Shown: positions 1 to 64,000 of the stretch, piece by piece | Layout: each line of letters starts with the position of its first letter | How positions within the stretch are numbered: position 1 is the first letter of the stretch | Source of the DNA: Candidatus Omnitrophota bacterium | Lineage (GTDB): Bacteria > Omnitrophota > Gorgyraeia > Gygaellales > Profunditerraquicolaceae | DNA: 64,000 nt | Direction of reading: 5' to 3' | NCBI GenBank assembly: GCA_041650835.1 | Contig: JBAZKL010000003.1 | Location: forward strand, 291,682-355,681 | Notes under the pieces: generated by a model | Databases searched by the model: none | Told to the model about the DNA's origin: nothing | The model's input: the letters and a program-made list of their open reading frames with translations, nothing else | Position numbers and translations under genes: made by a program

Positions 1-314
1 AAGCATATTTGGCGCAAGGCCGCAGTATTGCTTTGTGCCTTGACTTTAAGGGCGCGCTGCGATTGAAAAAACTTTATCCGGCTGCCGCGGTGACGGTTTT
101 TGTCCGGCCCTCTTCGGTAAAAGACCTGTCGCGGAGAATAGAGGGCAGGTGCCGTAATACCGATAAAGAGGAAATTAAAAAGAGGGTCGAGCTTGCAGAG
201 AAGGAGATGCTGCAGGCGGATAAGTACGATTATTGCGTAGTTAATAAGAAGTTGGATGTGGCGGTAGAAAAGCTTAAAAAAGTGATAATGAAAGAAATAG
301 GAAAAACAGTGTAA
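1..314 (+). CDS. gmk: Guanylate kinase, C-terminal part (5' end truncated by window edge)
   Basis: ORF 9..314 translation matches the conserved C-terminal region of guanylate kinases and runs off the left edge with no plausible start; it sits in the conserved gmk-rpoZ arrangement. Confidence 0.7.
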   Translation, partial: AYLAQGRSIALCLDFKGALRLKKLYPAAAVTVFVRPSSVKDLSRRIEGRCRNTDKEEIKKRVELAEKEMLQADKYDYCVVNKKLDVAVEKLKKVIMKEIGKTV

Positions 315-318
315 TGAG

Positions 319-534
319 GTGTCTATGGCGTATATTGATTTGGAAAGGCTTTTAGAAAAAAGCGGCGGCTCGATCTATAAATTAGTAGTCGTGGCATCCC
401 GCAGGGCTTTAGAGATAGCCGAAGGACAGGCAAAGCTTGTTGAAGTAAGCAGCGCTGTCAAGCCGTCGAGCGTTGCTCTTATGGAAATTGCTGCGGGCAA
501 GGTGCGGTATAAGAAAGCTGCCGCGGCAAAATAA
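319..534 (+). CDS. rpoZ: DNA-directed RNA polymerase subunit omega
   Basis: 71-aa product with a YKLVVVASRRA-type core typical of RpoZ, immediately downstream of gmk. The true start may be the ATG at 325 rather than the GTG at 319. Confidence 0.8.
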   Translation: MSMAYIDLERLLEKSGGSIYKLVVVASRRALEIAEGQAKLVEVSSAVKPSSVALMEIAAGKVRYKKAAAAK

Positions 535-593
535 GCGTTTCTTTTAACGCAAGCCCCACTAACAGGATGATAGGGCGAGTGAAGGTAACGATG

Positions 594-1127
594 GGGAACA
601 AGCATGTTATTGTAGGAGTAACCGCAGGAATCGCTATTTATAAAGCCTGCGAGGTCGTGCGTCAGCTTAAGAAGCTTGGGCTGGCGGTAACGGTAGTCAT
701 GACCAAAGAGTCGGAGGAATTCATTAAACCGGCGCTTTTTCGGGGCCTCTCAGGTAATAAGGTGTATCAAGGATTATTTGATGATCCTGAATCCTGGGAG
801 ATCGGGCATATTTCCCTGTCTGATAAAGCCGCGGCCGTCGTCGTAGTCCCGGCGACCGCGAATTGTATCGGAAAGATCTCCGCCGGTATTTGTGATGATC
901 TCTTGACCTGCGTGATCGCGGCGACAAAAGCCCCGGTATTGATCTGCCCGGCAATGAACGAAAACATGTACACGAACAGGATCGTTCAGGACAATATAAA
1001 AAAATTAAAAGCGGCAGGATATAGATTCGTTGAACCAAAGATCGGCAGGCTTGCCTGCGGGAAGACGGGGATCGGCTGTTTGGCAGAAGTTGAAACGATA
1101 GTGAAATCGCTACAAAAGCTTATTTAG
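594..1127 (+). CDS. coaC: Phosphopantothenoylcysteine decarboxylase-like flavoprotein (stand-alone CoaC domain)
   Basis: Product aligns to the N-terminal flavoprotein (PPC decarboxylase) half of Dfp/CoaBC (GVTGGIAAYK-like FMN-binding region, PAMN motif). Start taken at the ATG giving MGNKHVIVGV. Confidence 0.7.
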   Translation, partial: GNKHVIVGVTAGIAIYKACEVVRQLKKLGLAVTVVMTKESEEFIKPALFRGLSGNKVYQGLFDDPESWEIGHISLSDKAAAVVVVPATANCIGKISAGICDDLLTCVIAATKAPVLICPAMNENMYTNRIVQDNIKKLKAAGYRFVEPKIGRLACGKTGIGCLAEVETIVKSLQKLI

Positions 1128-1131
1128 ATTT

Positions 1132-1203
1132 GGCGACGTAGCCAAGTGGCAAGGCAGCTGTCTGCAAAACAGCTATTCAGCGGTTCGAATCCGCTCGTCG
1201 CCT
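1132..1203 (+). tRNA. tRNA-Cys (anticodon GCA)
   Basis: Manual cloverleaf: 7-bp acceptor GGCGACG/CGTCGCC, anticodon loop CTGCAAA, T-arm AGCGGTTCGAATCCGCT, discriminator U as typical for tRNA-Cys. Confidence 0.85.
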
Positions 1204-1205
1204 CA

Positions 1206-1239
1206 TAAAATTGCTTTTGCTTTGCAAAAGCAATTTTAA
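1206..1239 (+). terminator. Hairpin AATTGCTTTTGC...GCAAAAGCAATT following tRNA-Cys
   Basis: Perfect 12-bp inverted repeat with a short loop in a T/A-rich context directly after the tRNA. Confidence 0.45.
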
Positions 1240-1316
1240 TCCCGAGCTGCTTTCATTTTTCTGTCGGCAGCGAGGGACAAATACTGAACGCCGTTTGGGG
1301 AAAAAATAGATCATCC

Positions 1317-1399
1317 GGGCAAGTGGTGGAATGGCATACACGATAGACTTAAAATCTATTGGCTGAAAGGCTGTGAGGGTCCGACTCCCTCCTTGCCCA
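1317..1399 (+). tRNA. tRNA-Leu (anticodon TAA)-like, type II, with atypical T-loop
   Basis: Perfect 7-bp acceptor GGGCAAG/CTTGCCC plus discriminator A, 3-bp D-stem, anticodon stem ATAGA/TCTAT with loop CTTAAAA, long variable arm, and a 5-bp T-stem. The T-loop reads TCCGACT (C at position 55 instead of the near-universal T), so it may be a degenerate copy. Confidence 0.55.
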
Positions 1400-1487
1400 T
1401 AAATGATATTGATTCTTTGTTTTAAAAGATTTAAGTAAGGCTCATGGTTCGACGTTGCTCACCGTGGCATCGGTAATAAATAGATTA

Positions 1488-1564
1488 GGGCTCATAGCTC
1501 AGTTGGTTAGAGCGTTGCGTTGACATCGCAAAGGTCTGAGGTTCAAGTCCTCATGGGCCCACCA
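1488..1564 (+). tRNA. tRNA-Val (anticodon GAC), CCA encoded
   Basis: GGGCTCATAGCTCAGTTGGTTAGAGC D-arm, anticodon loop TTGACAT, T-arm GGTTCAAGTCC, 3' ...GGGCCCACCA. Confidence 0.85.
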
Positions 1565-1772
1565 TTTTTTCGCGAAGCGAAAAAATGACCCCGAGCCGCC
1601 CTTGTTCTATTGTCAGCGGCGAGGGGCCATTCGACTCGCTGCTTCGCAGCTCGCTCATGGTTAAGGGTATCCGAATGATACCGAGCGAACAGCCTGAGTA
1701 GTGAGTCGAGGTACCATTCGACTCGCTTCGCGCGCGGGAAGTTAGGACAAAGATCATCAAGCAAGAAAGAGT

Positions 1773-2843
1773 ATGGATAAAATCGATTTAGGGCCGATCC
1801 AGGACCTTATTAATGATCCGCTGGTCTCTGAAATCATGATCAACGGCCCGAAAAAAATTTTCGCGGAAAAAAAAGGCAAGAAGCTCCTTACCGGCATCAC
1901 TTTTTCCGGCGAAGAAGAATTACGCGCTTTGCTCGACCGTATCTTTAGCGCTTCAAGTAAAAGAGTTGACGGGGATGTCCCGTATGCCGATGTTTGTTTG
2001 GATGACGGCACGCGCATTAATGCCATTATTCCTCCCTTATCGCGTTTTGGAATAAGCGTTACGTTCCGGAAATTCTCCCAGGAAATCAAGTCCCTCGACG
2101 ACCTTATTAAGAACGGCACCGTGACACAGAAGGCTGCCGATCTTTTGGTCGCCTGTATCAAGGGGAAGGTCAATATGATCTTTTCCGGGGGTACCGGCGT
2201 CGGCAAGACAACAACGCTGCAGGTCTTGTCCCGGTGCTGCCCGCCGGAAGAACGCGTGATCACCATTGAGGACGCGGCAGAATTACGCTTGGAGCAGGAA
2301 AACGTTATTTCTTTGGAAACCAAGGTGGCGGATAAGAACGGCCGCGGAGAAGTTACGATCCGCGACCTGATCCGTAACGCCTTGCGCATGTCTCCCGACC
2401 GGATCATCATCGGAGAGGTCAGAGGGGGAGAAGCTATCGATATGATCCAGGCAATGGCGACGGGCCATACGGGGACGATCGGTATCGTCCATGGAAATTC
2501 CCCCCGGGATGTCATTGCCCGGTTGGAAACGATGATCCTTATGTCGGGCTTGCTGCTTCCTCTGGCGGAGATCAGGAAAATGATCTGCTCAACGATCAAT
2601 ATCATCGTTCACCAGGAGCGCATGAGGGACGGGGTCCGCAGGGTCACCTATATTACCGAAGTCCGGGGTATTGAGCGCGAAGATATTGTTTTTAACGACC
2701 TGTTTACGTTTCAAACAGATGCTATTGAAGAGAGCGGGGCTATTCGAGGGGCATTAAAGCCGTCGATGCGCTATTACCCGTTGTTTTTCCAAAGGTTCCA
2801 GAAGATGGGGCTGCTTTCCAGCGACGTATTAGTGAAGGGGTAA
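1773..2843 (+). CDS. cpaF: CpaF/TadA-family type II/IV secretion ATPase
   Basis: VSEIMINGP N-terminal motif, Walker A GGTGVGKTT and a Walker B / His-box region typical of CpaF/VirB11-like ATPases. Confidence 0.75.
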   Translation: MDKIDLGPIQDLINDPLVSEIMINGPKKIFAEKKGKKLLTGITFSGEEELRALLDRIFSASSKRVDGDVPYADVCLDDGTRINAIIPPLSRFGISVTFRKFSQEIKSLDDLIKNGTVTQKAADLLVACIKGKVNMIFSGGTGVGKTTTLQVLSRCCPPEERVITIEDAAELRLEQENVISLETKVADKNGRGEVTIRDLIRNALRMSPDRIIIGEVRGGEAIDMIQAMATGHTGTIGIVHGNSPRDVIARLETMILMSGLLLPLAEIRKMICSTINIIVHQERMRDGVRRVTYITEVRGIEREDIVFNDLFTFQTDAIEESGAIRGALKPSMRYYPLFFQRFQKMGLLSSDVLVKG

Positions 2844-2845
2844 CC

Positions 2846-4588
2846 ATGGATTTAGAGATATTACGGCATTCGTGTTCTCATATTATGGCGCAGGCCGTGC
2901 AGGCATTATGGCCGCAGGTGAAATTAGGAATCGGCCCTTCCATTGAAGACGGGTTTTATTACGATTTCGAAAAGAAAGAGGCGTTTACCGACGAAGACCT
3001 CGCGCGGATCGAGCAGAAGATGCGCCAGATCATCGCTAAAGACGAGCCTTTTGTCAGGCGGGAACTTTCCAAGGATGAGGCGCGGGACTTGTTCCAAAAG
3101 CTCGGCCAGCAGTATAAGCTGGAGTTGATCCGCGATATTCCCGATGAAAAAGTTTCGGCCTATAAGACGGGCGATGATTTTATCGATCTGTGCCGCGGGC
3201 CGCACATAGAATCCACCGGAAAAATAAAGGTATTTAAGTTGTTATCGGTTGCCGGGGCGTATTGGCGCGGTATCGAGACCAATCCTATGCTGCAGAGGAT
3301 CTACGGCACCTGTTTTGAGACGCAAAAAGAACTGGATGATTACCTGAAGGTCATCGCGGACAGTAAGCTCTATGACCACAGGAAGCTGGGGCCGGCGCTG
3401 GAATTATTCGATGTTTACCAGGAAGAAGCAGGCGCGGGCCTGGTCTTTTATCATCCTAAAGGCGCTCTTTTGCGTAAGATCATCGAGGATTATGAGAAGA
3501 ACGAGCATTTAAAACGAGGGTATCAGCTGGTGATGACCCCGCATATCATGCAGGCGCAGCTGTGGCAACAGTCCGGGCATTACGACTATTACCGGGAGAA
3601 CATGTATACCCTCAAAGTGGATGACAAGGAATTTGTTTTAAAGCCGATGAATTGCCCGGGGCATATCCTGATCTATAAGTCGAAAAGCCGCAGTTACCGG
3701 GAAATGCCGGTACGCTTCTTTGAGCTGGGGACGGTCTACCGCTATGAAAAGGCAGGGGTGTTGCACGGGCTTTTACGTGTCCGCGGTTTTACGCAGGATG
3801 ACGCCCATATTTTTTGCCTGCCGTCGCAGTTGAAAGCGGAGATAAAGGCTATCGTTGAATTCGTTTTCTCCACCATGAAGATGTTCGGTTTCGAGTCGCT
3901 GGGAGTCGAATTGAGCACCCGCCCGGAAAAATCCATTGGCAGCGATGAGGATTGGCAGGAGGCTACCTTTGGCCTTACAGAATCATTGAAAGAGCTGGGG
4001 CTTGCCTATGAGGTCAATGAGGGGGAAGGGGCTTTTTACGGCCCCAAAATAGATATTAAATTAAAGGACGCGTTAAAGCGTTCCTGGCAGTGCGCGACGA
4101 TACAGTGCGATTTCGCGTTACCGAAGCGTTTCGACCTGAAGTATGTCGATACCGACGGCGCCCTTAAGCAGCCGGTCATGCTGCATAGGGTTTTATTAGG
4201 CAGTCTTGAGCGTTTTATCGCCTGTTTGACCGAACATTACGCCGGGACATTCCCGCTCTGGTTATCTCCGACGCAAGTAATGATCATACCGATCAAAGAA
4301 AGCGTTTATGAATACGGCAGCCGCGTGCAGGCGGCTTTAGAAGTTAACGGGATCCGCGTGGAAGTCGATAGCAGGAATGAGACATTGGATAAGCGCATAC
4401 GGGAAGCTGAGCTGGCGAAGGTCCCCTATACCCTGGTTTTGGGGGAGCGCGAGGCCAAGCAGGATACCGTATCGCTGCGGAAAAAAGGCGCGGGAAACCT
4501 CGGGGTTGTTCCCCTGGAAGATTTAATTAAAAAATTAAAAGAAGAAATAGATAACAAAAGTGCCGTGGACCAAGTGCGGAAAGAATAA
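2846..4588 (+). CDS. thrS: Threonyl-tRNA synthetase (short form lacking N-terminal TGS domain)
   Basis: 580-aa product with the second additional domain CSHIMAQA, a class II core and a C-terminal anticodon-binding domain; DHRKLG motif present. Confidence 0.9.
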   Translation: MDLEILRHSCSHIMAQAVQALWPQVKLGIGPSIEDGFYYDFEKKEAFTDEDLARIEQKMRQIIAKDEPFVRRELSKDEARDLFQKLGQQYKLELIRDIPDEKVSAYKTGDDFIDLCRGPHIESTGKIKVFKLLSVAGAYWRGIETNPMLQRIYGTCFETQKELDDYLKVIADSKLYDHRKLGPALELFDVYQEEAGAGLVFYHPKGALLRKIIEDYEKNEHLKRGYQLVMTPHIMQAQLWQQSGHYDYYRENMYTLKVDDKEFVLKPMNCPGHILIYKSKSRSYREMPVRFFELGTVYRYEKAGVLHGLLRVRGFTQDDAHIFCLPSQLKAEIKAIVEFVFSTMKMFGFESLGVELSTRPEKSIGSDEDWQEATFGLTESLKELGLAYEVNEGEGAFYGPKIDIKLKDALKRSWQCATIQCDFALPKRFDLKYVDTDGALKQPVMLHRVLLGSLERFIACLTEHYAGTFPLWLSPTQVMIIPIKESVYEYGSRVQAALEVNGIRVEVDSRNETLDKRIREAELAKVPYTLVLGEREAKQDTVSLRKKGAGNLGVVPLEDLIKKLKEEIDNKSAVDQVRKE

Positions 4589-4632
4589 TATTTATTATTA
4601 TTCCGTGATTTTGGCGCGACAAGGAGGAGATT

Positions 4633-5196
4633 GAGATTAAAAAATTTATTCGAATAAACGAAAGGATCCGTGTGCCGCAAGTGAGGCTGGTAGGAGCAGA
4701 AGGCAGCCAGCTGGGTGTTGTTACTATTGATAAAGCGCAGGAGTTGGCGAGCCAAGCCGCGTTAGACCTGGTTGAAGTAGCGCCCCAGGCAAACCCCCCG
4801 GTCTGCCGTATCATGGATTTCAGCAAATTTAAATACGACCAGGAGAAAAAAGAGCGCGAGGCAAAGAAGCATCAGCGCCAGAGCCGGCTTAAAGAGATCC
4901 GCCTGCACCCGAATATCGATGAACATGACCTGCAGGTAAAAGTAAAACAGGCGATCGGTTTCCTGGCTAAAAAAGACAGAGTGAAAGTCGATCTTTTCTT
5001 CAAGGGCAGGCAGATGGAGCATATGGACCTGGGAAGAAAAGTTTTAGATAAATTTATCAGTGATACGCAGAATGACGCGCTGGTGGAAAAAGAGCCTTCC
5101 TTGGAGGGGCGGATCATTTCATTGGTGCTTGCTCCTAAAAAGGGCGATGTGGTAAAGGTTGTCGCGAGTCCCGCGAAAAAAGAGGAAAAAAGTTAA
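4633..5196 (+). CDS. infC: Translation initiation factor IF-3, probable non-ATG (ATT/ATA) start
   Basis: ORF-track ORF begins at the GTG at 4672, but the reading frame is open upstream and encodes IKKFIRINERIRVPQVRLV, the canonical IF-3 N-terminus. An AAGGAGG Shine-Dalgarno sits at 4621-4627 and no ATG/GTG lies between. The exact start codon is uncertain. Confidence 0.75.
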   Translation, partial: EIKKFIRINERIRVPQVRLVGAEGSQLGVVTIDKAQELASQAALDLVEVAPQANPPVCRIMDFSKFKYDQEKKEREAKKHQRQSRLKEIRLHPNIDEHDLQVKVKQAIGFLAKKDRVKVDLFFKGRQMEHMDLGRKVLDKFISDTQNDALVEKEPSLEGRIISLVLAPKKGDVVKVVASPAKKEEKS

Positions 5197-5218
5197 ACTA
5201 TCGAGGCTGGAGCGTAAA

Positions 5219-5419
5219 ATGAAAAAGTTAAAGACAAAAAAGGGAGTTGCAAAAAGGTTCAAGTTGACCAAAAAAGGAAAGATCAAATATAAGGCCTGCG
5301 GAAAGGGCCATCTTTTGACCAATAAAAAATCTTCACGCATCCGCCGCTTGCGCAAAGCAGGTGTCTTGGAGGAATGCAAGGAAGTGAAATATCTAAAACG
5401 CATGCTGCCGTACGGATAA
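5219..5419 (+). CDS. rpmI: 50S ribosomal protein L35
   Basis: MKKLKTKKGVAKRFKLT... matches the L35 N-terminus. Start chosen at the internal ATG of ORF 5159..5419 because the upstream part overlaps the infC 3' end. Confidence 0.8.
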   Translation: MKKLKTKKGVAKRFKLTKKGKIKYKACGKGHLLTNKKSSRIRRLRKAGVLEECKEVKYLKRMLPYG

Positions 5420-5469
5420 ACACGCGCGTATAACGAAAAAATAATAAAAGAAGTTTTAAGGAGGATGTA

Positions 5470-5826
5470 ATGGCAAAGGCAAAACACAGCGTGGCAACAC
5501 GCAAACGTAAGAAGAAGCTGCTCAAACAAACAAAAGGATATTTCGGCGACCGCAGCAAGCAGTTCCAGCAGGCGCGGCGCGCGCTTGCCCAGGCGTTGGA
5601 ATACAGCTACCGCGACCGCCGTACCAAGAAGCGCGATTTTCGCAGGCTTTGGATCGCCCGTATTAACGCCGCCTGCAGGCAAGAGGGCATGACTTACAGC
5701 GCGTTTATGAAGGGTATGAAGAGCGCAGGCGTTGGTTTGGACCGGAAGATCATCGCTGAACTCGCGGTAAGAGAGCTTGCCGCATTTAAAAGGCTCCTCG
5801 AGATCGCGAAAAAACCTAAAGCGTAA
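5470..5826 (+). CDS. rplT: 50S ribosomal protein L20
   Basis: 118-aa basic protein with the conserved L20 core; completes the canonical infC-rpmI-rplT operon. Confidence 0.9.
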   Translation: MAKAKHSVATRKRKKKLLKQTKGYFGDRSKQFQQARRALAQALEYSYRDRRTKKRDFRRLWIARINAACRQEGMTYSAFMKGMKSAGVGLDRKIIAELAVRELAAFKRLLEIAKKPKA

Positions 5827-5866
5827 ACGGTTTTCAAACCGCAGGTAAAAACATTACGTAAAAAAT

Positions 5867-6511
5867 ATGTTTATTATCATTGTGGGATGCGGCAGGGTAG
5901 GGGCGGAGCTCGCCAAGTTATTATCGAGCGAAGGGCATAATGTGGCGGTCATCGACAAGAACCGCGCGTCCTTCGACCGTTTAGGCAACGCCTTTAACGG
6001 CCTGGTCCTGATCGGCAACGGCTTTGATCTGGGCCTGCTGAAGCAGGCGGGCATAGAAAAAGCGGACGCCTTTTGCGCGGTCACCAACGGCGATAATACG
6101 AATTTAGTCGCCGCCCAGGTCGCGCAAAAAATATTTAAGGTGCCGAAAGTGCTTGCCCGCGTCTATGACCCGCAGCGCGCCCATATTTACAGCGCCCTGG
6201 GCTTGAATATTATCAGCGGGACCATCCTTTTCGCGGCGATGCTGCGCGATAAGATCGTGGAAAGCCGTTTTTCGAGTTACCTGATCGAAAGCAATGAGAT
6301 CGGGGTCATCGAGATCGAGGTCAAAAACGGGTTGGTGCATAAAAAGATACAGGATATCAATATCCCCCAGGAATTTCTGGTCGTCGCTATCCGCCGGCTG
6401 GATGGGGTCGTCATTCCGGAGCCCAAGACGGTATTGCGCGATAAGGATATTTTAATGGCGGTAGTCAAAGTTTCCAGTTTAGCTAAAATCAAGGCGGAAT
6501 TTAAATTGTAA
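5867..6511 (+). CDS. trkA: Trk/Ktr potassium uptake NAD-binding regulatory subunit (TrkA-N + TrkA-C)
   Basis: IIVGCGRVG Rossmann motif at the N-terminus and a TrkA-C (RCK_C) C-terminal domain. Confidence 0.75.
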   Translation: MFIIIVGCGRVGAELAKLLSSEGHNVAVIDKNRASFDRLGNAFNGLVLIGNGFDLGLLKQAGIEKADAFCAVTNGDNTNLVAAQVAQKIFKVPKVLARVYDPQRAHIYSALGLNIISGTILFAAMLRDKIVESRFSSYLIESNEIGVIEIEVKNGLVHKKIQDINIPQEFLVVAIRRLDGVVIPEPKTVLRDKDILMAVVKVSSLAKIKAEFKL

Positions 6512-6517
6512 AGTAAG

Positions 6518-7186
6518 GTGTCTATGTATATTATTATCGTAGGCGCGGGAAAAGTCGGGTATTTCTTAGCTAAGCGGCTGTGTTTAAGCAAACACACGAT
6601 CAGTATCATCGATAAAGACAAGCAGGTCTGTGAAGCGGTCGCGAAAGAATTAGAGGCGCTGGTCATTAACGGCGACGGCTGCGACCCGGTCGTCCTGGAA
6701 GAAGCAGGCGGCTCGCGCGCCGATGTGCTTGCTTCGGTGACCGGTGAAGATGAAGACAACCTGATCATCTGCCAGCTTGCCAAACAAAAATTCAGGGTCC
6801 ATCGCACCATCGCCCGCGTAAACAACCCCGATAATGAACATATTTTTTCTGAGCTGGGGATCGATATCCCCGTTGATTCGACCAAGATCATCGCCAAGAT
6901 AGTCGAGGAAGAAGTATCGTTCTCGGATTTCGTGAATTTGATGAGCTTTAAGCGGGGGAAGCTGGCGATCGTGCGCGTTGACCTCCCCGAAGATTCTCCG
7001 GTCATCAATAAAGAGATAAAAAATGTCCATCTCCCGCAGAACTCGGTCCTGGTTTCGGTTGTGCGCGGGGAGGAAGTCATTGTCCCCAAGGGGGACACCA
7101 TCCTTAAGCCGGGCGACGATGTCATTGCCATTACTTCTATCGGGAACGAGCCCCAACTTTTAAATTTACTGGTCGGGAGGTTATGA
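6518..7186 (+). CDS. Second Trk/Ktr NAD-binding regulatory subunit paralog
   Basis: IIVGAGKVG Rossmann motif plus RCK_C; tandem with the first TrkA, as in KtrA/TrkA pairs. Confidence 0.75.
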   Translation: MSMYIIIVGAGKVGYFLAKRLCLSKHTISIIDKDKQVCEAVAKELEALVINGDGCDPVVLEEAGGSRADVLASVTGEDEDNLIICQLAKQKFRVHRTIARVNNPDNEHIFSELGIDIPVDSTKIIAKIVEEEVSFSDFVNLMSFKRGKLAIVRVDLPEDSPVINKEIKNVHLPQNSVLVSVVRGEEVIVPKGDTILKPGDDVIAITSIGNEPQLLNLLVGRL

Positions 7187-7187
7187 G

Positions 7188-7307
7188 ATGAAGATAGCGC
7201 CTCTCATGAACACGATTGCCGGTATTGCCGTTGAGGTCATGTACGCGGCATCCATTATCCTTACAGCGTTTATAACCTGCCTTATTTTAACGTCTATAAA
7301 AATATGA
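7188..7307 (+). CDS. Putative 39-aa hydrophobic micro-protein between trkA and trkH
   Basis: ATG one nt after the trkA stop; translation MKIAPLMNTIAGIAVEVMYAASIILTAFITCLILTSIKI is a single predicted TM helix. Its stop overlaps the trkH ATG (ATATGA). It is below the 60-aa cutoff of the ORF track. Confidence 0.3.
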   Translation: MKIAPLMNTIAGIAVEVMYAASIILTAFITCLILTSIKI

Positions 7308-8806
7308 TCCTGCGGCCGCATGTAGATGATGTCAAAATAATCGGGTATTATTTAGGCAGGATCATTCTTGGCCTGGGGCTGACAATGGTCGTTCCGATCA
7401 TTCTGGGCCTTTTTCTGGGAGAAGTTAACCCGGTGCTCGATTTTGTTATCGGCCTTGAGGTCACGATGATCTTCGGTTTATTGCTGACCAAGATCTGCTC
7501 GACCGATAAAGAAATGGGCTGGATGCACGGGATGATCGTCGTGTCTCTCTCGTGGCTGGCGGCAACGCTGGCAGGCGCTTTACCGCTGGTCTTAAGCGGC
7601 CATTGGAGCTCCTACCTTGATGCCTGTTTTGACGCTATGTCGGGCTTCGCGACAACCGGATTGACGCTGGTAGAGAACCTGGACCATTTGTCTTATACCC
7701 ATAATCTTTGGCGGCATTTGATCATGTTCATCGGCGGGCAAGGTATTGTTATTGTTGCCCTGTCGTTCCTGGTCAAAGGAGGCAGTGGCGCTTTAAAGAT
7801 GTATTTCGGGGAAGGCCGCGATGAAAAGATCATGCCGAACGTTATTAATACCAGCCGTTTTATCTGGCTGGTCAGTATCGTTTTTCTGGTTTTAGGCACG
7901 CTCGCTTTGGGGCTTGTCAGCCTCTTGAACGGAATGAAGCCGTTCAACAGCTTTTTTCACGGCGCCTGTATTTTTATGGCGGCCTTTGACACCGGCGGCT
8001 TTGCCCCGCAATCGCAAAACGTACTGTATTATCACAGCTTGCCGTATGAGATCATAACCGTCATTATTATGATACTGGGCGCGATCAATTTTAAGCTCCA
8101 TTATCATGTCTGGATGGGCAACCGTAAAGAGATCATAAAAAATATAGAGACCATCACTTTGTTTGTCACCGTCTTTATTACTTTTTTCGTGACCGCCGCG
8201 GGGCTGGCGCAAACCGGCGTTTATCCGAAAGCGCTCATGTTGTTGCGTAAAGGTTTTTATCAGTTGATCTCCGGCCATACCGGAACGGGGTACCAGACGC
8301 TTTATCCGTCGCAACTCATTAATGATTGGAACCATCTTTCGCTGGTAGCGCTTATTTGCGCCATGGGCCTGGGAGGCGCGGTTTGTTCGACCACCGGCGC
8401 GATCAAAATGCTGCGCGTCGGCGTTATTTTTAAGGCGCTCATCCAGGATATTAAACGGATCATGATGCCGGAAAAAGCCGTTGTTCTGCAAAAAATACAC
8501 CATATTAGAGGGATCTTTCTGGCCGATAAACAGGTGCGCGCGGTTTTCCTGATCACCCTGGCGTACCTTTTACTTTACGGCGCGGGCGCCATGGTCGGGA
8601 TGTGGTACGGGTATCCGTTCATAAATTCACTGTTCGAATCTACCTCCGCGGCGGCAAACGTCGGCCTGTCGTGCGGGGTGACGGCTGTCTCTATGCCTGC
8701 GGGGTTAAAGCTGACCTATATCGCGCAGATGTGGGCAGGCAGGCTTGAATTCATGTCGATATTTACGCTGCTCGGTTTTTTTGTCGCCGCGGTGAAAGGC
8801 AAGTAA
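7304..8806 (+). CDS. trkH: Trk/Ktr potassium transporter membrane subunit
   Basis: Polytopic membrane protein with repeated GxxTxG-like selectivity-filter regions (GFATTGLT), TrkH/KtrB family. Confidence 0.8.
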   Translation: MILRPHVDDVKIIGYYLGRIILGLGLTMVVPIILGLFLGEVNPVLDFVIGLEVTMIFGLLLTKICSTDKEMGWMHGMIVVSLSWLAATLAGALPLVLSGHWSSYLDACFDAMSGFATTGLTLVENLDHLSYTHNLWRHLIMFIGGQGIVIVALSFLVKGGSGALKMYFGEGRDEKIMPNVINTSRFIWLVSIVFLVLGTLALGLVSLLNGMKPFNSFFHGACIFMAAFDTGGFAPQSQNVLYYHSLPYEIITVIIMILGAINFKLHYHVWMGNRKEIIKNIETITLFVTVFITFFVTAAGLAQTGVYPKALMLLRKGFYQLISGHTGTGYQTLYPSQLINDWNHLSLVALICAMGLGGAVCSTTGAIKMLRVGVIFKALIQDIKRIMMPEKAVVLQKIHHIRGIFLADKQVRAVFLITLAYLLLYGAGAMVGMWYGYPFINSLFESTSAAANVGLSCGVTAVSMPAGLKLTYIAQMWAGRLEFMSIFTLLGFFVAAVKGK

Positions 8807-9288
8807 TGCGCAAATACCTTATTTTTTATTTTTTTATTCTTTCTTTCGCTTTTTTATCCTTACCCTCGACGGCTTACGCCGCGCCTTTATCAAGCGACGA
8901 ATTGATCTCCAATGCCAAAGGCTATGACGGTGAGCCTGTGAGTTTTGCGGGGGAAGTTATTGGTGATATAATGTTCAGAGGTGCTCACGCCTGGGTCAAT
9001 ATCAACGACGGTGAGAGCGCGATCGGCGTCTGGATGCCGGGAGAACTTGCGAAAAAGGTCCGGTTTACCGGCAGCTATAAATTCATAGGGGACTGGGTCG
9101 AGATAACCGGCGTTTTCCATCGCGCCTGCCCGGAGCATGGGGGAGACCTGGATATCCACGCGCAGTCTATCGATAAAATAAGCACCGGCCGTCAAAAAAC
9201 CGAGAAATTCAATAATGAAAAAAAGAACCTGGCGCTCTTTTTGCTGGGTATATTGGGGTTAGTATGGATATTGAAGCTATTAAAATAA
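8806..9288 (+). CDS. Hypothetical secreted/membrane-anchored protein
   Basis: N-terminal signal peptide (FAFLSLPSTAYAAP) and C-terminal hydrophobic anchor; no recognisable domain. Confidence 0.4.
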   Translation: MRKYLIFYFFILSFAFLSLPSTAYAAPLSSDELISNAKGYDGEPVSFAGEVIGDIMFRGAHAWVNINDGESAIGVWMPGELAKKVRFTGSYKFIGDWVEITGVFHRACPEHGGDLDIHAQSIDKISTGRQKTEKFNNEKKNLALFLLGILGLVWILKLLK

Positions 9289-10295
9289 ATATAGACGCGG
9301 AAGTTCGCAGTATCGCGTCTCCTATGGGATTGGAAGAATTGCGGGTAAAATACCTGGGGAGAAAAGGCGTTCTTGCCGAACTTACCGGTTCTATCCCCAC
9401 GCTTCCTGTCGAGCGGCGCGCCGCTTTCGGCCAGAGCGTCAACGCCCTCAAGAATAAGATCGTGCTTTTAATTGAAGAAAAGAAAAAATTGTTGGCGGGC
9501 TCAGATGCCGGGGAGCCGTTAGCGTGCGTCGACATCGGGATGCCGGGGATCGTCCATGAACCGGGCCGCCTTCATCCGTTGACGCAGGTAACGCGGGAAA
9601 TTTGCGCGATTTTTACCCGGATGGGCTTTTCCATAATTGAAGGCCCTGAGGTAGAGACGGAGTTTAATAATTTTACCGGGCTTAATATTCCCCTGGAGCA
9701 TCCTTCACGCGAAGCCTTCGACACCTTTTACCTCAACTCCGATAACCGAAAACCGCAAGCCGAGAACCTTTTATTACGCAGCCATACCTCTCCTGTTCAG
9801 ATCCGGGTGATGAAGGAAGCGCGGCCTCCTTTAGCTGTTGTCGTCCCGGGGAGGGTTTATCGTCCGGACGCGGTTGACGCGTCGCATTCCTTCATGTTCA
9901 ACCAGATCGAAGGGTTTATCGTGGACAAAAATATCAGGTTTTCCGATCTGAAGGGAATATTGGAATTTTTCGCCAAACAAGTATTCGGACAGGATATCCT
10001 TATGCGCTTTCGGCCGCATTTTTTCCCTTTTACCGAACCTTCGGCGGAAGTCGATATTTCCTGCGTTATATGTAAAGCCAAAGGCTGTTCGGCCTGCGGC
10101 AGGAAGGGCTGGATAGAGATCCTGGGTTCGGGGATGATCCACCCCAATGTTTTCAAGCATGTCGGTTATGACCCCAAAAAGTATTCCGGATTTGCTTTCG
10201 GGATGGGGGTTGAAAGGATCGCCATGCTCAAATACGGGATCAATGATATCCGCCTGTTTTATGAAAATGACCTGCGTTTTCTTAAACAGTTTTAA
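9264..10295 (+). CDS. pheS: Phenylalanyl-tRNA synthetase alpha subunit
   Basis: Class II motifs including FNQIEGF and FRPHFFPFTEPSAEVD. Confidence 0.9.
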   Translation: MDIEAIKINIDAEVRSIASPMGLEELRVKYLGRKGVLAELTGSIPTLPVERRAAFGQSVNALKNKIVLLIEEKKKLLAGSDAGEPLACVDIGMPGIVHEPGRLHPLTQVTREICAIFTRMGFSIIEGPEVETEFNNFTGLNIPLEHPSREAFDTFYLNSDNRKPQAENLLLRSHTSPVQIRVMKEARPPLAVVVPGRVYRPDAVDASHSFMFNQIEGFIVDKNIRFSDLKGILEFFAKQVFGQDILMRFRPHFFPFTEPSAEVDISCVICKAKGCSACGRKGWIEILGSGMIHPNVFKHVGYDPKKYSGFAFGMGVERIAMLKYGINDIRLFYENDLRFLKQF

Positions 10296-10311
10296 ATACC
10301 TGGTATAAAAT

Positions 10312-12360
10312 ATGAAGCTTACCTATAATTGGTTAAAAGAGTTTGTCGATATAACGATATCCCCGCGGGAGTTGGCGGATAAGCTGACCATGGCCGGCTT
10401 AGAGGTGACGTCTTTGGAAGCGCGCGACGGTGATACCGTCATTGAAATAGAGATCACCTCTAATCGCCCCGATTGGTTGAGCGTCGCCGGTATCGCGCGG
10501 GAAGTGGCGGCGATTACAGGTAAAAAATTAAAGTTGTCGCAAGACACAAGACACAAGACACAAGAGCGAAGCAAGCTGTCGGCGAGTGGCGTGCCCCATT
10601 TTGATATTATAATTGAAGATAAAAAGGACTGCCCGCTCTATACGGCGCGGGTCATTACCGCAGTTACGGTTGAGCCGTCTCCTGAGTGGTTGCAGAGGCG
10701 ACTGGAGCTTATCGGCTGCCGCAGCGTCAATAATATCGTGGATATCACGAATTATATTTTATTTACCTGGGGAGAGCCGCTGCACGCGTTCGACCTTGAT
10801 ACCTTAAGCGGGGGATCTATTATTGTGCGCCGCGCAGAGGTGGGTGAGAAAATAACGATGATCAACGGACAGGAGAAACAGCTCGATCCGGGTATATTGG
10901 TGATCGCTGACCGGCAAAAGCCCGTCGCGGTGGCAGGGGTGATGGGTGGCAAAGATTCGGAAGTGGGAGAGAGAACAAAAAATATTCTTTTGGAAGCGGC
11001 GGTCTTCAATCCTGTTGTGGTCCGCCGCGGCCGTCAGGCTTTAGGGCTTCAGAGTGAGTCGGCCTATCGTTTTGAGCGGGGCGTTGACACAGAGAATGTC
11101 GACTTTTCATCGCAAAAAGCGCTTGCTTTGATAGGGGGATCGGCAGGCGGCAGCTGCGTGTTGGTGAAGCATTCGGGAATACAGCACGCCCCCGGCAGGC
11201 AGGTATCGTTGGAATTAGAGGCCCTTAACCGGCTCCTGGGGGTTGTTATTGAGCCGGCACAGGTAAAGCGTATTTTAATATCTTTAGGCTTTAAAGTTTC
11301 CGTTAAATCAAAAAATGTTTTCTCCGCGCAAGTCCCGTCTTTTCGCCAGGATGTTTGCCTCGACAGGGACCTGGTGGAGGAGGCCGCGCGTATCTTCGGC
11401 TATGATAATATTCCGGCGAGCCTGCCCGCGTTCATCGCGCAGGCGCGTTATACCAATTCATTGAGTGAGGCCGATCTCATAAAGGATTGTTTAACCAGCC
11501 TGGGGCTTTTTGAGGTGGTGACGCACAGCCTTGTTGATGACGCCTTCTTGCGTAAATCCTGTGTCAGCTCTGCCGATCCGGTAGCATTGCAAAATCCATT
11601 GAGTGAGGAGCAGGGAGTACTGCGCACGACGCTTATCCCGAGCTTACTGCGCTGCGCCGCCGGCAACCTTAATCAAAATCAGGAGCTGGTCAATATTTTT
11701 GAAGTGGCGCATGTGTTTTCACGCGTAGAGGGGGAGGTTTTAGAAAAGCCGGTGGTAAGCTTTGTTTTATGCGGAGAGAGGAATTTCTGGCTCACCGAGG
11801 GGCGCCTCCGGGATGAAATGGGCATGTTACACGTTAAGGGGATCATAGAAGCTGTTTTTTCGCAAGCGGGGATCCGCGATTACAGCTTTCGGGCGCAAGA
11901 GGGCTGTGCCGAGATCGAGGTGCTGGTAAAGCGTGAACCCGTCGGTAAGATGTACGCGCTGCGCAAGAATATACTTGAACAATTCCAGATCAAGAATAGG
12001 TCGCTTTTCGCCGCGGAGCTTTCTTTGGAAAAAATTTTCGCCGCGGCTGATCTTAAAAAGAAATTCAAGGCCATGCCGGCGTATCCCGCGATATCCCGCG
12101 ACATAAGCCTGGTCATAAAAGCGGGAGTCCCGGTCGCTGATATTTTAAGCGCGATCAAAGAAAAAGCGGGAGCGCTCCTGCGGGAGGCGGCGGTCGTTGA
12201 TTGTTATCAGGGCAAGCAGATACCCGTCGGATTTAAAGGATTGACTATTTCCTGCCTTTATCGCTCTGATGAGGGGACGCTGGTTGAATCTCAAATAGCC
12301 CCGCTGCACGCTGGGGCGTCTGAAGTTTTACGCGAACGATTCGCTGCTGTGTTGAGGTGA
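10312..12360 (+). CDS. pheT: Phenylalanyl-tRNA synthetase beta subunit (short, 682 aa)
   Basis: MKLTYNWLKEFVD N-terminus and B3/4, B5 and FDX-ACB-like regions. Contains a CAAGACA x3 tandem repeat encoding SQDTRHKTQ near 10541-10563. Confidence 0.85.
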   Translation: MKLTYNWLKEFVDITISPRELADKLTMAGLEVTSLEARDGDTVIEIEITSNRPDWLSVAGIAREVAAITGKKLKLSQDTRHKTQERSKLSASGVPHFDIIIEDKKDCPLYTARVITAVTVEPSPEWLQRRLELIGCRSVNNIVDITNYILFTWGEPLHAFDLDTLSGGSIIVRRAEVGEKITMINGQEKQLDPGILVIADRQKPVAVAGVMGGKDSEVGERTKNILLEAAVFNPVVVRRGRQALGLQSESAYRFERGVDTENVDFSSQKALALIGGSAGGSCVLVKHSGIQHAPGRQVSLELEALNRLLGVVIEPAQVKRILISLGFKVSVKSKNVFSAQVPSFRQDVCLDRDLVEEAARIFGYDNIPASLPAFIAQARYTNSLSEADLIKDCLTSLGLFEVVTHSLVDDAFLRKSCVSSADPVALQNPLSEEQGVLRTTLIPSLLRCAAGNLNQNQELVNIFEVAHVFSRVEGEVLEKPVVSFVLCGERNFWLTEGRLRDEMGMLHVKGIIEAVFSQAGIRDYSFRAQEGCAEIEVLVKREPVGKMYALRKNILEQFQIKNRSLFAAELSLEKIFAAADLKKKFKAMPAYPAISRDISLVIKAGVPVADILSAIKEKAGALLREAAVVDCYQGKQIPVGFKGLTISCLYRSDEGTLVESQIAPLHAGASEVLRERFAAVLR

Positions 12361-12524
12361 TACTCGGTGCTCGGTGGTCGGTTATTGGTTGTCGGTTAAA
12401 GTCACCGATCACCTATAACCGAGTCACCGATAACCGGGCTACTCTTCCCTGTCATGCCCGCCCCGTTAAAAACTGCGTTTCTAACGGGGCCCGCGAAAGC
12501 GGGCATCTATGTTTTAGAATTCCC

Positions 12525-12553
12525 TTGACTATTTCTCCTCGCTGTGGTATAGT
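12525..12553 (+). promoter_or_regulatory. Near-consensus sigma70 promoter (TTGACT-17 bp-TATAGT)
   Basis: TTGACT at 12525-12530, a 17-bp spacer, TATAGT at 12548-12553; no protein-coding ORF follows within about 700 bp. Confidence 0.5.
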
Positions 12554-12559
12554 ATAGTC

Positions 12560-12747
12560 AATAAAGGAATTAAGAAAATATCCCTGCGGTGTGCGTTGGA
12601 TAATTTGATGATTGGTGAACCAACACCTTATTACAGGGAGCCAAAACTCTCTTATCGCTTTGGCGTTTAAGAGGCGGTTCCCACCTGTAACCAAAACGGT
12701 TCACACCCATCATGTCTAACGGCACGGTGGGGTTTTTTTTTGCGCCA
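12560..12747 (+). ncRNA. Candidate small non-coding RNA (unassigned family)
   Basis: Promoter just upstream and nested complementary segments (TCCCTG...CAGGGAG; GGTGTGCGTTGG...CCAACACC). 3' end is a stem UCCCACC...GGUGGGG followed by U9. Length about 180 nt, the 6S-RNA size range, but no family-specific motif recognised. Confidence 0.3.
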
Positions 12748-13266
12748 GAAAGGCGCATACCCGCGCCATTCCGCCGCAGCAAGCGGCGTACCCGCGCAAC
12801 TCCGATCAACGCGGGGTGCGCAGGCAGCAAGCGGCGTACCCAGCCATTCCAATGAGGCTGGATGCGATCTGCGCTGGGTGTAAATCAGAAGGTCTGTTTT
12901 AATCAGGGATTAATCTAATTGAAACATCAGCGGTTATAGATTGGGTTATGCCCGCTTCTCTTATTTAACAATGCCTTCGTTATCTTTCATATCCTTAATT
13001 AACGATATCCACACATTGCCCCTGTTTCTCTTAGTTACTTCCCCAGCGTCATTCCCGTTCTCTTGCATAGCTCTAACGGGGCCCGCTTAGAGCCGAGTAA
13101 ACACGCGGGCATGACAAGAGGGCTGTCGATATTTTCCCTTGTTACAACATCTAAAGCATGATAAAATTTATAGTTAAGAATGAGTATAATTTCATCCCTC
13201 GCTGCCGGCAGTAAAAGCAGGGCAGTTCGGGATAAGGTTTTCTATGCGTAAAAGAGAGAAAATTTT

Positions 13267-13917
13267 ATGATCGTTACTCAACAAAAAACAATTACAGAGA
13301 TCACCGACAGCCTCAAGGGCTGTAAGAAAATATTTCTTGTGGGTTGCGGAGAATGCGCTACTACGTGTAAGACTGGCGGTAAGCATGAAATTGAGCAGAT
13401 GCAAAAGCAGTTGGAATCAGCCGGCTTCTCTGTCGTCGGAAGTTGCATTCCCGACGCTCCCTGTGTTGCCGCGCAGATAAAGACGGAATTTGCCAAACAG
13501 ATGAAAGCTTTGCGGGAAGCCGAGGCGGTTGTTGTCCTCTCCTGTGGTTTAGGCGTGCAGTCTGCCAAAGATAACGACCGTTTGGGTTTGACGGTTGTGC
13601 CTGCCTGTAATAGTTTATTCGGCGCCGTAGTTGACGCTCAAGGGGCTTTTGTTGAAAAATGCTCTTTATGCGGCGCTTGTGTTTTACAGGATACGGGGGG
13701 TATCTGCCCGGTCACCTTATGCGCGAAAGGCTTGTTGAACGGCCCCTGCGGCGGCGCGGATAAGGGTAAATGCGAAGCGGATAAAGAAAAAGACTGCGCC
13801 TGGATATTGATCTACCGCGAGCTTGAGAAAAAGAACCGCGTGGAGAAGTTGAAGAAAATTCAGCCTCCGCAAGATCATAAAAAAACAGGAAAACCGCGTA
13901 AAATAAGCGTTCAATGA
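13267..13917 (+). CDS. Cys-rich protein with MTHFR C-terminal-like domain (NGPCGG motif)
   Basis: GCGECATTC and CSLCGACV...GICPVTLCAKGLLNGPCGG motifs resemble the zinc-ribbon-like MTHFR_C/MetV family; adjacent to a folate enzyme. Confidence 0.45.
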   Translation: MIVTQQKTITEITDSLKGCKKIFLVGCGECATTCKTGGKHEIEQMQKQLESAGFSVVGSCIPDAPCVAAQIKTEFAKQMKALREAEAVVVLSCGLGVQSAKDNDRLGLTVVPACNSLFGAVVDAQGAFVEKCSLCGACVLQDTGGICPVTLCAKGLLNGPCGGADKGKCEADKEKDCAWILIYRELEKKNRVEKLKKIQPPQDHKKTGKPRKISVQ

Positions 13918-14504
13918 AAAATAAGCCGGAAATTATAAAAGAGCATAGGGCACTTAAAGATGTAGCATTGACAAAACAGCTAATTCGTAATAAAATTTTA
14001 ATTAAGCTAAAAAGACAGAAGGAGGAAGACCGCGTTATAAAGAGCCGGAAAATAAAAGAAAAACTTTTTAGTGAAAAAGCGTTCAAGAAAGCAAAGATAG
14101 TAATGTTTTATATATCAGTGGTTGGCGAGGTGGATACAACGGAGATGATAAAAGAAGCGCAAATTTTAGGTAAAATGATCCTGGTACCTGTTTGTTGGGA
14201 TAAAACTATAGTAGCCTGTTTGTTGGATAATAAGGCAAAACTCCAAAAAGGCCCGTATGGTATATGGGAACCTGTGGTTAAGAAGCCTTTTCCTGGAGAA
14301 AATATAAGCCTTGTCATTGTGCCGGGGCTGGCGTTTAATAAAAAAGGCAATCGATTAGGCCGCGGCAAGGGCTATTATGACCGCTTCTTGAGTAATATTC
14401 CTTCGAAAGTAACCTCTATTGGCTTGGCATTTGATTTTCAAATCCTGCCACGTATCCCTTCTACTCCCACTGACGTAAGCGTTGATAAAGTCGTTTGTGC
14501 TTAA
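13914..14504 (+). CDS. 5-formyltetrahydrofolate cyclo-ligase
   Basis: About 196 aa with the diagnostic G-x-G-x-GYYDR motif (RLGRGKGYYDRFL). Confidence 0.7.
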   Translation: MKNKPEIIKEHRALKDVALTKQLIRNKILIKLKRQKEEDRVIKSRKIKEKLFSEKAFKKAKIVMFYISVVGEVDTTEMIKEAQILGKMILVPVCWDKTIVACLLDNKAKLQKGPYGIWEPVVKKPFPGENISLVIVPGLAFNKKGNRLGRGKGYYDRFLSNIPSKVTSIGLAFDFQILPRIPSTPTDVSVDKVVCA

Positions 14505-14693
14505 GATCAACGGACGTACCCGGGTAAACGAGCAAGCAGAAACAACAATTGCAATCTCACGGTAAACTAAAACTGCAACGGTAATGCCATGGCGTTAAAA
14601 CGCAAGAATATCATGAAAATGGCATTAGTTGTGAGCTATTGGTGTTAATGAAGCGCTGTTTAACGCGATAGCTTGAAGGAGGTTGAGTAATCG

Positions 14694-16250
14694 ATGTTGA
14701 TGAATATAGTGCTTTTTATTGTTATTGCCGCAGTAGCGGCGTTTGTGGGGTATTTTTTAAGACGGTATGTTGCTGAAAAAAAGATCCAGGATGCCGAGAC
14801 CACCGTAAAACATATCCTGGAGCAGGGTAAAAAAGAAGTGGAAGACCGCCGCCGCGGCGCGGAGTTGGAAGCAAAGGACCTCTTGTACCGGATGAGGCAG
14901 GACTTCGAGAAAGAGACCAAAGACAGGCGGCAGGAAATATTTAATTTAGAGAAACGGCTTACCCAGAAAGAGGAGAATATCGACCGCAGGCTCGACCTTT
15001 TGGAAAAGAAAGAAAAAGAGATCGAGCAGCGCCAGGAAGGCGTGAAGCGGCAGGAAGAAGGCGTTAAGGCAAAGGACAACCAGCTGCATCAACTCATCGC
15101 GGAAGAGAAGGAGCGGCTGCAAAAGATCTCTTCGCTTTCCATCGAGGAAGCGCGGCAGATCCTGCTTTCCCGTTTAAGCGATGAATTAAATTCCGAGAAA
15201 GCGGTCTTGATAAAGCGGCAGGAAGAAGAGCTGCGCAGCAGCGCCGATAAAAAAGCCAAAGAGATCATCAGCCTTTCCATCCAGCGCTGCGCGGCGGATC
15301 ACGCGGTTGAGTCGACCGTAAGCGTTGTCACGCTTCCCAGCGATGAAATGAAAGGCCGGGTTATCGGGCGTGAAGGCCGTAATATCCGCGCTTTTGAAAT
15401 GGCGACGGGCGTCGATGTTATTATCGATGATACCCCTGAAGCGGTAACGCTCTCCTGCTTTGATACGGTACGCAGGGAAGTCGCGCGCTTGAGCCTGGAG
15501 AAGCTGATCAATGACGGAAGGATACACCCGGGGAGGATCGAAGAAGTCGTCGAGAAAACAAAGCAGGAGATGGATGAGAAGATCCGCGAGGAGGGCGAAC
15601 GCGCCGCGTTCGATGCCGGAGTCGACGGGCTGCATGTTGAAATAATCAAGCTGTTGGGCCGTTTGAAATACCGGACCAGCTTTGGCCAGAATGCCCTGCA
15701 GCATTCCAAGGAAGTATCTTTTCTTATCGGGGTCATGGCCTCGGAATTAGGGTTGGATTTTAAGTTGGCAAAGCGTATCGGCTTGCTGCATGATATCGGC
15801 AAGGCCGTTGACCATCAGGTTGAAGGCACGCACGCCAAGCTCGGCGCCGACCTGGCTAAGAAATTTAACGAGTCTTTTGAAGTCATACACGCTATTGAGG
15901 CGCATCACGAAGAAACTGAAGCGAAAAGTTTTTACGCTGTTTTAGCGGTCGCGGCTGATGCTATCAGCGCGGCCCGTCCCGGCGCCCGCAGAGAGACGCT
16001 TGAGACATACATTAAGCGGCTGGAGAAGCTTGAGTCCATCGCGAATGTCTTTAAAGGCGTGGAAAAGTCTTTTGCCATACAGGCAGGCCGTGAGATCAGG
16101 GTTGTCGTGCAGCCGGAAAAGATCTCGGATAATGACGCGGTCAACCTTGCCAGAGAGATCCGCAAGAAGATCGAAGAGGGCATGGAATATCCCGGCCAGA
16201 TCAAGGTGACCGTGATCCGGGAAACCAGGGCTATCGAGTACGCGAAGTAA
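14694..16250 (+). CDS. rny: Ribonuclease Y
   Basis: N-terminal TM helix, long coiled coil, KH domain ([12 protein letters not shown]) and HD domain (LLHDIGK). Confidence 0.9.
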
Positions 16251-16254
16251 TAAC

Positions 16255-16398
16255 AGGTTAAGTCTAAAGGTTAAAGTTTAAATAACAAAGGAAATTCAAA
16301 GGTCAAAGGGCCCTGCCTGCCGGCAGGTAATTTGAAATTTAACCTTAAATCTTTAACCTTGCTTTGTTATTTAGACTTTATACTTTAAAATTTAAGCA
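16255..16398. repeat. About 140-bp imperfect palindromic MITE-like intergenic element, copy 1
   Basis: TAAATAACAAAGGAAATTCAAAGGTCAAAGG...CCTTAAATCTTTAACCTTGCTTTGTTATTTAGACTTTATACTTTAAAAT with a central CCTGCCGGCAGG palindrome; related copies at about 20652-20762 and 27398-27650. Confidence 0.6.
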
Positions 16399-16401
16399 TA
16401 T

Positions 16402-17187
16402 ATGAATATACTCTTTATCGGCGATATCGTCGGAAGCCCCGGCAGGGCAGCGATCAAACAGCTGGTGCCCGTCCTTAAAAAGGAATACGCGCTTGATTTT
16501 GTGGTCGCTAACGCTGAAAACGCCGCCGGCGGCTCAGGAGTGAACGCCAGGGTAGCTGGTGAGCTTTTTGACGGCGGGGTTGACGTATTGACGACCGGCG
16601 ACCATATCTGGAAAAAGAAAGAAGTCTTTGAGATCATTCGGGAAGAACGGCGCATCGTGCGCCCGCTTAATTTCCCTCTGGGCGCTCCCGGTTATGGTTT
16701 TGGGATCTTTACCTTGAAGAACGGCGTAAAGCTCGGGGTGATCAATGTCCTGGGCAGGGTTTTTATGGAGCCGCTCGAATGCCCTTTCCGGACGACGCGT
16801 GAAGCAGTGGAGGAGATATCGAAAACAACGCGCAATATTATTGTCGATATCCACGCGGAGGCAACTTCGGAAAAAGTAGCGCTTGGGTGGTACCTTGACG
16901 GTAAGGTTTCGGCGGTCCTGGGGACCCATACGCATATCCAGACCGCGGATGAGAAGATATTGCCTCAAGGGACCGCGTACCTGACGGACGCGGGCATGAC
17001 GGGTCCGTATGACTCGGTCATCGGCAGAAGGGTCGAAGACGTCCTGGAAAAGTTCGTTACTTCGGTGCCGGTACGTTTCGAAGTCGCTGAAAATAATATC
17101 CAGCTTCACGGCGCGGTCATTGCGATCGACGATTCAACCGGCAAGGCGCAGTCGATCGTCAGAATACAAAAAAAGTTAAATGAATAA
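16402..17187 (+). CDS. ymdB: YmdB-like metallophosphoesterase (2',3'-cyclic-nucleotide phosphodiesterase family)
   Basis: MNILFIGDIVG...DFVVANAENAAGG calcineurin-like fold; sits directly downstream of rny as in the Bacillus rny-ymdB operon. Confidence 0.8.
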   Translation: MNILFIGDIVGSPGRAAIKQLVPVLKKEYALDFVVANAENAAGGSGVNARVAGELFDGGVDVLTTGDHIWKKKEVFEIIREERRIVRPLNFPLGAPGYGFGIFTLKNGVKLGVINVLGRVFMEPLECPFRTTREAVEEISKTTRNIIVDIHAEATSEKVALGWYLDGKVSAVLGTHTHIQTADEKILPQGTAYLTDAGMTGPYDSVIGRRVEDVLEKFVTSVPVRFEVAENNIQLHGAVIAIDDSTGKAQSIVRIQKKLNE

Positions 17188-19324
17188 TCTTAAAAAGATC
17201 TTTTTCTCCCGGCCTCAAAGCCTTATGTTCGCGTGTGCCCTTTACCTGGGCGCTTGTTTTTTTTCAAGGCCCTTTGCTCCCTTTGCTTTCGGGCAGGACA
17301 ACGACCTTGAATTCACGATTGATGTCTCATCCAATGTCAGCGTGCTCCCCTCGGTATTTAAGCCGAGCATCGACCTGAGCGGCCGCGGTTACCATAACGA
17401 TATTTCCTGGCCGCAGGAGCTCGCGGCGAAGAATGTCCTGGAATCATGGGCGACCGATGTCGGTTTCAAGGGCATGTACCGGCTGCAATACAACCTTTGG
17501 CAGATCAACCAGCTGGCTAAAGACAAAGCGGCGCAGGAAAAGCTTATCGCCAATTACGAATGGATCATTAAAAAAGTCAGCGACGCCGGCGGCACCGTTA
17601 TCCTGGACCTCTTCGGCATGCCTCCGGGCCTGGGGAAAGTCCTCGATAAAAAAAGCGCGCCCTGGAACCTGAACGCCTTTAAAAAGCTCGTCAAGAGCAG
17701 GATCAGGGATTTAAGCTGCAATAAGAAATATAATATCTGGTATGAAGTCTGGAGCGCTCCCGACCTGGGGGACTTTTTTTTAGGCAGAAAGCAGGAATAT
17801 TTAAACCTTTATAAAGCGGTCGCGGAAGCCGCGCGGGAACTTGAGAATGAGACCAAGGCCTCGATCCCCGTCGGCGGCCCGAGCACGAGCTGGTGGTTCC
17901 AGAACTTCGACGGTAACGCTATCGTTAACCCCGAGAACAGCCTGATCTATGAGCTGATCAAGTTTTGCTTCCGTTACAAATTGCCTCTGGATTTCATCTC
18001 CTGGCACGCGTATTCGACCGATCCTTCGGTAGAGCGCGAAATAACTTCATATAACAAGACGCCTCCGGCGCTCGTGCGCGACTGGCTCAGTTATTTTAAA
18101 CTGAATAAGGATATCCCGCTCATTGTCGACGAATGGAATTTCGACAGCGGCGATAATGTCCTTTCCGAACGCAAAGAAAATTCATTCGTCTGCGCCAGCT
18201 ATATCCCCAGCAGGATCAAGAACATGTATAAGGCGGGGCTTGATTACCAGCTGTTCTTTTCATTGGAAGATTTTCAGGACAATATGGAAGGGGTCAAACG
18301 TAACGTCGGCGTTTTCTGGTTTGAGCAGGATTCCCCGAATTACCAGGGAGGGCATAAGTCGATATATAATATGTTCCGCATGCTTTCAACCCTCGGTAAT
18401 ACTTTGGTGGCGTCATCTTCAAAGGCCGGCGACGAATTTATCGACCTCATAGCCACGAAAAAAGACAATGAAGTCGTTATCCTGGTCTATAATTATATCG
18501 ACCCGGATATTTTTACCAATTACCTGACGAGGAATATCGCCAGTTTGAATAAGGCCGAACGCGCCATTATGGTCAGTCTCCTGAGCCAGAACCAGCTCGA
18601 GAAGATCATGCGTAAGGAATTGGATTTCTCGCGCATGCACGCCCACAATAAGTATAACAAGGTTAAGAACATACTCAAGCGCGCCCAGGAATTAAACGAC
18701 CGCGCCACAAAATACAAGTTTTACGCGCGCAAGATCGATGTGACGGTCAAGAACCTTAACCGCCTGAGCGCCGCGGGGGATGCCCCCCGCCAGGAGCAGC
18801 CTTCTGCGGCGGCAGAGAAGGCGAAGTATATATACCAGCGTTATATTATTGATTCCTCCTGCAGCATGAATTGTAATTTTGTCCCTATCGAGGAAAAAGA
18901 GGTCGTGGTCAACGGCAATTACCGGGAATCATTTATCGTTAATCCCTATTCCGTCAATATGATCATTTTAAAGAAGAAGCCAAAGGAGCCTGAGCCGCCT
19001 GTAGTCGTTGTCGAAGAGCAAAAAGCCGTGGAAGCGCCTGCGGGTACTGTGGAATCAAATGGAGAGAAGCCTGTTGCTTCTGCCCCGGCGGCGCAAAACA
19101 ACGCGCCTGTTGCTCAGCAGCCTGAAGCTAGGAAAGCCCCTGCGGTAAAGAACGGGGCGGCCGCGCCTGCCGCGCAGGAGTTAACGGCTCCCGCGGCAAT
19201 AAAGAACGGCTTGGAGCATAAACCCGCGGCCCCGGCGCAGCCTGAAGCGAAGAAGCCGGTACCCGCCGCGGTGCTGAAAGATGAACCATCCGTTGATACG
19301 CAAACGCAAGAGCAGAGTGAATAA
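17180..19324 (+). CDS. Secreted hypothetical protein, possible glycoside-hydrolase-like domain, Pro/Ala-rich low-complexity C-terminal tail
   Basis: Signal-peptide-like N-terminus. Central region has TIM-barrel GH-like motifs (EVWSAPD, DEWNFDSG) but no firm family assignment. The C-terminal roughly 110 aa are P/A/E/K-rich. Confidence 0.4.
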   Translation: MNNLKKIFFSRPQSLMFACALYLGACFFSRPFAPFAFGQDNDLEFTIDVSSNVSVLPSVFKPSIDLSGRGYHNDISWPQELAAKNVLESWATDVGFKGMYRLQYNLWQINQLAKDKAAQEKLIANYEWIIKKVSDAGGTVILDLFGMPPGLGKVLDKKSAPWNLNAFKKLVKSRIRDLSCNKKYNIWYEVWSAPDLGDFFLGRKQEYLNLYKAVAEAARELENETKASIPVGGPSTSWWFQNFDGNAIVNPENSLIYELIKFCFRYKLPLDFISWHAYSTDPSVEREITSYNKTPPALVRDWLSYFKLNKDIPLIVDEWNFDSGDNVLSERKENSFVCASYIPSRIKNMYKAGLDYQLFFSLEDFQDNMEGVKRNVGVFWFEQDSPNYQGGHKSIYNMFRMLSTLGNTLVASSSKAGDEFIDLIATKKDNEVVILVYNYIDPDIFTNYLTRNIASLNKAERAIMVSLLSQNQLEKIMRKELDFSRMHAHNKYNKVKNILKRAQELNDRATKYKFYARKIDVTVKNLNRLSAAGDAPRQEQPSAAAEKAKYIYQRYIIDSSCSMNCNFVPIEEKEVVVNGNYRESFIVNPYSVNMIILKKKPKEPEPPVVVVEEQKAVEAPAGTVESNGEKPVASAPAAQNNAPVAQQPEARKAPAVKNGAAAPAAQELTAPAAIKNGLEHKPAAPAQPEAKKPVPAAVLKDEPSVDTQTQEQSE

Positions 19325-19334
19325 AAATAAAGAT

Positions 19335-20648
19335 ATGACTCATGACCTTTTTTCTCAACCCGGTGAAAAAAAACCTGACAGGCATGTTTTCTCGGTTTCG
19401 GAAATTACCCAGGGGATAAAATTCACCTTGGAAAGCACCTTTAACGAAATTTGGGTGGAAGGGGAGATCTCGGGAGTGTCGCGGATCTCTACCGGAACGG
19501 TTTTCTTCTCCCTTAAAGACGATAAAAGTATTTTGAAATGCGTGATATTCTATTCTTTTTCCCGCGCCCTTAAAGTTGAGATCAAGGACGGCATGAAGGT
19601 GATCTGTTTCGGGCGGGTGAGCGTTTATGAGAAAGACGGCAAATACCAGCTGTATGTCGAAAGCCTCGAGCCCAAAGGTATCGGGAGCCTGCAGCTGGCG
19701 CTGGAGCAATTGAAAGAAAAGCTGGAAAAAGAGGGATTGTTCGCCCCTGAGGGTAAAAAGCCCATCCCCTATCTTCCGTCGCGTATCGGGGTGGTGACCT
19801 CTCCGACGGGAGCGGCGGTCCGCGATATGCTCAAGGTCCTCAATGGGCGCTTTAAGGATGTGCATATCATTATAAATCCCGTGCGCGTCCAGGGGGAAGG
19901 CGCAAAAGAAGAGATCGCCCAGGCGATCGATGAGTTTAACCGCTGGGGAAATATCGACGTGATGATCGTCGGCCGCGGCGGCGGCAGTATTGAGGATCTA
20001 TGGGCTTTTAATGAGGAGATCGTCGCGCGGGCAATATACCGTTCAGCGATACCGGTCATTTCCGCGGTAGGCCATGAGCGGGACTGGACCGTCGCCGATC
20101 TTGTCGCCGATAAGCGCGCGGCAACTCCGTCGGTCGCGGCGGAAATGGTCATCCCTAAAAAAGAAGATTTACTGGAACAGCTCGAAGCTTTGGTAAAACA
20201 GCTTAAGAGATCGTTGTCCGATCTTTCTGTCGGCCTGCAGGAAGACTTGGACGGCTTGGCGCACCGGTTGCGCATAGCGTGCGATCACGCGCTGGAATTA
20301 AACGCGCGGCAGCTGGAATCGACGATAAAGAAGCTCTCTTTGTTGAATCCGGTTGTTTTGATCCCGCAATACAAGACAAAGGCGCTTGACCTGGCAAGGC
20401 AGATGTATGTCCTCCTCAGGCATTCGCTCGCGTTGAAAGAATCGGGTTTTACCAAGGCAATAGAAAAATTATCGAATTTGAATCCTTTGAATATCCTCTC
20501 GCGCGGCTATAGCGTTACTTTTAAAGTCCCCGGGTTAAGCGTTGTCAAAGACGCATCCGTGCTTAAGAAGGACGATGTTATTAAAACGCGGCTCCATCAG
20601 GGGAGCGTGATAAGTAGAGTGGAAGAAGTTGAGAAGGATGGAGAATAA
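19335..20648 (+). CDS. xseA: Exodeoxyribonuclease VII large subunit
   Basis: OB-fold N-terminus (VSEITQGIKFTLESTFNEIWVEGEIS) and the conserved catalytic core. Start set at the ATG giving MTHDLF because the upstream part overlaps the previous gene. Confidence 0.85.
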   Translation: MTHDLFSQPGEKKPDRHVFSVSEITQGIKFTLESTFNEIWVEGEISGVSRISTGTVFFSLKDDKSILKCVIFYSFSRALKVEIKDGMKVICFGRVSVYEKDGKYQLYVESLEPKGIGSLQLALEQLKEKLEKEGLFAPEGKKPIPYLPSRIGVVTSPTGAAVRDMLKVLNGRFKDVHIIINPVRVQGEGAKEEIAQAIDEFNRWGNIDVMIVGRGGGSIEDLWAFNEEIVARAIYRSAIPVISAVGHERDWTVADLVADKRAATPSVAAEMVIPKKEDLLEQLEALVKQLKRSLSDLSVGLQEDLDGLAHRLRIACDHALELNARQLESTIKKLSLLNPVVLIPQYKTKALDLARQMYVLLRHSLALKESGFTKAIEKLSNLNPLNILSRGYSVTFKVPGLSVVKDASVLKKDDVIKTRLHQGSVISRVEEVEKDGE

Positions 20649-20651
20649 GTA

Positions 20652-20762
20652 TAAAGGTTAAAGAACAAAGGAAATTCAAAGGTCAAAGGTTTAATTTTAA
20701 AATTTAACCTTAAATCTTTAGCCTTGCTTTGTTATTTAGACTTTATACTTTAGAATTAATAT
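20652..20762. repeat. MITE-like imperfect palindromic element, copy 2
   Basis: AAGGTTAAAGAACAAAGGAAATTCAAAGGTCAAAGG...TTAACCTTAAATCTTTAGCCTTGCTTTGTTATTTAGACTTTATACTTTAGAAT; same family as 16255-16398. Confidence 0.6.
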
Positions 20763-20797
20763 ACGGTTATATTCAGTGTAATAAACAGGGGGGAAGA

Positions 20798-21058
20798 ATG
20801 TCGGAAACAAAATTTGAAGACGCGTTAAAGAAGCTGGAAAAGATAGTCGAAGACCTGGAAAAAGGCGATTTGTCGCTCGATGAGGCGTTAAAGAAATATC
20901 AGGACGGCATTGAATTATCGCGCCTGTGCTCCCAGCGCCTGGATACGGCTAAGAAAAAGATCGATATGCTGGTCAAGAACAAAAAAGGCGAATTCGAATT
21001 AAAAGCCTTTGATGAGGGCCAGGTGGAAGAGGACGATGATAAAAAAAGAAATACCTAA
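20798..21058 (+). CDS. xseB: Exodeoxyribonuclease VII small subunit
   Basis: MSETKFEDALKKLEKIVEDLEKGDLSLDEAL is the typical XseB N-terminus; internal start of ORF 20729..21058. Confidence 0.8.
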   Translation: MSETKFEDALKKLEKIVEDLEKGDLSLDEALKKYQDGIELSRLCSQRLDTAKKKIDMLVKNKKGEFELKAFDEGQVEEDDDKKRNT

Positions 21059-22934
21059 ACCTTCTGTAGCTTCGTGCGGCTGCCGCGTCTCTCTTGATTC
21101 TATAGAGTGCCCCGCGGACCTCAAAAAGCTCACCTTTGACCAGTTGTCTCAATTGGCCGCGCAGGTGCGTAAACGCATGATCGATGTCGTTTCCAGGAAC
21201 GGAGGCCATTTGGCCTCCAGCCTCGGGACGGTGGAGTTGATCATGGCGCTGCATTATTGTTTTAACGCCCCTGAAGATAAGATCGTTTTTGACGTCGGCC
21301 ACCAGGCCTACGCGCATAAAATACTCACCGGGCGTAATAAGAATTTCGACAGCCTGCGCAAGCACCTGGGGATAACGGGCTTCCCCTGTAAAGAAGAGTC
21401 GCCCTACGATATTTTTACTACCGGACACTCCTCCAACGCTATTTCCCTGTCACTCGGGTTAGTCGCCGCCCGGGACAGCCAGAAGCAGTCGTATAGGGTT
21501 GCCGCGGTCATCGGCGACGGCTCCTTGAGCGGGGGCTTATGCTTTGAGGGCCTGAATAACGCGGGCCATCTGAAAAAAGACATCCTCATCGTTTTGAATA
21601 CCAATGAATTAAGTATCGCTCCTAATGTCGGCTCGTTAAGCACCTATCTGAACAAGGTCATTTCATTGCCGCTCTATAACCGTTTCAGGGATTCTCTTGA
21701 AGGCTTTGTGAAATCGCGTATCCCTAAAGGCCGCCGTTTGATCACCATCGCCAATAAATTCGAAGAAGGCCTGAAGGGGCTCTTTGTTCCGGGAATGCTC
21801 TTTGAAGAATTAGGCTTTCGTTATTTCGGCCCCTTCGACGGGCATAACCTGCATACGCTTATCCCGGCGCTCAAGAACATCCTGAATATTAAAGGGCCGC
21901 GCCTCGTGCATATCATTACGAAGAAGGGCAAGGGTTACGCGCCGGCGGAAAATGACCCGGTACGCTTTCACAGCGCCGGGCCTTTTGAAATAGCTACCGG
22001 AAAGCCTCTCGCCGGTGGATCTTCCGGGGCCAAGAGCTACACGGAAGTCTTCAGCAATAAAATTGTCGCTATGGCGGAGGAGAACCCCAGGATCGTGGCG
22101 ATCACTGCCGCGATGCCGGAAGGTACGGGCTTGGATAAATTCCGGGACCGTTTTCCTGAGCGCTTCTTTGATGTAGGCATTGCCGAAGCCCACGCGGTCT
22201 GTTTTGCCGGAGGATTGGCCGCCGGAGGCTTTAGGCCGGTCGTGGCGATATATTCTACTTTTCTGCAGCGGGCAATCGACCAGGTCGTCGAAGATGTGGC
22301 GCTGCAGAAATTACCGGTGGTTTTCGCTCTTGACCGCGCCGGCGTTGTTGGAGAAGACGGCGCGACGCATCAGGGTATTTATGATATCGCGTTTTTGCGC
22401 ACTATCCCGAACCTGACGATCATGGCGCCTGCCGACGCTGCGGAATTTGAGAAAATGCTTGAACTGGCTTGCGGCTCGGATATGCCGTCGGTGATACGCT
22501 ATCCTAAAGGAATATGCCCGGTCTCCGACCGGCAGGGGAGCGCTTTAGAAAAAGGCAAGGCTGAAGTGATCAGGACGGGAAAGAATTGCTGCCTGATCGC
22601 CTTAGGGAGCATGGTTACGGTCGCCTGTGAAGCAGCCGCCTTGTTAGAGAAGCAGGGAATTTCCGTCACGGTCATAAACGGGCGTTTTGTAAAACCATTG
22701 GACGTCGCTTTGTTTAAGGATGCCGCGGCAAAGTATAAATATATATTCAGTATAGAAGAAGGAGTCATCGACGGTGGTTTTGGCAGCGCGGTCAGCGAAG
22801 CGATCAATAAGCAGGTCGTCAGGATAGGGTTACCTTCGGAATTCCTTCAGCACGGAAAAAGAGAGATCTTGTTAGAGAAATACGGCTTGACGAAGGAAGG
22901 GATTGTTAAAGCGGTATTGCAGCATGTGCGGTGA
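21036..22934 (+). CDS. dxs: 1-deoxy-D-xylulose-5-phosphate synthase
   Basis: GGHLASSLGTVEL TPP-binding region and transketolase-like pyrimidine and C-terminal domains. Start approximate (MIKKEI). Confidence 0.9.
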   Translation: MIKKEIPKPSVASCGCRVSLDSIECPADLKKLTFDQLSQLAAQVRKRMIDVVSRNGGHLASSLGTVELIMALHYCFNAPEDKIVFDVGHQAYAHKILTGRNKNFDSLRKHLGITGFPCKEESPYDIFTTGHSSNAISLSLGLVAARDSQKQSYRVAAVIGDGSLSGGLCFEGLNNAGHLKKDILIVLNTNELSIAPNVGSLSTYLNKVISLPLYNRFRDSLEGFVKSRIPKGRRLITIANKFEEGLKGLFVPGMLFEELGFRYFGPFDGHNLHTLIPALKNILNIKGPRLVHIITKKGKGYAPAENDPVRFHSAGPFEIATGKPLAGGSSGAKSYTEVFSNKIVAMAEENPRIVAITAAMPEGTGLDKFRDRFPERFFDVGIAEAHAVCFAGGLAAGGFRPVVAIYSTFLQRAIDQVVEDVALQKLPVVFALDRAGVVGEDGATHQGIYDIAFLRTIPNLTIMAPADAAEFEKMLELACGSDMPSVIRYPKGICPVSDRQGSALEKGKAEVIRTGKNCCLIALGSMVTVACEAAALLEKQGISVTVINGRFVKPLDVALFKDAAAKYKYIFSIEEGVIDGGFGSAVSEAINKQVVRIGLPSEFLQHGKREILLEKYGLTKEGIVKAVLQHVR

Positions 22935-23090
22935 TCGGCTCTCGGTTATCAGCCAACACGGGTACCGAGCACCGAGTATCGAGCATCGATAATTGAGATA
23001 TGTGTCATTGCGAGGAGCCCGTCGAAGTTTTTCTGGCGGGCGACGAAGCAATCTTTTTAAACATGGCTAAAAAAACTATAGATAAGAAGC

Positions 23091-23128
23091 TAAGGTGACT
23101 GTCACGTTTTTTGTGACTGTCACCTTAG
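23091..23128 (+). terminator. Double-palindrome hairpin TAAGGTGACTGTCACG-TTTTTT-GTGACTGTCACCTTA (GGTGAC-N-GTCACC family)
   Basis: Inverted repeat with a T-rich loop, and each arm is itself a palindrome. Family members also at 23364-23386, 27319-27358, 27654-27693, 34455-34490 and 34990-35024. Confidence 0.5.
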
Positions 23129-23143
23129 CTGATCTCGTAAAAC

Positions 23144-23347
23144 ATGGCTAAGATAACCATAGATAAGAATAGATGTAAAGGCTGTCTTTTATGCATCCGC
23201 TTTTGCCCCAAGGGCTCATTGCTGGTGGATGAAGATTTAAATGCCCGGGGTATCCGGCCGGTCAAATTTAAAGATGATGCTGAGTGCCTGGGCTGTATGA
23301 TGTGCGCTCTCATGTGCCCGGATTGTTGTATTGAGGTTTTTAAATAG
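23144..23347 (+). CDS. korD: 2-oxoacid:ferredoxin oxidoreductase delta subunit (2x[4Fe-4S] ferredoxin)
   Basis: 67 aa with two CxxCxxCxxxCP clusters, immediately upstream of the alpha, beta and gamma subunits. Confidence 0.7.
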   Translation: MAKITIDKNRCKGCLLCIRFCPKGSLLVDEDLNARGIRPVKFKDDAECLGCMMCALMCPDCCIEVFK

Positions 23348-23414
23348 AAAGTCTCAAGTCGAAGCTCAGGTGACTGTCACCTGAGCTGTGCGACCTGTGA
23401 CCGGTGACTGTGCT

Positions 23415-24488
23415 ATGACTAAACGAATTCTAATGACAGGCAACGAGGCTATTGCTGCCGGAGCTCTCCAGGCGGGATGCCGCTTTTACGCGGGATATCC
23501 TATTACGCCTCAAAATGAGCTGATCGCCTATATGGCAAAATATATGCCGCAGGCAGGCGGAGTCTTCATCCAGGCGGAATCGGAATTGGCCGCGATCAAT
23601 ATGGTCTTCGGCGCATCTGCCGCGGGCGCGCGGGCGATGACTTCATCATCCAGCCCGGGGATGAGCCTGAAGCAGGAAGGCATCTCTTATATCGCGGGCG
23701 CTGAGTTGCCCGCGGTGATCGTGAACATGATGCGCGGCGGCCCCGGATTAGGCAATATCGCTCCTTCCCAATCGGATTATTTTCAGGCGACCCGCTGCGG
23801 GCACGGCGATTACCATTCGATCGTTTTAGCGCCTGCAACGGTGCATGAAGCCTATTATGGCATGAGAGACGCCTTTGATCTGGCGGATAAGTACCGTACC
23901 CCCGTTATTGTCCTGGGAGACGGGATGCTCGGTCAGATGATGGAGCCTTTAGAGCTCACTCAGGCAGCAGCTGAAAGTAGCGAGTATAAAAAAGACTGGG
24001 CATTGAGCGGATGCGCCGGCCGGCCGGCCAATGTCGTCAAATCGTTTTATTTGCATGAAGGAAAATTAGAGGAATTTAATTTACTTTTACAAAAGAAATA
24101 CAAGCGTATCAAAGAAAAAGAGCAGCGCGCTGAAAGTATCCTGACGGATGATGCCGAGATCATTTTGGTCGCCTATGGCTCAATGGCGCGGATCGCTAAA
24201 ACCGCGGTGAAAACTTTACGCGCTCAAGGCGTCAAAGCCGGATTGATCCGGCCGATCAGCTTATGGCCTTTTCCCGAAGCCGTATTCAAGAAATTAGCTG
24301 CCGGCAGGAAAAAAAGGTCGTTACTGGTTGTGGAAATGTCCTATGGACAAATGATCGAAGATGTCCGCTTATCAATAGGCGATAGGTTCCCGGTTGAGTT
24401 CCTGGGGCGCGGCGGCGGCGGAGTGCCGTCGGAAAAAGAGATCATCGTCAAGGTTAAGCATTTAACAGGCAAAAAATCACATCGATGA
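23415..24488 (+). CDS. korA: 2-oxoacid:ferredoxin oxidoreductase alpha subunit
   Basis: MTKRILMTGNEAIAAGALQAGCRFYAGYPITP is typical of the KorA/PorA N-terminus. Confidence 0.85.
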   Translation: MTKRILMTGNEAIAAGALQAGCRFYAGYPITPQNELIAYMAKYMPQAGGVFIQAESELAAINMVFGASAAGARAMTSSSSPGMSLKQEGISYIAGAELPAVIVNMMRGGPGLGNIAPSQSDYFQATRCGHGDYHSIVLAPATVHEAYYGMRDAFDLADKYRTPVIVLGDGMLGQMMEPLELTQAAAESSEYKKDWALSGCAGRPANVVKSFYLHEGKLEEFNLLLQKKYKRIKEKEQRAESILTDDAEIILVAYGSMARIAKTAVKTLRAQGVKAGLIRPISLWPFPEAVFKKLAAGRKKRSLLVVEMSYGQMIEDVRLSIGDRFPVEFLGRGGGGVPSEKEIIVKVKHLTGKKSHR

Positions 24489-25213
24489 ATAAAATATACA
24501 GCCACCCTCGAGCGTTACGCGCGTCATCCACGCACTATTGTCCCGGCTGCGGGCATGGGATAGCGCACCGGCTTGTCGCTGAAGTTATTGACGAGCTGGG
24601 CATCCGGGAGAGCGTGATCGCGGTAGCTCCCGTCGGCTGCGCGGTGGTCGCCTATGATTATTGGGATTTTGATTGTTCGGAAGCAGCGCACGGCCGGGCG
24701 CTGGCTGTGGCAACCGCGATAAAGCGCGTGCGGCCGCGGAATATTGTCTTTACCTATCAGGGCGACGGTGATCTGGCGGCGATAGGGACTAATGAGACTA
24801 TCCATGCCGCCAACCGCGGAGAAAAACTGACCGTCATTTTTATCAATAATGCCATTTACGGGATGACCGGCGGCCAGATGGCGCCGACAACGCTTTTGCA
24901 GCAAAAGACGGCAACGACCCCGCTGGGCAGGGACGCCGCGCTGCAGGGGTATCCGCTCAAAATCTCAGAAATGCTGGCTTTGTTGAACGGCGTTAAATAT
25001 GTCGAACGTGTTTCTATGCATTCGCCGCAGGAAGTAGTAAAAGCTAAAAAAGCGATTAAGCAGGCGTTCCAGAACCAGATCGACGGTATCGGCTTCTCGC
25101 TGGTCGAGGTGATATCTCCGTGCCCGACGTATTGGGAGATGCCGCCGGCGCAGGCCCTTGATTGGATAAAGAATACTATGCTCAAAGAATTTCCTTTAGG
25201 ACGGATCAAATGA
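24485..25213 (+). CDS. korB: 2-oxoacid:ferredoxin oxidoreductase beta subunit (TPP-binding)
   Basis: YCPGCGHG motif and GDG TPP-binding region; start overlaps the korA stop. Confidence 0.85.
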   Translation: MNKIYSHPRALRASSTHYCPGCGHGIAHRLVAEVIDELGIRESVIAVAPVGCAVVAYDYWDFDCSEAAHGRALAVATAIKRVRPRNIVFTYQGDGDLAAIGTNETIHAANRGEKLTVIFINNAIYGMTGGQMAPTTLLQQKTATTPLGRDAALQGYPLKISEMLALLNGVKYVERVSMHSPQEVVKAKKAIKQAFQNQIDGIGFSLVEVISPCPTYWEMPPAQALDWIKNTMLKEFPLGRIK

Positions 25214-25776
25214 CGGAGAAGATCATTATCGCCGGCGCCGGAGGACAGGGTATCATGCTTTTAGGCAAGATCCTGGCAGAGGCCGCGATGCGGGAAAACC
25301 GCTTTGTTACCTGGCTGCCCGCGTATGGCGCCGAAGTCAGGGGCGGGACAGCGCATTGTATGGTGATTATTTCCGATGAAGAGATCGGCTCTCCTTCGAT
25401 CAGTGTCGCCGACAGCTTGATCGTCATGAACGCTCCTTCATACGCGCGTTTTAAGCCGCGGCTTAAAACGAAAGGCCTGCTGGTGGGAAACAGTACTTTG
25501 GTGAAGAATAATTTAGCTGTGCATTCTTCTGATTTATGGTATCCTTTTACGGATATCGCCTTGAAGCTGGAGAATGTGAAAGTGGCGAATATGATCGCGT
25601 TGGGGTGCTTTATCGCCCGGCGCCCTATCGTTGAAGTTGAGAATATCGCGCGGGTGATCGAGGAAATAGCCCCCGCGCACAAAAAAGACCTCATTGAGAT
25701 AAATAAACGGGCGCTCTCAGCCGGTATCGCGCTCGTTACAGAGGCAAATAAAAAGTCAGGAGAAAAAAATGGTTAG
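25210..25776 (+). CDS. korC: 2-oxoacid:ferredoxin oxidoreductase gamma subunit
   Basis: MTEKIIIAGAGGQGIM gamma-subunit motif; start overlaps the korB stop. Confidence 0.8.
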   Translation: MTEKIIIAGAGGQGIMLLGKILAEAAMRENRFVTWLPAYGAEVRGGTAHCMVIISDEEIGSPSISVADSLIVMNAPSYARFKPRLKTKGLLVGNSTLVKNNLAVHSSDLWYPFTDIALKLENVKVANMIALGCFIARRPIVEVENIARVIEEIAPAHKKDLIEINKRALSAGIALVTEANKKSGEKNG

Positions 25777-27100
25777 GGTACGCTTTGCTCCCAGTCCGAC
25801 GGGAAATCTGCACATCGGCGGAGCGCGCACTGCGTTATTTAATTGGCTTTACGCGAAAGCAAAAAAGGGAATATTTGTTTTAAGGATAGAAGATACCGAC
25901 CGGGAGCGTTCAAAGAAGGAATACCTGGATGAGATCGTATACAGCTTGAAATGGCTGGGTTTTGAGTGGGATGAGATCTATTATCAGAGCGAGCGCTTTG
26001 AGATCTACCACCAGTACGCCAAAAAGCTGGTTGACGCGGGTTTAGCGTACGTGGCTTCCTCCGATGATGAACAGGCGCAGAAGATCGTTAATAAAAAACA
26101 AGATGCCATAATTTTTAAGGTCACACCCCAGAAGATCAAGATCAATGACCTGATCAGGGGAGAGATCGAGTTTGACGCTGAAACCATCAAAGACCAGGTC
26201 CTGATCAAATCCGACGGCACGCCGACCTATAATTTCGCCTGCGTGGTCGATGACGCCCAAATGAAAATAACTCATGTTATCAGGGGCGACGACCATATTT
26301 CCAATACTCCCAAGCAGATACTTTTATATAAAGCGCTGGGGTTCCCGGTGCCGGAATTCGCGCACCTTCCTTTAATATTATCAAAGGCAGGCGGCAGGCT
26401 TTCTAAGCGTAAAGGCGCCACCGCGATCTCGGAATTCCACGCGATGGGCTATCTTTCCGCGGCGCTGGACAATTATTTACTGCTCCTGGGATGGTCTCCG
26501 GGAGGAAACCGCGAGATCGTCAGTATGGATGAAGCGATCAAACTCTATGACCTGAAGAATATCAATAAGACAGCGGCGGTGCTTGACCTGGATAAGCTGG
26601 ACTGGATGAACAACCAGTATTTGAAAAATGAGGACCCTGAGAAGTTGACCGATGAAGTTATCCCTGCGTTAGTTGAGAAGAAATATATCGATAAAGATAA
26701 TTTTGATAGAAATTATGTGGTTTCTTTGGTAAAATTGTTCCAGGGGAGGCTTACGACGATCAGCGATTTTGCCGATTGGGCGGATTTCTTCTTTGTGCGG
26801 GAGCCGGTGATCGACCCGGCGGCGCAGGAGAAATTCTTATCGAAAGACCTCTCAAAAGAGTTCGGACTTTTTATTAAAAGGCTGGAGAGCTTAGAGGTTT
26901 ACGATATTGCCAATATTGAAGCGGGTTTCCGCGCGATGGCAAAGGAGCTCGATCTTGAGCCTAAGGTTTTAATTCATCCGATCAGAGTGGCCCTTACCGG
27001 CAAGACCATCGGCCCGGGCCTTTTTGAAGTTATCTATTATTTAGGTATAGAGCGGGTAAAAGCGCGGCTGGGTAAATTTATAAAAAAGGAGCAGGGATGA
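25769..27100 (+). CDS. gltX: Glutamyl-tRNA synthetase
   Basis: Class I HIGG (LHIGGART) and KMSKS-like (RLSKRK) motifs. Confidence 0.9.
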   Translation: MVRVRFAPSPTGNLHIGGARTALFNWLYAKAKKGIFVLRIEDTDRERSKKEYLDEIVYSLKWLGFEWDEIYYQSERFEIYHQYAKKLVDAGLAYVASSDDEQAQKIVNKKQDAIIFKVTPQKIKINDLIRGEIEFDAETIKDQVLIKSDGTPTYNFACVVDDAQMKITHVIRGDDHISNTPKQILLYKALGFPVPEFAHLPLILSKAGGRLSKRKGATAISEFHAMGYLSAALDNYLLLLGWSPGGNREIVSMDEAIKLYDLKNINKTAAVLDLDKLDWMNNQYLKNEDPEKLTDEVIPALVEKKYIDKDNFDRNYVVSLVKLFQGRLTTISDFADWADFFFVREPVIDPAAQEKFLSKDLSKEFGLFIKRLESLEVYDIANIEAGFRAMAKELDLEPKVLIHPIRVALTGKTIGPGLFEVIYYLGIERVKARLGKFIKKEQG

Positions 27101-27276
27101 AGACGAAGGGATTATGTATCGCTTTAGGCCTTTTTTACTGTCTGGTGTTGCTCGGCGGTTGTAACACGGTATGTAAGACCACCAAAGGCGCGGCAGAAGG
27201 CGCCAAAGAAGGCGTAAAAGAAGACTGGAAAGCGGCGCAGGGCGCTGACGCCTGGATGAAAAAGAATTTGTGGTAG
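27097..27276 (+). CDS. Small putative lipoprotein (59 aa)
   Basis: ATG overlaps the gltX stop (ATGA). Signal peptide with lipobox LLGGC and a Lys/Ala-rich mature part; below the ORF-track size cutoff. Confidence 0.4.
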   Translation: MKTKGLCIALGLFYCLVLLGGCNTVCKTTKGAAEGAKEGVKEDWKAAQGADAWMKKNLW

Positions 27277-27318
27277 GGTTGTAGATACCAGGCTTCGCTA
27301 TTCTCTGTAATTGTTTAA

Positions 27319-27365
27319 AGCAAGGTGACTGTCACGCTGTTTGTGATTGTCACCTTGCTTTTTTT
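27319..27365 (+). terminator. Rho-independent terminator GCAAGGTGACTGTCAC-GCTGTTT-GTGATTGTCACCTTGC + T7
   Basis: 16-bp stem of the GGTGAC-N-GTCACC family followed by a run of 7 T; it terminates the gltX and lipoprotein transcript. Confidence 0.6.
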
Positions 27366-27397
27366 AGAGTAGTTCATTTTTATATAGCTGCGCGCGA

Positions 27398-27650
27398 GCA
27401 AAGTCTAAAGTATAAAGTCTAAATATCAAAGGAAATTCAAAGATTAAAGATCAAATTTTAAATTTCCTACCTGCCGGCAGGAAGAATCAAAGCCATGTCA
27501 TTCCCGCGAGCCCGCAAAAGCTTTAGTGGCGGGCGAAAGCGGGAATCCAAAGAAATGCAAGAATAAAGGTTCAATTTTAAAATTTAGCCTTAAGCCTTAA
27601 ATCTTCCTTTGTTATTTATACTTTAGACTTTAAAATTAACCACATCATAT
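27398..27650. repeat. MITE-like imperfect palindromic element, copy 3, with about 90-bp internal insertion
   Basis: Arms match copies 1 and 2 (CAAAGGAAATTCAAAG...CCTTAAATCTTCCTTTGTTATTTATACTTTAGACTTTAAAAT). Centre contains CCTGCCGGCAGG plus an extra hairpin TGTCATTCCCGCGAGCCCGC...GCGGGCGAAAGCGGGAAT. Confidence 0.5.
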
Positions 27651-28014
27651 CAAAGCAAGGTGACTGTCACGCTTTTTGTGACTGTCACCTTGCTTGCCCT
27701 AAAATAACTCTTAAATGATACCATGAAAGTGCTATAATACGCATATGTGACACAGGGGGGACAATGAAGCTGGACTTGGTCAATTTTTAGGCAATCTTCT
27801 ATGCAGGTAGGGGGTTGCCGTTTTTGTTATGATGATTAAGTGATGTGTTACCCGAATTCCCCCATGCTGCCGAGATGGGCATATAATGAGATTTATATCG
27901 CTTGTAGGGATGGCTTGTTCTGTCCCCACAAATGGAAAAGGGACTACTCTGGGTTTAGGAAAATATGACTGTAACCCAATAATAAAAGATTAAATTTCTC
28001 AAAAAGGTGGAACT

Positions 28015-29052
28015 ATGAATGAAAAATGTCCTAATTGTGGTAATCCATTTGAAGGTAATAACCTACAAAAATGTTTAAAATGTGGCATTGATATTTTACA
28101 ATATACTCGAGAGAAATTAGAAGAAATGGAAAATGAGAAAGAATTATTAGTAAATAATGAAAGGCGGATAGCGAATAATATTTTTCAGAAAACTTGGAAT
28201 AAGTTAATCAAGGTGATATGGTTTTGGATTGGTGTTATTGTAGTTTTATGGGGGTTTGCAGTTGGGCTTAGTTTAAGAGAAATCTATAAAAATGTAGTAA
28301 ATGTTACTAAGAATCAAATTATAGAACTTATAACTAAACAATTTGAAGAGCCTCGCATAAGACAAACTTTAACTGAGGTAGCTAATACTGAAGCCGAAGA
28401 TATTCTTGCAAATCAAGTTCGACCAGAAATAGATAGTTTTAAAGAAGGAATAAACAAAGAATTAGATTCAGTTAAACGATTTTCAGAGGATTTAAAAACA
28501 AAATATACAATTGATTATAACACTTTTAATCTTGAAGTTGCTAAATTAAAAGACCGAAACAGGCTAATAGAATTGGGGGATATGGTTATTGCAAACAGAG
28601 ATGTGGCTGCTTATAAAGAATTGGAGCGCATTGCTAAAGATTCTGTAAAACCAGAATTGATGTCGGCGGCAGTGTCAGAAATAAAGCGAGTTAAGGTATT
28701 TTTTGCGACAATGACTAGTGTGAAAGGGGCGTCTATTTCATATAAAGGTCCCCTGGGGAGTGAATTAAAAGATAATGATATGACTAGGGATAGACTTATT
28801 TTTAATTTAAAGAATGATAATTGGTTAATTAGGGTAAAAGCAGCTCAATTGCTTCAGGGTAAAAAAGAAAAAAGTTCCGCAGAAGCCCTTTTAGAAAGTA
28901 TGAATAATGATCCTGATATGGAAGTAAGAAAAGAAGCTTTGGAATCATTTGATGCGATAACAGGGCACATAAGCAATGATGTCTTTGGTTTTGAAGCCGC
29001 GAATGAATGGTGGACTCAAAATAAGTTCGAGGTTGATAAAAAATTAAAATAA
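28015..29052 (+). CDS. Hypothetical protein: N-terminal zinc ribbon, one TM helix, C-terminal HEAT-like repeats
   Basis: CPNCGNPFEGNNLQKCLKCG zinc ribbon, a hydrophobic segment (VIWFWIGVIVVLWGFAVGL), and C-terminal LIRVKAAQLL / EVRKEALESF HEAT-like units. AT-rich compared with the flanking core genes. Confidence 0.45.
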   Translation: MNEKCPNCGNPFEGNNLQKCLKCGIDILQYTREKLEEMENEKELLVNNERRIANNIFQKTWNKLIKVIWFWIGVIVVLWGFAVGLSLREIYKNVVNVTKNQIIELITKQFEEPRIRQTLTEVANTEAEDILANQVRPEIDSFKEGINKELDSVKRFSEDLKTKYTIDYNTFNLEVAKLKDRNRLIELGDMVIANRDVAAYKELERIAKDSVKPELMSAAVSEIKRVKVFFATMTSVKGASISYKGPLGSELKDNDMTRDRLIFNLKNDNWLIRVKAAQLLQGKKEKSSAEALLESMNNDPDMEVRKEALESFDAITGHISNDVFGFEAANEWWTQNKFEVDKKLK

Positions 29053-29188
29053 TTTAAGAAGACAGGAGAGTTCTTACTTCTTTTGAATTAAGCTGGTTTT
29101 AGAATAAGAGTAGAGTTGTAGAAAAAGTAAATTAAAACATTAATTTGGTTAACCCTTGATGTTAATTTTTACTTGACAAGGTTAATGT

Positions 29189-29521
29189 ATGGATATATAC
29201 TTTAGTAGCAATAAAGATATGAGAATTTTTAATTCGGATAGAGAACTGCAAAAGAAATATGGTCATCTTTCGAAAAAGATTCAGCAAAGATTAGTAGAGT
29301 TGAGAGCGGTTAATTTTTTAGCTGATATTTCTGATTCACCTCCTCCAAGGCGTCATAAATTGGTTAATGATCGTGAAGGTCAATGGGCTGTTGATCTTAA
29401 TGGAAACAAACGATTGATTTTTGAACCAAGCAATGATCCAATTCCTAAAACTGAAACTGGGGCAATTGATTTAACTAAGGTTACCGAAATAACTATTATC
29501 GAAGTAGCGGATTATCATTAA
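29189..29521 (+). CDS. higB: HigB-family (RelE/ParE superfamily) toxin
   Basis: LVNDREGQWAVDLNGNKRLIFEP...VADYH resembles the HigB 'plasmid maintenance system killer' family (C-terminal DYH); the partner HTH gene follows 3 nt downstream. Confidence 0.6.
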   Translation: MDIYFSSNKDMRIFNSDRELQKKYGHLSKKIQQRLVELRAVNFLADISDSPPPRRHKLVNDREGQWAVDLNGNKRLIFEPSNDPIPKTETGAIDLTKVTEITIIEVADYH

Positions 29522-29523
29522 TT

Positions 29524-30627
29524 ATGACGGATAAATCGAAACCTTTCAAATATAGCCCTGATTATGCTGTTCCTCCCGGTGTTACTATTAGTGAATTACT
29601 TAATCATTTAGGAATGACTCAGGTTGAACTAGCCGATAGAACGGGTCGGCCAGAGAAAACAATAAGCGATATAGTAAATGGTAAACAAGGAGTAACTCCG
29701 GAAACTGCGTTACAGTTTGAGCGAGTACTTGGTATGTCAGCAAGCTTTTGGAATAATCTTGAAAAAAATTATCGAGAATCTTTAGTTCGTATTGAAGAGG
29801 TTAAAGCTTTAGAAAAACAAATTAATTGGCTAGAAAACTTTCCAATTGAAAGCATTATTAAAAATGGATGGATGCAGAAACATGATAATGCAGTGGCTCA
29901 ATTGCAAGAGTTGTTATCTTTTATGGGAGTTGCATCACCGAAGGAACTGAGCGTTAGTTGTTCTTCCGCGATTTTCCGAAAATCGAAGAAGATTCAAACA
30001 GATCCTTGGACGCTTTGTGCATGGCTTAGAAAGGGAGAGTTAGAGGCACAATCGGTTGAGTGTAAACCCTATGATAAAAATAAATTTAAGGAATCCTTAT
30101 ATAAAATTCGGGAAATGACAATTACTCCTGATACTCCATCAATTTTACCTCATTGGGGAAAGCTTTGTGCAGAATCTGGAGTGGCGTTAGTTATCATTCA
30201 AGAATTGCCTAAATTAAAAGTCAATGGGGCCACCCGTTGGTTAAAAGATAAGGCAGTAATTCAGCTCTCCCTTTTAAATAAATATGAAGATATTTTATGG
30301 TTTTCTTTTTTTCATGAAGCAGCACATATCTTGTTGCATGGAAGAAAGGATGTTTTTATTGAGGATAGAAATAAATTTGATCAAAATGACATGGAGAAAG
30401 AAGCGGATCAATTTGCTGAAGACTTTCTTGTCCCTCGTAACGAGTACAATGAATTTATATTAAAAGACGATTTTAACCATTCTACCGTAAATAATTTTGC
30501 AAAAAAGATAGGTGTTGGTCCGGGTATTGTAGTAGGAAGGCTTCAGCATGAAGGACTAATTAAATATAACGAACTTGCTAGTTTTAAACCTCGACTTTGC
30601 TGGAAACAACCCTCCAAGAATAACTAA
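29524..30627 (+). CDS. HigA-like HTH antitoxin fused to ImmA/IrrE-family HExxH metallopeptidase domain
   Basis: N-terminal XRE HTH (ISELLNHLGMTQVELADRTGRPEKTISDIVNG) and a C-terminal region with an HEAAH zinc-peptidase motif (FFHEAAHILLHG), COG2856-like. Confidence 0.6.
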   Translation: MTDKSKPFKYSPDYAVPPGVTISELLNHLGMTQVELADRTGRPEKTISDIVNGKQGVTPETALQFERVLGMSASFWNNLEKNYRESLVRIEEVKALEKQINWLENFPIESIIKNGWMQKHDNAVAQLQELLSFMGVASPKELSVSCSSAIFRKSKKIQTDPWTLCAWLRKGELEAQSVECKPYDKNKFKESLYKIREMTITPDTPSILPHWGKLCAESGVALVIIQELPKLKVNGATRWLKDKAVIQLSLLNKYEDILWFSFFHEAAHILLHGRKDVFIEDRNKFDQNDMEKEADQFAEDFLVPRNEYNEFILKDDFNHSTVNNFAKKIGVGPGIVVGRLQHEGLIKYNELASFKPRLCWKQPSKNN

Positions 30628-31043
30628 CAAAATAAGAAATTAAAAGATAACAAGACGTTTTCTATAACTATCTTAGAAAGACGGTGACTGCTTACATTCA
30701 AGTTTCTAATGCAACAATTTTAGTAATATGGAGTTCCGGGGACACATTACTTAATTCAAAAAGCAGATTCCCGCTAAAAGCATGCGGGAATGACAAATAG
30801 GAGTGAAATGGGGGACGTATTCGGTTCTCGATAACCGAACACCGAGCACCGATAACCCGGAAGCGGTGACAGTTACTTTGTGGACAGGCATTTTAGTGGG
30901 CTTTTAATATTGACATAAGGTAAATAAAAGGTTATGCTTTGATGAATAATCTAGTCAATTGTTCGGATTTCTATGCGTAGTAAATTTGGAGGTATACGAA
31001 ATGTAAGCGTATACCTTTTTTTATTTTAAGGAGGATACAAATT

Positions 31044-34000
31044 ATGGAGAATATAAAGAAGGCGGTATTCTTAGCCGGTATTGCGGCTGTGTGTTTTTTG
31101 TGTACCCCCGCATTCGCTTTAGTTGACAATAGCCAAGCGGTAATCGAGCAGCAAGCTGTTTCATCACAGGACACACAGCTTCCATCCCAGCCCCAACAGC
31201 CTCAAACCCCCGCGTTTGCCCCGGGAGAGCTTATCGTAAAGATCAAAGACGGAAAAACCATGGATGAACTCAGTGAGCTAAACGCTCAATATGACGTTAC
31301 TTCCATAGAAGGGATTTTCCAAAGCCCGGGTAGCCCCGAGGATATGCTTAAGAGCCTGCAACAGAAATTAGCCGGCCTTGATTCTCAACACGATAGCTGG
31401 TATTGGCAGATGGATAAAGATTCCAAGGAATATAAAGATTATGTCGCCAAGATAGAAGCGCAAAAAGAAACACTGAAAAACCAGATCAGCGCCGAAGAAG
31501 AGCTTATCGCTCATTTAGCCCAGAGACAATCCCGGGCGGATAACTCAGTAACTACTCCCGATTTAACAAACACCTATATTCTTAAAACCAATAGCTCAGT
31601 CAATATCGTCGCGATAGCTGAAGATTACTCCGCTCATCCCGCGGTAGAATACGCAGAGCCGAATTATGTGCGTAAAGTAGAGCAATCTTCTCCTATCCTT
31701 GGGCCTCCTCCTCTGCCCAGCTGGCCATATGTCCTGCCTAATGACGCGTATGTAGACCCTAACCATACTAATACCTGGACTAAAGGCGCCTGGGGGCAGG
31801 CCTACGAAGACATGTGGGGCCTCAAGAAGATCCAGGCAGATAAGGCTTGGCGATTATCGTTAGGTGAGGGGGTGATCGTAGCTGTAATCGATACCGGAGT
31901 TGATCATACCCACGAAGATATATCCGGTAATATCTGGATAAATACAAGAGAAAAACCCGGTAACGGCATAGATGACGACGGTAACGGTTATGTGGATGAT
32001 GTCAGGGGTTGGGATTTTGTCAATGATAGTAATGACCCCAAGGATGGTTTTGGCCATGGCACCCACTGCGCGGGCACCATAGCCGCAATAGGCAATAATA
32101 AGATCGGCATTATCGGACTATCTCCCAAAGCAAAGATCATGCCGGTAAAGGGGCTTGATGATTTCGGTTACGGCACTGACGCTGCATTAGTCAAATGTAT
32201 TTATTATGCCGCCAATAACGGCGCGGATGTTTTAAGCAATTCCTGGGGCGGGTCGGGAAGCAGCCAAGTAATAACAGATGCCGTTAATTATGCCTATGCG
32301 AAAGGATGCGTCGTGGTAGCATCGGCGGGCAATTCAAGCGCCGATGTTAAATATTTTTCCCCGGCCAATATTGATAAGGTTATAGCAGTCGCAGCTACCG
32401 GCCAAAATGATAAAGTATGCCTTTTTTCTAATTTCGGCAATAAAATTGATGTGACCGCTCCGGGAGGCGATGATACTCTCACATCTCTTTACGTCAATTT
32501 CAATAATGTCCTTTCATTATTAGCCCCTAATTCATATCTGGCAAAAAATTATGGCGCGGATATCGTTGGGTATAAATACCTGAAATTAGCCGGCACATCC
32601 ATGGCCTGCCCGCATGTTTCGGGCCTGGCGGCCCTGCTTATAGCCAAATACCCCGCGGATACAAATAAACAGATCAGAGGCAGGATCATGGAGACCGCTG
32701 ATGTATTATCTCAGGAGCCTTTGTATTCAGCGGGGCTCTTGGGTTCGGGGAGGATCAATTCTTATCGTGCTTTAAGCGAATCGTTTAAGCCATATTTTAA
32801 ATTTAAGGATCTGTCTCTTAAAGAGCTCAGCGGAGACGCCGACCAGATACCGGAATCCGGAGAAAGAATAAAGCTCGTCATTAAGCTGGAATCTATCGGC
32901 AAGGATATAAGCGTGGTGAAGGGCTCAATCAGCACAGACACAGACAGCCTGTACATTTCCCGTATAGACATTCCGGTTTCCTCGTTCTATAGGTCTCAAG
33001 ACGGCACAATGGATAATGCAAACAGCCCATTTGTATTTACGGTCGGCAAAGTAGAATACCAATCGCCGGTGAATATCAAGCTGACAATTAATGTCGGCGG
33101 ATATATCCAGATGTTGAATTTAAAGATAAATTTAGGCATCAGGCAGCTGCCTATTGATTACAACACCTATAAGATCGGCGCGTATTCTCTGTATAATAAT
33201 AAAATAGCCTGGGACCGTACTACGGTGGACAGCCATGTCGGTTATGTTTATAGCGGAGAGATCTATCTTTATGACATTAAGAGTAACCAGGTTAAGCAAA
33301 TATCCGCGAATGACGGCCGCATAAAAGCCTGGCCGGCAATGTATGAAAACAAAATTGCCTGTTTGGACAAGAGCTCGCCCTATTCGAATTGGAACGTGTT
33401 CCTGTATGACCTTACCGCGAAAACAGGCAAGCTCATAACCCAGGATTCCTTTAATCATCGGGATCCCGCTATCTACAAGAATAAGATCGTATGGTCTGAT
33501 GACCGTAACGGTAATAATGATATTTACCTGTATGATATCGATAAAAAGCAGGAGAGAAGGATCACGACAAATCCCGCCGGCCAGATCACTCCGAAAATTT
33601 ACGGAAATAAGATCGCGTGGATAGATTTTCGCAATGGCCCGTATGACTGGTACCGGTATGATGTTTATGTCTATGATCTGGATAAGAACGAAGAGAAGCT
33701 GATTCCCCGGACGGGGAGCAATGTCATTTGGCCGATTGATATTTTCGGTAATAAGGTCGTATGGGCGGATGATAATAATATTTATCTTTACGACTTAGAT
33801 AAGAATGAGCAGAAACTTATCAGCTCCCGTAACTATCAGTATTACATTACTTCTTTGCGGATCTACGGAAATAAAATAATCTGGGATGACAGCGTTTCCG
33901 GGAATTCAGTACAGGTGTTCATTTACGATTTAAATACCAACCAAAAAACAATGGTTACAAAAGATCAGTACGCGGTTTCGCCGATGATTTATGCCAGGAA

Positions 34001-34355
34001 TATTACCTGGCTTAACTGGAACGATGATCTTTATAAGCCGCATATGTATATTACCGAGATCCCCGATATTACTCCTCCCATCGGCTCAATAAGAATAAAT
34101 AACGGCGTTCTTTACACAAGGTTTCCCATAGTCATGCTTAATTTATATGCTCAAGATGATGAAAGCGGTATGGGAAATGGCGCGCAAATGCAATGTTCTA
34201 ATGACGGCGCGCGATGGTCAGCTCCCGGGCCATACGTAACAAGCAAATTGTGGTTTTTGACACCGGGGATCGGGTTAAAGATCGTATACGTGCGATTTAA
34301 GGATGCGGCGGGAAATTGGTCGCGTGTCTATTCAGCATACATAAAGGTATACTAG
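31044..34355 (+). CDS. Secreted subtilisin-like serine protease (peptidase S8) with C-terminal beta-propeller repeats
   Basis: Signal peptide and the catalytic triad motifs VAVIDTGVD (Asp), HGTHCAGTIAA (His) and GTSMACPHVSGLAALL (Ser), followed by at least 8 roughly 45-aa IYLYDxxxxxxxxI(T/S)...GNKI(V/A)W repeats. Confidence 0.85.
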   Translation: MENIKKAVFLAGIAAVCFLCTPAFALVDNSQAVIEQQAVSSQDTQLPSQPQQPQTPAFAPGELIVKIKDGKTMDELSELNAQYDVTSIEGIFQSPGSPEDMLKSLQQKLAGLDSQHDSWYWQMDKDSKEYKDYVAKIEAQKETLKNQISAEEELIAHLAQRQSRADNSVTTPDLTNTYILKTNSSVNIVAIAEDYSAHPAVEYAEPNYVRKVEQSSPILGPPPLPSWPYVLPNDAYVDPNHTNTWTKGAWGQAYEDMWGLKKIQADKAWRLSLGEGVIVAVIDTGVDHTHEDISGNIWINTREKPGNGIDDDGNGYVDDVRGWDFVNDSNDPKDGFGHGTHCAGTIAAIGNNKIGIIGLSPKAKIMPVKGLDDFGYGTDAALVKCIYYAANNGADVLSNSWGGSGSSQVITDAVNYAYAKGCVVVASAGNSSADVKYFSPANIDKVIAVAATGQNDKVCLFSNFGNKIDVTAPGGDDTLTSLYVNFNNVLSLLAPNSYLAKNYGADIVGYKYLKLAGTSMACPHVSGLAALLIAKYPADTNKQIRGRIMETADVLSQEPLYSAGLLGSGRINSYRALSESFKPYFKFKDLSLKELSGDADQIPESGERIKLVIKLESIGKDISVVKGSISTDTDSLYISRIDIPVSSFYRSQDGTMDNANSPFVFTVGKVEYQSPVNIKLTINVGGYIQMLNLKINLGIRQLPIDYNTYKIGAYSLYNNKIAWDRTTVDSHVGYVYSGEIYLYDIKSNQVKQISANDGRIKAWPAMYENKIACLDKSSPYSNWNVFLYDLTAKTGKLITQDSFNHRDPAIYKNKIVWSDDRNGNNDIYLYDIDKKQERRITTNPAGQITPKIYGNKIAWIDFRNGPYDWYRYDVYVYDLDKNEEKLIPRTGSNVIWPIDIFGNKVVWADDNNIYLYDLDKNEQKLISSRNYQYYITSLRIYGNKIIWDDSVSGNSVQVFIYDLNTNQKTMVTKDQYAVSPMIYARNITWLNWNDDLYKPHMYITEIPDITPPIGSIRINNGVLYTRFPIVMLNLYAQDDESGMGNGAQMQCSNDGARWSAPGPYVTSKLWFLTPGIGLKIVYVRFKDAAGNWSRVYSAYIKVY

Positions 34356-34520
34356 TTCGAGTTATCCTAATTCCGGGAATGGTGACAGTCACTTTTGGGG
34401 ACAGGCATTTTGGTGAGCGATAACCGACAACCGAGTACCGATAACCCGAACACGGTGACAGTCACAAAAAACGTGACAGTCACCGTTTTCTTGGATAAAT
34501 CATAGACGTTTTATTATTTC

Positions 34521-34919
34521 TTACTTTTGCGAGTTTTTTGATTCAAATACGATCTGTCTTAAAGCAAACTGTATTTCTTCGCCGGAATTGCCGGTTTCAA
34601 GTAACGTCAGAATATCTTTTAAGCCGGTTTCAGTCTTGATAGTCCCATTCTCTTGTGTGCGCAGAATGATGGCAAAACCGGCGATGACCGTATCCGCTTG
34701 ACGATCGAGATTTCTCACCGACAGCAGGTATTCACGTATGCGCTCAGGAGACGCTTCGATGCCTGAGATCGCCATCTTTTCGATCTCACGCCATTGCGCG
34801 TCCTGGTTCTCCGCTTCTTCGGAGCTGAGCTCCGGGGCGACAGCACTCGGAATCCTGCCTGGGGGACGTTCTGTTACGGATATTTTCTCAAGTCTCGTAT
34901 ACTGGGGGAGTGAGCGCAT
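34521..34919 (-). CDS. Hypothetical protein (orphan) flanked by composite repeats
   Basis: ORF 34521..35000 trimmed to the internal Met (MRSLPQYTRLEK...) because the upstream 80 nt are a copy of the GTGACAGTCAC composite repeat; no recognisable domain. Confidence 0.3.
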   Translation of the reverse strand: MRSLPQYTRLEKISVTERPPGRIPSAVAPELSSEEAENQDAQWREIEKMAISGIEASPERIREYLLSVRNLDRQADTVIAGFAIILRTQENGTIKTETGLKDILTLLETGNSGEEIQFALRQIVFESKNSQK

Positions 34920-35169
34920 ATCAATCCCGCCGCAAGAACGGTGACAGTCACTTTTGGGGACAGGCATTTTGGTGAGCGATACGAAAACGGTGACAGTCAC
35001 AAATTACGTGACAGTCACCGTTTTCTCAGGTATAATTAAAATTCGATTCCACGAGTATATCTCGCCAGTTAGTATTAGTAAATTTGACATATTACCCTGT
35101 CCCTCGTCGCCGACGATGTTGAATGAGAGCGACTCGGGATTGGCAAAAGAGATAAGTAAAATTAGGTTT

Positions 35170-35241
35170 TGCCCTGTCGTCTAATCGGTAGGACTTCAGA
35201 TTCTGGATCTGACTATCATGGTTCGATTCCATGCGGGGCAG
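35170..35241 (+). tRNA. tRNA-Gln (anticodon CTG)
   Basis: U1-A72 acceptor (TGCCCTG/CGGGGCA), D-arm GTCTAATCGGTAGGAC, anticodon loop TTCTGGA, T-arm ATGGTTCGATTCCAT, discriminator G. Confidence 0.8.
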
Positions 35242-35345
35242 TACTTCGACTCGCCCCTTCGGGGCTCGCTCAGTACAAGTTTTTGTGCTTGAGCCTTTGA
35301 TGCGCGTGTGGTTCTCCTCCTTCGCCCTTTAATAGACAAATTATA
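35236..35345 (+). repeat. About 110-bp direct repeat, copy 1 (starts inside the tRNA-Gln 3' end); copy 2 at 36231..36340
   Basis: GGGCAGTACTTCGACTCGCCCCTTCGGGGCTCGCTCAGTACAAGT...TTCGCCCTTTAATAGACAAATTATA present twice at about 95% identity, bracketing the 35423-36130 toxin-antitoxin pair. Confidence 0.7.
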
Positions 35346-35422
35346 TAAAGCAATAAAATATTTTTATCTTGACAATACAACCATTTAGTTGTATGCTTTA
35401 GTTGGGATAGAAGAGGGGCAAA

Positions 35423-35773
35423 TTGGCGAACATTAGCTGCTTTTATTATGTAACCGAATCCGGGAAATCGGCGGTAAGAGATTTTATTGATTCTTTGGAT
35501 GCAAGCAGCCAGAGAAAATTCTTCTTTGCCAAAAGCTTGCTTGAGGAATTTGGGCATAAGTTACCTCAACCACACGCTAAATATATAGGAGATGAGATAT
35601 TTGAGTTGAGGTTTAAAGGGCAAGAAGGCAATATCAGGGCCTTATATTTTTTCTTTCATCAAGACAAGGTCTTATTTACCAACGGATTTATTAAAAAGAC
35701 CGCTAAAGTGCCGGAAAAAGAGAAGAAGCTGGCTATTGAGAGAAGAAAAGCGTTTCTTGAAAGACATAAATAA
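35423..35773 (+). CDS. Gp49-like/HigB-type type II toxin (RelE/ParE superfamily)
   Basis: IRALYFFFHQDKVLFTNGFIKKTAKVP matches the phage Gp49-like (COG4679) toxin signature. A TTGACA-17-TATGCT promoter lies at about 35372-35400. Confidence 0.65.
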   Translation: MANISCFYYVTESGKSAVRDFIDSLDASSQRKFFFAKSLLEEFGHKLPQPHAKYIGDEIFELRFKGQEGNIRALYFFFHQDKVLFTNGFIKKTAKVPEKEKKLAIERRKAFLERHK

Positions 35774-35785
35774 GGAAGGTGCGCT

Positions 35786-36130
35786 ATGAATATGGAAAGG
35801 GTTGATGAACACTTAAAAGAGAAATTAAAGGATCCGTATTTTAAAGAACTTTATGAACTCCAAGAGCAGAAACTTGATATCGTAAAGCGGGTTATTGACT
35901 ATAGGGTTAAAAATAAGCTGACTCAAGGTCAATTAGCTAAAAAAGCGAAGGTTACCCAACAGCACATCTCTAAGATTGAAAACGGAGATTTCAGCAGTAT
36001 AGTAACCTTGGAGAAGATTTTGCTGTTTATCGGCTATACCGTGAAAATCCAAGCTGTTCCCCTTAGCAATAAAGTCAGGAATAGCATTGAGCGTCTTGTT
36101 CGGGCTAAGCATGGACTTCAGTTTGCTTAA
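35786..36130 (+). CDS. XRE-family HTH antitoxin (HigA-like)
   Basis: LTQGQLAKKAKVTQQHISKIENGDFS HTH; 13 nt downstream of the toxin gene. Confidence 0.65.
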   Translation: MNMERVDEHLKEKLKDPYFKELYELQEQKLDIVKRVIDYRVKNKLTQGQLAKKAKVTQQHISKIENGDFSSIVTLEKILLFIGYTVKIQAVPLSNKVRNSIERLVRAKHGLQFA

Positions 36131-36230
36131 TTTATTCAGGTAAAAAGCGGATTTTGGCGTGCCTATTGAAGATCTGTGTTATTTTTAGCCTGTTCCCCAG
36201 CCATAAAACCGCGCAGTCAGACGTCAATCC

Positions 36231-36340
36231 GGGCAGTACTTCGACTCGCCCCTTCGGGGCTCGCTCAGTACAAGTCTTTGCGCTTGAGCCTTTGATACGC
36301 GCGTGGTTCTCCTCCTTCGCCCTTTAATAGACAAATTATA
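36231..36340 (+). repeat. About 110-bp direct repeat, copy 2
   Basis: See copy 1 at 35236..35345. Confidence 0.7.
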
Positions 36341-36448
36341 GCTCTGACGGGCTCGGGAGGATTTGGGAAATAGGTGTCTGTGCTAACTCTGGCAGAGCAT
36401 AAATAATCATGGCATACTTAAATATTCGATGAAGCAGGGGGGCTTTCT

Positions 36449-36787
36449 ATGGAAAAAAAGAATTGTTGGGAAGTTAAAAAATGCGGCCGGGAGCCGGGTG
36501 GGGCTAAAGCGAAGGAATTAGGCGTCTGCCCCGCGGCGCTCGAATGCAGGGTCAACGGCGTTAATCGCGGTAAAAATGCCGGCAGGTGCTGCTGGGCGGT
36601 GGCGGGAACTTTTTGCGATGATAAAGTTTCGGGCTCTTTTGCCTCCAAAATGACCTCGTGCGTTAATTGTGAGTTCTTTAAAAAGGTTGTTGAAGAAGAA
36701 GGGCCGTGTTTAAAGACGACACGCGATATCTTGGAAAAGCTATACAGCCAAAAGAAAAGTGACGAAAAGAAATCGGTTGATTCTTGA
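36449..36787 (+). CDS. Small cysteine-rich protein with duplicated C-W-x(4-5)-C motifs (two-CW-like)
   Basis: 10 Cys in 112 aa, including NCWEVKKCG and CCWAVAGTFC; no signal peptide; acidic/lysine-rich tail. Confidence 0.45.
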   Translation: MEKKNCWEVKKCGREPGGAKAKELGVCPAALECRVNGVNRGKNAGRCCWAVAGTFCDDKVSGSFASKMTSCVNCEFFKKVVEEEGPCLKTTRDILEKLYSQKKSDEKKSVDS

Positions 36788-36867
36788 TTTCTAAAAGGAT
36801 ATAATAAAACAACTTTTGAAGGTTAATGTTTCGCCGGCTTGCCGGTAAAATTTGATCCTTAGATTTC

Positions 36868-36948
36868 GCGCGGGTGGTGGAATGGCAGACACGCAAGCAT
36901 GAGGGGCTTGTGCCGAGAGGTGTGGGGGTTCAACTCCCCCCCTGCGCA
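36868..36948 (+). tRNA. tRNA-Leu (anticodon GAG), type II
   Basis: Acceptor GCGCGGG/CCTGCGC, anticodon stem CAAGC/GCTTG with loop ATGAGGG (U33, G37), long variable arm, T-arm GGGGGTTCAACTCCCCC, discriminator A. Confidence 0.8.
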
Positions 36949-36951
36949 TTA

Positions 36952-37000
36952 AATAAAAGATCCCCGGTTCAATAAAATGAGCCGGGGATCTTTTATTTGT
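36952..37000. terminator. Bidirectional hairpin terminator AAAAGATCCCCGGTTCA...TGAGCCGGGGATCTTTTATTTG
   Basis: 14-bp perfect stem flanked by A-runs on one side and T-runs on the other, between tRNA-Leu (+) and the convergent GGDEF gene (-). Confidence 0.6.
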
Positions 37001-37001
37001 T

Positions 37002-37931
37002 TTAAGAGCTGCGCTTGTCTTTTACGTAATTGCTCCGCCCTATATTCTTGGCGTAGGATTTGAGCTCCGCGCCGATCTCCCCTATCTGCGCCACGTGCTC
37101 GATAGTGCGGAATTCGTTGGTGACCACTCCTATAGAGATCGACAGCAGCGTTACGTTCTGCGCTTTGCCCTGGCGGTCTTTAGCGATAATATAGCCGCGG
37201 GTACGGTCTGCCTCGTTATAAAAAGAAGGGACCGTTTTGTCGAAATCGTCAATGATCCTTTTGCAAATAGCGTCGGAGGTAGGTATCGAGGTGACGACGA
37301 TGAAATCGTCTCCGCCGATATGCCCGATAAAATCGTCGGGGTTGCCCACCGTTTGCACCGCTCGGATCAGGATGCGCGCGGTCTCTCTGATGACTTCATC
37401 CCCGTGTTCAAAGCCGTAGATGTCGTTATACGCCTTGAATTTATCCAGGTCGATATAACAGACCGCGAACGGCGCTTTGCTCGCCAGCTTCAGTGAAAAC
37501 TCGTTTAAAATAGAGACGTTGCCCGGCAGGCGGGTGAGGGGATTTGCTTCCAGGTCGATGGAGGTCCGCCGCAGGATCATGCGGATGTGCGCCATCAACT
37601 CTTTCGGCTCGAAAGGCTTGACGATATAATCATCGGCGCCCGCGTCGATACCGTCTAATTTGTCGGTAATATCGCCTTTTCCCGTTACCATGATGATAGG
37701 CAGATGCCGCAAGAGCAGGTCTTTTTTTATCAGGCGGCAGACTTCTCTTCCGTCCATGATCGGCATTTGGTAATCCAGTAAAACCAGGTCCGGAGATTTG
37801 GTGTGGATAGCTTTTAAGGCTTCTTCGCCGTTACCGGCCTCGGTGACATCGTAATTCTCCTCTGAAAGCGTAAGCTTCAGCACGTCCCTGATATCAGGGT
37901 CATCATCGACAATAAGTATTTTTATCGGCAT
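37002..37931 (-). CDS. Response regulator: receiver domain + GGDEF-type diguanylate cyclase domain (motif reads GGDDF)
   Basis: MPIKILIVDDDPDIRDVL receiver with a phospho-acceptor Asp, and a C-terminal GGDEF fold with HIGGDDFIVV. Confidence 0.85.
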   Translation of the reverse strand: MPIKILIVDDDPDIRDVLKLTLSEENYDVTEAGNGEEALKAIHTKSPDLVLLDYQMPIMDGREVCRLIKKDLLLRHLPIIMVTGKGDITDKLDGIDAGADDYIVKPFEPKELMAHIRMILRRTSIDLEANPLTRLPGNVSILNEFSLKLASKAPFAVCYIDLDKFKAYNDIYGFEHGDEVIRETARILIRAVQTVGNPDDFIGHIGGDDFIVVTSIPTSDAICKRIIDDFDKTVPSFYNEADRTRGYIIAKDRQGKAQNVTLLSISIGVVTNEFRTIEHVAQIGEIGAELKSYAKNIGRSNYVKDKRSS

Positions 37932-37959
37932 AGAATTATGGAACCCGTGGTTTTAGTTG

Positions 37960-39459
37960 TTATGCTGGCTGCGGCAACGTAAAAGAAAAAGTCGACCCCG
38001 CGCCCAGCTTGCTGCTGACCCAGATCTTTCCTTTGTGCGCCTCGATAATATGCTTTACCAGCGCCAGCCCCAGGCCGGTGCCTTTGACCTGCTGGTTGAT
38101 CAGGTTATCGACGCGGTAAAATTCTTCGAATATCGCCTTTTGCGCTTCTAAGGGGATCCCCGTCCCGGTATCGGTAATATCGATCTGTATATAATTGTTT
38201 TCAATTTTCTTGCAGGCCGCGGTGATCGAGCCTTGCGCGGGCGTGAACTTGATGGCGTTGTTGATGATATTGATGAATACCCGCTGTAACTGGTTGCGGT
38301 CCGCCAGGACCATAACGGTATCGTCGGATATCTTGTTGACGAGTTGGATCTGTTTTTCTTTTGACTGCACGCCGAGCAGGTCCATGACTTCATCGGCTGT
38401 TTTCTTTAAGTTCTGTTCTCCGAGCTTCATGGTGACCTTGCCCGATTCGATGCGCGATATGTCCAGGAGGTCGTTGACGAGCTGGACCAATTCGTCGCTG
38501 TGCCGGTTTATCTTTTCCATGCGGAGGTTGACTTCCGGCGGCAGGGCCCCGAGCTTGCCCGCCAGTAAAATGGAGGCGTATCCTTTGATCGAGGTCAGGG
38601 GGGTCCTGAGTTCGTGCGAAACGCTGGAGACAAAATCGGTTTTGCGCTGGCTGATGTTCTTTACTTCTTCCAACGCGTGGCTTAATTCGCGCGTGCGTTC
38701 TTCGACCCGTTTCTCGAGCTCCTGGTGGGCATGCCAGGTCTTTTCGAAGAGGCGGGCGTTTTCCAGAGATTGGCCGATCTGGTTCGCTAAGATCGATATC
38801 GACTCTTCGTCGCCTTCGTTGATCGTGGCTTCTTTATCGTTGATCCCGACAAAAAGGAACCCTTTGGCTCCGTCTTTCGGCAAGAGGGGGGCAATGACGA
38901 ACAAATTCGCTTTGAAAGCCGTCGGGAGCAGCTCCTGGAACGCTCCGATCTTCGACGATGTCAGGCAGGAAACGATCTTTTCGTTCTTAATGATCCCTAC
39001 GAATTCTCCCGTGTAGGCCGCCACGAAAGATTCAGCCGAATACATGTCCTGCTCTTGGTACCCCAGCGATAATTGCCTGGAAAAGCCTTTTCTTTCTTCG
39101 TCCCAAAGGAAGGCAAGCGCTTTTTCAAAGCCGAGGTCTTCCAGGTAGGAGGCGTCGATCCGTTCAAATATCTGGCTTTCTTCCAGCGTGGTGCTCATCT
39201 CCCGCGATAATTGCTGCAGCGCGTAAAGCCCGGTTATTTTTTTATCAAGTTCTTCCTGCGTCCTGTTCAATTCAAGGTCGGTGCGCACGACCAGCTTGGA
39301 CTGCTCGTCCATTTCCTCCAATGATTTATTTAATTTATCAACTTCTACCTGTAATTGCGCGGCCTTGTCGATCTTTAAAACAAGCAGGATGCTGATCGTG
39401 ACAATGGCCAGGATACTGATGAAGCCGCCGACATTCAATAATGTTTCGGGATTATACAT
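37960..39459 (-). CDS. Sensor histidine kinase (TM, coiled coil, GAF-like sensor, HisKA, HATPase_c)
   Basis: N-terminal TM helix, H-box SHELRTPLTSIKGY, and N/G-box region DTGTGIP...GTGLGLALVK. Confidence 0.85.
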   Translation of the reverse strand: MYNPETLLNVGGFISILAIVTISILLVLKIDKAAQLQVEVDKLNKSLEEMDEQSKLVVRTDLELNRTQEELDKKITGLYALQQLSREMSTTLEESQIFERIDASYLEDLGFEKALAFLWDEERKGFSRQLSLGYQEQDMYSAESFVAAYTGEFVGIIKNEKIVSCLTSSKIGAFQELLPTAFKANLFVIAPLLPKDGAKGFLFVGINDKEATINEGDEESISILANQIGQSLENARLFEKTWHAHQELEKRVEERTRELSHALEEVKNISQRKTDFVSSVSHELRTPLTSIKGYASILLAGKLGALPPEVNLRMEKINRHSDELVQLVNDLLDISRIESGKVTMKLGEQNLKKTADEVMDLLGVQSKEKQIQLVNKISDDTVMVLADRNQLQRVFINIINNAIKFTPAQGSITAACKKIENNYIQIDITDTGTGIPLEAQKAIFEEFYRVDNLINQQVKGTGLGLALVKHIIEAHKGKIWVSSKLGAGSTFSFTLPQPA

Positions 39460-39460
39460 A

Positions 39461-40669
39461 TTAACCGCCGATATTTAAGATGGTGATGCTTTGATTATGT
39501 AAATATACCTTCCCTAAATAATTCTCCGCCGTCAAGGGAGCGACCTCGCCGTGGGTATAAAGGCCTAAAATAGGAGTGTCTTGCCCGAAGCTCTTTTTTA
39601 TGATCTCCAGCTCTTGTTCTGCTTCGCGTTTGAGCAATAAATACCGCGACAGGGAGCTAAAGGCTATAATGAAATTCCGCTCGTTTTCTTTGCGATGCTC
39701 CGTCATAGGATTATAGATGCTTTTCTTGGAATCGTCAATGGCCTGGCGGGTCGCTTCCAGGCAGGTCTCTTTGGTGCTGATCATGATGCGCACCATGCTT
39801 CCCTGGGGCACGTCGCCCTGAAAGCGTAAAGAGCCGTCGTTATCCACGGAGAGCACGTTGCGTAATAAATATTCTTTTTCTCCGGGAAGGTATATCCCTA
39901 TGGGATAAAAAATAGAAATGTGTTTTAATTCGCGTTTTAGCTTTGCCAGGTTGTACCCCAGGTACGATTCGTAGAGTTGCGCGGCGGGGATATCGTCAAT
40001 GGTAACGACGATATTGCCCTGGGATAAGGTCACGGTATGCGGCTTTCCCAGTGGTTTCCAGCCGTGTTTTATGCCCATTCCGAAATTCAATTTCCCGCCC
40101 CAGAGCATCCCGACGCAGCCGTCGGAAAATATCTCCTGGTTGTAATAGAGGTTTGTTTTCACCTGGGTCAGATTATCGGCAGCCGAACCTCCGATAAAGG
40201 GGAAGCTTTTCCCCAGCTTTTCCTGGATCCCTGAAATGAGGTTGGCGCTTTCTTCGATGAGGGCGTCTGAAAAGATAACGCTGAAAGCCCGGCGCATATT
40301 CCCAAAACCCGTCAGCAGGTGGTCTCCCAGTTCCTGCCCCGCCGAGGAGCCCGATTTGCTCTTGATATTCTTGACGGCGGCCGTATGAATGTAGACCCCT
40401 TCGGGAAGGCTGATAAGCATTATTGCCAGCCCGTGCTTTAAAATGCCCTGGTTCGTCATGATAGCTTCTCCGCTGGACCCGATAAGGGGCACCCCCGGCA
40501 AGAGTCCGGAGATGGTTTTTAAAAGCGTAAAGCAGGAGAGGTCTATCGAGCTGAAGCATATTGCCAGGTCGATCTTTCTTTTGTTTAAACAGGATACTGC
40601 TTGTGAGGTTGCTTCTTTTGCGGCTTGCGTGGGGGTTTTTTCCAGACTTATGCCTAAGCCTATATTCAT
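39461..40669 (-). CDS. FIST-domain sensory protein (FIST_N + FIST_C)
   Basis: About 400 aa, soluble, with a Gly-rich organisation typical of FIST proteins; head of the FIST-HK-RR(GGDEF) operon. Assigned by overall resemblance only. Confidence 0.5.
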   Translation of the reverse strand: MNIGLGISLEKTPTQAAKEATSQAVSCLNKRKIDLAICFSSIDLSCFTLLKTISGLLPGVPLIGSSGEAIMTNQGILKHGLAIMLISLPEGVYIHTAAVKNIKSKSGSSAGQELGDHLLTGFGNMRRAFSVIFSDALIEESANLISGIQEKLGKSFPFIGGSAADNLTQVKTNLYYNQEIFSDGCVGMLWGGKLNFGMGIKHGWKPLGKPHTVTLSQGNIVVTIDDIPAAQLYESYLGYNLAKLKRELKHISIFYPIGIYLPGEKEYLLRNVLSVDNDGSLRFQGDVPQGSMVRIMISTKETCLEATRQAIDDSKKSIYNPMTEHRKENERNFIIAFSSLSRYLLLKREAEQELEIIKKSFGQDTPILGLYTHGEVAPLTAENYLGKVYLHNQSITILNIGG

Positions 40670-40835
40670 ATTCGTTAAGATCGTTTAGTTCGTTAATGCC
40701 GTTATTTTCGTTATATATGAACAACTTTCAGGCGGAGCTTTCAGAAATGGCCATAAAACAGTATATACTACCATAACTTGAGGGTCAATAAATTTATTGA
40801 CCAAATGCCGTCTTTATATTAGAATTATCACCTGC

Positions 40836-40913
40836 GGCCCCATCGTCTAGCCTGGCCTAGGACGAATGGTTCTCAGCCATTAAACACCGGTTCAAATCCG
40901 GTTGGGGCTACCA
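40836..40913 (+). tRNA. tRNA-Glu (anticodon CTC), CCA encoded
   Basis: GGCCCCATCGTCTAGCCTGGCCTAGGAC D-arm as in bacterial tRNA-Glu, anticodon loop TTCTCAG, T-arm CCGGTTCAAATCCGG, 3' ...GGGGCTACCA. Confidence 0.8.
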
Positions 40914-41257
40914 GTAATCTCTCTCTCGTTTCAAAAGGAGAGAGGCATAAAGCTCTGATTGATTTAGTTGATCAGGGCTTTTTCTTTCTCTTTACGTGTC
41001 AAAGAGTTAGGGCATTGTTTTCCGACGATGACGCTAGTTTTGAATACCATTCTCTTTTAGTGTATAAAATTTCTCCGAAAGTAGACGACTAATCTCCAAA
41101 TAAGCGCGATTTATCTCTGATTTGGCTTATTTTAGGACGCGTGTAGTAAATGGTTTTTTAGCGATTATTCGTTACTTTTGATTAAACAAATAACCATTTA
41201 CTAGGAATTGGCGGATATTTGGCTGGATTTATCTCTAGTAAATGGCGTGGTTATGGG

Positions 41258-42853
41258 CTAGTTTTGTCGAGATTTGAGGAGGCGATTCCAGATTTCTTGC
41301 TGCTTATTCCAGTCGACTTCTACGCTTACGTTGCGCAGCTTGTATTCAGGTATGTTGAATAGCGCTTTATCATTAGAGAGGAGTATTTCTTCTTGGATTT
41401 TTGACGATATGAGGAGCATATTTGCTATATGGCATATCCTTGCTGGGGTTATACCGATCCAGCCAGCGATTTCTTTCAAGGTACATTTTCTTTCGCGCGC
41501 CACTTGGTCTATCTGATGAGCTAAGATTAGATTCTGGCGTATAAGTGGTTCCTTGTTTATCTCGGCCTGCTGGCGATGGTAAGGTATATGCTTCAATTCA
41601 GCGAGCTTTAGCGTGAATTGGTGGCTCTTTTCGCCATTATGGGGCATTATTTCGAGGACTCCGTTAATCGCGTCATAATGTGCGACCTTGGCGATTGATT
41701 TGATTATTGGTATCTTTTCTTCTAAGGTTAGCGCTTCCCATCTATTGGCTTCAATACTTGGATCATTGGACATCATTCTTAAGAATTCCATAAACTTATT
41801 CTCGATCACTTGAGCGGAAACAAGACGCGTAGGGCAGTTTTTGTAGCCGCGTTTCTGGGCGTTCATACAAAGGTAGTAATGGTATTTATTGGCGCCTTTC
41901 TTGCTATAAATGTAATACATGGTACTGTCGCAGGCCTTACAGCGTAGGATGCTGTTTAGTAGGCCAGTGCTTGTTACTACGCCTGCAACCTTACGCTCTC
42001 GACGATTATTGGCTAGTATTTCTTGAGTTTTTTGGAATACGTCGTCCGGTATTATACGTTCCTGCTCACCTTGGTAAAGCACTCCAGCATGGTGGACTTT
42101 ACCGATATAAAATGGATTCTTAACTATCGTTTGGATACTCGTGCTTTTAAACTTTATGCCACCAGATTTTTTATTCTTCAGAGTTGCATAGCTTTTTGTT
42201 GTGTGATTCTTTTCATTAAGTACTATTGCTACTGAGAGAAGGGATCGCTTTTCAAGGTAAAGGCCGAATATTTCTTTTACAAGCTTTGCTTCCTTTGAGT
42301 TTATGACGAGTCTGCGGTTTATCTTGTCGATATCATAGCCTAAAGGTGGCCTACCGCCGACCCATTTGCCTTTCTTTTTGGAAGCGGCCATCTTATCGCG
42401 CGTGCGTTCACTTATGATTTCGCGCTCAAACTGGGCGAAGGAAAGGAGTATATTTAATGTCAGACGTCCCATAGAGGTAGTGGTATTAAAATGCTGCGTT
42501 ATTGAAACGAACGTTACGTTGTTTTGTTCAAAAGACTCTAAGAGCTGACTAAAGTCAAGCAGCGATCGCGATAACCTATCAACCTTATATACCACTACAC
42601 AGTTAATCTTGCCGTCTTTAATGTCAGCCATGAGCTTTTGCAGGGCAGGTCGCTCAGTATTCGCTCCTGTGTAGCCAGGATCATCATAACGTTCTGGCAA
42701 TGCTACCCAGCCTTCCGACTTTTGGCTTTGGATGTAGCTTTCAGCGGATTCGCGTTGGTTATCTAAAGACGTAAATTCCTGCGCTAGTCCTTCAGTAGTT
42801 GAGACGCGCGTATATATAGCACAGTTGATCTTTTTCTTTTCAGTTTTTTCCAT
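41258..42853 (-). CDS. Large serine recombinase (integrase)
   Basis: N-terminal resolvase catalytic domain (CAIYTRVSTTEG with the Ser nucleophile; VVVYKVDRLSRS), then a recombinase domain and a zinc-ribbon/coiled-coil C-terminus; 531 aa. Confidence 0.85.
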   Translation of the reverse strand: MEKTEKKKINCAIYTRVSTTEGLAQEFTSLDNQRESAESYIQSQKSEGWVALPERYDDPGYTGANTERPALQKLMADIKDGKINCVVVYKVDRLSRSLLDFSQLLESFEQNNVTFVSITQHFNTTTSMGRLTLNILLSFAQFEREIISERTRDKMAASKKKGKWVGGRPPLGYDIDKINRRLVINSKEAKLVKEIFGLYLEKRSLLSVAIVLNEKNHTTKSYATLKNKKSGGIKFKSTSIQTIVKNPFYIGKVHHAGVLYQGEQERIIPDDVFQKTQEILANNRRERKVAGVVTSTGLLNSILRCKACDSTMYYIYSKKGANKYHYYLCMNAQKRGYKNCPTRLVSAQVIENKFMEFLRMMSNDPSIEANRWEALTLEEKIPIIKSIAKVAHYDAINGVLEIMPHNGEKSHQFTLKLAELKHIPYHRQQAEINKEPLIRQNLILAHQIDQVARERKCTLKEIAGWIGITPARICHIANMLLISSKIQEEILLSNDKALFNIPEYKLRNVSVEVDWNKQQEIWNRLLKSRQN

Positions 42854-42861
42854 CAGCCCTC

Positions 42862-43305
42862 CTATAGATTAAAAAACAAGTAGCCATTCCAATGCGCTCC
42901 AGTTATCTCTTTGGCAATGGCGGATAAAGTCTTATAAATCTTTCCATTATACTCGAAACTTTTCTCAAGTACTTTTACTTGGCGCTTTGTGTTTTTATAT
43001 TCCTTAGTGATTACAGTCCCCGGAATAGGCAGACGCTTATCTTTGGCTGTAACCGGCAGACATGAAGCTGGCTTATCTGGCCTAAGGGCTTTATTATTGA
43101 TAGGATCGTATTCCTCAATAAGTGCTTTCAGTCGACTATTGGCTTTGGCTGATAGGCTGCCTTGTTCACGCTCCTGTAGTCTATAAGCAATCCTTCGCCA
43201 TAGATAGAGCCTATGTGTTCCGGCAGCATCCTCGTCGTAGAGTTCTTTGTACCGCCTTAGAAGCTCTTCAACAGGCGCGTTTTTAAGTGCCATTATCTCA
43301 TTCAT
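42862..43305 (-). CDS. Hypothetical protein co-oriented with the serine recombinase (DUF2924-like, possible directionality/accessory factor)
   Basis: 147 aa; the C-terminal ...YNGKIYKTLSAIAKEITGAHWNGYLFF resembles the small conserved proteins often found upstream of large serine recombinases. Assigned from memory only. Confidence 0.35.
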   Translation of the reverse strand: MNEIMALKNAPVEELLRRYKELYDEDAAGTHRLYLWRRIAYRLQEREQGSLSAKANSRLKALIEEYDPINNKALRPDKPASCLPVTAKDKRLPIPGTVITKEYKNTKRQVKVLEKSFEYNGKIYKTLSAIAKEITGAHWNGYLFFNL

Positions 43306-43431
43306 TTTGGTCTCCTTTCCTTAGGACAATAGGGCCATAGAATCAGAGATATATCAAGGGGAATAGAGAGGTATTTTTTCGATTGTGTAAGGTAGAGAAA
43401 AGCAGTATAATAAAATACAAATTGTTACATT

Positions 43432-43635
43432 TTGTATCTTGGAGAGTTAATGGGCAAAAAGATAGAGGTCTATACTGTAGAAGAAGTCGCAAGCGCTTTG
43501 AAATTACATCCATATACGATAAGAAGATTGAGCCGGGAAAAGAAAATCCCGGCTTTTAAATTTGGCGGCCAGTGGCGATTCCGAAAAGATGAAATTGATA
43601 AATGGTCGAAAAATCCGCAAGTAATTAATAAATAA
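43432..43635 (+). CDS. Excisionase-family HTH DNA-binding protein
   Basis: YTVEEVASALKLHPYTIRRLSREKKIPAFKFGGQWRF is an HTH_17/Xis-like signature. Confidence 0.6.
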   Translation: MYLGELMGKKIEVYTVEEVASALKLHPYTIRRLSREKKIPAFKFGGQWRFRKDEIDKWSKNPQVINK

Positions 43636-43637
43636 CT

Positions 43638-46433
43638 ATGACGCGTAGCGAAGCACAAACTAGACAGCAGATCATTGACCAGCGTCTTAAATTGGTTGGC
43701 TGGGATGTAAAAAATCCAACCCATGTCACCGAAGAGCTTGATATTTGGGTTGGTTTGCCCGATGGTGTTGCCGAGTCACAAACGCCATATCAAGGGCATC
43801 TATTTGCTGATTATGCGCTTCTTGGGCAAGACGGAAAGCCATTGGCTGTAGTTGAGGCAAAAAAGACTTCGGTTGAAGCTGAGAAAGGTAAAGAACAAGC
43901 GCGTATTTATACTGAAAAGATCCAGAAGACTACTGGTGGACCTATGCCGTTTGTGTTTTACACAAATGGTTATGACTTTTTTTTCTGGGATACTGAACGA
44001 TACCCTCCACGAAAAGTATATGGCTTTCCTTCACGAGCTGATTTAGATCGCATGCAATTCCTGCGCGACAATAGTAAAGTTTTATCCAGCGAACTTATTA
44101 ACCCGGCCATTGCGGGCAGGCCGTATCAGCTTCAAGCTATACGGGCAATGCTAGAAAATTTTGAACTCAAGCGTCGAAAGAGCTTGCTTGTTATGGCAAC
44201 TGGTACCGGTAAGACGCGGACTTGTATGGGATTGATTGATGTACTAATGCGTACAAATTGGGTTCAACGTGTTTTGTTTCTAGTAGATAGAATCGCTCTG
44301 CAGGAGCAAGCTCTCGATGCTTTCAAGGAGCATCTGCCTAATGCCCCGATTTGGCCCAAACAAGGGGAAGTTAAATTCGCGACAGATCGTCGGGTTTATG
44401 TTGCTACTTACCCGACTATGTTGAATATTATTGAGCAAGACAATTGTCAACTTACATCACATTTTTTCGATATGATTATTGCGGATGAAAGTCACCGGTC
44501 AATTTATAATGTTTATAAAAACATCTTTGATTATTTCGATACGATACAATTAGGACTTACCGCCACCCCCAAGGATCATGTTGACCATAACACTTTTAAA
44601 CTTTTTAACTGTGAAGAAGGTTTACCTACATTTGCATATTCATATGAAGAGGCTCTTAGTAATATTCCGCCCTATTTATCTGATTTTGAAGTCTTGAAAG
44701 TTAGAACAAAGTTTCAGCAGGAAGGCATAAACAGTAAGACAATAGCCGAGGCAGATAAGAAGCGGCTTCTTGCCGAAGGAAGCGATCCAGACGCCTTTAA
44801 TTTTGAAGGAACAGAATTAGAAAAGAAAATTTCGAATAAAGGGACTAATGCAGTTATTGTCCGCGAATTCATGGAAGAGTGTATTAAGGATCCCAATGGT
44901 GTCCTACCGGGTAAAACCATAATCTTCGCACTTTCTAAGAAGCACGCTTATCGCCTTTGTGAGGTTTTCGATGCTCTCTATCCTGAATACAAAGGTCGTC
45001 TGGCAGAAGTAATTATTTCAGATATCAAAGGAGTTCATGGTAAAGGTGGCATTCTTGATCGATTTAAGAATACCGATATGCCACGTGTAGCTATAAGCGT
45101 TGATATGCTTGATACTGGCATCGATATTCTCGAAGTGGTTAATCTCGTATTTGCCAAACCTGTCTTATCTTTCACGAAATTTTGGCAGATGATCGGACGT
45201 GGGACACGTATTTTAGACTCTGAAAAGATTAAGCCATGGTGTACCGAGAAGGAAAAATTTTTAATTATGGATTGTTGGGAGAATTTTGAGTATTTCAAGA
45301 TGAAACCTAAAGGCAAAGAAGAATCTCCGACAATCCCGCTTCCAGTGCGGCTTTTTGAATCCCGACTCAATAAATTATGGATCGCCCTCGAAGCAAAGGA
45401 AGATGAAATTGCAGAAAAGACAAAGAAGAAAATCCAGGACGATATTAAATCCTTACCACAAAATTCTGTTATTGTTCTCGACCACAAGGAATACTTAGAT
45501 CAGGTACAAGAGGAAGCATTTTGGAAGAAGTTATATTTTGGTGAGATTGACTATCTTCGTATTAATGTTGCGCCTGCCATGCGCGCTAAGTCAGACGCGG
45601 ATTTTAAAGCCATGCATTTCGAGTTAGACGTTGTGGACTTGGCAACAGCACACCTAGCTGGACGCGACGAACAATTTGAGGTATTGAAGGAAGGCATAAT
45701 TGAAACGGTCAGCGAGTTACCCTTAACCGTGAATATTGTCGCGCAGGAAAAGGCGTTTATCGAAAAAGTTCAGAGCAAGAATTTTTGGATAATATTCACT
45801 GATTTAGATCTGGATGAAATGGTAGCGCGCTTAGCGCCACTTATGAAGTTTCGCGAGCAGAATAAAATCAAACAAACCAAGGCTGATTTAATGGATTTAT
45901 TAACTGTTAAAGAGTATATCGAATTTGGCCCTGAGCATGAGCGGCTTACCATTGGTAAATATCGCCAGAAGGTTGAGGACGCAGTTCGTGAACTGATCAA
46001 ATCAAACGAGGTTTTGCAGAAGCTTCTTGCCGGAGATGACCTTTCGGAGGATGAAATCAGAAAATTGGCTGAGATTTTAGAAACCCAATACCCGAACGTT
46101 ACAGAATACATCTTGCGTGAGATTTACGATAATCGAAGCGCGAAGTTTATTCAGTTTATTAAGCACATTTTAGGGTTGGAACCACTAGGGACGTTTACCG
46201 AAACAGTTTCGATGGCGTTTGATGATTTTATCAGAAAACACAATAACTATACTCAACAACAAATCCAATTTTTGTTGACGTTAAAGACATTTATCCTGCA
46301 AAAGGGTAAAGTTGAAAAACGAGACTTAGTTAACGCCCCATTTACCCAATTGCATCCACAGGGTATTCGGGGGATTTTTCAATCGAATGAAATTAATGAG
46401 ATTCTAGCGTTGGCGCAGAAACTTGAGGGCTAA
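43638..46433 (+). CDS. hsdR: Type I restriction enzyme R subunit
   Basis: N-terminal SEAQTRQQIIDQRL...GW motif, DEAD/DEAH helicase motifs (MATGTGKT, DESH) and a C-terminal helical domain; 931 aa. Confidence 0.9.
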   Translation: MTRSEAQTRQQIIDQRLKLVGWDVKNPTHVTEELDIWVGLPDGVAESQTPYQGHLFADYALLGQDGKPLAVVEAKKTSVEAEKGKEQARIYTEKIQKTTGGPMPFVFYTNGYDFFFWDTERYPPRKVYGFPSRADLDRMQFLRDNSKVLSSELINPAIAGRPYQLQAIRAMLENFELKRRKSLLVMATGTGKTRTCMGLIDVLMRTNWVQRVLFLVDRIALQEQALDAFKEHLPNAPIWPKQGEVKFATDRRVYVATYPTMLNIIEQDNCQLTSHFFDMIIADESHRSIYNVYKNIFDYFDTIQLGLTATPKDHVDHNTFKLFNCEEGLPTFAYSYEEALSNIPPYLSDFEVLKVRTKFQQEGINSKTIAEADKKRLLAEGSDPDAFNFEGTELEKKISNKGTNAVIVREFMEECIKDPNGVLPGKTIIFALSKKHAYRLCEVFDALYPEYKGRLAEVIISDIKGVHGKGGILDRFKNTDMPRVAISVDMLDTGIDILEVVNLVFAKPVLSFTKFWQMIGRGTRILDSEKIKPWCTEKEKFLIMDCWENFEYFKMKPKGKEESPTIPLPVRLFESRLNKLWIALEAKEDEIAEKTKKKIQDDIKSLPQNSVIVLDHKEYLDQVQEEAFWKKLYFGEIDYLRINVAPAMRAKSDADFKAMHFELDVVDLATAHLAGRDEQFEVLKEGIIETVSELPLTVNIVAQEKAFIEKVQSKNFWIIFTDLDLDEMVARLAPLMKFREQNKIKQTKADLMDLLTVKEYIEFGPEHERLTIGKYRQKVEDAVRELIKSNEVLQKLLAGDDLSEDEIRKLAEILETQYPNVTEYILREIYDNRSAKFIQFIKHILGLEPLGTFTETVSMAFDDFIRKHNNYTQQQIQFLLTLKTFILQKGKVEKRDLVNAPFTQLHPQGIRGIFQSNEINEILALAQKLEG

Positions 46434-46449
46434 AATTTAAGGAGTAAAA

Positions 46450-48003
46450 ATGCTCACACAAAATATGAAAGCGCTTATAAATTCGCTTTGGGATAAATTC
46501 TGGAGCGGCGGTATTTCAAATCCTCTAACTGCAATTGAGCAAATTTCCTATCTCTTGTTCATGCGTAGGCTGGATGATATGGATACTAAGTTTAAAAGTG
46601 ACTCCGATTTTACTGGTGAGAAATATCAATCTATATTTGAAGGCAAGTTTGCGATCCCAAATACCAAGGAATCGGTTGATAAGGCTACTCTTCGCTGGAG
46701 CTATTTTAAGCAGATGGAAGGTGGTGAAATGCTTAGACACGTCCAGTTGAAGGTGTTTCCATTTGTGAAACAGGTCAATGGTAGAAATACGGTTTTTACA
46801 AAGCAGATGGAGGATGCGGTATTTATTATTCCTAAAGCATCTCTTCTAGTTGAGGCGGTCAGTATTATTGATAAGCTCTACGAAGAAATTGAGATCGGAA
46901 TGCGGGGAGGGCAAACATTTCATGATACCCAAGGCGATATGTATGAATTCCTTCTGGCAGAAATTGCCACAGCTGGGAAGAATGGTCAATTTCGTACGCC
47001 ACGGCATATTATTCAGATGATGTGTGAGCTTGTGGATCCTAAAATGTTAGAGCTTGTCTGCGACCCAGCGTGTGGTACTGGTGGTTTCTTGCTTGGTGCT
47101 TACCAACATATTTTAACTCACTATACGAGTAAAAATCGTCTGCAGAAAGACGAGAATGGCTTTATGCGGGGCACTTTGGCCGATAAACTCACAGATGAGC
47201 GATTATGGAAACAACTGAAAGAGGAAACATTTTATGGTTATGATTTTGATTCAACCATGGTTCGTATAGGTTTGATGAATCTTATTCTTCACGGAATTTC
47301 CTATCCAAATATTAATCGTAGGGACACGCTTTCTAAAAACTACAATGAGGATAATAAATATCATGTTATTTTGGCTAATCCTCCATTTAAAGGGAGCATT
47401 GATGAGGGCGATATAAATGAAAGTTTATCTTTAGATACAACAAAGACAGAGCTTCTTTTTGTTAATCGCATTATTAATTCATTACGGATTGGTGGTCGTG
47501 CTGGCGTTATTGTGCCGGATGGTGTTCTTTTTGGCTCAAGCAGAGCACATAGAGATTTACGTAGGATGTTAATTGATAAGTGTGAACTTCAAGGTATTAT
47601 TTCTATGCCAAGTGGAGTTTTTAAGCCGTACGCCGGAGTTAGTACTGCGGTTTTAGTTTTTGTTAAAGGGGGAACGACAGAAAAGGTGTGGTTTTACGAT
47701 ATGCAGGCAGATGGGTATTCGCTTGATGACAAACGTGAAAAGATTGAGACGACAGATCTGCCGACTATTGTAGAAGAATGGGGAAATCGGCATAAAGGAA
47801 AGGACAATGATCGTAAAGCCAAACATTTTTTTGTACCCGTTAAAGAAATTATCAACAAAGATTATGATCTAAGTATTAATCGCTATAAAGAAATCGACTA
47901 TCAGCCAGTCAAATATGAAAAACCAGAGAAAATTCTATTAAAGATCGAGAAAATAGAATGTGACATACAAAAAGGTATTAAGGACTTAAAGGATTTATTG
48001 TAA
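46450..48003 (+). CDS. hsdM: Type I restriction-modification N6-adenine DNA methyltransferase subunit
   Basis: HsdM N-terminal domain, AdoMet motif I (DPACGTGGF) and catalytic NPPF. Confidence 0.9.
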   Translation: MLTQNMKALINSLWDKFWSGGISNPLTAIEQISYLLFMRRLDDMDTKFKSDSDFTGEKYQSIFEGKFAIPNTKESVDKATLRWSYFKQMEGGEMLRHVQLKVFPFVKQVNGRNTVFTKQMEDAVFIIPKASLLVEAVSIIDKLYEEIEIGMRGGQTFHDTQGDMYEFLLAEIATAGKNGQFRTPRHIIQMMCELVDPKMLELVCDPACGTGGFLLGAYQHILTHYTSKNRLQKDENGFMRGTLADKLTDERLWKQLKEETFYGYDFDSTMVRIGLMNLILHGISYPNINRRDTLSKNYNEDNKYHVILANPPFKGSIDEGDINESLSLDTTKTELLFVNRIINSLRIGGRAGVIVPDGVLFGSSRAHRDLRRMLIDKCELQGIISMPSGVFKPYAGVSTAVLVFVKGGTTEKVWFYDMQADGYSLDDKREKIETTDLPTIVEEWGNRHKGKDNDRKAKHFFVPVKEIINKDYDLSINRYKEIDYQPVKYEKPEKILLKIEKIECDIQKGIKDLKDLL

Positions 48004-49157
48004 TGAATAAGCAGGTGAATATTATCGATGCTGTCGAAATAATAAATAATCGAGTAAGGCCATTTAAGGGGCAGCGAAGATATTTAGCAACCGGTGACTT
48101 GGCTGGTGATGAAATTAATGAAACTGCTTTTGTGGATTATGAATCTAGGCCTAGCCGAGCAGATTTATTGGTAAATGAGGGCGAGATTATAGTTGCTCGC
48201 ATGCAAGCTACTAATAAAGTTCTCTTGATTGATGATACGACGAAAGATCTTATTGTTTCTACAGGATTTTTAACGCTTGCTCCGAAAAAAGGCTTTGATA
48301 TAAGATATCTTGCTCATTATTTTCGATCTGATATATTTCAACGCCAAAAAGACAGATATTGTTCTGGCGCAACGCAAAAAGCCATCAATAACGGGGCTTT
48401 TGAAAAATTATGTGTTCCAAGTTATCCGCTAGATGAGCAAAGAAAGATCGCTAAAATTTTAAGCCATGTTGAATTATTACGCCAGAAACGCAAGCAATCA
48501 TTTTGGTTTCTTAATGATTTTCTTCATGCAACATTCTTGCACATGTTTGGGGATCCTATACAAAATCCTAATAATCTGGCACAGAAGAAAATCGGAGAGC
48601 TCGGAAAAGTTATTACTGGCAACACTCCCCCTCGCCATAAGAAGGAATATTATGGAAATTATATTGAATGGATTAAATCAGATAATATAAATACACCACA
48701 ATTTACACTTACGAGAGCAGAGGAATATTTATCGAAAAAGGGTGCAGGAGTCGGTAGGGTTGCTCCTAAAGGATCAGTGTTGGTGACATGTATAGCCGGT
48801 ACGCCCGATTGTATTGGTAATATTGCAATGGCAGACCGTGAAGTTGCGTTTAATCAACAAATTAATGCATTTGTCCCGGGAGGAGAAATCTCCCAAACAA
48901 TATTTTTTGCCCAGGTGTTATTTTGCAAGAAGCTGATTCAACAAGCATCTACAAACAGCATGAAGGGTCTTGTATCAAAAGGCAAATTTTCTGAGATCAA
49001 AATTATCGTTCCTCCCAAAAAACAGCAAAATCGATTCGAAGCAATATTTGATAGGGTTGTGATCTTACGTTTACAGCAGCAAAGAAGCGCATTAGAGCTG
49101 GATAATCATTTTAATGTTTTAATACAAAAAGTATTTGGAGAAGCTGAAAATGTTTAA
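48003..49157 (+). CDS. hsdS: Type I restriction-modification specificity subunit
   Basis: Two target-recognition domains separated by conserved coiled-coil spacers; start overlaps the hsdM stop. Confidence 0.8.
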   Translation: MNKQVNIIDAVEIINNRVRPFKGQRRYLATGDLAGDEINETAFVDYESRPSRADLLVNEGEIIVARMQATNKVLLIDDTTKDLIVSTGFLTLAPKKGFDIRYLAHYFRSDIFQRQKDRYCSGATQKAINNGAFEKLCVPSYPLDEQRKIAKILSHVELLRQKRKQSFWFLNDFLHATFLHMFGDPIQNPNNLAQKKIGELGKVITGNTPPRHKKEYYGNYIEWIKSDNINTPQFTLTRAEEYLSKKGAGVGRVAPKGSVLVTCIAGTPDCIGNIAMADREVAFNQQINAFVPGGEISQTIFFAQVLFCKKLIQQASTNSMKGLVSKGKFSEIKIIVPPKKQQNRFEAIFDRVVILRLQQQRSALELDNHFNVLIQKVFGEAENV

Positions 49158-49812
49158 GCGGTATTTTGAGTATAATCAAGCATTATTAAATGCTCAATAT
49201 GGAGTTTCTGAAATTATAGAGCACCTGCAAACACGAGGCGAAGTAAGGGAAGATTTTATTCGCGATTTGATTATTAAGAGAAAACGTAATTTATTGGTTG
49301 GGACAGGATTCCTATCTGATGGTCGAGCTCAAAGTCCACAATGCGATATTATTATTGCACGAGATAATGCTCCTGTTATTTCTTTTGGCCAAAAAATTTG
49401 TTTAAATGTTTCTGATTGTAAAATTGTTGTTGAAGTTAAGAGTAATCTAACGAGTCAAGATATAAAGGTGTGTAACGAGAAAGCAGCTCAGATAAAAAGA
49501 ATGGCTGGTGAGTCAAAACCATTGTATGGTATTTTCTGTTATAAATTTAATTTTAAGAAAAATACTTTATTGCGGAGTTTTCGATTTGTTTATGATCCTG
49601 AGATTATGGAATATAACGAAAATCCGGCACTTCCTATGGTTTATCCAAATATTGATTTTATAATTTCAATAAGTGATGAAGAAGAATATCTGGAAAACGA
49701 AGATATTAAAAAGCAGTTTTTCGTAATAAAAAATGAAGTGACAGGAGGATATTCTTTCTTTAATGATTATCCTCCCATTAGGTACTTTTGGCGTTTGATA
49801 GATGGATTATAA
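49135..49812 (+). CDS. Hypothetical PD-(D/E)xK nuclease-like protein overlapping hsdS 3' end
   Basis: CDIIIARD...KIVVEVKSN gives a D...(E)VK restriction-endonuclease-fold motif. Overlaps the hsdS stop by 23 nt, suggesting co-transcription. Confidence 0.4.
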   Translation: MEKLKMFKRYFEYNQALLNAQYGVSEIIEHLQTRGEVREDFIRDLIIKRKRNLLVGTGFLSDGRAQSPQCDIIIARDNAPVISFGQKICLNVSDCKIVVEVKSNLTSQDIKVCNEKAAQIKRMAGESKPLYGIFCYKFNFKKNTLLRSFRFVYDPEIMEYNENPALPMVYPNIDFIISISDEEEYLENEDIKKQFFVIKNEVTGGYSFFNDYPPIRYFWRLIDGL

Positions 49813-49997
49813 AGAAATAGACATTTAGCTAAGGTAATGACGTGGTTAAGTAAATAAAATAATAATGGAAAACGGTATGCCTGAAGCGAAACAAATTATT
49901 GTTGAAGACGAAACTCTAAATGCGGTTACAAGCGACAACCTTTTTGAGAAAATCAATATTCCCCTCAGACGGATAAGTAATAAAAGGAGGTTTGAAC

Positions 49998-50879
49998 ATG
50001 GCTGAGCAGATAGAACAGAGAAAGAAAAGATCTCAGCAAATTGTTTTTCATCTGTTCCGATATCAAATTCTGCCTACGACGCAAACAATCCAATTGCGAT
50101 TTGATTCGCCAGTTAAGAATCTGGAAGATTTAAAGGCCAAAAAGAATAACTTTTTTTCTCAGGCGTTGACGGGCATGAAAAGAATTAATTATTCAAGAAC
50201 AGAGTTAACGCATAAAGTGAGTGAAATCGATAAAGATTTTTATCTTATAAAATTAGCTGCAAAAAGAAGTCTTAAGCGGTCGACACGCGATTTTAAGGAA
50301 GAGAAGATTGAAAATTGGCCTGCCACGAATATTATTATCAATAACCATCCGGCTGTTCAGAAAGCCATTATTCAGTTTAACCAAAAGGTTTTTAATGACA
50401 CAAAGAATATTGCTGATATTTTGCAGGATAGTTTAAACGATATGCTTAAAGAGTACCAACTTCATGTAATTTTTGAGAAAATTTTTGATGAAGTTAAATT
50501 TTGGCAAGTCGTCAATCTTTATAAGAACAGGATTATTCAGGCTGAATTCGAGCTAATTTCTCCTAATTTGGCGAATATTTCAAAATCCCTACAATTTGAT
50601 TTACAAGCGTTAAATCGTTCGACTAATACACAAAAAACAAAACTGCAGCTTAACAGTGATAAGGAAGCGATACTGACTCTGTCGCAAGAAGATCCCCTGG
50701 TTTCCGGCTTAGTAGATTATGCATCTCAAGGGGGAGGCAAAATTAACCTTAAGGTTCGGGGATTAAATAAAAAAATACATACTTCTGATAAAGCCACGGA
50801 AATAACAATTGATGAGATGGTATTTAATAACGCGGATCCAAAGGATATTCTAAAGATAATTGGTGGGATTATCAAATGA
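49998..50879 (+). CDS. Hypothetical soluble protein (gene A of a two-gene module)
   Basis: ATG at 49998 preceded by AAAGGAGG; no recognisable domain. Its stop overlaps the start of the downstream membrane-protein gene (ATGATGG). Confidence 0.45.
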   Translation: MAEQIEQRKKRSQQIVFHLFRYQILPTTQTIQLRFDSPVKNLEDLKAKKNNFFSQALTGMKRINYSRTELTHKVSEIDKDFYLIKLAAKRSLKRSTRDFKEEKIENWPATNIIINNHPAVQKAIIQFNQKVFNDTKNIADILQDSLNDMLKEYQLHVIFEKIFDEVKFWQVVNLYKNRIIQAEFELISPNLANISKSLQFDLQALNRSTNTQKTKLQLNSDKEAILTLSQEDPLVSGLVDYASQGGGKINLKVRGLNKKIHTSDKATEITIDEMVFNNADPKDILKIIGGIIK

Positions 50880-51313
50880 TGGACGTCATAAAAAATATAT
50901 CGGTTTCGGTGTTACTAGGAATTATTATTAACTCGTTATCTTCCTGGATGGGAAGCCATTTTTTATTAAAGTTTTTGGATTGCAATTTGATTACTTTACT
51001 CGTTGCCTTGATGGCGATTAATACTACTACGATGAGCGTCATGATGACTAAGATGAGCGAGATTAAAGAGCGACACAAAATTGATTTTCCAAAGACTATT
51101 CGTGAGATGACGGCTTCGATTTATGAACAAATATCGTTAATATGTATTGCGGTGGCTTTACAGATTATTAGCGATAGTCCGAAGATGAAACAATTGTGGC
51201 CAAATCCCGAGTTTATTATTTCAAGTTTTTTAGTGGCAGTTTTTGTATATGCAATGTTGATATTGTTTGATACTGCAAAAGGCATATTTGTTTTATTGGA
51301 GAATGAAAAGTAG
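50876..51313 (+). CDS. Small polytopic membrane protein (gene B of a two-gene module)
   Basis: 145 aa with about 4 predicted TM helices; translationally coupled to the upstream gene. Confidence 0.45.
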   Translation: MMDVIKNISVSVLLGIIINSLSSWMGSHFLLKFLDCNLITLLVALMAINTTTMSVMMTKMSEIKERHKIDFPKTIREMTASIYEQISLICIAVALQIISDSPKMKQLWPNPEFIISSFLVAVFVYAMLILFDTAKGIFVLLENEK

Positions 51314-51392
51314 CCAAGATATCAGAATTACGGAAGACTTTAAATAAGAGACGTTCTTCAAGAATCGTTTCGACGGTTAGAATAATAATTAA

Positions 51393-53132
51393 ATGAAGAT
51401 AAGATCACTAAAAATCCATAATTTCCGTTCAATTCTGGATTCACCCGAGATAATTTTTAACGACTTCTCATTATTAGTTGGAGCAAATAATGTCGGGAAG
51501 TCTAACTTAATCGATGTTTTAAGAATTTTATATGATGATGAAAAATTTGATAGTAAACGAGATTTTCCCAAGGTTTCTTTAAAACCAACCGATAATGAAA
51601 GTTGGGTTGATGTTAAATATATCCTTTCTGAAGAAGAATATAAGAATTTGCCTGATTATGCTAAAAAATTTACAAATAAATTAAGAATCAGAAAATATTT
51701 TAAATCTGACAATTCAGAACAGTTCAAATCTGGTCAGAGCAATATCTTTGCTTATGAAGAAGAAGGAGTGATATCTAAGAACCTGTTTCATGGAGCCAAG
51801 AATGTTTCTGAAGCAAAACTTGGACGGATTATATTTATTCCATCAGTTAACAAAACAGAAGATGTATTAAAAACTTCTGGTCCCTCTCCTTTGAGGCAGA
51901 TAGCTACATTTGTTTTTGAAAAAGTTGCCAAGAAAAGTCCTGCTTTTAATAATCTTGAAACGGCGTTTTCGAGTTTTGAGAGTGATTTTTCTACTGAATC
52001 TTCTTCAGATGGTTTTTCTATCAAAGATCTTATTGTCGATGTGAATAAGCATCTGGAGGAATGGCAGATATCATTCGGCATAAATATTAAAAAAATTAAG
52101 ATTGATGATATCATCAAAAACTTATTTGAGCATAATTGGAAAGATGATAACCTTGACGGTGAGGTTATAGACATAAATCAATATGGTCAGGGGTTTCAGC
52201 GCCACATAATCTATACACTTATTAAGTTATCAGCAAAGTATGTAGATAAAAGAACATCAAGCAAAAAAGAATTTATACCAGAATTTACGCTGATTCTATT
52301 TGAGGAACCAGAAGCATTTTTGCATCCGGCTCAGCAGGAAATATTACATGCGGGTTTGAAAGAAATCACTAGCGATGGGGAAGAACAAACCCAGGTTTTA
52401 ATTTCGACTCATTCCCCCATTTTTGTATCTAGAAACATTGATGATTTAACTTCGGTAATTAGATTGCAAAAGGAAAAAGGAAATACTAGGATTTCACAAA
52501 TTACCGAAATTAATGAGGATATTTTGTTCGGTGAAAATGCAAAATTGCTAGATTTTTTAAAAACAAAGTTAACTGAAACGTCAACTCCCGCAGATGTAAA
52601 ATCAGAAATTAAAAATATTGTTAATGGAACCGATGATTCTCTTAAGCTAGAAGAAGAATCAATGCGATATTTTTTATGGTTGAATTCAGAAAGGTGCTCA
52701 TTATTTTTTGCTGATTTTGTAATTATTTGTGAGGGAGCATCAGAAAAAATATTTGTTGAGTATTTGTTTAAATCAAAATGGGAAGATTTACGAAAGAAAC
52801 GTATTTATTTACTTGACGCAGGAGGTAAATACAATATTCATAGGTATATGAATTTATTTGAATTGTTATGTATTTCCCACAGCATTTTGTTGGATTCTGA
52901 TGGTGATAGGAAACATCAGAAATATATAAATGAATTTATTGATAGTAATAAGCGTCCCCAAACTAGATCGATTCATAAGTTTAATCCTGATTTTGAGAAT
53001 TTTCTAACTATTACTCCTGCTAAGAGGCCCGATAAAAAGCCTTTAAATGTATTTCTACATTTTCGAAATGGAAAAATTACTGATGCTAAGATAAATGAGC
53101 TGAAAGAAATTATTCAAAGAATTAGTACTTAG
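51393..53132 (+). CDS. OLD-family ATP-dependent endonuclease (ABC-type ATPase + Toprim)
   Basis: Walker A GANNVGKSN, Walker B/D-loop LILFEEPEAFLHP and a C-terminal Toprim with the EGxSE-type motif (VIICEGASEKIFVE). Confidence 0.75.
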   Translation: MKIRSLKIHNFRSILDSPEIIFNDFSLLVGANNVGKSNLIDVLRILYDDEKFDSKRDFPKVSLKPTDNESWVDVKYILSEEEYKNLPDYAKKFTNKLRIRKYFKSDNSEQFKSGQSNIFAYEEEGVISKNLFHGAKNVSEAKLGRIIFIPSVNKTEDVLKTSGPSPLRQIATFVFEKVAKKSPAFNNLETAFSSFESDFSTESSSDGFSIKDLIVDVNKHLEEWQISFGINIKKIKIDDIIKNLFEHNWKDDNLDGEVIDINQYGQGFQRHIIYTLIKLSAKYVDKRTSSKKEFIPEFTLILFEEPEAFLHPAQQEILHAGLKEITSDGEEQTQVLISTHSPIFVSRNIDDLTSVIRLQKEKGNTRISQITEINEDILFGENAKLLDFLKTKLTETSTPADVKSEIKNIVNGTDDSLKLEEESMRYFLWLNSERCSLFFADFVIICEGASEKIFVEYLFKSKWEDLRKKRIYLLDAGGKYNIHRYMNLFELLCISHSILLDSDGDRKHQKYINEFIDSNKRPQTRSIHKFNPDFENFLTITPAKRPDKKPLNVFLHFRNGKITDAKINELKEIIQRIST

Positions 53133-53144
53133 CGCAAAAACGAT

Positions 53145-54272
53145 ATGAAGTTAGTTCATTTCTCAGATACGCATTTAGGTTTTTCTGATTACAATAAGGT
53201 TGATCCAGAAACAGGTATCAACTTAAGAGAAGCCGATGTATATCATGCCTTTGCGCGGGTTATTGATTACATTATCAATAACCCGCCAGATATAGTAATT
53301 CACTCTGGTGATCTTTTTGATACTCATAGGCCTTCCAATAGAGCTATCAATATTGCTTTAAAAGAAATTGCAAAAATATCTCAAAAACAAATCCCCCTTG
53401 TAATGATTTCGGGTAATCATTCAACGCCGCGCGTAAAAACCTCCGGTTCTATTTTCGAAATATTCGAAATATTCGATAATGTATATCCAGTATATCAATC
53501 AAAGTATAAAGAGATTATCATAAAAGATGCAGCATTGCATTGCGTACCACATATGGCTACAGAAGAGGAGTTAAGGAAGGTTTTTGATAATCTCAAGCCA
53601 AACAGTAAGGTTAAGTATAATATAATAATTGCTCACATGGGAGTGACAGCAGATGTACAGTATAAGATGGGTGAGTTCAACGAATTGATTATTCCCTACG
53701 GCGTCATTAAGAAAAAAAACAATTTTGATTACATAGCTCTTGGCCATTATCATAAAAACCTACTCCTAGCAGACAATTGTTATTATTCAGGTTCAACGGA
53801 ACGTTTTAGTTTTAATGAGGTAGGGCAGGATAAAGGATTTATCGAAGTAAATCTATCTCAGAAGAAAACGGTGTTTATTCCTCTAAAAGTACGAGAAATG
53901 ATAGCTTTGGAATCAATTGATTGTCGAGATCTCAATATAAATGAGATTGTTAAGAAAGTGGAGCAACTCATTACTGGAAAAACCCTGGGGAGTATACTTC
54001 AGGTTACTTTTGATAATATAAAAAAACACCAATACGCCGAGTTAAACTTTCAAAAACTAAGAGACTTAACTAAAGATGCTGTTCATCTGAAAATAATCTG
54101 CAATTGGATGAGTGAAAAAGGGAAGGAAAGCACTAATACCGCGATAGGTACGCTTTCGGCAGAATTTGAGAGCTTTATCGAACACCAAGATATCAAAGAT
54201 TTAGATAAGAAAAAACTCAAAGAATTAGGAATAAATTATCTTTCGATTACTCAGGGGGCAGAGGAAGAATAA
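53145..54272 (+). CDS. sbcD: SbcD/Mre11-family nuclease (calcineurin-like phosphoesterase)
   Basis: Phosphoesterase motifs HFSDTHLG, GDLFD, GNHS and the later His motifs; 12 nt after the OLD gene. Confidence 0.8.
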   Translation: MKLVHFSDTHLGFSDYNKVDPETGINLREADVYHAFARVIDYIINNPPDIVIHSGDLFDTHRPSNRAINIALKEIAKISQKQIPLVMISGNHSTPRVKTSGSIFEIFEIFDNVYPVYQSKYKEIIIKDAALHCVPHMATEEELRKVFDNLKPNSKVKYNIIIAHMGVTADVQYKMGEFNELIIPYGVIKKKNNFDYIALGHYHKNLLLADNCYYSGSTERFSFNEVGQDKGFIEVNLSQKKTVFIPLKVREMIALESIDCRDLNINEIVKKVEQLITGKTLGSILQVTFDNIKKHQYAELNFQKLRDLTKDAVHLKIICNWMSEKGKESTNTAIGTLSAEFESFIEHQDIKDLDKKKLKELGINYLSITQGAEEE

Positions 54273-56678
54273 ATGTTTTTAAGAAGCCTTAAATTAAAAA
54301 ACTATAGGAAGTTTCGAGAAGAAATAATCGAATTCCCAGAAGGCATAATAGCTGTAATAGGACCTAATGGTGCAGGAAAATCCTCTATTTTAGAGGCCAT
54401 AGGATGGACTTTGTATGGCAACGCAATGGCGCGGACAGACAAGCTAGAAGTAAAGAGTCAAAATGCTTCTGAGGAAGAAGGCTGTGAAGCCGAACTTGTC
54501 TTTGATTTTGGAGACCACTCATACAAGATTTTTAGAGAGCTCAAGGGGAAAAACGCTATTTCGAATGCGTTAGCATATGTAGATGGAAGTATAGATCCTA
54601 TTGCAGAAAGAGATAGTGGTGTCAATCAATATATAGAAAGTTTGCTTGGGATGGATTACGGCACTTTCATAAAAACTGTTTATGCTAAACAAAAAGAATT
54701 AGCGGCTTTTTCGATTCTTCGTGCGGAAGATAGGAAAAAAGTCATAAGGAGGATGCTTAATATTGATCGTATTGACTTAGCCGTGACGAAAATTAGATCA
54801 GACGAGAGAGATAAACAGAAATTTATCGAAGGTATTCAAACTAGTCTTGAAGATCTTGATAAGTTAGAACAAGAAAAAAACGATATCATAAACCAACAGA
54901 AAAAGATAAATAAAGATGTCAATGATCGTGCCTTGACTTTAAAAACTATTGCGGAGGACAGGGATAAAATAAAGAAAGATAAAGATCATCAAGAACAAAA
55001 ATTTAAGATTTTTAATTCTTTTAATAAAGATAGCTCTCGTTTTGATACACAAAAATCCTCACTTGATAGAAGATTGAAAGAATTATTGAAGGAGCTAGGA
55101 GAATTAAAACAAAAAAAAGAGTCATTGGAAAAAATAGAATCTAAAGAACAGGAATATTTGAAAACTAAAAAAGATAAAGAGGATCAAGAAACATTGCGCT
55201 TACAATATCAAGAAAAGGTTGCCTTAATAAAGAGAATCAAGGAGAACAACGATGATATGGCTCAACGTTAAGGCAAGCATAAATTATCCACAGAACAATT
55301 AAAAGACTTTTCCGGAGCGCAGGAAGATTCAGACAAAACAGAAAAAACTATACATGAACAAGAAATTATAAGAAGAAGGCTTGAGAAAGAGACTAAAGAA
55401 ATTGAAGGAGAAGTGCGTATTTGTTCTTCGAAAATCGGAGAATTGCTATCACAAAAAAAGAAGTTCACTCAATTAGGCAGAAATGGCAAATGTCCTACTT
55501 GTTTCCGTGAGTTAGGAGACAATTACGAGGATATAGGAGGACATATTGATAGTGAGATAAAAAGCATTAAAGAAAAATTGCAACCAATACAAGAAAAAAG
55601 AGATAAGCTTAACAAACAATTAGAGGAGGTTATTGAGAATATAGATAAATTGGTTGAGAAAAAAAATAAACTAAATGAGAAATTGAAAAGAAAGTCTAGA
55701 GCTGAACAATCAATCGAAGAGCAAGACATCGAAATTAAAAAACTAAAAATAAAAATCGAGAAAGAAAAAGAGAAGCTAGAGGGCATGAGGGATATTAAAT
55801 TTGATCAAAACGCTTACGAGAAATTGGTAGATAAATTTGATGCGTTGTCAGAAATTAGGGATACTATTTTAGCGTTAAGAAAAGAAATTCAGAGAATTCC
55901 TAAAATCAATGAGATGATAGATGCTACGGAAAAAGAAATACAACTATTAGATTCTCAAATTAAACAAGTAGAAGATGAGCTAAAGAAGCTAGATTTTGAT
56001 GAGGGTAAATATGATAGGGTTAAAGCCAGCTATGAAGTTATAAATGATAAATTAAGCGAAATACAGAATAAATTGAATGATTCTAAAAGTCAACTCGCAG
56101 TTTCGAAGCAGAGACTGATCAATCTTGAAGAAAAGATTGATCGTCAAAAAGCGAGTAGAAATAAAATAGAAGAAGCTCGTGCGGTGCTTCAATATCTACA
56201 GCGTCTTGAATCTCTCCTGGAGAGTTTTAGGCTTGAATTAACAAGCAGAATTCGTCCTTTACTTGAGACCAGGGCTTCTTATCTTTTTAGTGAAATTACA
56301 AATGGACGTTATCCTTCTATAGAATTAGATGAAGACTACGAAATGTCTATACTCGATGGTAATAAAGTTTTTAGATTAAAAAGATTCTCGGGAGGAGAAG
56401 AAGATCTAGCCAATTTATGCCTAAGAATAGCAATGTCACAAGTTATCGCAGAGCGGAGTGGAGGCATAGAGATAAATTTTATTGCTTTAGACGAAATATT
56501 CGGTAGTCAAGATGAAGACCGTAGACAAAATATCTTGAATTCTCTTAATAAATTAGCATCTCAGTTTCGTCAGATTTTTTTGATTACTCATATAGAAGAT
56601 ATTAAAGAGATGCTTTCTAGGGTTTTACTGGTAGAGGAGAATATTACGACCAAGGAAAGCAAGGTGTCATTAGGATAA
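54273..56678 (+). CDS. sbcC: SbcC/Rad50-family ATPase, interrupted by one in-frame TAA (55269-55271)
   Basis: N-terminal Walker A (GPNGAGKSS), long coiled coil with a CPTC zinc hook, and C-terminal signature and Walker B/D-loop (LDEIFGSQD). ORFs 54273..55271 and 55413..56678 share one frame and are separated only by a single TAA, with no other stops. Confidence 0.7.
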
Positions 56679-56997
56679 GAAAGAACCTGATATACAACAA
56701 GGATATGAAAGAATTCATGGTGCTGGTCAAAATTACTTCAAAGGAAAGCCATCTAAATCTAGCCTTGTTGATGAATATTATAAATCATCGGAGTCGGATA
56801 ACAAGGGAGATGAAAAACTTTTAAAAATCGCTAAGTTATTTTTGGATAAATATAATACGGAAGACTTCCCCGAAAGTGTTAAAAATTTAGCCAAACTTAT
56901 AAAATAATTCAGCATAGAAAAATCCTCCTCACTTAGAGCGGTCCATCATAAAATAAAAGAAATAGAGACAAAATACACAAATATCGGAAAGGGAGAT

Positions 56998-58851
56998 ATG
57001 AAATCCGAAACTGAAGTTAGAGATGTTTTTCTTTGTCACGCAAGTGTTGATAAAAAAGAGTATGTAAAACCGTTATTAGATCAGTTGTCATTAACAGGCA
57101 TTACTTATTGGTATGATGAAGCAGAGATAAGATGGGGTGATAGTTTAGTAGGAAAAATTAACGAAGGCTTAAGAAGATCACGCTTTGTTTTAATCTTTCT
57201 GAGCAAGAACTTTGTCGAAAGAAATTGGCCTGAGAAAGAATTAAATGCTGCGATAGGCCTGGGAATAAATTCTGGGACTACGATTGCGTTGCCTCTATTG
57301 ATAGGAAATGACAATGATATTGAAGCGATTTTGGGAAAATATCCATTATTACGGGATAAAAAATATGAAAGGTGGGACAAAGGAGTCGATTCATTGATAA
57401 TTTCATTAAAGGCGAGACTTCAGGAAGGCGCATCGCAATCAGACCCTGACAAAAACGTATATATTTATGAGCAAAAAGATAATAAGAAATATCAAAAATT
57501 CAACGGAGGCAAGATGACTCAATTTATTATTTATTTAATTTTATTTTTCATCTCTTCTGCAGGAGTCTGGTTTTTTGGAAGCAAAGCCTGGGAAACAGGA
57601 ACGAATCTTTGGTGGAAGAAGCCCGAGACACAACAAATGCAACCTCATCAATCAGCTAGCGGTAATAATAGTGTTCAATTGATGAGCACGGGCAACAATA
57701 GCCCTGTAACGTATATAGACAAACAAGTTGTTAATCCTAGTCCCAAAAATGAAGTGGTAAATAATATTGTCAATATCCCTAATGCACTTGGAAATGAATC
57801 GCAGGGGTCTGGGCGAATAATGGAAGGGAAGAGAAGTAATATTCTTGAACAAGGTTGCATTGAAAAGATTGTTGAGAAAAACTCAGGAATAGCCAAAATA
57901 GAAGTATCTCCAGTTGCGCCAGCCTTTAAACAAGCTACATTCCATCTTGAGCCCAAATCGATTGTTAACATTGAGTTTGAAGGTAAGCCGATACTTCTTA
58001 GCAACTATTATACATTTTCTTTTATTATTTTCTCAAGAAATCAAATTGTAAAATCAGACGTTTGGTTAGCTATCCAAGGCGATAATGTTGAGGCTCCTAC
58101 CAATTTTTATTTTGAAGATGCCATACCATATCAGGATATCAAGGCAGAAAATATAAAAACTTTTCGTCCACAAGTTTCAAGTTATTTCCCCGAAGCCCCA
58201 CATTCTATTAAGGGGAAAATACGAATAACAAATACAAGAGATGAGCCGTCCGATATCTCAATTGTTTTACCTGTTATAGAAGAAGGATCGTTTGCGTCTA
58301 CTCCTATTGTAAGTGGAGCAACAAGGAATGCAGTGTTTTTGAGTTATGAAAGTAAAGGTAACTTGCCATCCGATTTGAATAATGGTGGCACAATTGGATT
58401 TATGTTTTCTCCTTACTGGGATGCTAGCCGTTTAACACCAGGATACAATCCACATTTTCTTAATTGGACAGACAAAAATGGTACAAACGGGATAAAAATA
58501 ATCGCAGATTCTAAAGATAAAGGAAAAATTAAGGTTTCGATAGCAGTAGATGGTAAAACTACTACGATATCCAGCGATGTAGTTCCGCTAAAAGGCGAAG
58601 TTTATTCAGTAATTTTTAGATTCCAGAAAGGCAGTGCCGATTTAATTGTTAACGGAAATAATAAAACACCCGGTAAAAATATCGCGTTTCCAGATGTAGC
58701 TAAATTAGATACTAAATTCTTTATCGGATGCAATCCCTACAATGAGAATGATGGGGCTTTTAGCGTAATAAAAAATATTTTTGCATACGCAAGATGGCTA
58801 AATGATGATGAGGTTAAAGCCATAATAAATTATACACTAGAGAAAAGGTAA
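56998..58851 (+). CDS. TIR-domain protein with a TM segment and C-terminal concanavalin-A-like (LamG-type) domain
   Basis: N-terminal TIR signature (DVFLCHASVDK...VLIFLSKNFVERNWPEKEL), one hydrophobic helix (FIIYLILFFISSAGVWFF), and a C-terminal ...FFIGCNPYNENDGAFSVIKNIFAYARWLNDDEVKAI matching the LamG_3 consensus end. Confidence 0.7.
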   Translation: MKSETEVRDVFLCHASVDKKEYVKPLLDQLSLTGITYWYDEAEIRWGDSLVGKINEGLRRSRFVLIFLSKNFVERNWPEKELNAAIGLGINSGTTIALPLLIGNDNDIEAILGKYPLLRDKKYERWDKGVDSLIISLKARLQEGASQSDPDKNVYIYEQKDNKKYQKFNGGKMTQFIIYLILFFISSAGVWFFGSKAWETGTNLWWKKPETQQMQPHQSASGNNSVQLMSTGNNSPVTYIDKQVVNPSPKNEVVNNIVNIPNALGNESQGSGRIMEGKRSNILEQGCIEKIVEKNSGIAKIEVSPVAPAFKQATFHLEPKSIVNIEFEGKPILLSNYYTFSFIIFSRNQIVKSDVWLAIQGDNVEAPTNFYFEDAIPYQDIKAENIKTFRPQVSSYFPEAPHSIKGKIRITNTRDEPSDISIVLPVIEEGSFASTPIVSGATRNAVFLSYESKGNLPSDLNNGGTIGFMFSPYWDASRLTPGYNPHFLNWTDKNGTNGIKIIADSKDKGKIKVSIAVDGKTTTISSDVVPLKGEVYSVIFRFQKGSADLIVNGNNKTPGKNIAFPDVAKLDTKFFIGCNPYNENDGAFSVIKNIFAYARWLNDDEVKAIINYTLEKR

Positions 58852-59094
58852 AAATCTTTAACTTTAATAAAAGCAATAACTTATGGGTTGACATTTCTCA
58901 ATCTCATGGTATATTTATAGCTAGAATATTAATGCAAAATATTCTTTGGGGTAGCAGATAATACCGCTACTGAATTCAAGTGGCGCCTTATAGCGGCTTG
59001 AGTTCGCAAAACGAATGCACCTGCATTCGTCAAACGAACCAAGCCGCTTTTTGTTTGTTAAAAAGCGGCACCAACAAAATTTGGAGGTGTCGCC

Positions 59095-60375
59095 ATGAAG
59101 ATTCAAAAAATAAAAGTTTCGGAAATAAACCCCGCCGTTTATAACCCTCGCATTACGCTTCGTCCGGGCGATGCCGAGTACGAACGTCTTAAGAAGAGCA
59201 TCTTAACATTCGGCTTGGTCGAGCCTCTTATCCTTAATAAGCGCACAGGTAATCTTGTTGGTGGTCACCAGCGACTAAATATCTTAATTGAACAAGGCGT
59301 AACGGAAGTGGAAGTAAGCATAGTGGATTTGTCGCTAGAAATGGAGAAAGCTCTCAATATAGCACTCAACAAAATCTCTGGCGCCTGGGATGAGGAGAAA
59401 CTTTCAACACTACTATCCGAAATGCAAAAGATCCCGGATTTTGAAGTGGGGCTAACGGGTTTTGAGCCAAAAGAGATAAGTGAGCTCTTGGATGAGTTTG
59501 CTACGCCGCAGGAAGAAGATGACTTTGATTTCGAAGCAGAAGTCAATTCCATGCAGGAGCCGATCACAAAGCGAGGAGATATTATCGAGCTTGGTAGACA
59601 CAGAATCATATGTGGTGATTCATCTTCGTTAGAGGACGTAAAAGCGCTGATCGGTAACGAAAAAATCAACCTTATCCATACCGACCCGCCTTATAACGTC
59701 AACTACTATGGCGGTAATCGTCCGGTTCCAAATGTTCGACCAAAAGAGTCCAGAAATTGGGAGAGGATATATTCTGATAACTTAAACCAGGAGGAATATG
59801 AGATCTGGCTTAAGAAGATATTCAGTAATGTAGACTCTTTTCTTGAGACTGGTGCGTCCTTCTACATTTGGAATGGGCACAAGCAGTTCGGCCAGATGCA
59901 TGTGATGCTCGAGGGATTAGGTTATCATATTGCCTGTGTTATAACCTGGGCAAAGCCTAATTTTGCGATATCGTATGCTGACTATAATCAGCAAACGGAA
60001 TTCTGTTTGTACGGCTGGAAGAAGGATAATGGCGCTCACGCCTGGTATGGTCCTACCAACGCAAGTACTCTTTGGGAAATTAAGCGCGACAGCACTAAAG
60101 AATACATCCACCCTACCCAGAAGCCGACAGCGTTAGCGCAAAGAGCCATGAAGAATAGTTCGAAGCGTGGCGACATTGTCTTGGATCTATTCCTGGGATC
60201 TGGTTCGACATTGATAGCCGCTGAAGGTCTGGAAAGAAGATGTTTTGGCTTGGAGATCGATCCTAAGTATTGCGACTCGATCATTAGGCGCTACATTTCT
60301 TATGTAGGTAAGGATAAAGCTCCGGCTGATCTTGTGAAAAAGTATTGCAAGGAGGAGCAACATGTCGGCAAATAA
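59095..60375 (+). CDS. ParB-like nuclease domain fused to N6/N4 DNA methyltransferase (phage-type orphan methylase)
   Basis: N-terminal ParB/Srx fold (LVGGHQRL) and a C-terminal MTase with DPPY (IHTDPPYNV) and an AdoMet-binding region. Confidence 0.8.
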   Translation: MKIQKIKVSEINPAVYNPRITLRPGDAEYERLKKSILTFGLVEPLILNKRTGNLVGGHQRLNILIEQGVTEVEVSIVDLSLEMEKALNIALNKISGAWDEEKLSTLLSEMQKIPDFEVGLTGFEPKEISELLDEFATPQEEDDFDFEAEVNSMQEPITKRGDIIELGRHRIICGDSSSLEDVKALIGNEKINLIHTDPPYNVNYYGGNRPVPNVRPKESRNWERIYSDNLNQEEYEIWLKKIFSNVDSFLETGASFYIWNGHKQFGQMHVMLEGLGYHIACVITWAKPNFAISYADYNQQTEFCLYGWKKDNGAHAWYGPTNASTLWEIKRDSTKEYIHPTQKPTALAQRAMKNSSKRGDIVLDLFLGSGSTLIAAEGLERRCFGLEIDPKYCDSIIRRYISYVGKDKAPADLVKKYCKEEQHVGK

Positions 60376-61036
60376 CGACCAGGCTAATAAAGAGCAACCG
60401 ATTCTTGCGCTCATTCAGGATATAAAAGATGGCCGCATAGCTCCGGAAACCATCGACAAGGAGTTGCGTCAGCAGTGTATTGAGGTGTTTTTGGCTGAAG
60501 GCTATACCACTTCTTCAATAGCTCAGATATTCAAAAAGACCGATAGGACAATTCGTCGGGATATAGAGGATATAAGAGCGCAAAACGCCATTACCCCGGA
60601 TATAGACCTGGCTAAGAAGACCATCGGCGAAATGGTTGTATATATGCATACTCACCGAGCTTATCTTATGCGCCTTGCTCGCTTAAAAGATGCCTCAGTA
60701 GCTGAAAAAGCTCAGGCCGAATACCTGGCCGCTCGTATTGGTATCGAACTAGTCGCCAGGCTGCAAACCTTGGGGTTCCTACCTTTAAAGCCTCAGGAGA
60801 TTATTGCTGACATCTCTCACCATGTAACCGCCGATAACGAGAGTTCGTTTGACGAGTTGAGATCTCAGATAGTGGAAATCGAGAGAATTTCGAAGGAGTC
60901 TGGAGAGCTAACGCCGGAAATGACAAAAGAACTTGAGAACTTGAAGAAGAGAATTGAAAAAGCGGAAATACAAGATAAGGTAACTAAAATATTATCCCAT
61001 ACGGATGAGAAAGGAAAAGATGAAAAAGATAATTGA
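60362..61036 (+). CDS. Putative terminase small subunit / HTH DNA-binding protein
   Basis: Internal HTH (TTSSIAQIFKKTDRTIRRDIEDI) and a charged coiled-coil tail; positioned immediately upstream of, and overlapping, the terminase large subunit. Confidence 0.4.
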   Translation: MSANNDQANKEQPILALIQDIKDGRIAPETIDKELRQQCIEVFLAEGYTTSSIAQIFKKTDRTIRRDIEDIRAQNAITPDIDLAKKTIGEMVVYMHTHRAYLMRLARLKDASVAEKAQAEYLAARIGIELVARLQTLGFLPLKPQEIIADISHHVTADNESSFDELRSQIVEIERISKESGELTPEMTKELENLKKRIEKAEIQDKVTKILSHTDEKGKDEKDN

Positions 61037-62597
61037 AAATATCAGCAGTGAGATTGTGAGGTTCAGGAGGAGGGTGGGGATGGATTTCATCAGCTTCCGC
61101 AATTTTTATTTCCCAAATTATAATAAAAATCCTGACGGTGAATTCCAAAAAGAATTATCACAGATCCTCGTCAATATGAAGACTAAAAGAGGCGCGCGAT
61201 ATGCGATAGCGGCGCCACGGGGGTTCGCAAAGAGCACGATCGTAGGGTTACAGTATGTGATCTATTGTATCTGTTATAAGCTAGAGGATTTTATTGTGCT
61301 AGCTTCAAGCACAAGTAGCCAGGCGACGGATTTCTTGAGACACATTAAAGAAGAATTCGAAGCTAATGAAAGATTAAAAGCGGATTTCCCGGAAGTCTGC
61401 GAAGTCGGCAGCAAGCTAAGTCCTCCTCGCTGGACACAAAGCGAGATTATCACCAGTAATGACGTAAAAGTTATTGCTCTAGGTACAGGGCAGCAGCTTA
61501 GAGGTCGTAGACACAAAGAATCGCGGCCTACGCTGATAATTCTCGACGATATCGAAACCGATGAGACGGTGGAGAATCCTGACAGTCGTTATAAACTGGA
61601 AGATTGGATAAATAAAACCGTCTTAAAGGCAGGCGAAGCAAGGACCAATGTTATAATTATTGGTACGTTGCATCACCCTGCCTCGTTATTAGCCAAATAC
61701 ACTGATTCCAAGCAATCCCCCGGCTGGACTAGCAAAGTATATAAGGCGATAATATCGTATGCAGAACGCGTTGAATTATGGGAAGAATGGAAGCGGATAC
61801 TTCTAGGAAAAGAGCCCTACAATGGTGAATTTGGTTTAGATGCGGCGCTGGCGTTTTACAAAAAGCACGAAAGCGTCATGCTAAAAGGAGTAAAACTTCT
61901 ATGGCCAGAATTCAAAAGCTACTATGATCTTATGCTGATGAGAGAACAAGAGGGGTATTCCAGCTTTGATTCCGAGATGCAAAACGAACCCATAAATCCA
62001 CGGGACTGTGCTTTTAATATGGAAGAGGTGAGTTTTTGGGAGGATGGATTTGAATCCGAGGACAATCTAATGCATGTAATGCGCCATGAGATACTTTGTT
62101 ATGGAGCATGCGATCCAAGCCTTGGTAGAGAAGGGAAACAAAGTGATGATTCGGCCATAGTTGTTGTAGCCTGGAATCCGGAAAAAGGGAAGATATATAT
62201 ACTGGAGGCCGATATCGCCAGGCGAAGCCCTGATAAGACGATTGAAGATATCTTAGCCTATCATATGAACCGCGAGATTATAGGGTTTGGTTTTGAAACC
62301 AACCAATTTCAAGAAGTGATGGCTCAGGACCTTATGAGGCGTGCAAGGGAAGGGTGCATAGCAATAAAACTTAAGGAAATAAGAAATACCGTTGATAAAC
62401 TTGCCAGGATCCAGTCTCTCCAGGTCCTCATTAAGAGCGGCACCATACTGTTCTCTAGGAAGCACCAGACATTGCTTGAACAGTTAAGGTATTTCCCTAA
62501 GGGGCCTCATGACGATGGACTGGATGCGCTGGAGATGGTAGTGCGGTTGTGCTATAAGCCATCGAGAAACCCAAGATGCTTATCTATACCGCGGTAA
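61005..62597 (+). CDS. Phage terminase large subunit
   Basis: Walker A (APRGFAKST), Walker B (LIILDDIE), and a C-terminal RNaseH-like nuclease domain with conserved Asp residues (ACDPSLGREGKQSDDSAIVVV). Confidence 0.8.
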   Translation: MRKEKMKKIIENISSEIVRFRRRVGMDFISFRNFYFPNYNKNPDGEFQKELSQILVNMKTKRGARYAIAAPRGFAKSTIVGLQYVIYCICYKLEDFIVLASSTSSQATDFLRHIKEEFEANERLKADFPEVCEVGSKLSPPRWTQSEIITSNDVKVIALGTGQQLRGRRHKESRPTLIILDDIETDETVENPDSRYKLEDWINKTVLKAGEARTNVIIIGTLHHPASLLAKYTDSKQSPGWTSKVYKAIISYAERVELWEEWKRILLGKEPYNGEFGLDAALAFYKKHESVMLKGVKLLWPEFKSYYDLMLMREQEGYSSFDSEMQNEPINPRDCAFNMEEVSFWEDGFESEDNLMHVMRHEILCYGACDPSLGREGKQSDDSAIVVVAWNPEKGKIYILEADIARRSPDKTIEDILAYHMNREIIGFGFETNQFQEVMAQDLMRRAREGCIAIKLKEIRNTVDKLARIQSLQVLIKSGTILFSRKHQTLLEQLRYFPKGPHDDGLDALEMVVRLCYKPSRNPRCLSIPR

Positions 62598-62662
62598 TAA
62601 AGCTAAAATAGCCCTAAATGATTGAATGCATCCAGGGCTATTTTTATTGACCTAATAAGCTA

Positions 62663-62881
62663 TCAAATGAAGAAATCCAAGTTCTTCTTATAAATTCTCG
62701 CGAATTCTTTGAGCTGCATAATGTCAATTCGCCGTTGTCCCGCTTCTATTTTTGAAACAAAAGATTGTGTTCTATGTAGCAATTTTGCAACATCCTCTTG
62801 CTTAAGGCCCATATCCTTGCGGGCTTTTATCAGCCTTTCAACAAGCGCCTTATGTCCCTTCGTGTAGATCGTTTTATCCAT
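62663..62881 (-). CDS. XRE-family HTH transcriptional regulator (Cro/CI-like)
   Basis: LKQEDVAKLLHRTQSFVSKIEAGQRR HTH; 72 aa; divergent from the downstream gene. Confidence 0.7.
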   Translation of the reverse strand: MDKTIYTKGHKALVERLIKARKDMGLKQEDVAKLLHRTQSFVSKIEAGQRRIDIMQLKEFARIYKKNLDFFI

Positions 62882-62967
62882 ATAATTTGACTTCCTTTAG
62901 CTGTATGGTATATTACGTATTGGAATATGCCAAAATGGAATATAGATAAATCAGCATAGTTAAAGGT

Positions 62968-63519
62968 ATGGAAAAGACGTTAAGGAAGCGAGATTTTAAG
63001 CTAGGCCAGATACATGGTAGACTTCAGGCAGAGAATGATAAGTCAGAAGCCCAAATCCAGAGAACCGTCTTTTTAAGTCAAAAACTGAAGATCTGGAGAA
63101 AACGAAACGAGGCTACCACGGTGCGTATCTTCGGTTATGAAGTGCCGCTAAAAACAGGTTGCACGCGCGGCGAGTGCATTGATTTAATCGGTTACGATAA
63201 GGACTATAATCTTTATTTAATCGAGCTTAAAAAGAAAGAATCCCAAGAACGAATACCCGATATAATTGAACAGCTAAATGGATATGAAAATTCAATTAAG
63301 CAGATTCTTCCGTATATAAAAGAAGAATTTAAGAACGAATACTTTCTTCCTATTAATTTTGAAGCAGTGAAGAAAATCATATTGGCTCCGCGAGAATTTT
63401 ATGAGACAAGGAAGAAAGACCTAATTCCTGGCTCTATCGAATATGCATATTTTGGCGACAGAGATATTAACAAAAGAAAGCCAGGTGAGATTATTAATAT
63501 CCATCTAGTAAGAAAGTAA
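62968..63519 (+). CDS. Hypothetical protein with a possible PD-(D/E)xK motif
   Basis: CIDLIGYDKDYNLYLIELKK gives D...(E)LK; no other assignable domain. Confidence 0.3.
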   Translation: MEKTLRKRDFKLGQIHGRLQAENDKSEAQIQRTVFLSQKLKIWRKRNEATTVRIFGYEVPLKTGCTRGECIDLIGYDKDYNLYLIELKKKESQERIPDIIEQLNGYENSIKQILPYIKEEFKNEYFLPINFEAVKKIILAPREFYETRKKDLIPGSIEYAYFGDRDINKRKPGEIINIHLVRK

Positions 63520-64000
63520 TGAAGTTAATCATCCATCGTGGCACACAGGAAATTGGCGGCAGTTGTGTAGAGTTAAAAACACGTGCAATCCGTCTCCTAA
63601 TTGATTTTGGCATCCCCTTAACAACCACTCAAAATGAAAGATTTGATTCAAAAGTCCTTCTTGGAAAATCAATTGAAGAACTCAAAGCGCTAAAAATTCT
63701 GCCTCAGATAAACGGTCTTTACAGAAACCAAGACAGAGAAGTCGATGCGATCCTGATTTCCCACGCTCATCTTGACCATTACGGTCTATTAAATTACGTC
63801 CATCCGGATATCCCGGTTTATATGAGCCAAGGCGCAGAGGAGTTAATCGAGATATCCAATATCTTTACGCCAAATAAACTGAATAAGATAAATATAAAGG
63901 TAATCAACAATAAAAAGCCTTTTAATGTTGGTGATGTCAAGATTACGCCATACCTAGTGGATCATTCGGCATTTGACGCGCTTGCCTATTTGGTAGAAGC
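63519..64000 (+). CDS. Metallo-beta-lactamase-fold hydrolase (3' end beyond window)
   Basis: ATG overlaps the previous stop (TAATG); HAHLDH metal-binding motif. The frame is open to the window edge, so the ORF is absent from the track. Confidence 0.55.
   Translation, partial: MKLIIHRGTQEIGGSCVELKTRAIRLLIDFGIPLTTTQNERFDSKVLLGKSIEELKALKILPQINGLYRNQDREVDAILISHAHLDHYGLLNYVHPDIPVYMSQGAEELIEISNIFTPNKLNKINIKVINNKKPFNVGDVKITPYLVDHSAFDALAYLVE

What the first reader, a model, noticed from the sequence alone, without database searches (positions are those of the whole stretch)
16255..27650. Three copies of a roughly 140-bp MITE-like imperfect palindrome downstream of rny, xseA and gltX
Copies at about 16255-16398, 20652-20762 and 27398-27650 share arms of the form TAAATAACAAAGGAAATTCAAAGGTCAAAGG ... 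CCTTAAATCTTTAACCTTGCTTTGTTATTTAGACTTTATACTTTA. Their 12-bp outer stems match perfectly. Copies 1 and 3 share a central CCTGCCGGCAGG palindrome, and copy 3 carries an extra roughly 90-bp internal hairpin module. Each lies in the spacer immediately 3' of a gene. The family resembles miniature inverted-repeat transposable elements or ERIC/BIME-type mosaics, and may add mRNA 3' stabilising structures.
Basis: seen in the sequence. Interest (0 to 1): 0.55.

Follow-up and report, generated by a model that had tools for sequence, protein, structure and literature searches.

The report
Small palindromic mobile repeat in Omnitrophota
Three copies of an AT-rich, 115-245 bp hairpin-forming repeat were inserted into formerly compact gene junctions of an uncultivated Omnitrophota bacterium; it is an ordinary kind of small non-coding mobile repeat (MITE/ERIC-like), unusual only in having arms built from 7-base units.

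Summary
Three related imperfect palindromes lie at 16253-16397, about 20645-20759 and 27398-27639. They are 81-83% identical to each other, all in the same orientation, and far beyond chance. The window comes from a 370-kb Candidatus Omnitrophota metagenome contig, about 8 kb from dnaA.

Two syntenic relatives lack all three copies and have compact junctions there. At rny|ymdB the closest relative has a 3-nt spacer (ATA), and that triplet flanks the 145-nt insert in the window. This is a clean empty site with a 2-3 bp target duplication. A fourth copy lies upstream of atpB in another Omnitrophota MAG, at an unrelated locus.

No copy has an ORF, an Rfam match or terminator features. The arms are degenerate heptamer arrays (NNTAAAG)n. 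Copy 3 carries a nested module from a second repeat family and is bracketed by hairpins of a third.

Best reading: a low-copy, non-autonomous, MITE-like palindromic repeat, closest in behaviour to ERIC and Correia elements but unrelated in sequence. No transposase was found, the genome-wide copy number is unknown, and any effect on mRNA or promoters is inferred only. Interest is modest.

The parts
16253..16397 (+). Copy 1 (145 nt), between the rny stop codon (16248-16250) and the ymdB start codon (16402). It has a left purine-rich arm, a central CCTGCCGGCAGG and a right pyrimidine-rich arm.
   Evidence: Absent from relatives L011 and L023.
16250..16252 (.). Left copy of the ATA triplet flanking copy 1 (putative target-site duplication). 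It overlaps the last base of the rny stop codon.
   Evidence: blastn blocks L011 4280-7267 = window 13267-16252 and L011 7265-9908 = window 16398-19041 share L011 7265-7267. Sequences shown.
16398..16400 (.). Right copy of the ATA triplet flanking copy 1.
20645..20759 (+). Copy 2 (about 110-115 nt), the shortest form, with the simple apex AATTTTAAAATTT. Its left end overlaps the xseA stop codon (20646-20648); xseB starts at 20798.
   Evidence: The spacer is 54 nt in L011 and the genes overlap in L023.
27398..27639 (+). Copy 3 (242 nt): left arm plus half apex (27398-27465), inner insert (about 27466-27564), then full apex plus right arm (27565-27639).
16316..16327 (.). Central perfect palindrome CCTGCCGGCAGG in copy 1.
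   Evidence: 3 matches at 1 or fewer mismatches against 0.05 expected.
27470..27481 (.). The same palindrome CCTGCCGGCAGG at the start of the inner insert of copy 3.
27494..27549 (+). Nested GC-rich double hairpin CATGTCATTCCCGC...GCGGGAATC inside copy 3. It belongs to a separate repeat family, also seen at 12446-12510, about 13050-13118(-) and about 30767-30797(-).
27317..27360 (+). Hairpin GGTGACTGTCAC-N7-GTGATTGTCACC of a third repeat family, followed by T7. It is terminator-like, lies after the lipoprotein gene, and forms the left bracket of copy 3.
27652..27695 (+). Second copy of the same hairpin (95% identical), forming the right bracket of copy 3.
16364..16391 (+). Outward-facing promoter-like site TTGTTA-16-TAAAAT in the right arm of copy 1. 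Equivalent sites are at 20729-20756 and 27609-27636.
   Evidence: 9 of 12 consensus matches. This is a consensus match only, in AT-rich DNA.

Best explanation
The three copies belong to a low-copy family of small, non-coding, almost fully palindromic mobile repeats (MITE-like, in the ERIC/Correia/RUP class) found in a subclade of Candidatus Omnitrophota.

Each arm is a degenerate array of 7-nt units (NNTAAAG on the left, its complement on the right). The basic form is about 115-130 nt (copy 2 and the copy in the other MAG). Copy 3 is that form with a nested insert at the apex, made of CCTGCCGGCAGG plus a hairpin module of another repeat family. Copy 1 looks like a deletion derivative of the copy-3 form.

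Shown: the elements entered ancestrally compact, probably translationally coupled junctions (rny|ymdB, xseA|xseB, and after the gltX-lipoprotein pair) in the window's lineage. At the one clean junction they duplicated 2-3 bp (ATA or TA).

Inferred: they were mobilised in trans by a transposase not encoded nearby. They are co-transcribed with the flanking operon genes and fold into a long AU-rich hairpin, which loops the insert out of the mRNA. The right arm may supply an outward sigma-70-like promoter for the downstream gene. Their persistence is more likely tolerance than function.
For: - Real repeat family.
- Hairpin folding beyond shuffles.
- No ORF longer than 35 aa in copy 3, and no Rfam family.
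- Relative L011 (xseA 86% aa, collinear at 82-87% nt) has a 3-nt rny|ymdB spacer. Its ATA aligns to both flanks of the 145-nt insert.
- The outgroup L023-L025 (xseA 68% aa) is also syntenic with compact junctions: 17 nt at rny|ymdB, overlap at xseA|xseB, and 24 nt after the small gene. This polarises the events as insertions.
- No profile hit in L011, L012, L019 or L023-L025.
- A fourth copy (74-81% identical) lies 63 nt upstream of atpB in another Omnitrophota MAG, at a non-homologous locus and in the opposite orientation to transcription. The relative carrying a 93%-identical atpB lacks it.
- Copy 1's junction with ymdB is reproduced in an independent assembly (Logan SRR8542065).
- 7-nt periodicity of the arms: autocorrelation 0.55-0.62 at lag 7 against about 0.1-0.3 at lags 2-5 (0.37-0.51 at lag 1).
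- The promoter-like site is conserved in all three right arms.
Against: - Only one junction gives a clean empty site, and a 3-nt flank match in AT-rich DNA could arise by chance (a few per cent).
- The exact termini are uncertain. The outermost bases of the arms do not pair well.
- No transposase or IS with matching ends was found in 82 kb. The window's only recombinase is a large serine recombinase of an unrelated island.
- The copies are few and clustered within 11.4 kb, with none in 18 kb of extra flank.
- The exact core occurs at only one other locus across the GTDB species representatives and JGI metagenomes. There is therefore no sign of a burst.
- At xseA|xseB the relatives carry other A-rich heptamer-like sequence (L011 TCAAAGTCAAAAGTAAGG; L012 an A4G/CT4 array). 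Copy 2 could therefore have arrived by recombination into related sequence rather than by transposition.
- Transcription, RNA processing and promoter activity are untested.
Confidence: 0.6

Rival explanations
1. Spread without a transposase. Heptamer simple-sequence arrays arise by polymerase slippage and become inverted. The resulting hairpins are then copied between AT-rich spacers by template switching or gene conversion, acting locally within about 11 kb.
For: - Period-7 arrays dominate the tandem repeats of the window (17 of 37 TRF rows). The arms themselves are heptamer arrays.
- Relatives carry unrelated A-rich heptamer-like sequence at the same xseA|xseB site.
- The copies are clustered.
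- Other repeats in the window are bracketed by long direct duplications: 38 nt around the hairpin at 23087, and 44 nt around copy 3.
- Over-representation of heptamer SSRs in bacterial intergenic regions, sometimes as inverted pairs, is documented and attributed to slippage (PMC4692102).
Against: - The rny|ymdB empty site has no heptamer sequence to recombine with. It shows a precise 145-nt insertion with a 3-nt duplication.
- A copy 74-81% identical over about 125 nt sits at an unrelated locus in another genome. In-situ slippage cannot produce that.
Confidence: 0.2
2. A selected regulatory cassette. In this reading the hairpin is kept because it acts in the operon mRNA, for example as an RNase III or RNase Y processing site, as a 3' stabiliser of the upstream cistron, or as an uncoupler that supplies a promoter for the downstream gene.
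For: - All three window copies have the same orientation with respect to transcription and start within 121 nt downstream of a stop codon.
- The folds are stable.
- 3 of 33 consensus pairs show changes on both sides that keep pairing among the 4 copies.
- A promoter-like site is conserved in each right arm.
- ERIC and Correia elements have such effects (PMC3184786).
Against: - The elements are absent from close relatives that have the same operons, so they are not needed for those genes.
- The copy in the other MAG is upstream of atpB in the opposite orientation.
- There is no U-tract or GC-rich stem, so no terminator is predicted at any copy.
- Same-strand orientation is uninformative, because every gene in this region is on the + strand next to oriC.
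- Four sequences give almost no power for covariation, and 21 of the 33 pairs never vary.
Confidence: 0.13
3. An assembly artefact, in which repeats are wrongly joined into these spacers.
For: Short-read assemblies do break at these repeats. The Logan contig starts inside the right arm of copy 1, and by length arithmetic it should end near copy 2. That far end was not fetched.
Against: - The same junction sequence (right arm to ymdB) appears in an independent sample and assembler.
- The ENA contig carries all three copies, and a second large contig (435 kb) encodes the identical XseA with mostly the same neighbouring proteins. Its DNA was not shown, so the copies there are unconfirmed.
- The flanks are collinear with relatives on both sides of each copy.
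Confidence: 0.02

Closest known systems
ERIC / IRU (enterobacterial repetitive intergenic consensus, about 127 bp)
   Same: - An imperfect palindrome over nearly its whole length.
- Non-coding and sited in transcribed intergenic spacers.
- Flanked by TA.
- Present or absent at a given site between relatives.
- Can alter the fate of the flanking mRNA (PMC3184786).
- From my own knowledge, size variants with internal insertions or deletions also exist.
   Different: - No sequence similarity (no blastn match in 5,426 E. coli genomes).
- Much more AT-rich (20-35% GC).
- Arms built from 7-nt units.
- Different phylum.
- Apparently low copy number.
Correia / NEMIS elements of Neisseria (about 104-157 bp MITEs)
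   Same: - Small, non-coding, with inverted-repeat ends.
- Functional outward promoters reported (PMC3184786).
- Found inside operons.
- From my own knowledge: a TA target duplication, and long RNA hairpins that are processed.
   Different: - Correia elements have 26-bp TIRs around a distinct core with an IHF site, and hundreds of copies.
- Here the whole element is a palindrome of heptamer arrays, copies are few, and no IHF site or promoter activity has been shown.
REP / BIME / REPIN
   Same: - Intergenic palindromes.
- Occur in mosaics with other repeats, as copy 3 does with two further hairpin families.
- REPINs are long hairpins formed by two inverted units.
   Different: - REPs are short (20-40 nt) and GC-rich, occur in more than 100 copies, and are associated with RAYT transposases without target duplication (PMC2817692 abstract).
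- This element is AT-rich, has 50-65-nt arms and a 2-3-bp flanking duplication, and no RAYT was seen nearby.
Intergenic heptamer simple-sequence repeats (Xanthomonas GGGAATC, Nostoc GGGGAYT, Calothrix STRR)
   Same: - 7-nt unit arrays in intergenic spacers, also between operon genes.
- Variable between close relatives.
- Occasionally arranged as inverted pairs (PMC4692102).
   Different: - Those are near-perfect tandem arrays that vary in place.
- Here the arrays are degenerate, always paired as a palindrome, and the whole 115-145-nt unit is copied between unrelated loci.

Membership tests
MITE (generic, as defined in PMC3184786) | Small (less than about 400 bp) with no transposase ORF | tested here: met
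   115-242 nt. The longest ORF inside copy 3 is 35 aa.
MITE (generic) | Terminal inverted repeats; folds into a long hairpin | tested here: met
   Arms of 50-65 nt at 75-78% complementarity. Fold z = -4.5 to -6.4.
MITE (generic) | Flanking target-site duplication | tested here: inconclusive
   One clean site has ATA (or TA) duplicated at 16250-16252 and 16398-16400. The other three sites have no alignable empty allele.
MITE (generic) | Multiple dispersed copies in a genome | tested here: inconclusive
   3 copies in 82 kb, all within 11.4 kb. One copy lies at an unrelated locus in another MAG. The remaining about 290 kb of the contig and the rest of the genome could not be read.
MITE (generic) | Presence/absence polymorphism at orthologous sites | tested here: met
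   L011 and L023-L025 are syntenic and lack all three copies. L019 lacks the atpB-upstream copy.
MITE (generic) | A parent IS or transposase sharing the termini | not testable with these tools
   No transposase appears among the called genes or Pfam scans of the 82 kb.
ERIC | Sequence homology to the enterobacterial consensus | tested here: not met
   No blastn match to E. coli complete genomes at E <= 1e-3.
REP / BIME / REPIN | Short GC-rich palindromic units, high copy number, RAYT association | tested here: not met
   GC is 20-35% against 44% for the window. Copy number is low. No RAYT or Y1 transposase is seen in the annotated 82 kb.
Intrinsic (Rho-independent) terminator | GC-rich stem followed by a U-tract | tested here: not met
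   No terminator-like site was called at any copy. The stems are AU-rich and end in CUUUAAAAUU.
Any Rfam RNA family | Covariance-model match | tested here: not met
   Nothing at gathering scores. Only a chance-level snoRNA hit at E = 0.96.

The most novel reading that the evidence does not exclude
These are not transposase-driven MITEs. They would instead be a distinct class of heptamer-array hairpins that Omnitrophota genomes generate and copy by slippage or template switching. Once inside an operon they would act as modular uncouplers: the hairpin would replace translational coupling, and the right arm would provide a promoter for a nearly leaderless ymdB (the -10 element ends 10 nt before the ATG at 16402).
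Probability: 0.1. Interest if true: 0.6.

Novelty: new member of a known kind. Interest (0 to 1): 0.3.

Why it matters
Small palindromic repeats are well known in cultured Proteobacteria, Firmicutes and cyanobacteria. A full-text search found no paper combining Omnitrophota with MITEs.

This locus gives a clean before-and-after picture. A streamlined, conserved gene block next to oriC had its intercistronic junctions expanded by at least three or four small repeat families in one lineage. Several of these junctions were previously tight or overlapping.

If the family proves to be widespread, it would be:
- a handy strain marker;
- a cause of assembly breaks in Omnitrophota MAGs, as already seen;
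- a natural test of how operons tolerate 150-nt hairpins between tightly spaced, possibly translationally coupled genes.

As it stands, this is a routine addition to a known class of elements.

Tried and rejected
- **Rfam.** Nothing at the copies, either at gathering scores over the whole window or at E <= 1 over 16100-27800.
- **Terminator scan.** No site at any copy.
- **Exact-core scans** (CAAAGGAAATTCAAAGNTNAAAG) of genome contigs, metagenome contigs and viral contigs. Only one further real locus was found (L002 = L005 = L006). The other hits are chance matches, most inside apparent coding sequence. A Cyclobacteriaceae hit has a similar style but only weak similarity, E = 1e-5 after ascertainment by the pattern.
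- **Extending the window** by about 10 kb to the right and about 8 kb to the left. No further copies.
- **Search for a parent transposase in the window.** None was found, only a large serine recombinase belonging to a defence island.
- **The spacer of L012 at the copy-2 site.** It looked like a diverged ortholog, but its fold is no better than shuffles (z = -0.75), nhmmer gives E = 0.45-1.1, and its motif is absent from the window. I treat it as unrelated A-rich heptamer sequence.
- **Empty-site test for the atpB-upstream copy.** The relatives diverge completely beyond about 50 nt upstream of atpB, so no junction can be defined.
- **** was a mis-specified fold_alignment (left arms only) and gave nothing.
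- **BLAST against E. coli genomes and plasmids.** No match.
- **One look-up failed:** the protein at 567-1127 is not on record.
Full report
**Source and setting**

The window is part of ENA metagenome contig ERZ27247363 k141_2542458 (369,946 bp). XseA homologues identify the organism as Candidatus Omnitrophota. dnaA and dnaN lie about 8 kb to the left of the window start, and every gene from there to about 36 kb is on the + strand.

The genes around the finding are confirmed:

| Gene | Coordinates |
|---|---|
| rny | 14694-16250 |
| ymdB-type metallophosphoesterase | 16402-17187 |
| GH39-like gene | (between ymdB and xseA) |
| xseA | 19281-20648 |
| xseB | 20798-21058 |
| dxs | (follows xseB) |
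| ferredoxin and vorB-type 2-oxoacid:ferredoxin oxidoreductase genes | (follow dxs) |
| gltX | 25769-27100 |
| 59-aa lipoprotein gene | 27097-27276 |

**The observation**

The three copies are real.
- The 16-mer CAAAGGAAATTCAAAG is exact in all three. A 25-nt right-arm probe matches five arms at 3 or fewer mismatches, against 0.00 expected.
- A profile of the copies scores 111, 107 and 70+45 bits on the + strand. The reverse strand scores about half as much, so the two arms can be told apart and all three copies point the same way. Nothing else in the window matches.
- Pairwise identity is 81-83%.
- They are the three longest local inverted repeats in the window.
- As RNA they fold at -48.7, -32.9 and -69.3 kcal/mol, with z = -6.4, -4.5 and -4.7 against dinucleotide shuffles.
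- Refined limits are 16253-16397, about 20645-20759 and 27398-27639.

The 12-bp stem is perfect only in copy 1. Copy 3 follows the small lipoprotein gene and a terminator-like hairpin, not gltX directly. The extra material in copy 3 is about 100 nt.

**Anatomy**

The left arm is purine-rich (65-67% purines) and the right arm pyrimidine-rich. GC is 22-35% against 44% for the window.

Both arms are degenerate arrays of 7-nt units, TCTAAAG GTTAAAG TTTAAAT AACAAAG ... and the complement. AAAG and CTTT recur at spacings of 7, 14 and 11 nt. Autocorrelation peaks at lag 7 (0.55-0.62) and again at lag 14, compared with about 0.1-0.3 at lags 2-5 (0.37-0.51 at lag 1).

A mismatched internal loop is conserved in every copy: GAAATTC on the left lies opposite AACCTTG/C on the right.

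The copies represent three structural forms:
- Copy 2 has the simple apex AATTTTAAAATTT.
- Copy 3 has that apex on both sides of an insert of about 100 nt. The insert begins with CCTGCCGGCAGG and contains a GC-rich nested hairpin, CATGTCATTCCCGC...GCGGGAATC.
- Copy 1 keeps CCTGCCGGCAGG but has lost the rest of the insert and the left half of the apex.

I infer that the 115-130-nt form is basic, that copy 3 is a nested derivative, and that copy 1 is a deletion derivative of the copy-3 form.

The nested hairpin belongs to a separate repeat family seen at 12446-12510, about 13050-13118(-) and about 30767-30797(-). Copy 3 is bracketed by two 95%-identical hairpins of a third family, GGTGACTGTCAC-N7-GTGACTGTCACC. 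Other copies of that family lie at 23087, 34447 and 34982. Copy 3 is therefore a true mosaic.

**Relatives and empty sites**

Two sets of syntenic relatives were fetched through XseA.

L011 (NCBI GCA_041662125.1, XseA 86% identical) is collinear with the window at 82-87% nucleotide identity. The profile finds no copy in it.
- Its rny stop and ymdB start are 3 nt apart: GCGAAATAATATATGAATATAC.
- The window reads GCGAAGTAATA[145 nt]ATATATGAATATAC.
- The two BLAST blocks overlap on L011 7265-7267, so ATA is present on both sides of the insert. This is a clean empty site with a 3-bp (or TA) duplication.

The outgroup L023-L025 (XseA 68% identical, three MAGs) has the same gene order and compact junctions:

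| Junction | L023-L025 |
|---|---|
| rny / ymdB | 17 nt |
| xseA / xseB | overlapping |
| after the small gene | 24 nt |

The long spacers are therefore derived in the window's lineage.

At xseA|xseB the comparison is less clean. L011 has a 54-nt spacer containing TCAAAGTCAAAAGTAAGG. L012 (XseA 93% identical) has a 126-nt spacer with A4G/CT4 heptamers that is unrelated to copy 2 and does not fold better than chance.

Downstream of the lipoprotein gene the relatives are not alignable with the window.

**Copies elsewhere**

Exact-core scans of 185,579 species-representative genomes, the JGI metagenomes and IMG/VR found one further real locus, seen three times (L002 = L005 = L006).
- The MAG is labelled Planctomycetales, but its AtpB homologues are all from Omnitrophota.
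- The copy there is 74-81% identical to the window copies.
- It lies 63 nt upstream of atpB, downstream of a GAF-ANTAR gene, and in the opposite orientation to transcription.
- L019, whose AtpB is 93% identical, lacks it but has a quite different 640-nt spacer, so no junction can be defined.

About 18 kb of extra flank around the window holds no more copies.

A Logan contig from another sample (SRR8542065) begins inside the right arm of copy 1 and continues into ymdB. This confirms the junction independently and shows that short-read assemblies break at the repeat.

**What it is not**

- No Rfam family matches.
- No terminator-like site is called at any copy.
- There is no ORF of note.
- It has no similarity to E. 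coli genomes, and hence none to ERIC, and none to plasmids.
- No transposase is encoded in the 82 kb examined.

**Interpretation**

The best-supported account is a low-copy, non-autonomous palindromic mobile repeat of the MITE class. It meets the definition in PMC3184786 on size, lack of a transposase, inverted-repeat arms, hairpin folding and presence/absence between relatives. The target duplication rests on a single site. Copy number and the parent transposase remain open.

In behaviour it is closest to ERIC, which is also a nearly complete palindrome that sits between co-transcribed genes, has size variants and is flanked by TA. It also resembles Correia elements.

Functional effects are inferred only. 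Because copies 1 and 2 sit in junctions that are tight or overlapping in relatives, the downstream genes must still be expressed. Expression could continue by read-through of a hairpin that loops the insert out. Alternatively it could start from the promoter-like TTGTTA-N16-TA(A/G)AAT site present in every right arm. That site is only a 9/12 consensus match in AT-rich DNA.

Three of the 33 consensus pairs show double changes that keep pairing among the four copies. This is too few to argue for selection on structure.

**Rival explanations**

- Spread by slippage, template switching or gene conversion of heptamer arrays. Heptamer arrays are abundant in this genome and in the literature, and heptamer-like sequence sits at the copy-2 site in relatives. 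However, this does not explain the precise insertion into TAATATATG or the copy in another genome.
- A selected regulatory cassette. This is weakened by the absence of the elements from close relatives and by the opposite orientation at atpB.
- An assembly artefact. This is excluded by the independent assembly.

**Verdict**

This is a real but ordinary kind of element: a new member of the small palindromic intergenic repeat class, in a phylum where none seems to have been described. Its heptamer-array arms and its nesting with other repeat families are the only unusual points.

Noticed in passing
window 23087-23130, 23361-23380, 27317-27360, 27652-27695, 34447-34491, 34982-35026 (partial copies near 30860, 34377, 34936): A second repeat family: the hairpin GGTGAC(T/A)GTCAC-N7-GTGAC(T/A)GTCACC, found in both orientations. 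Some copies are followed by a T-run and look like terminators. Each arm is itself the palindrome GTGACnGTCAC, so the sites could also be protein-binding sites. All copies are absent from relative L011 at the orthologous spacers.
   Followed up: partly
window 23051-23088 and 23132-23169: A 38-nt direct repeat (84% identical) brackets the hairpin at 23087-23130. It duplicates the 5' end of the ferredoxin gene (ATGGCTAA..ATAGATAAGAA). This is a long duplication around a small hairpin insertion, with an unexplained mechanism. Copy 3 of the finding is likewise bracketed by 44-nt direct repeats.
   Followed up: no
window 12446-12510, about 13050-13118(-), 27494-27549, about 30767-30797(-); L019 1085-1140: A third repeat family: an outer stem (G)TCATKCCCGC...GCGGGMAT that encloses a variable inner hairpin. 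One copy is nested inside copy 3. A similar module lies next to a CCTGACTGCCGTCAGG palindrome in another Omnitrophota contig.
   Followed up: partly
window 9739-9768, 10540-10565, 12363-12436, 22962-22989, 30834-30852, 34418-34446: Heptamer tandem arrays (ACCGAGC/CGATAAC type; CAAGACA x3.7) are the dominant tandem-repeat class: 17 of 37 TRF rows have period 7 or 14. The same CAAGACA unit occurs in L019.
   Followed up: partly
window 12361-28015 compared with L011 and L023: Many intergenic spacers of a conserved gene block are expanded in this lineage. Lengths in window / L011 / L023: pheT|6S 906 / 401 / 414 nt; rny|ymdB 151 / 3 / 17; xseA|xseB 149 / 54 / -1; dxs|fdx 209 / 67 / 1; lipoprotein|next gene 738 / 440 / 24.
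   Followed up: partly
window 12578-12737: 6S RNA gene (Rfam RF00013, 62.7 bits), conserved in L011.
   Followed up: no
window 40836-64000 and beyond (L013): tRNA-Glu is followed by a large serine recombinase (41258-42853, minus strand) and a run of defence genes: type I R-M (43638-49157), an OLD-like TOPRIM/AAA ATPase, SbcCD-like genes, a TIR-domain protein and a ParB-methyltransferase. This looks like an integrated defence island.
   Followed up: no
window 35236-35345 and 36231-36340: A 110-nt direct repeat (96% identical) starts in the 3' end of tRNA-Gln (35169-35242). It encloses small ORFs that include a Gp49-like (DUF891) protein. This may be a small integrated cassette with att-like repeats.
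   Followed up: no
window 27730-27829: An extended -10 element (TGCTATAAT), a Shine-Dalgarno sequence plus an 8-codon ORF (MKLDLVNF), then a terminator-like hairpin at 27790-27819 with a T-run. This could be a small RNA or a leader peptide downstream of copy 3.
   Followed up: no
L002 (CAZPNW010000135.1): The MAG is labelled 'uncultured Planctomycetales bacterium', but its AtpB homologues are all annotated as Omnitrophota/Omnitrophica. The label is probably a taxonomy-mapping error.
   Followed up: partly
L004 2283-2381 (Cyclobacteriaceae MAG JBGSTJ010000005.1): An AT-rich imperfect palindrome built from TTCAAAG/TTTAAAG-type heptamers shares the 23-nt core by exact match. The profile gives E = 1e-5, which is biased because the locus was found through the pattern. 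It is either chance or a distant cousin in Bacteroidota.
   Followed up: no

What the first reader, a model, noticed from the sequence alone, without database searches (positions are those of the whole stretch)
23091..35024. Family of intergenic double-palindrome elements built on GGTGAC-N-GTCACC
At least seven loci share an almost identical 11-bp dyad GTGAC(A/T)GTCAC. The members are:
- 23091-23128, paired copies;
- 23364-23386, a single perfect 23-bp palindrome GCTCAGGTGACTGTCACCTGAGC;
- 27319-27358 and 27654-27693, paired copies;
- 34379-34392 plus 34455-34490, paired copies;
- 34942-34955 plus 34990-35024, paired copies;
- 30858-30870, degenerate.
In the paired copies each arm is itself palindromic, so a locus can fold as one long hairpin (some followed by T-runs, i.e. 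terminators) or as a cruciform. Identical stems at so many sites suggest a REP-like dispersed element or a repeated operator for a dimeric DNA-binding protein. An independently evolved terminator would not be expected to repeat this way.
Basis: seen in the sequence. Interest (0 to 1): 0.6.

Follow-up and report, generated by a model that had tools for sequence, protein, structure and literature searches.

The report
REP-like hairpin repeats with RAYT transposase
The repeated GTGAC-N-GTCAC palindromes are real and are a family of small REP/REPIN-like hairpin repeats, in an uncultivated Omnitrophota bacterium, whose matching single-copy tyrosine transposase (RAYT) lies elsewhere in related genomes and probably this one: a known kind of element in a new family and phylum.

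Summary
GTGACWGTCAC occurs 12 times exactly (0.01 expected), plus two one-mismatch copies, all between 23.09 and 35.03 kb. A profile search finds five 31-bp doublets (GGTGACTGTCAC-GYTTTTT-GTGACTGTCACC): three on +, two on -. Each folds as a 43-45 nt DNA hairpin (-16 to -19 kcal/mol) with a central T.T mismatch. Outer flanks differ between copies but stay complementary.

The REP-like reading is supported. In eight Omnitrophota loci, a ~200-aa Y1/HUH transposase has this doublet 25-40 nt upstream of its ATG. Its stop codon lies inside AAAATGCCTGTCCC(C)AAAAGTGACTGTCACC. Its best fold match is E. coli TnpA-REP (4ER8). The gene keeps the same neighbours across genomes. One such locus comes from the window's own assembly and matches its composition.

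The window has no RAYT, but it holds three copies of that RAYT 3' end, two fused to a doublet. Related genomes carry the doublet about once per 3-5 kb, mostly outside ORFs. More distant relatives lack it where the window has it. A 94%-identical relative shows that one window copy replaces 2.3 kb and truncates a gene.

Most copies are not terminator-like, and an operator role does not fit. The same dyad also flanks a 20-25%-identical RAYT clade in Chloroflexota, which is unexplained. Verdict: new member of a known kind.

The parts
23088..23130 (+). Doublet 1 (REPIN-like hairpin): agctaaGGTGACTGTCAC-gtttttt-GTGACTGTCACCttagct. It sits between dxs and korD. Its first TGA terminates a duplicated pseudo-start of korD.
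   Evidence: nhmmer E 8e-15. DNA fold -18.7 kcal/mol, z -9.6. In relatives L238/L239 the dxs stop abuts the korD start.
23051..23169 (+). 38-bp direct duplication (23051-23088 and 23132-23169, 84% identical) of the korD RBS plus its first 9 codons, bracketing doublet 1.
   Evidence: family D9 and the sequence. The mechanism is unexplained.
23363..23387 (+). Singlet: a perfect palindrome aGCTCAGGTGA-CTG-TCACCTGAGCt between korD and korA (11-bp stem, 3-nt loop).
   Evidence: Fold -12.1 kcal/mol, z -5.8. korD overlaps korA in relative L239.
27317..27361 (+). Doublet 2, with one arm mutated (GTGATTGTCAC). It lies 40 nt after the small ORF that follows gltX and is followed by a T7 run, so it may have been co-opted as a terminator.
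   Evidence: Fold -17.5 kcal/mol, z -8.8.
27653..27695 (+). Doublet 3, at the core/GC-poor island boundary upstream of the HEAT-repeat gene.
   Evidence: Fold -19.3 kcal/mol. GC drop at 28-32 kb.
30865..30901 (-). Degenerate copy of the RAYT right end (RE): reverse complement GCCCACTAAAATGCCTGTCCACAAAGTAACTGTCACC.
   Evidence: D5; alignment with RAYT 3' ends.
34377..34490 (-). Composite 1. On the - strand it reads doublet 4 (34448-34490), then a 30-bp CGATAACC-type repeat, then the RE block (34377-34422) = ...CACCAAAATGCCTGTCCCCAAAAGTGACTGTCACC. This is a RAYT-less fusion of left and right ends. It lies between convergent genes: subtilase and the gene fragment.
   Evidence: (D1, D4, D6). It is shared with the 94%-identical relative L161 at 2121-2240.
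34521..34919 (-). 132-aa ORF between the two composites. It is the 3' fragment of an 850-aa gene that is intact in relative L161.
   Evidence: L161 ORF 2233-4785, whose C-terminus matches. No Pfam hit.
34936..35025 (-). Composite 2: doublet 5 (34983-35025) directly fused to the RE block (34936-34981). It sits exactly at the junction where 2.3 kb present in L161 is missing.

Best explanation
These are REP/REPIN-type elements: short non-autonomous hairpin repeats derived from, and most likely mobilised in trans by, a single-copy REP-associated tyrosine (Y1/HUH) transposase (RAYT) encoded elsewhere in the genome.

**Shown: the full unit.** It has three parts.
- A left end (LE), which is the 31-bp doublet. 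It folds as one hairpin with a central T.T mismatch on the RAYT sense strand.
- The RAYT gene.
- A right end (RE), AAAATGCCTGTCCC(C)AAAA-GTGACTGTCACC, which contains the RAYT stop codon.

**Shown: what the window carries.**
- Three solo LE doublets.
- One solo singlet.
- Two LE-RE fusions that lack the gene.
- One decayed RE.
- All lie in intergenic DNA. Several split junctions that are tight in relatives, or mark the edges of accessory genes.

**Inferred: the mechanism.** As for E. coli TnpA-REP and IS200/IS605 TnpA, the enzyme probably recognises the folded single-stranded hairpin. The conserved T.T mismatch would give strand specificity. The enzyme would then cut next to the hairpin and copy or move it.

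**Inferred: side effects.** Individual copies have likely been co-opted as hairpin barriers or terminators (27317-27361), as stop codons, or as a -35-like hexamer (35008-35036).
For: **Statistics and anatomy**
- The motif count and the doublet/singlet structure are established.
- The window copies fold as DNA hairpins of -16.4 to -19.3 kcal/mol with z -5.4 to -9.6.
- In 233 distinct relatives the flanks are complementary beyond the core: mean 4.8 bp, against 1.9 bp with shuffled partners and a maximum of 2.17 in 200 shuffles.
- 280 of 282 doublets keep the T..T or A..A centres.

**Transposase link**
- Clustering the ORFs of 117 hairpin loci singled out a PF01797 Y1_Tnp protein next to hairpins.
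- Its Omnitrophota family has 111 hits.
- It carries the LE doublet 25-40 nt upstream of the ATG, and the RE with the TGA stop inside the dyad, in L004, L120/L152, L121, L122, L206, L210 and L229. L227 keeps the RE but its LE is decayed.
- A 36%-identical paralogue (L179) is flanked by an unrelated hairpin, which indicates specific pairing of transposase and repeat.

**The protein is RAYT-like**
- HUH (H60, H62) and the Y120-I-x-x-N-P motif are invariant.
- The only NCBIfam hit is NF047646 REP_Tyr_transpos, matched over its full length.
- The best PDB match by sequence is 4ER8.
- The best PDB match by fold is also 4ER8, at E 8.8e-11 and TM 0.74, against about 1e-5 for IS608/ISDra2 TnpA.

**The gene behaves like a host gene.** The same ComM-orf88-RAYT neighbourhood occurs in four genomes at about 60-75% identity, with one copy per contig.

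**Link to this genome.** The window contig and the P0031 RAYT contig come from the same assembly (and the same Logan run). Tetranucleotide correlation between them is 0.95, and both have the same CCCC variant of the RE.

**Abundance and extragenic bias**
- 282 doublets occur in 910 kb of related metagenome DNA.
- At least 27 lie on the 76-kb contig that carries RAYT P0010, and at least 13 on a 69-kb contig.
- 21% lie inside long stop-free stretches, against 88% of all bases.

**Gain and loss**
- Relatives L238 and L239 have no dyads in 17 kb, and their dxs, korD and korA genes are adjacent.
- L161, 94% identical, lacks composite 2 and instead has 2.3 kb including the rest of the truncated gene.
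Against: - No RAYT is encoded in the 64-kb window (tblastn; the weak hit at 4476-4676 lies in thrS/infC). The assignment of RAYT P0031 to this genome rests on co-assembly and composition only.
- Copy number in this genome looks low and clustered: 14 dyads in 12 kb, none in the other 52 kb, and none in the 20-kb flanks of the candidate RAYT loci outside the RAYT itself. A classical high-copy dispersed REP population is therefore shown only for relatives.
- There is no unpaired GTAG or CGTC tag, which is characteristic of most described REP families (PMC3733652).
- The RAYT scores below NCBIfam's equivalog cut-off: 62-76 bits against 80.
- No direct evidence of cleavage or transposition exists. 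The 38-bp duplication at korD and the deletion at composite 2 are not the signatures expected of simple Y1 transposition.
Confidence: 0.8

Rival explanations
1. The hairpins are primarily RNA-level elements (intrinsic terminators, or mRNA-stabilising or processing hairpins) selected at each site. Their sequence similarity would be incidental, or due to copying of a useful module.
For: - The stems are strong.
- Doublet 2 follows the last ORF of the dxs-kor-gltX gene string and is followed by T7.
- Composite 1 lies between convergent genes.
- Omnitrophota loci L002 and L011 have A-run/T-run flanks, like bidirectional terminators.
- REPs in other bacteria are reported to be mostly downstream of genes and probably transcribed (PMC3733652).
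Against: - Only 39 of 279 (T-form strand) and 22 of 279 (A-form strand) related doublets have at least 5 T in the 8 nt after the stem. A common consensus has a T-run before and an A-run after the stem, on both strands.
- The terminator scan reports none of the window copies.
- Doublet 1 and the singlet sit inside what is a tight operon junction in relatives, 16 and 28 nt upstream of start codons.
- A terminator does not need an invariant 11-mer, a conserved T.T mismatch, or a constant association with a transposase gene's ends.
Confidence: 0.1
2. The dyads are operators or binding sites on double-stranded DNA for a dimeric DNA-binding protein, for example one of the HTH antitoxin-like proteins in the window, or a nucleoid/segregation factor analogous to MatP-matS (GTGACRNYGTCAC, from my own knowledge).
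For: - Perfect 5+1+5 dyad symmetry.
- A fixed 18-bp spacing in doublets.
- Clustering in a 12-kb stretch that contains two HTH_3 proteins.
- The same half-sites as matS (recalled from memory, not tested).
- The same dyad is kept in two phyla although the RAYTs are only 20-25% identical. This could point to another reader of the motif.
Against: - Outer flanks differ between copies but stay complementary. The loop-closing pairs covary in Chloroflexota copies (CT..AG or TT..AA). Both observations indicate intrastrand pairing, which an operator does not need.
- Copies occur in both orientations, downstream as well as upstream of genes, next to unrelated genes in hundreds of loci, with no recurrent neighbour other than the RAYT.
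- In low-copy genomes the only copies within 20 kb are the ones at the RAYT gene.
Confidence: 0.05
3. The elements are decaying relics (MITE/PATE-like) of an ordinary IS200/IS605-type insertion sequence that is no longer active. The copies in the window would spread only by local duplication and recombination, not by a domesticated RAYT.
For: - The LE-RE fusions look like internally deleted IS copies.
- Copies in this genome are few and clustered.
- Several are mutated (27343, 30866; L161 GTGATAGTCAC).
- Composite 2 is associated with a deletion rather than a clean insertion.
Against: - The transposase is single-copy and syntenic across genomes, not multi-copy.
- By fold and profile it is closest to TnpA-REP, and the Omnitrophota proteins have no NCBIfam IS200 hit.
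- Related genomes hold hundreds of near-identical doublets without extra transposase copies.
- Composite 2 arose since a split at about 94% nucleotide identity, so the system was recently active or recombinogenic.
Confidence: 0.05

Closest known systems
REP/REPIN-RAYT systems of Proteobacteria (E. coli REP/BIME with TnpA-REP, PDB 4ER8; Pseudomonas fluorescens REPINs; PMC3116915, PMC5581495, PMC3733652)
   Same: - Short extragenic palindromes that occur as singlets and as doublets folding into one larger hairpin.
- A single-copy, syntenic Y1/HUH transposase whose gene is flanked by the repeats.
- Copy number that varies widely between related genomes.
- Clusters that are mosaic with other repeats.
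- Best structural and profile match of the protein to TnpA-REP.
   Different: - There is no unpaired GTAG/CGTC tag.
- Each REP unit is itself a perfect 5+1+5 dyad. The doublet is therefore both a direct and an inverted pair, and it keeps a central T.T mismatch in 280 of 282 copies.
- The RAYT's last codons and stop codon are part of the conserved right end.
- The protein falls below NCBIfam's RAYT equivalog cut-off.
- The host phylum is Omnitrophota, with a sister family in Chloroflexota.
- Copy number in this genome is apparently low and clustered.
IS200/IS605 insertion sequences and their non-autonomous derivatives (IS608, ISDra2; PATE/MITE-like elements)
   Same: - A Y1/HUH enzyme with subterminal hairpins at both ends on one strand.
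- A mismatched or extrahelical base in the stem as a recognition feature (own knowledge of IS608).
- Internally deleted LE-RE derivatives, like composites 1 and 2.
   Different: - The transposase is not multi-copy.
- No tnpB is present.
- The fold match to IS608/ISDra2 TnpA is five orders of magnitude weaker than to TnpA-REP.
- The solo LE hairpins, not whole elements, are what is amplified.
Paired DNA uptake sequences of Neisseria/Pasteurellaceae and matS/SlmA-type palindromic binding sites (own knowledge)
   Same: A short conserved word kept across a wide taxon, often as inverted pairs that form hairpins after genes. The half-sites GTGAC/GTCAC are identical to matS.
   Different: - No link to competence genes or to MatP/SlmA was found.
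- The element is tied to a transposase gene.
- The spacer is 1 nt, not 3 nt.
- Flank covariation indicates a folded single strand.

Membership tests
REP/REPIN-RAYT system | Short (about 20-45 nt) palindromic repeats able to fold as a stable hairpin | tested here: met
   The five doublets fold at -16.4 to -19.3 kcal/mol (z -5.4 to -9.6), and the singlet at -12.1 kcal/mol.
REP/REPIN-RAYT system | Extragenic location | tested here: met
   All window copies lie between called genes. Of the related doublets, 21% lie in long stop-free stretches, against 88% of all bases.
REP/REPIN-RAYT system | Many copies dispersed around the genome | tested here: inconclusive
   This genome shows 14 dyads, all within 12 kb of the 64-kb window, plus the probable RAYT locus. 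Related genomes carry at least 27 doublets on 76 kb and at least 13 on 69 kb. The whole genome was not available.
REP/REPIN-RAYT system | RAYT gene (Y1/HUH: HUH motif plus catalytic Tyr) flanked by the repeats | tested here: met
   Seen in eight Omnitrophota loci. H60/H62 and Y120 are invariant. Not present in the window itself. The link to this genome is by co-assembly and composition.
REP/REPIN-RAYT system | RAYT single-copy and vertically inherited (host-gene-like), not IS-like | tested here: met
   The same ComM-orf88-RAYT neighbourhood occurs in L004, L120 and L121 at about 70-75% identity. L122 (about 60% identity) has ComM followed directly by the RAYT, with no orf88 called. Each cluster was seen on 1-4 contigs. 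No phylogenetic congruence test was done.
REP/REPIN-RAYT system | Conserved unpaired GTAG (or CGTC) tetranucleotide at one end of the REP (PMC3733652) | tested here: not met
   The flanks beyond GGTGAC...GTCACC are variable and paired. No GTAG/CGTC tag is present.
REP/REPIN-RAYT system | Protein passes the curated RAYT model (NCBIfam NF047646, cut-off 80 bits) | tested here: not met
   Scores are 62-76 bits. It is the only hit and is matched over its full length. The best fold match is nevertheless 4ER8 at E 8.8e-11.
REP/REPIN-RAYT system | RAYT binds and cleaves the REP hairpin; the REPIN is mobile | not testable with these tools
   The evidence is indirect only: the elements are absent from the dxs-korD-korA junctions in L238/L239, and composite 2 is absent from the 94%-identical L161.
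IS200/IS605 insertion sequence | Several identical full-length copies per genome; match to the IS200 profile | tested here: not met
   There is one syntenic copy per contig. The Omnitrophota proteins have no NF033573 hit.
Intrinsic (Rho-independent) terminators | G+C-rich stem directly followed by a T-run | tested here: not met
   No window copy is reported by the scan. T-rich tails occur in 14% and 8% of 279 relatives on the two strands. Only 27317-27361 has a clear T7 tail.

The most novel reading that the evidence does not exclude
The identical 11-nt dyad GTGAC-W-GTCAC is the recognition core of RAYT-flanking hairpins in two phyla. In Omnitrophota it forms a T.T-mismatched direct doublet. 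In Chloroflexota class Anaerolineae it forms a perfect A..T hairpin, present in more than 100 species-level genomes. The two RAYT clades share only 20-25% identity, while a 66%-identical Chloroflexota RAYT uses a symmetrically changed dyad (GTGCGACGCAC).

If this is neither chance nor simple transfer, it implies one of two things. There may be an ancient REPIN-RAYT lineage with an unusual symmetric mode of stem recognition. Alternatively, a second, host-encoded reader of the dyad may make these repeats functionally important, for example at the 5' ends of genes in Anaerolineae.
Probability: 0.15. Interest if true: 0.7.

Novelty: new member of a known kind. Interest (0 to 1): 0.42.

Why it matters
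- It extends REP/REPIN-RAYT systems, studied almost only in Proteobacteria, to the uncultivated phylum Omnitrophota, with a sister family in Chloroflexota. My full-text searches found no paper on RAYTs or REPINs in either phylum, apart from one mention of GTAG repeats in Chloroflexi (PMC3733652).
- The family gives a clean picture of the whole unit: left-end doublet, RAYT, and a right end that includes the stop codon.
- The window contains gene-less left-end/right-end fusions. These are the intermediates expected if REPINs descend from the ends of an IS200-like element.
- One copy marks a recent 2.3-kb deletion that truncated a gene. Others split an operon that is compact in relatives. The repeats therefore visibly reshape this small genome.
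- For annotation, the repeats explain spurious ORF extensions (MPVPKSDCH...) and a pseudo-start of korD.

Tried and rejected
- **Rfam.** Gathering and E-value modes gave nothing but chance miRNA hits on the hairpins.
- **Literature search for the 11-mer.** Only primers and unrelated sequences turned up.
- **tblastn of four RAYTs against the window.** No gene was found. The weak hit at 4476-4676 is inside thrS/infC.
- **The 132-aa ORF between the composites.** I considered that it might be a degenerate RAYT or a cargo gene. It has no Pfam hit and turned out to be the 3' end of an 850-aa gene.
- **Integron attC/cassette reading.** I considered this because cassette-like TA modules lie between repeats. 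I dropped it because there is no integrase, no R'/R'' boxes, and the ends belong to a Y1 transposase.
- **Assembly or adapter artefact.** Rejected because of taxon specificity, variable loops and flanks, and presence in many independent assemblies.
- **Phage vector for the cross-phylum sharing.** There were 0 matches in 2.9 million viral contigs.
- **L107's RAYT.** It is flanked by different direct repeats and was not counted as support.
- **Crude ORF-distance analysis in Chloroflexota loci.** It is noisy and I used it only qualitatively.

Full report

Yes. GTGACWGTCAC occurs 12 times exactly in the 64-kb window, against 0.01 expected from dinucleotide-preserving shuffles. Allowing mismatches adds two one-mismatch copies, at 27343 and 30866. 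All 14 copies lie between 23,091 and 35,024; the remaining 52 kb has none.

The 'paired copies' are one conserved 31-bp unit, GGTGACTGTCAC-G(T/C)TTTTT-GTGACTGTCACC, with an invariant 18-bp spacing of the two dyads. A profile built from 190 related copies finds exactly five such doublets in the window:

| Doublet | Position | Strand |
|---|---|---|
| 1 | 23089-23129 | + |
| 2 | 27319-27359 | + |
| 3 | 27654-27694 | + |
| 4 | 34449-34489 | - |
| 5 | 34984-35024 | - |

The profile finds no others.

As single-stranded DNA each doublet folds into one 43-45-nt hairpin of -16.4 to -19.3 kcal/mol (z -5.4 to -9.6). The central T.T (or A.A on the other strand) is the only mismatch in four of the five. 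Doublet 4 also has one unpaired position in each outer flank.

The 4-6 bp outside the core differ between copies (ctaa/ttag, agcaa/ttgct, aaaac/gtttt) but are complementary within each copy.

**2. What surrounds the elements?**

The gene order is xseA, xseB, dxs, [doublet 1], korD, [singlet], korA, korB, korC, gltX, small ORF, [doublet 2 ... doublet 3]. Next come a HEAT-repeat protein, a HigB-like protein and an HTH/M78 protein, then [decayed copy], an S8 subtilase and [composite 1]. The order ends with a 132-aa ORF on the - strand, [composite 2], a tRNA, a Gp49/HTH toxin-antitoxin pair and a second tRNA.

The 'single' dyads at 34381 and 34940, and the decayed one at 30866, belong to a longer conserved block, GGTGACAGTCACTTTTGGGGACAGGCATTTTGGTGAGC (D5/D6).

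Rfam has no family for any of this. A full-text search for the 11-mer found nothing relevant.

**3. Relatives elsewhere, and the protein link.**

Nearly all are Chloroflexota of class Anaerolineae, plus four Omnitrophota.

- The Anaerolineae form is a perfect hairpin, a-GGTGACAGTCAC-YT-NNN-AR-GTGACTGTCACC-t, whose loop-closing pairs covary (CT..AG or TT..AA).
- The Omnitrophota form is the window's form, with T..T centres and loop GYTTTTT.

All-against-all clustering of the ORFs in those loci showed no dominant neighbour. It did show one small family sitting right next to hairpins in both phyla. These are proteins of about 200 aa that match Pfam Y1_Tnp (IS200-like).

The Omnitrophota member (L004) has 111 homologues; every one that carries a taxon name is Omnitrophota. 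I examined eight distinct Omnitrophota loci: L004, L120/L152, L121, L122/L123, L206, L210, L227 and L229. In them the gene has:

- a T-form doublet 25-40 nt upstream of its ATG (decayed in L227);
- a 3' end inside the block AAAATGCCTGTCCC(C)AAAA-GTGACTGTCACC, with the TGA stop inside the dyad.

A 36%-identical paralogue (L179) is flanked by an unrelated hairpin. This argues for specific transposase-repeat pairs.

Several lines of evidence identify the protein as a RAYT:

- The HUH histidines and the Y-I-x-x-N-P tyrosine motif are invariant.
- Its only NCBIfam hit is the REP-associated tyrosine transposase model. The match covers the full length but scores below the equivalog cut-off, 62-76 bits against 80.
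- Its only PDB sequence hit is E. coli TnpA-REP, 4ER8.
- An AlphaFold model (pLDDT 74; core 79-95 over residues 11-110 and 71-89 over 111-140) matches 4ER8 at E 8.8e-11. IS608/ISDra2 transposases match at about 1e-5.

In L004, L120 and L121 the gene sits in the same neighbourhood, ComM-like ATPase then an 88-aa ORF then RAYT, at about 70-75% identity. In L122 (about 60% identity) ComM is followed directly by the RAYT, and no 88-aa ORF is called there. That is the host-gene-like behaviour described for RAYTs (PMC5581495).

**4. Connection to this genome.**

The window has no RAYT (the one weak hit lies in thrS/infC). The window contig is a 370-kb contig of ENA assembly ERZ27247363.

Two RAYT contigs come from the same assembly. 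One of them (P0031, L122) also co-occurs with the window sequence in Logan run SRR8542065. It has a tetranucleotide correlation of 0.95 with the window's core part, and it shares the CCCC variant of the right-end block.

The three long blocks in the window, read on the - strand, align with the RAYT 3' ends over about 30 nt and not beyond. In two of them a doublet lies immediately upstream on the same strand. Those two are therefore left end plus right end without the gene: miniature, non-autonomous derivatives of the RAYT unit.

**5. Do they behave like REPs?**

The fetched DNA gives these figures:

- There are 282 doublets in 910 kb, and 280 of them have T..T or A..A centres.
- At least 27 lie on the 76-kb contig that carries RAYT P0010, and at least 13 on a 69-kb contig.
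- Only 21% lie inside stop-free stretches of 120 or more codons, although 88% of bases do.
- In 233 distinct copies, complementary flanks extend 4.8 bp on average, against 1.9 bp when partners are shuffled.

So the family reaches REP-like density in some Omnitrophota. In the window's genome the known copies are few and clustered, and the 20-kb flanks of L120 and L122 have copies only at the RAYT itself.

**6. Evidence of gain, loss and rearrangement.**

Two relatives, L238 and L239, have 71-73% KorA identity and the same gene order. In both, the dxs stop abuts the korD start. In L239 korD overlaps korA; in L238 korD is uncalled but ends just at the korA start. Neither has a dyad in 17 kb. The window's 210-bp and 68-bp gaps filled with repeats are therefore insertions.

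Locus L161 is about 94% identical to window 32254-34935.

- It shares composite 1.
- Where the window has composite 2 (90 bp), L161 has 2.3 kb that completes an 850-aa gene.
- The window's 132-aa ORF is only the 3' end of that gene.
- L161 keeps just GTCACCGTTTTCTC at the right junction.

Composite 2 thus arose, together with a deletion, since these lineages split.

**7. Mechanism.**

*Shown:*
- the family and its hairpin;
- the covarying flanks and the conserved mismatch;
- the fixed relation to the two ends of a RAYT gene;
- amplification in relatives;
- presence/absence differences between relatives.

*Inferred:* by analogy with TnpA-REP and IS200/IS605 TnpA (my own knowledge of those systems, plus 4ER8 as the top structural match), the enzyme recognises the folded single strand. 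The T.T mismatch marks the 'top' strand, which is the RAYT sense strand at all loci. Cleavage next to the hairpin then allows copying or movement.

*Not explained:* the 38-bp duplication of the korD start around doublet 1 (D9), the deletion at composite 2, and the local clustering.

**8. Rivals.**

- *Terminators.* Only 14% and 8% of 279 relatives have T-rich tails on the two strands. A common consensus has T-runs before and A-runs after the stem. The scan reports none of the window copies. Doublet 2 (T7 tail) and composite 1 (between convergent genes) may well be co-opted.
- *Operator.* This is contradicted by flank covariation, by both orientations, by unrelated neighbours, and by the restriction of copies to the RAYT locus in low-copy genomes.
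- *Ordinary decaying IS.* This is contradicted by the single syntenic transposase and the RAYT-type fold.

**9. Comparison with known systems.**

It works like a REP/REPIN-RAYT system and meets most defining features. Two features were tested and failed:

- There is no GTAG/CGTC tag (PMC3733652).
- The protein scores below the NCBIfam equivalog threshold.

Its peculiarities are these:

- Each REP unit is itself a perfect dyad.
- The central mismatch is conserved.
- The RAYT stop codon lies inside the right end.

I file it as a new family (member) of a known kind.

**10. An open oddity.**

A large Chloroflexota RAYT family (2,267 hits at E <= 1e-20; some are named RayT by JGI) is only 20-25% identical to the Omnitrophota one. 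It is nevertheless flanked by the same dyad in L001, L059, L240 and L242. A 66%-identical member (L241) uses GTGCGACGCAC instead.

No copy exists in 2.9 million viral contigs. Whether this reflects ancient descent, transfer, convergence or a second reader of the dyad is open.

Noticed in passing
window 23051-23088 and 23132-23169: A 38-bp direct duplication (84% identical) of the korD ribosome-binding region plus its first 9 codons brackets doublet 1. The upstream pseudo-start reads MAKKTIDKKLR and stops at the TGA of the hairpin. This is not the target duplication expected for a Y1 transposase.
   Followed up: partly
window 34521-34919 (-) ; L161 2233-4785 (-): The 132-aa ORF is the 3' remnant of an 850-aa gene of unknown function that is intact in a 94%-identical relative. 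The longer 159-aa ORF call (to 35000) runs through the repeat and gives the spurious peptide ...MPVPKSDCH....
   Followed up: yes
window 22929-22990, 30820-30864, 34409-34453: A second repeat family rich in CGATAACC/ACCGAG words. It is attached to the decayed RE at 30865 and lies inside composite 1. An inverted pair of it overlaps the end of dxs.
   Followed up: no
window 23003-23050, 27496-27545, about 30770-30800: A third family of hairpins of the type TGTCATTGCGAGG...CGAAGCAATC / GTCATTCCCGCGAG...CGGGAATCC. It resembles palindromes I recall from many environmental genomes.
   Followed up: no
window 27401-27465 / 27573-27637: A 65-nt AT-rich inverted repeat (75% complementary) lies between doublets 2 and 3. 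The gltX-HEAT intergenic region is thus a nested mosaic of at least three repeat types.
   Followed up: no
window 28000-32000 and 48000-58000: GC content drops from about 50% to 37% (HEAT, HigB-like and HTH/M78 genes) and to 33-34% (48-58 kb), which suggests acquired islands. Doublets 2 and 3 sit at the first boundary. The stretch from gltX to the GGDEF response regulator is 10 kb here and 4.5 kb in relative L238, with different genes.
   Followed up: partly
window 35008-35036 (+): The second arm of doublet 5 supplies GTGACA as a -35-like hexamer, 17 nt from TATAAT (11 of 12 matches). It lies 134 nt upstream of the tRNA at 35170. This is a pattern match only.
   Followed up: no
window 12578-12737; 1132-1561; 35170-35241; 36868-36948; 40836-40910: A 6S RNA and six tRNA genes. 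The Gp49/HTH_3 toxin-antitoxin pair (35423-36130) lies between two tRNAs and is replaced by other genes (a GIY-YIG-like ORF) in relative L161.
   Followed up: no
Chloroflexota loci L001-L117 (e.g. L003 7434, L070 1387, L082 7756, L028 1387): In Anaerolineae the perfect hairpins often lie 10-25 nt upstream of a Shine-Dalgarno sequence plus ATG. Many long ORFs end at the TGA inside the hairpin. L001 5660-5771 carries a 23-bp tandem array of dyads next to its RAYT.
   Followed up: partly
L241 9960-10000 and 10600-10680: A Chloroflexota RAYT, 66% identical to the GTGACAGTCAC-associated ones, is flanked by hairpins built on GTGCGACGCAC. That is the same architecture with symmetric changes in both half-sites, as if protein and dyad co-evolved.
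   Followed up: no
L130, L124, L210, L233 (metagenome loci): The right-end block also exists as a 41-bp perfect palindrome, ATGCCTGTCCCCAAA-GTGACTGTCAC-TTTGGGGACAGGCAT, with the dyad at the hairpin tip. This is a second amplified element type in the high-copy genomes.
   Followed up: no
L238 about 7880-7940: In this relative, korD carries an in-frame insertion of cccgccaaagcggg-type palindromic repeats. This is another example of small repeats invading this operon.
   Followed up: no

Follow-up and report, generated by a model that had tools for sequence, protein, structure and literature searches.

Two genes within a 64,000-nucleotide stretch of a Candidatus Omnitrophota genome (contig JBAZKL010000003.1; the whole stretch is termed the window here) form an intact, mobile cassette of the toxin-antitoxin type, in which a HigB RNase is paired with a fusion of a HigA repressor and a zinc protease of the IrrE/CapP type. 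The locus is not a new kind of system, but belongs to a very large known class, of which two sister systems have already been tested. The small HigB-like gene is located first and the higA-M78 fusion gene second, separated by 2 nt (TAA, tt, ATG); the two genes are translationally coupled and nearly always adjacent. In the product of the second gene, a HigA-type HTH domain is followed by a helical linker, then by a flexible loop and finally by an M78 zinc peptidase that is intact. Neither ORF is disrupted, and homologues of both can be aligned over the full length. Their coordinates and lengths, as well as the VADYH end of the small protein, agree exactly with the original prediction made from the sequence, and the parts named there (a HigB-type toxin, a HigA-type HTH and an ImmA/IrrE-type zinc peptidase) were identified correctly as judged by domain profiles, Foldseek and conservation. 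An Rfam scan of 27.0-31.2 kb yielded nothing meaningful. The features of the cassette and its surroundings are listed in Table 1.

Table 1. Features of the cassette and the surrounding islet (positions refer to the window).
Feature	Position	Strand	Description
Composite AT-rich islet	27300-31000	.	Cassette plus unrelated 345-aa gene; GC and GC3 contrast
345-aa Zn-ribbon/TM/HEAT gene	28015-29052		Unrelated to the cassette
Putative promoter/operator, conserved	29124-29188	+	Homology to L003 begins here; function proposed from sequence
GGTTAACC	29147-29154	+	Block inside the putative promoter/operator region
GTTAAT	29161-29166	+	Block inside the putative promoter/operator region
Palindrome CTTGACAAG	29172-29180	+	Contains a TTGACA
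higB-like gene	29189-29521	+	110 aa, C-terminus ...VADYH; predicted RelE/HigB fold, putatively a ribosome-dependent mRNA endonuclease
higA-M78 fusion gene	29524-30627	+	367 aa; PADLOC PD-Lambda-2_B match (E=2.5e-35, residues 26-344)
HigA-type Xre HTH domain	29557-29814	+	Residues 12-97; TIGR02607 above cut-off, Foldseek to HigA structures
Flexible inter-domain loop	29962-29991	+	Residues 147-156, pLDDT <50; predicted autoproteolytic site
F151-R152 of the F151-R152-K-S motif	29974-29979	+	Conserved in the inter-domain loop
M78 (ImmA/IrrE/CapP-type) zinc-peptidase domain	30004-30429	+	Residues ~161-302; Pfam PF06114, Foldseek CapP 7T5T
HEAAH motif	30313-30327	+	Residues 264-268; H264, E265, H268
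Third metal ligand E291	30394-30396	+	Within the EKEADQFA motif
C-terminal three-helix subdomain	30436-30549	+	Residues 305-342, after the peptidase core; modelled secondary structure

The 110-aa protein has a HigB fold with a complete HigB catalytic set, and an RNase function is predicted for it from sequence and model. The match to Pfam PF05015 (HigB-like_toxin) is below threshold (20.2 bits versus a gathering score of 27, E=8e-4); two close homologues (P0126 and P0129) carry a precomputed PF05015 assignment and one further homologue matches weakly. A profile built from 13 HigB-like sequences matched GraT (6F8S_B, E=4.4e-6) and HigB of Proteus vulgaris (4MCT_B, E=7e-4), and PHROG 3066, annotated as a toxin of a TA system, was matched with E=3e-10. 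The best Foldseek matches of the AlphaFold model (pLDDT 91.8) were 4W4G and 4YPB, structures of ribosome-bound HigB (target-normalised TM 0.72); YoeB and RelE ranked next. In P. vulgaris HigB, the catalytic set is made up of H54, R73, D90, Y91 and H92 (PMC5027501), and all five have a counterpart here, to which they align: H56, R75, D108, Y109 and H110. Among 69 partner proteins encoded next to homologous fusions, H56 is retained in 66, R75 in 68 and H110 in all 69. Position 109 is occupied by threonine in 48 and by tyrosine in 19 of them, the latter being found in the copy at this locus. With Thr commoner than Tyr where HigB has its catalytic Tyr91, RNase activity is not assured for the HigB-like family. 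A family-specific insertion of about 18 amino acids is located at residues ~81-99.

The fusion protein matched NCBIfam TIGR02607 (antidote_HigA) over residues 16-83 (58.6 bits, cut-off 47.7) and passed Pfam HTH_3 over residues 22-74. The HTH domain was aligned by Foldseek to the HigA structures 3TRB, 3CEC, 6CHV and 4MCT with target-normalised TM values of 0.8-0.86. For the peptidase, Pfam PF06114 (Peptidase_M78) matched residues 259-340 (39.4 bits, cut-off 22, E=6.3e-10), with no more of the M78 model covered than its C-terminal two-thirds; in addition, the protein matched the PADLOC capP model (E=2.9e-12) and the peptidase domain was matched by Foldseek to CapP. H264, E265, H268 and E291 are each conserved in 83 of 83 homologues, and approximately 40 further positions are conserved at ≥97% across many phyla. 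Because E291 is as invariant as the three residues of HExxH, the latter is not a chance motif, as it might have been if no metal ligand beyond HExxH had been present, and the assignment to the ImmA/IrrE type holds. The spacing between H268 and E291 is 23 residues, compared to 25 in VapB52 and 27 in CapP and IrrE. The full-length model is confident (pLDDT 86.5), with values below 50 in four segments only (residues 1-9, 147-156, 279-281 and 365-367). A GAF domain is absent. A cysteine in the loop between HExxH and the glutamate, which might act as a Cys switch, occurs in only 6 of the 83 sequences and is absent from the protein of this locus. C215 and H272 are near-invariant in the fusion family.

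A new observation concerns the low-confidence loop that joins the N-terminal module to the peptidase, where a near-invariant [F/Y]151-R152 is found. An aromatic residue is present at position 151 in 82 of 83 sequences, an arginine at 152 in 80 and the serine of the motif in 76; 71 of the 83 carry the pattern [FYLM]R[KRQ][ST], and the loop has a mean net charge of +1.3. The dipeptide matches the cut sites of M78 peptidases in CapH (F82|R83) and DdrO (L106|R107) as well as the F75-R76 motif of VapB52, the equivalence to the latter being taken from the description in the paper and not from a sequence alignment. VapB52 was found neither in the PDB sequences (searched with a single sequence and with a 34-sequence profile) nor among the Foldseek matches. 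By this resemblance and its conservation, [F/Y]151-R152 is predicted to be an autoproteolysis site. The idea that the antitoxin could inactivate itself on a signal, raised in the original prediction, is well founded, since this has been demonstrated for VapBC52 (PMC13273310) and the [F/Y]-R motif is conserved in the loop here.

Upstream of the higB-like gene, homology to the cassette of locus L003, which is 83% identical, starts about 65-70 nt before the ATG. Palindromic hexamers are conserved in this region, and TTAAC, TGT.AA and CTT.A.AA blocks are retained in relatives with protein identities as low as 59%. A sigma-70-like TTGACA-17-TATACT (29173-29201, 11/12 match) overlaps the start codon and was rejected as main promoter, because its transcript would miss the conserved first beta-strand. 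More probably, this TTGACA belongs to an operator palindrome.

The GC content is 0.30-0.37 over approximately 27.3-31.0 kb, compared to a window mean of 0.441. The three genes of the islet have GC3 values of 0.22-0.27, compared to 0.58 in gltX and 0.49 in the gene of the S8 peptidase. The AT-richness reported previously for 27.7-30.65 kb is thus evident from both measures, but the extent has to be corrected: the islet is slightly wider, it is composite, and it is not the only such region, as a larger AT-rich stretch is present at 47-58 kb of the window. The suggestion of a horizontal origin is supported by the GC and GC3 contrast and by the comparison with L003, in which homology is confined to the cassette and about 70 nt upstream of it. 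The mobile unit comprises approximately 1.5 kb including the promoter, and it is found in unrelated neighbourhoods, often beside restriction-modification genes. Here, the gene upstream encodes a HEAT-repeat protein and the next gene downstream, 417 nt away, an S8 peptidase. The 345-aa HEAT gene was considered as a third component and rejected, as it is not conserved with the pair and its homologues are located in unrelated contexts. Similarly, CAAGGTGACTGTCAC, which had appeared as an att-like repeat at the islet borders, is a REP-like palindrome spread genome-wide (21 hits versus 0.6 expected) and does not speak for an integration site. The islet is adjoined by neither a tRNA nor an integrase.

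Grouped at 50% identity, HigA-M78 fusions fall into at least 2,576 clusters, and the arrangement is present in thousands of genomes. A HigB-like ORF is located directly upstream of the fusion gene in 77 of 78 genomic loci with room for one and in 27 of 28 viral loci (IMG/VR). No universal third partner was found when all flanking ORFs of 78 loci were clustered. Close relatives are neighboured by type I R-M and GmrSD, by RT and Fic, or by RmuC and Bro-N genes, and the 139 immediate neighbours include HsdM (5), Eco57I (4), NERD (3), Fic (2), PIN (2) and integrases (2). Relatives are encoded on plasmids, phages and prophages; the cassette moves among genomes, plasmids and prophages. The two-gene form with a PF05015-type HigB and a HigA-M78 fusion represents the majority, and the three-gene layout of PD-lambda-2 with a Beta_protein is rare.

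The original prediction regarded the three-module arrangement as lying outside the well-characterised systems. This novelty is not upheld: RelE/PIN plus Xre-COG2856 fusions were predicted in 2009 by Makarova et al. (PMC2701414), NCBI routinely labels the fusion "HigA family addiction module antitoxin", and the arrangement occurs in thousands of genomes and has been tested as PD-lambda-2 (PMC9519451) and VapBC52. Makarova, Wolf and Koonin described exactly this gene-pair architecture as a "Zn peptidase fused to HTH" within a three-component TAS and suggested cleavage of the Xre repressor/antitoxin by the protease (PMC2701414). That study was purely computational and covered a few dozen loci; it did not contain the FR-loop observation and did not distinguish HigB subfamilies.

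VapBC52 of Mycobacterium tuberculosis (Rv2514c-Rv2515c; Singh et al., NAR 2026, PMC13273310) shares with the cassette an antitoxin composed of an N-terminal Xre HTH and an IrrE/CapP-like zinc peptidase, with HExxH and a downstream Glu as metal ligands and with an aromatic-Arg (FR) motif that is conserved in the linker from the toxin-binding N-domain to the peptidase. It is likewise a two-gene TA locus and has been linked to phage defence. With ssDNA present, the antitoxin cuts itself at this "FR" motif, freeing the toxin (PMC13273310). The VapBC52 toxin, however, is a PIN-domain tRNase, whereas the partner here has a HigB fold. VapB52 (415 aa) also differs by an extra C-terminal four-helix domain occluding the active site of the toxin and by a Cys "switch", C229, serving as fourth zinc ligand; no conserved Cys is found in the corresponding loop here.

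PD-lambda-2 of E. coli ECOR42 (Vassallo et al., Nat Microbiol 2022, PMC9519451), a defence system of HigB, HigA-peptidase and Beta-protein, also has a HigB-like gene followed by a HigA-HTH/M78 fusion gene and a mobile, defence-island-like setting. The PADLOC PD-Lambda-2_B model matched the fusion here with 120.5 bits (model positions 68-377 of 402). According to the Pfam assignment in the supplement, PD-lambda-2A is a PF09907-type HigB, in contrast to the PF05015-like protein here, for which no PADLOC match was obtained at E values up to 1. The missing A match is only weakly informative, as the PADLOC A and C models are also without a match at a three-gene-looking locus of an Achromobacter phage. 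PD-lambda-2 defence requires a third gene, C (PF14350 Beta_protein), and no such gene flanks the pair here; among the loci examined, a Beta_protein is encoded directly downstream in L079 and L080 only. An E. coli XRE-M78 protein reached via a Pantoea plasmid match (H15) and sought as PD-lambda-2 was discarded, since it has no HigB partner and its gene adjoins a thymidylate synthase gene.

Canonical HigBA systems (P. vulgaris Rts1 HigBA, P. putida GraTA) have the same order of toxin before antitoxin gene, the same HigB fold with catalytic His, Arg and C-terminal Asp-Tyr-His, and the same HigA-type HTH at the antitoxin N-terminus. The antitoxin here is longer by approximately 270 residues including the zinc peptidase, and the toxin differs by the conserved insertion of about 18 residues and the sub-threshold Pfam score. 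CapP/CapH, IrrE(PprI)/DdrO and ImmA/ImmR comprise an M78 peptidase with the same ligand set and are activated by ssDNA or a zinc signal; in the former two, an Xre-family protein is cut at a hydrophobic|Arg bond within a loop that is flexible and basic. Peptidase and repressor are two distinct proteins in these switches, and according to the literature CapP and IrrE show the order peptidase-HTH-GAF, while here the HTH is fused ahead of the peptidase, without GAF, and is coupled to an RNase toxin. Moreover, these systems control other genes (CBASS, DNA repair, ICEBs1) and no toxin is freed.

By analogy with HigBA, VapBC52, CapP/CapH and IrrE/DdrO, the explanation we favour, and consider moderately probable, is that the locus is a mobile, autonomous module of a RelE/HigB toxin and an Xre-COG2856 fusion, the latter acting as a self-cleaving antitoxin. 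In the resting state, the HigA module would hold HigB as well as the upstream GTTAAC-type operators, so that the RNase is neutralised and the operon repressed. The built-in peptidase would be switched on by a signal, which might be ssDNA or DNA damage in phage infection, or zinc or redox stress, and would then cut the fusion protein itself at [F/Y]151|R152, either in cis or between protomers. The cut would destabilise the neutralising complex, and the freed HigB would cleave ribosome-bound mRNA and cause growth arrest in the style of abortive infection or stress arrest. Several points stand against self-cleavage with toxin release. PD-lambda-2, the closest tested relative linked to a HigB, has the opposite toxicity polarity. 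A cut between residues 151 and 152 leaves a complete HigA-like fragment (1-151), and toxin release would not be automatic, since this fragment might keep neutralising HigB. Two regulatory devices are missing, the Cys switch of CapP and VapB52 in 77 of 83 sequences and, in addition, the GAF domain. Finally, the frequent Thr in place of the catalytic Tyr in the HigB-like family counts against the RNase step, although the copy at this locus has Tyr.

The polarity itself, with the small protein as toxin and the long one as antitoxin, is not secure as originally assumed, because the PD-lambda-2 fusion is toxic alone and is rescued by the HigB-like protein (PMC9519451). With an inverted polarity as in PD-lambda-2, which is unlikely for this locus, the HigA-peptidase fusion would be the growth inhibitor, cleaving an essential host or phage protein or over-repressing when free. 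Within the same reading, the HigB-like protein would be its inhibitor or co-sensor, and the peptidase would come free once infection upsets the complex. The match of the fusion to PD-Lambda-2_B over its whole length is consistent with this, as are the complete conservation of the catalytic residues of the peptidase, compared to the replacement of the catalytic Tyr of HigB by Thr in most partners, and the PD-lambda-2C-type Beta_protein directly downstream in L079 and L080, which belong to the same subfamily. However, PD-lambda-2A is derived from a different HigB family, the 110-aa protein and the small protein of the Achromobacter phage being without a PADLOC match, and the third gene required for defence is missing here. 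The HigB-like protein of this locus retains all five catalytic residues, and the near-invariance of H56, R75 and H110 among partners favours a working RNase over a mere inhibitor. Furthermore, the sister system VapBC52 shows the conventional polarity.

The pair might also be a mutually inhibiting two-effector module, in which the PF05015-type HigB restrains the peptidase and the HigA domain restrains the RNase, with a trigger and an autoinhibition unlike the ssDNA, Cys-switch and GAF logic of CapP, IrrE and VapB52. A restraint of the peptidase by HigB would account for the toxicity of the PD-lambda-2 fusion alone. The absence of a Cys switch and of GAF, the near-invariant C215 and H272 and the 18-residue insertion of the toxin would fit such a different activation; we regard the module as fairly improbable. 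If it were true, signalling would be solved in a distinct way by this very abundant family, the trigger possibly being a phage protein.

A somewhat smaller likelihood still is given to a conventional HigBA whose peptidase acts in trans on another Xre repressor, in the style of ImmA/ImmR, IrrE/DdrO and CapP/CapH, and which would thereby act mainly as a signal-responsive transcriptional switch of nearby genes belonging to an island, a prophage or a defence system. Every characterised stand-alone M78 peptidase cuts a separate Xre repressor, relatives of the cassette frequently adjoin defence genes or are located in prophages, and the option was weighed by Makarova et al. (PMC2701414). The neighbours vary at nearly every locus, though, and conservation extends neither to a second Xre gene nor to any other partner; the conserved unit consists of the two genes and their own promoter, and the substrate-like [F/Y]-R motif is located in the fusion protein itself. 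That the peptidase domain lacks activity and serves as an appendage for structure or dimerisation, or that the pair is a decaying remnant, leaving a plain HigBA or no function, is very improbable in view of the invariant ligands and the many further conserved positions, the confident full-length model and the two intact ORFs with end-to-end homologue alignments, even though overexpressed stand-alone COG2856 proteins of S. pneumoniae are non-toxic and Pfam matches just part of the M78 model.

The locus alone adds little: copies of this class, which was predicted in 2009 and has been partly characterised since, number in the thousands. The near-invariant [F/Y]-R-[K/R]-S in the junction loop offers a precise and testable candidate for the autoproteolysis site. 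PD-lambda-2, in which the fusion is toxic, and VapBC52, in which the fusion is the antitoxin, are in conflict with each other, and the abundant, simple two-gene version could resolve this conflict.

Both ORFs of the original prediction, encoding proteins of 110 aa (ending in VADYH) and 367 aa, were found at the predicted positions, separated by 2 bases. An identical pair is present in a publicly deposited Candidatus Omnitrophota MAG (contigs of 370-435 kb), in which the larger protein is named 'HigA family addiction module antitoxin'. The NCBI name of the 110-aa HigB-fold protein (P0121), 'killer suppression protein HigA', is an annotation error, labelling a HigB-fold protein as antitoxin. Alone, the small protein scored 20.2 bits against Pfam HigB-like_toxin (threshold 27). 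A profile built from its 13 retrievable relatives matched GraT (6F8S_B, a HigB-family toxin; E=4e-6) and Proteus vulgaris HigB (E=7e-4), and the best structural matches of its AlphaFold model (pLDDT 91.8) were ribosome-bound HigB (4W4G and 4YPB, target-normalised TM 0.72), with YoeB and RelE ranking next. The residues critical in P. vulgaris HigB (His54, Arg73, Asp90, Tyr91 and His92; PMC5027501) align with H56, R75, D108, Y109 and H110. By identity, the 110-aa protein belongs to the HigB toxin family. Other genomes supplied 69 partner proteins, of which 66 keep H56, 68 keep R75 and all keep H110, while 48 carry Thr and only 19 carry Tyr at position 109; 'DYH' is therefore typical of the window's clade and 'D-T-H-x' the family norm. 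Compared to the 92-aa HigB, the HigB-like family contains a conserved insertion of approximately 18 residues (81-99).

The fusion protein passed the NCBIfam model antidote_HigA (58.6 versus 47.7 bits) and exceeded the thresholds of both Pfam HTH_3 and Peptidase_M78. The N-terminus of its model (pLDDT 86.5) matches the HigA antitoxins 3TRB, 3CEC, 6CHV and 4MCT (target-normalised TM 0.8-0.86), the C-terminal part CapP (7T5T), a CBASS-associated peptidase; no GAF domain is seen in the domain order of the model. Across 83 aligned homologues, which come from many phyla, H264, E265, H268 and E291 do not vary. E291 is part of an E-x-E-A-[ND]-x-F-A motif and follows H268 at a spacing of 23 residues, as against 25 (VapB52) and 27 (CapP, IrrE). 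With these four residues invariant, the HExxH is no lone chance motif and, as judged from sequence, the peptidase looks functional. Profile matches, models and invariant ligands thus bear out the predicted reading as a HigB toxin with a HigA-type HTH fused to an ImmA/IrrE-type peptidase, and we are highly confident in the identity of these parts.

Features of the gene pair and of other elements in the window (nucleotide positions in the window, or residues of the fusion protein)
Feature	Position	Remark
HigB-like ORF	29189-29521	110 aa, C-terminus VADYH; same strand as fusion ORF
Fusion ORF	29524-30627	367 aa; same strand as HigB-like ORF
HigA HTH	residues 12-97	from model
Helical linker	residues 100-146	from model
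Flexible loop	residues 147-156	from model
Peptidase	residues ~161-302	from model
Three-helix subdomain	residues 305-342	from model; followed by short tail
REP-like palindromes	23091-23127, 23366-23384, 27321-27357, 27656-27692, 30866-30880, 34378-34487, 34937-35022	
Nested element, 44-nt hairpins	27317-27360, 27652-27695	outer; 95% identical
Nested element, 65-nt inverted arms	27401-27465, 27573-27637	bracketed by the 44-nt hairpins
Nested element, central GC-rich hairpin	27500-27546	ATTCCCGC...GCGGGAAT
Second RelE/HigB-superfamily pair	~35423-35773, ~35786-36130	Pfam Gp49 toxin, HTH_3 antitoxin; mapped from L001 (a compared locus) 15900-16607

The architecture, placed outside the well-characterised type II toxin-antitoxin systems in the original prediction, has been known since 2009, when a 'COG2856 Zn peptidase (fused to HTH)' was described as recurrent with RelE and PIN toxins and a three-component system was proposed, in which the protease cleaves an Xre repressor/antitoxin (Makarova, Wolf and Koonin, 2009; PMC2701414). 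The suggested self-inactivation of the antitoxin was a good idea, but is likewise already known, having been demonstrated in the sister system VapBC52 (Rv2514c-Rv2515c; June 2026), in which a PIN toxin is paired with an Xre-IrrE-peptidase antitoxin. In VapBC52, the peptidase is activated by ssDNA and cuts off the antitoxin's own toxin-binding N-domain at the conserved F75-R76 in the domain linker; C229 serves as switch ligand on the zinc, and the system protects against mycobacteriophage (PMC13273310). PD-lambda-2 comprises a HigB-like protein (A, PF09907), a HigA-peptidase fusion (B, PF06114) and a third protein (C, PF14350), on whose gene the defence against lambda-vir depends; unexpectedly, the fusion alone is toxic and is rescued by the HigB-like protein (Vassallo et al., 2022; PMC9519451). 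The fusion protein matches the PADLOC PD-lambda-2 B model strongly (E=2.5e-35), whereas its HigB-like partner belongs to another HigB subfamily than A, without a PADLOC match, and the C component is absent at the locus. Among the loci examined, only two of the window-type subfamily (L079 and L080) encode Beta_protein directly downstream, which makes PD-lambda-2-like trios a rare elaboration of a two-gene core. A different context of Xre-M78 fusions was observed in Enterobacterales (235 of 5,426 E. coli genomes gave a match). In E. coli PCN033 (L087, 4819524-4822530) and on a Pantoea plasmid (L084), the fusion gene is convergent with genes for a hypothetical protein and thymidylate synthase, neither locus encodes a HigB partner, and a MazG-like and a dGTPase-family gene are located nearby in L087; this may be another defence-related module.

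The pair is a very common, tightly coupled and mobile two-gene cassette. More than 6,500 matches to the fusion were obtained among 90%-identity clusters, the best 120 of which are all approximately 360 aa long and contain HTH_3 and M78; scanning 1.84 billion representatives in full gave 2,576 clusters at 50% identity (E up to 1e-30). Of at least 461 loci in the species-level genome collection, 80 were fetched, and a HigB-like ORF (~111 aa) abuts or overlaps the fusion gene upstream in 77 of the 78 cases with room for it, as it does in 27 of 28 IMG/VR viral contigs. In addition, 46 plasmids and a few phages carry relatives. No universal third gene was detected among the neighbours of the fetched loci, which are mixed and include type I/IIG R-M methylases, NERD, Fic, PIN and integrases; those of the closest relatives are type I R-M and GmrSD (L003), reverse transcriptase and Fic (L116), and RmuC and Bro-N (L118). 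DNA homology to the 83%-identical cassette of L003 extends from approximately 70 nt 5' of the first ATG to just past the second stop codon, and the mobile unit therefore comprises about 1.5 kb, i.e. promoter/operator and two genes. A 7.9-kb Spirochaetia contig (L069) carries the pair twice, at 477-1920 (+) and 6102-7545 (-), inverted and ~4.2 kb apart, with equal ORF lengths and toxin E-values, reminiscent of a composite element or inverted duplication.

The predicted AT-rich islet was confirmed (~27.3-31.0 kb; GC 0.30-0.37 versus a window mean of 0.441), with GC3 values of 0.22-0.27 in its three genes compared to 0.58 in gltX and 0.49 in the S8 peptidase gene. The third gene (28015-29052, GC3 0.23) encodes a 345-aa protein with an N-terminal zinc ribbon, one TM helix, a coiled coil and C-terminal HEAT repeats, for which a search of 5.8 billion protein clusters gave no more than six homologues, in variable contexts (e.g. 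beside a transposase or SWI2/SNF2 helicase). Since none of the six adjoins a HigB pair, the islet is composite, consisting of the cassette and a separate neighbouring gene. Just 3' of a small lipoprotein gene, a nested palindromic element of ~380 bp (27317-27695) resembles a MITE or else a duplicated terminator carrying an insertion; an Rfam search of this region gave nothing above noise. Its central ATTCCCGC/GCGGGAAT stem recurs in a hairpin at 30767-30791, the only two in the window (0 expected), near the two islet edges. REP-like palindromes on GTGACWGTCAC (21 matches with up to 3 mismatches, 0.6 expected by chance) are intergenic and often form long terminator-like hairpins. The Gp49/HTH_3 pair is located ~5 kb downstream of the cassette in another AT-rich patch, just after tRNA-Gln (35169-35242), and a much larger AT-rich region (~47000-58500; GC of 1-kb windows 0.31-0.37, mean 0.44) could represent a larger island gained by horizontal transfer.

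Upstream of the pair, two GTTAAC-type palindromic hexamers and a CTTGACAAG palindrome are kept even at 59% protein identity and are putative operators for the HigA domain. The best sigma-70-like match of the region (TTGACA-17-TATACT, 29173-29201, 11/12) has its TTGACA in the CTTGACAAG palindrome and its -10 within higB codons 3-5; if used, this promoter would give a transcript without the conserved first beta-strand of HigB.

The flexible loop is internal, of low confidence in the model, and located at the junction of N-terminal module and peptidase domain. Among the 83 sequences it reads [F/Y]151 (82/83), R152 (80/83), K/R/Q and S154 (76/83), with a mean net charge of +1.3 across the family. 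This is an M78 substrate signature, placed as the FR motif in the published description of VapB52; CapP cleaves CapH at F82|R83 (bioRxiv 10.64898/2026.05.16.725639) and IrrE cleaves DdrO within a basic loop, at L106|R107 (PMC6868357). From such a signature at the domain junction, autoproteolysis of the fusion protein is predicted at F151|R152. The F151-R152 codons lie exactly at the centre of a 15-nt inverted repeat (29962-29992; TCTTCCGCGATTTTC / GAAAATCGAAGAAGA, arms 87% complementary and 1 nt apart), possibly by chance. A Cys-switch loop as in CapP and VapB52 is not a feature of the HigA-M78 family; only 6 of 83 sequences have a Cys anywhere in the stretch from HExxH to the Glu ligand. For three other conserved residues of the peptidase domain, C215 (99%), C180 (86%) and H272 (78/83), no role is obvious.

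In the model slightly favoured here, the HigA module would repress the operon and neutralise HigB until a signal switches on the fused peptidase, which would cleave the fusion itself at the FR loop; the freed HigB would then cut ribosome-bound mRNA and arrest growth. The reverse polarity of PD-lambda-2, with the peptidase fusion as the harmful effector held back by the HigB-like protein, is a serious alternative for the family, given the perfectly conserved protease residues and the Tyr-to-Thr exchange at position 109 in most partners; for the window, whose HigB retains the full catalytic set, it is rather unlikely. A role of the fusion as trans-acting regulator of neighbouring genes is more doubtful still, as the neighbourhoods are variable, and a dead protease is very unlikely given the conservation of the peptidase residues. 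The residual value of the locus lies in the question of which partner is toxic, in the fact that the known devices for autoinhibition and ssDNA sensing are missing, and in the predicted cleavage site.
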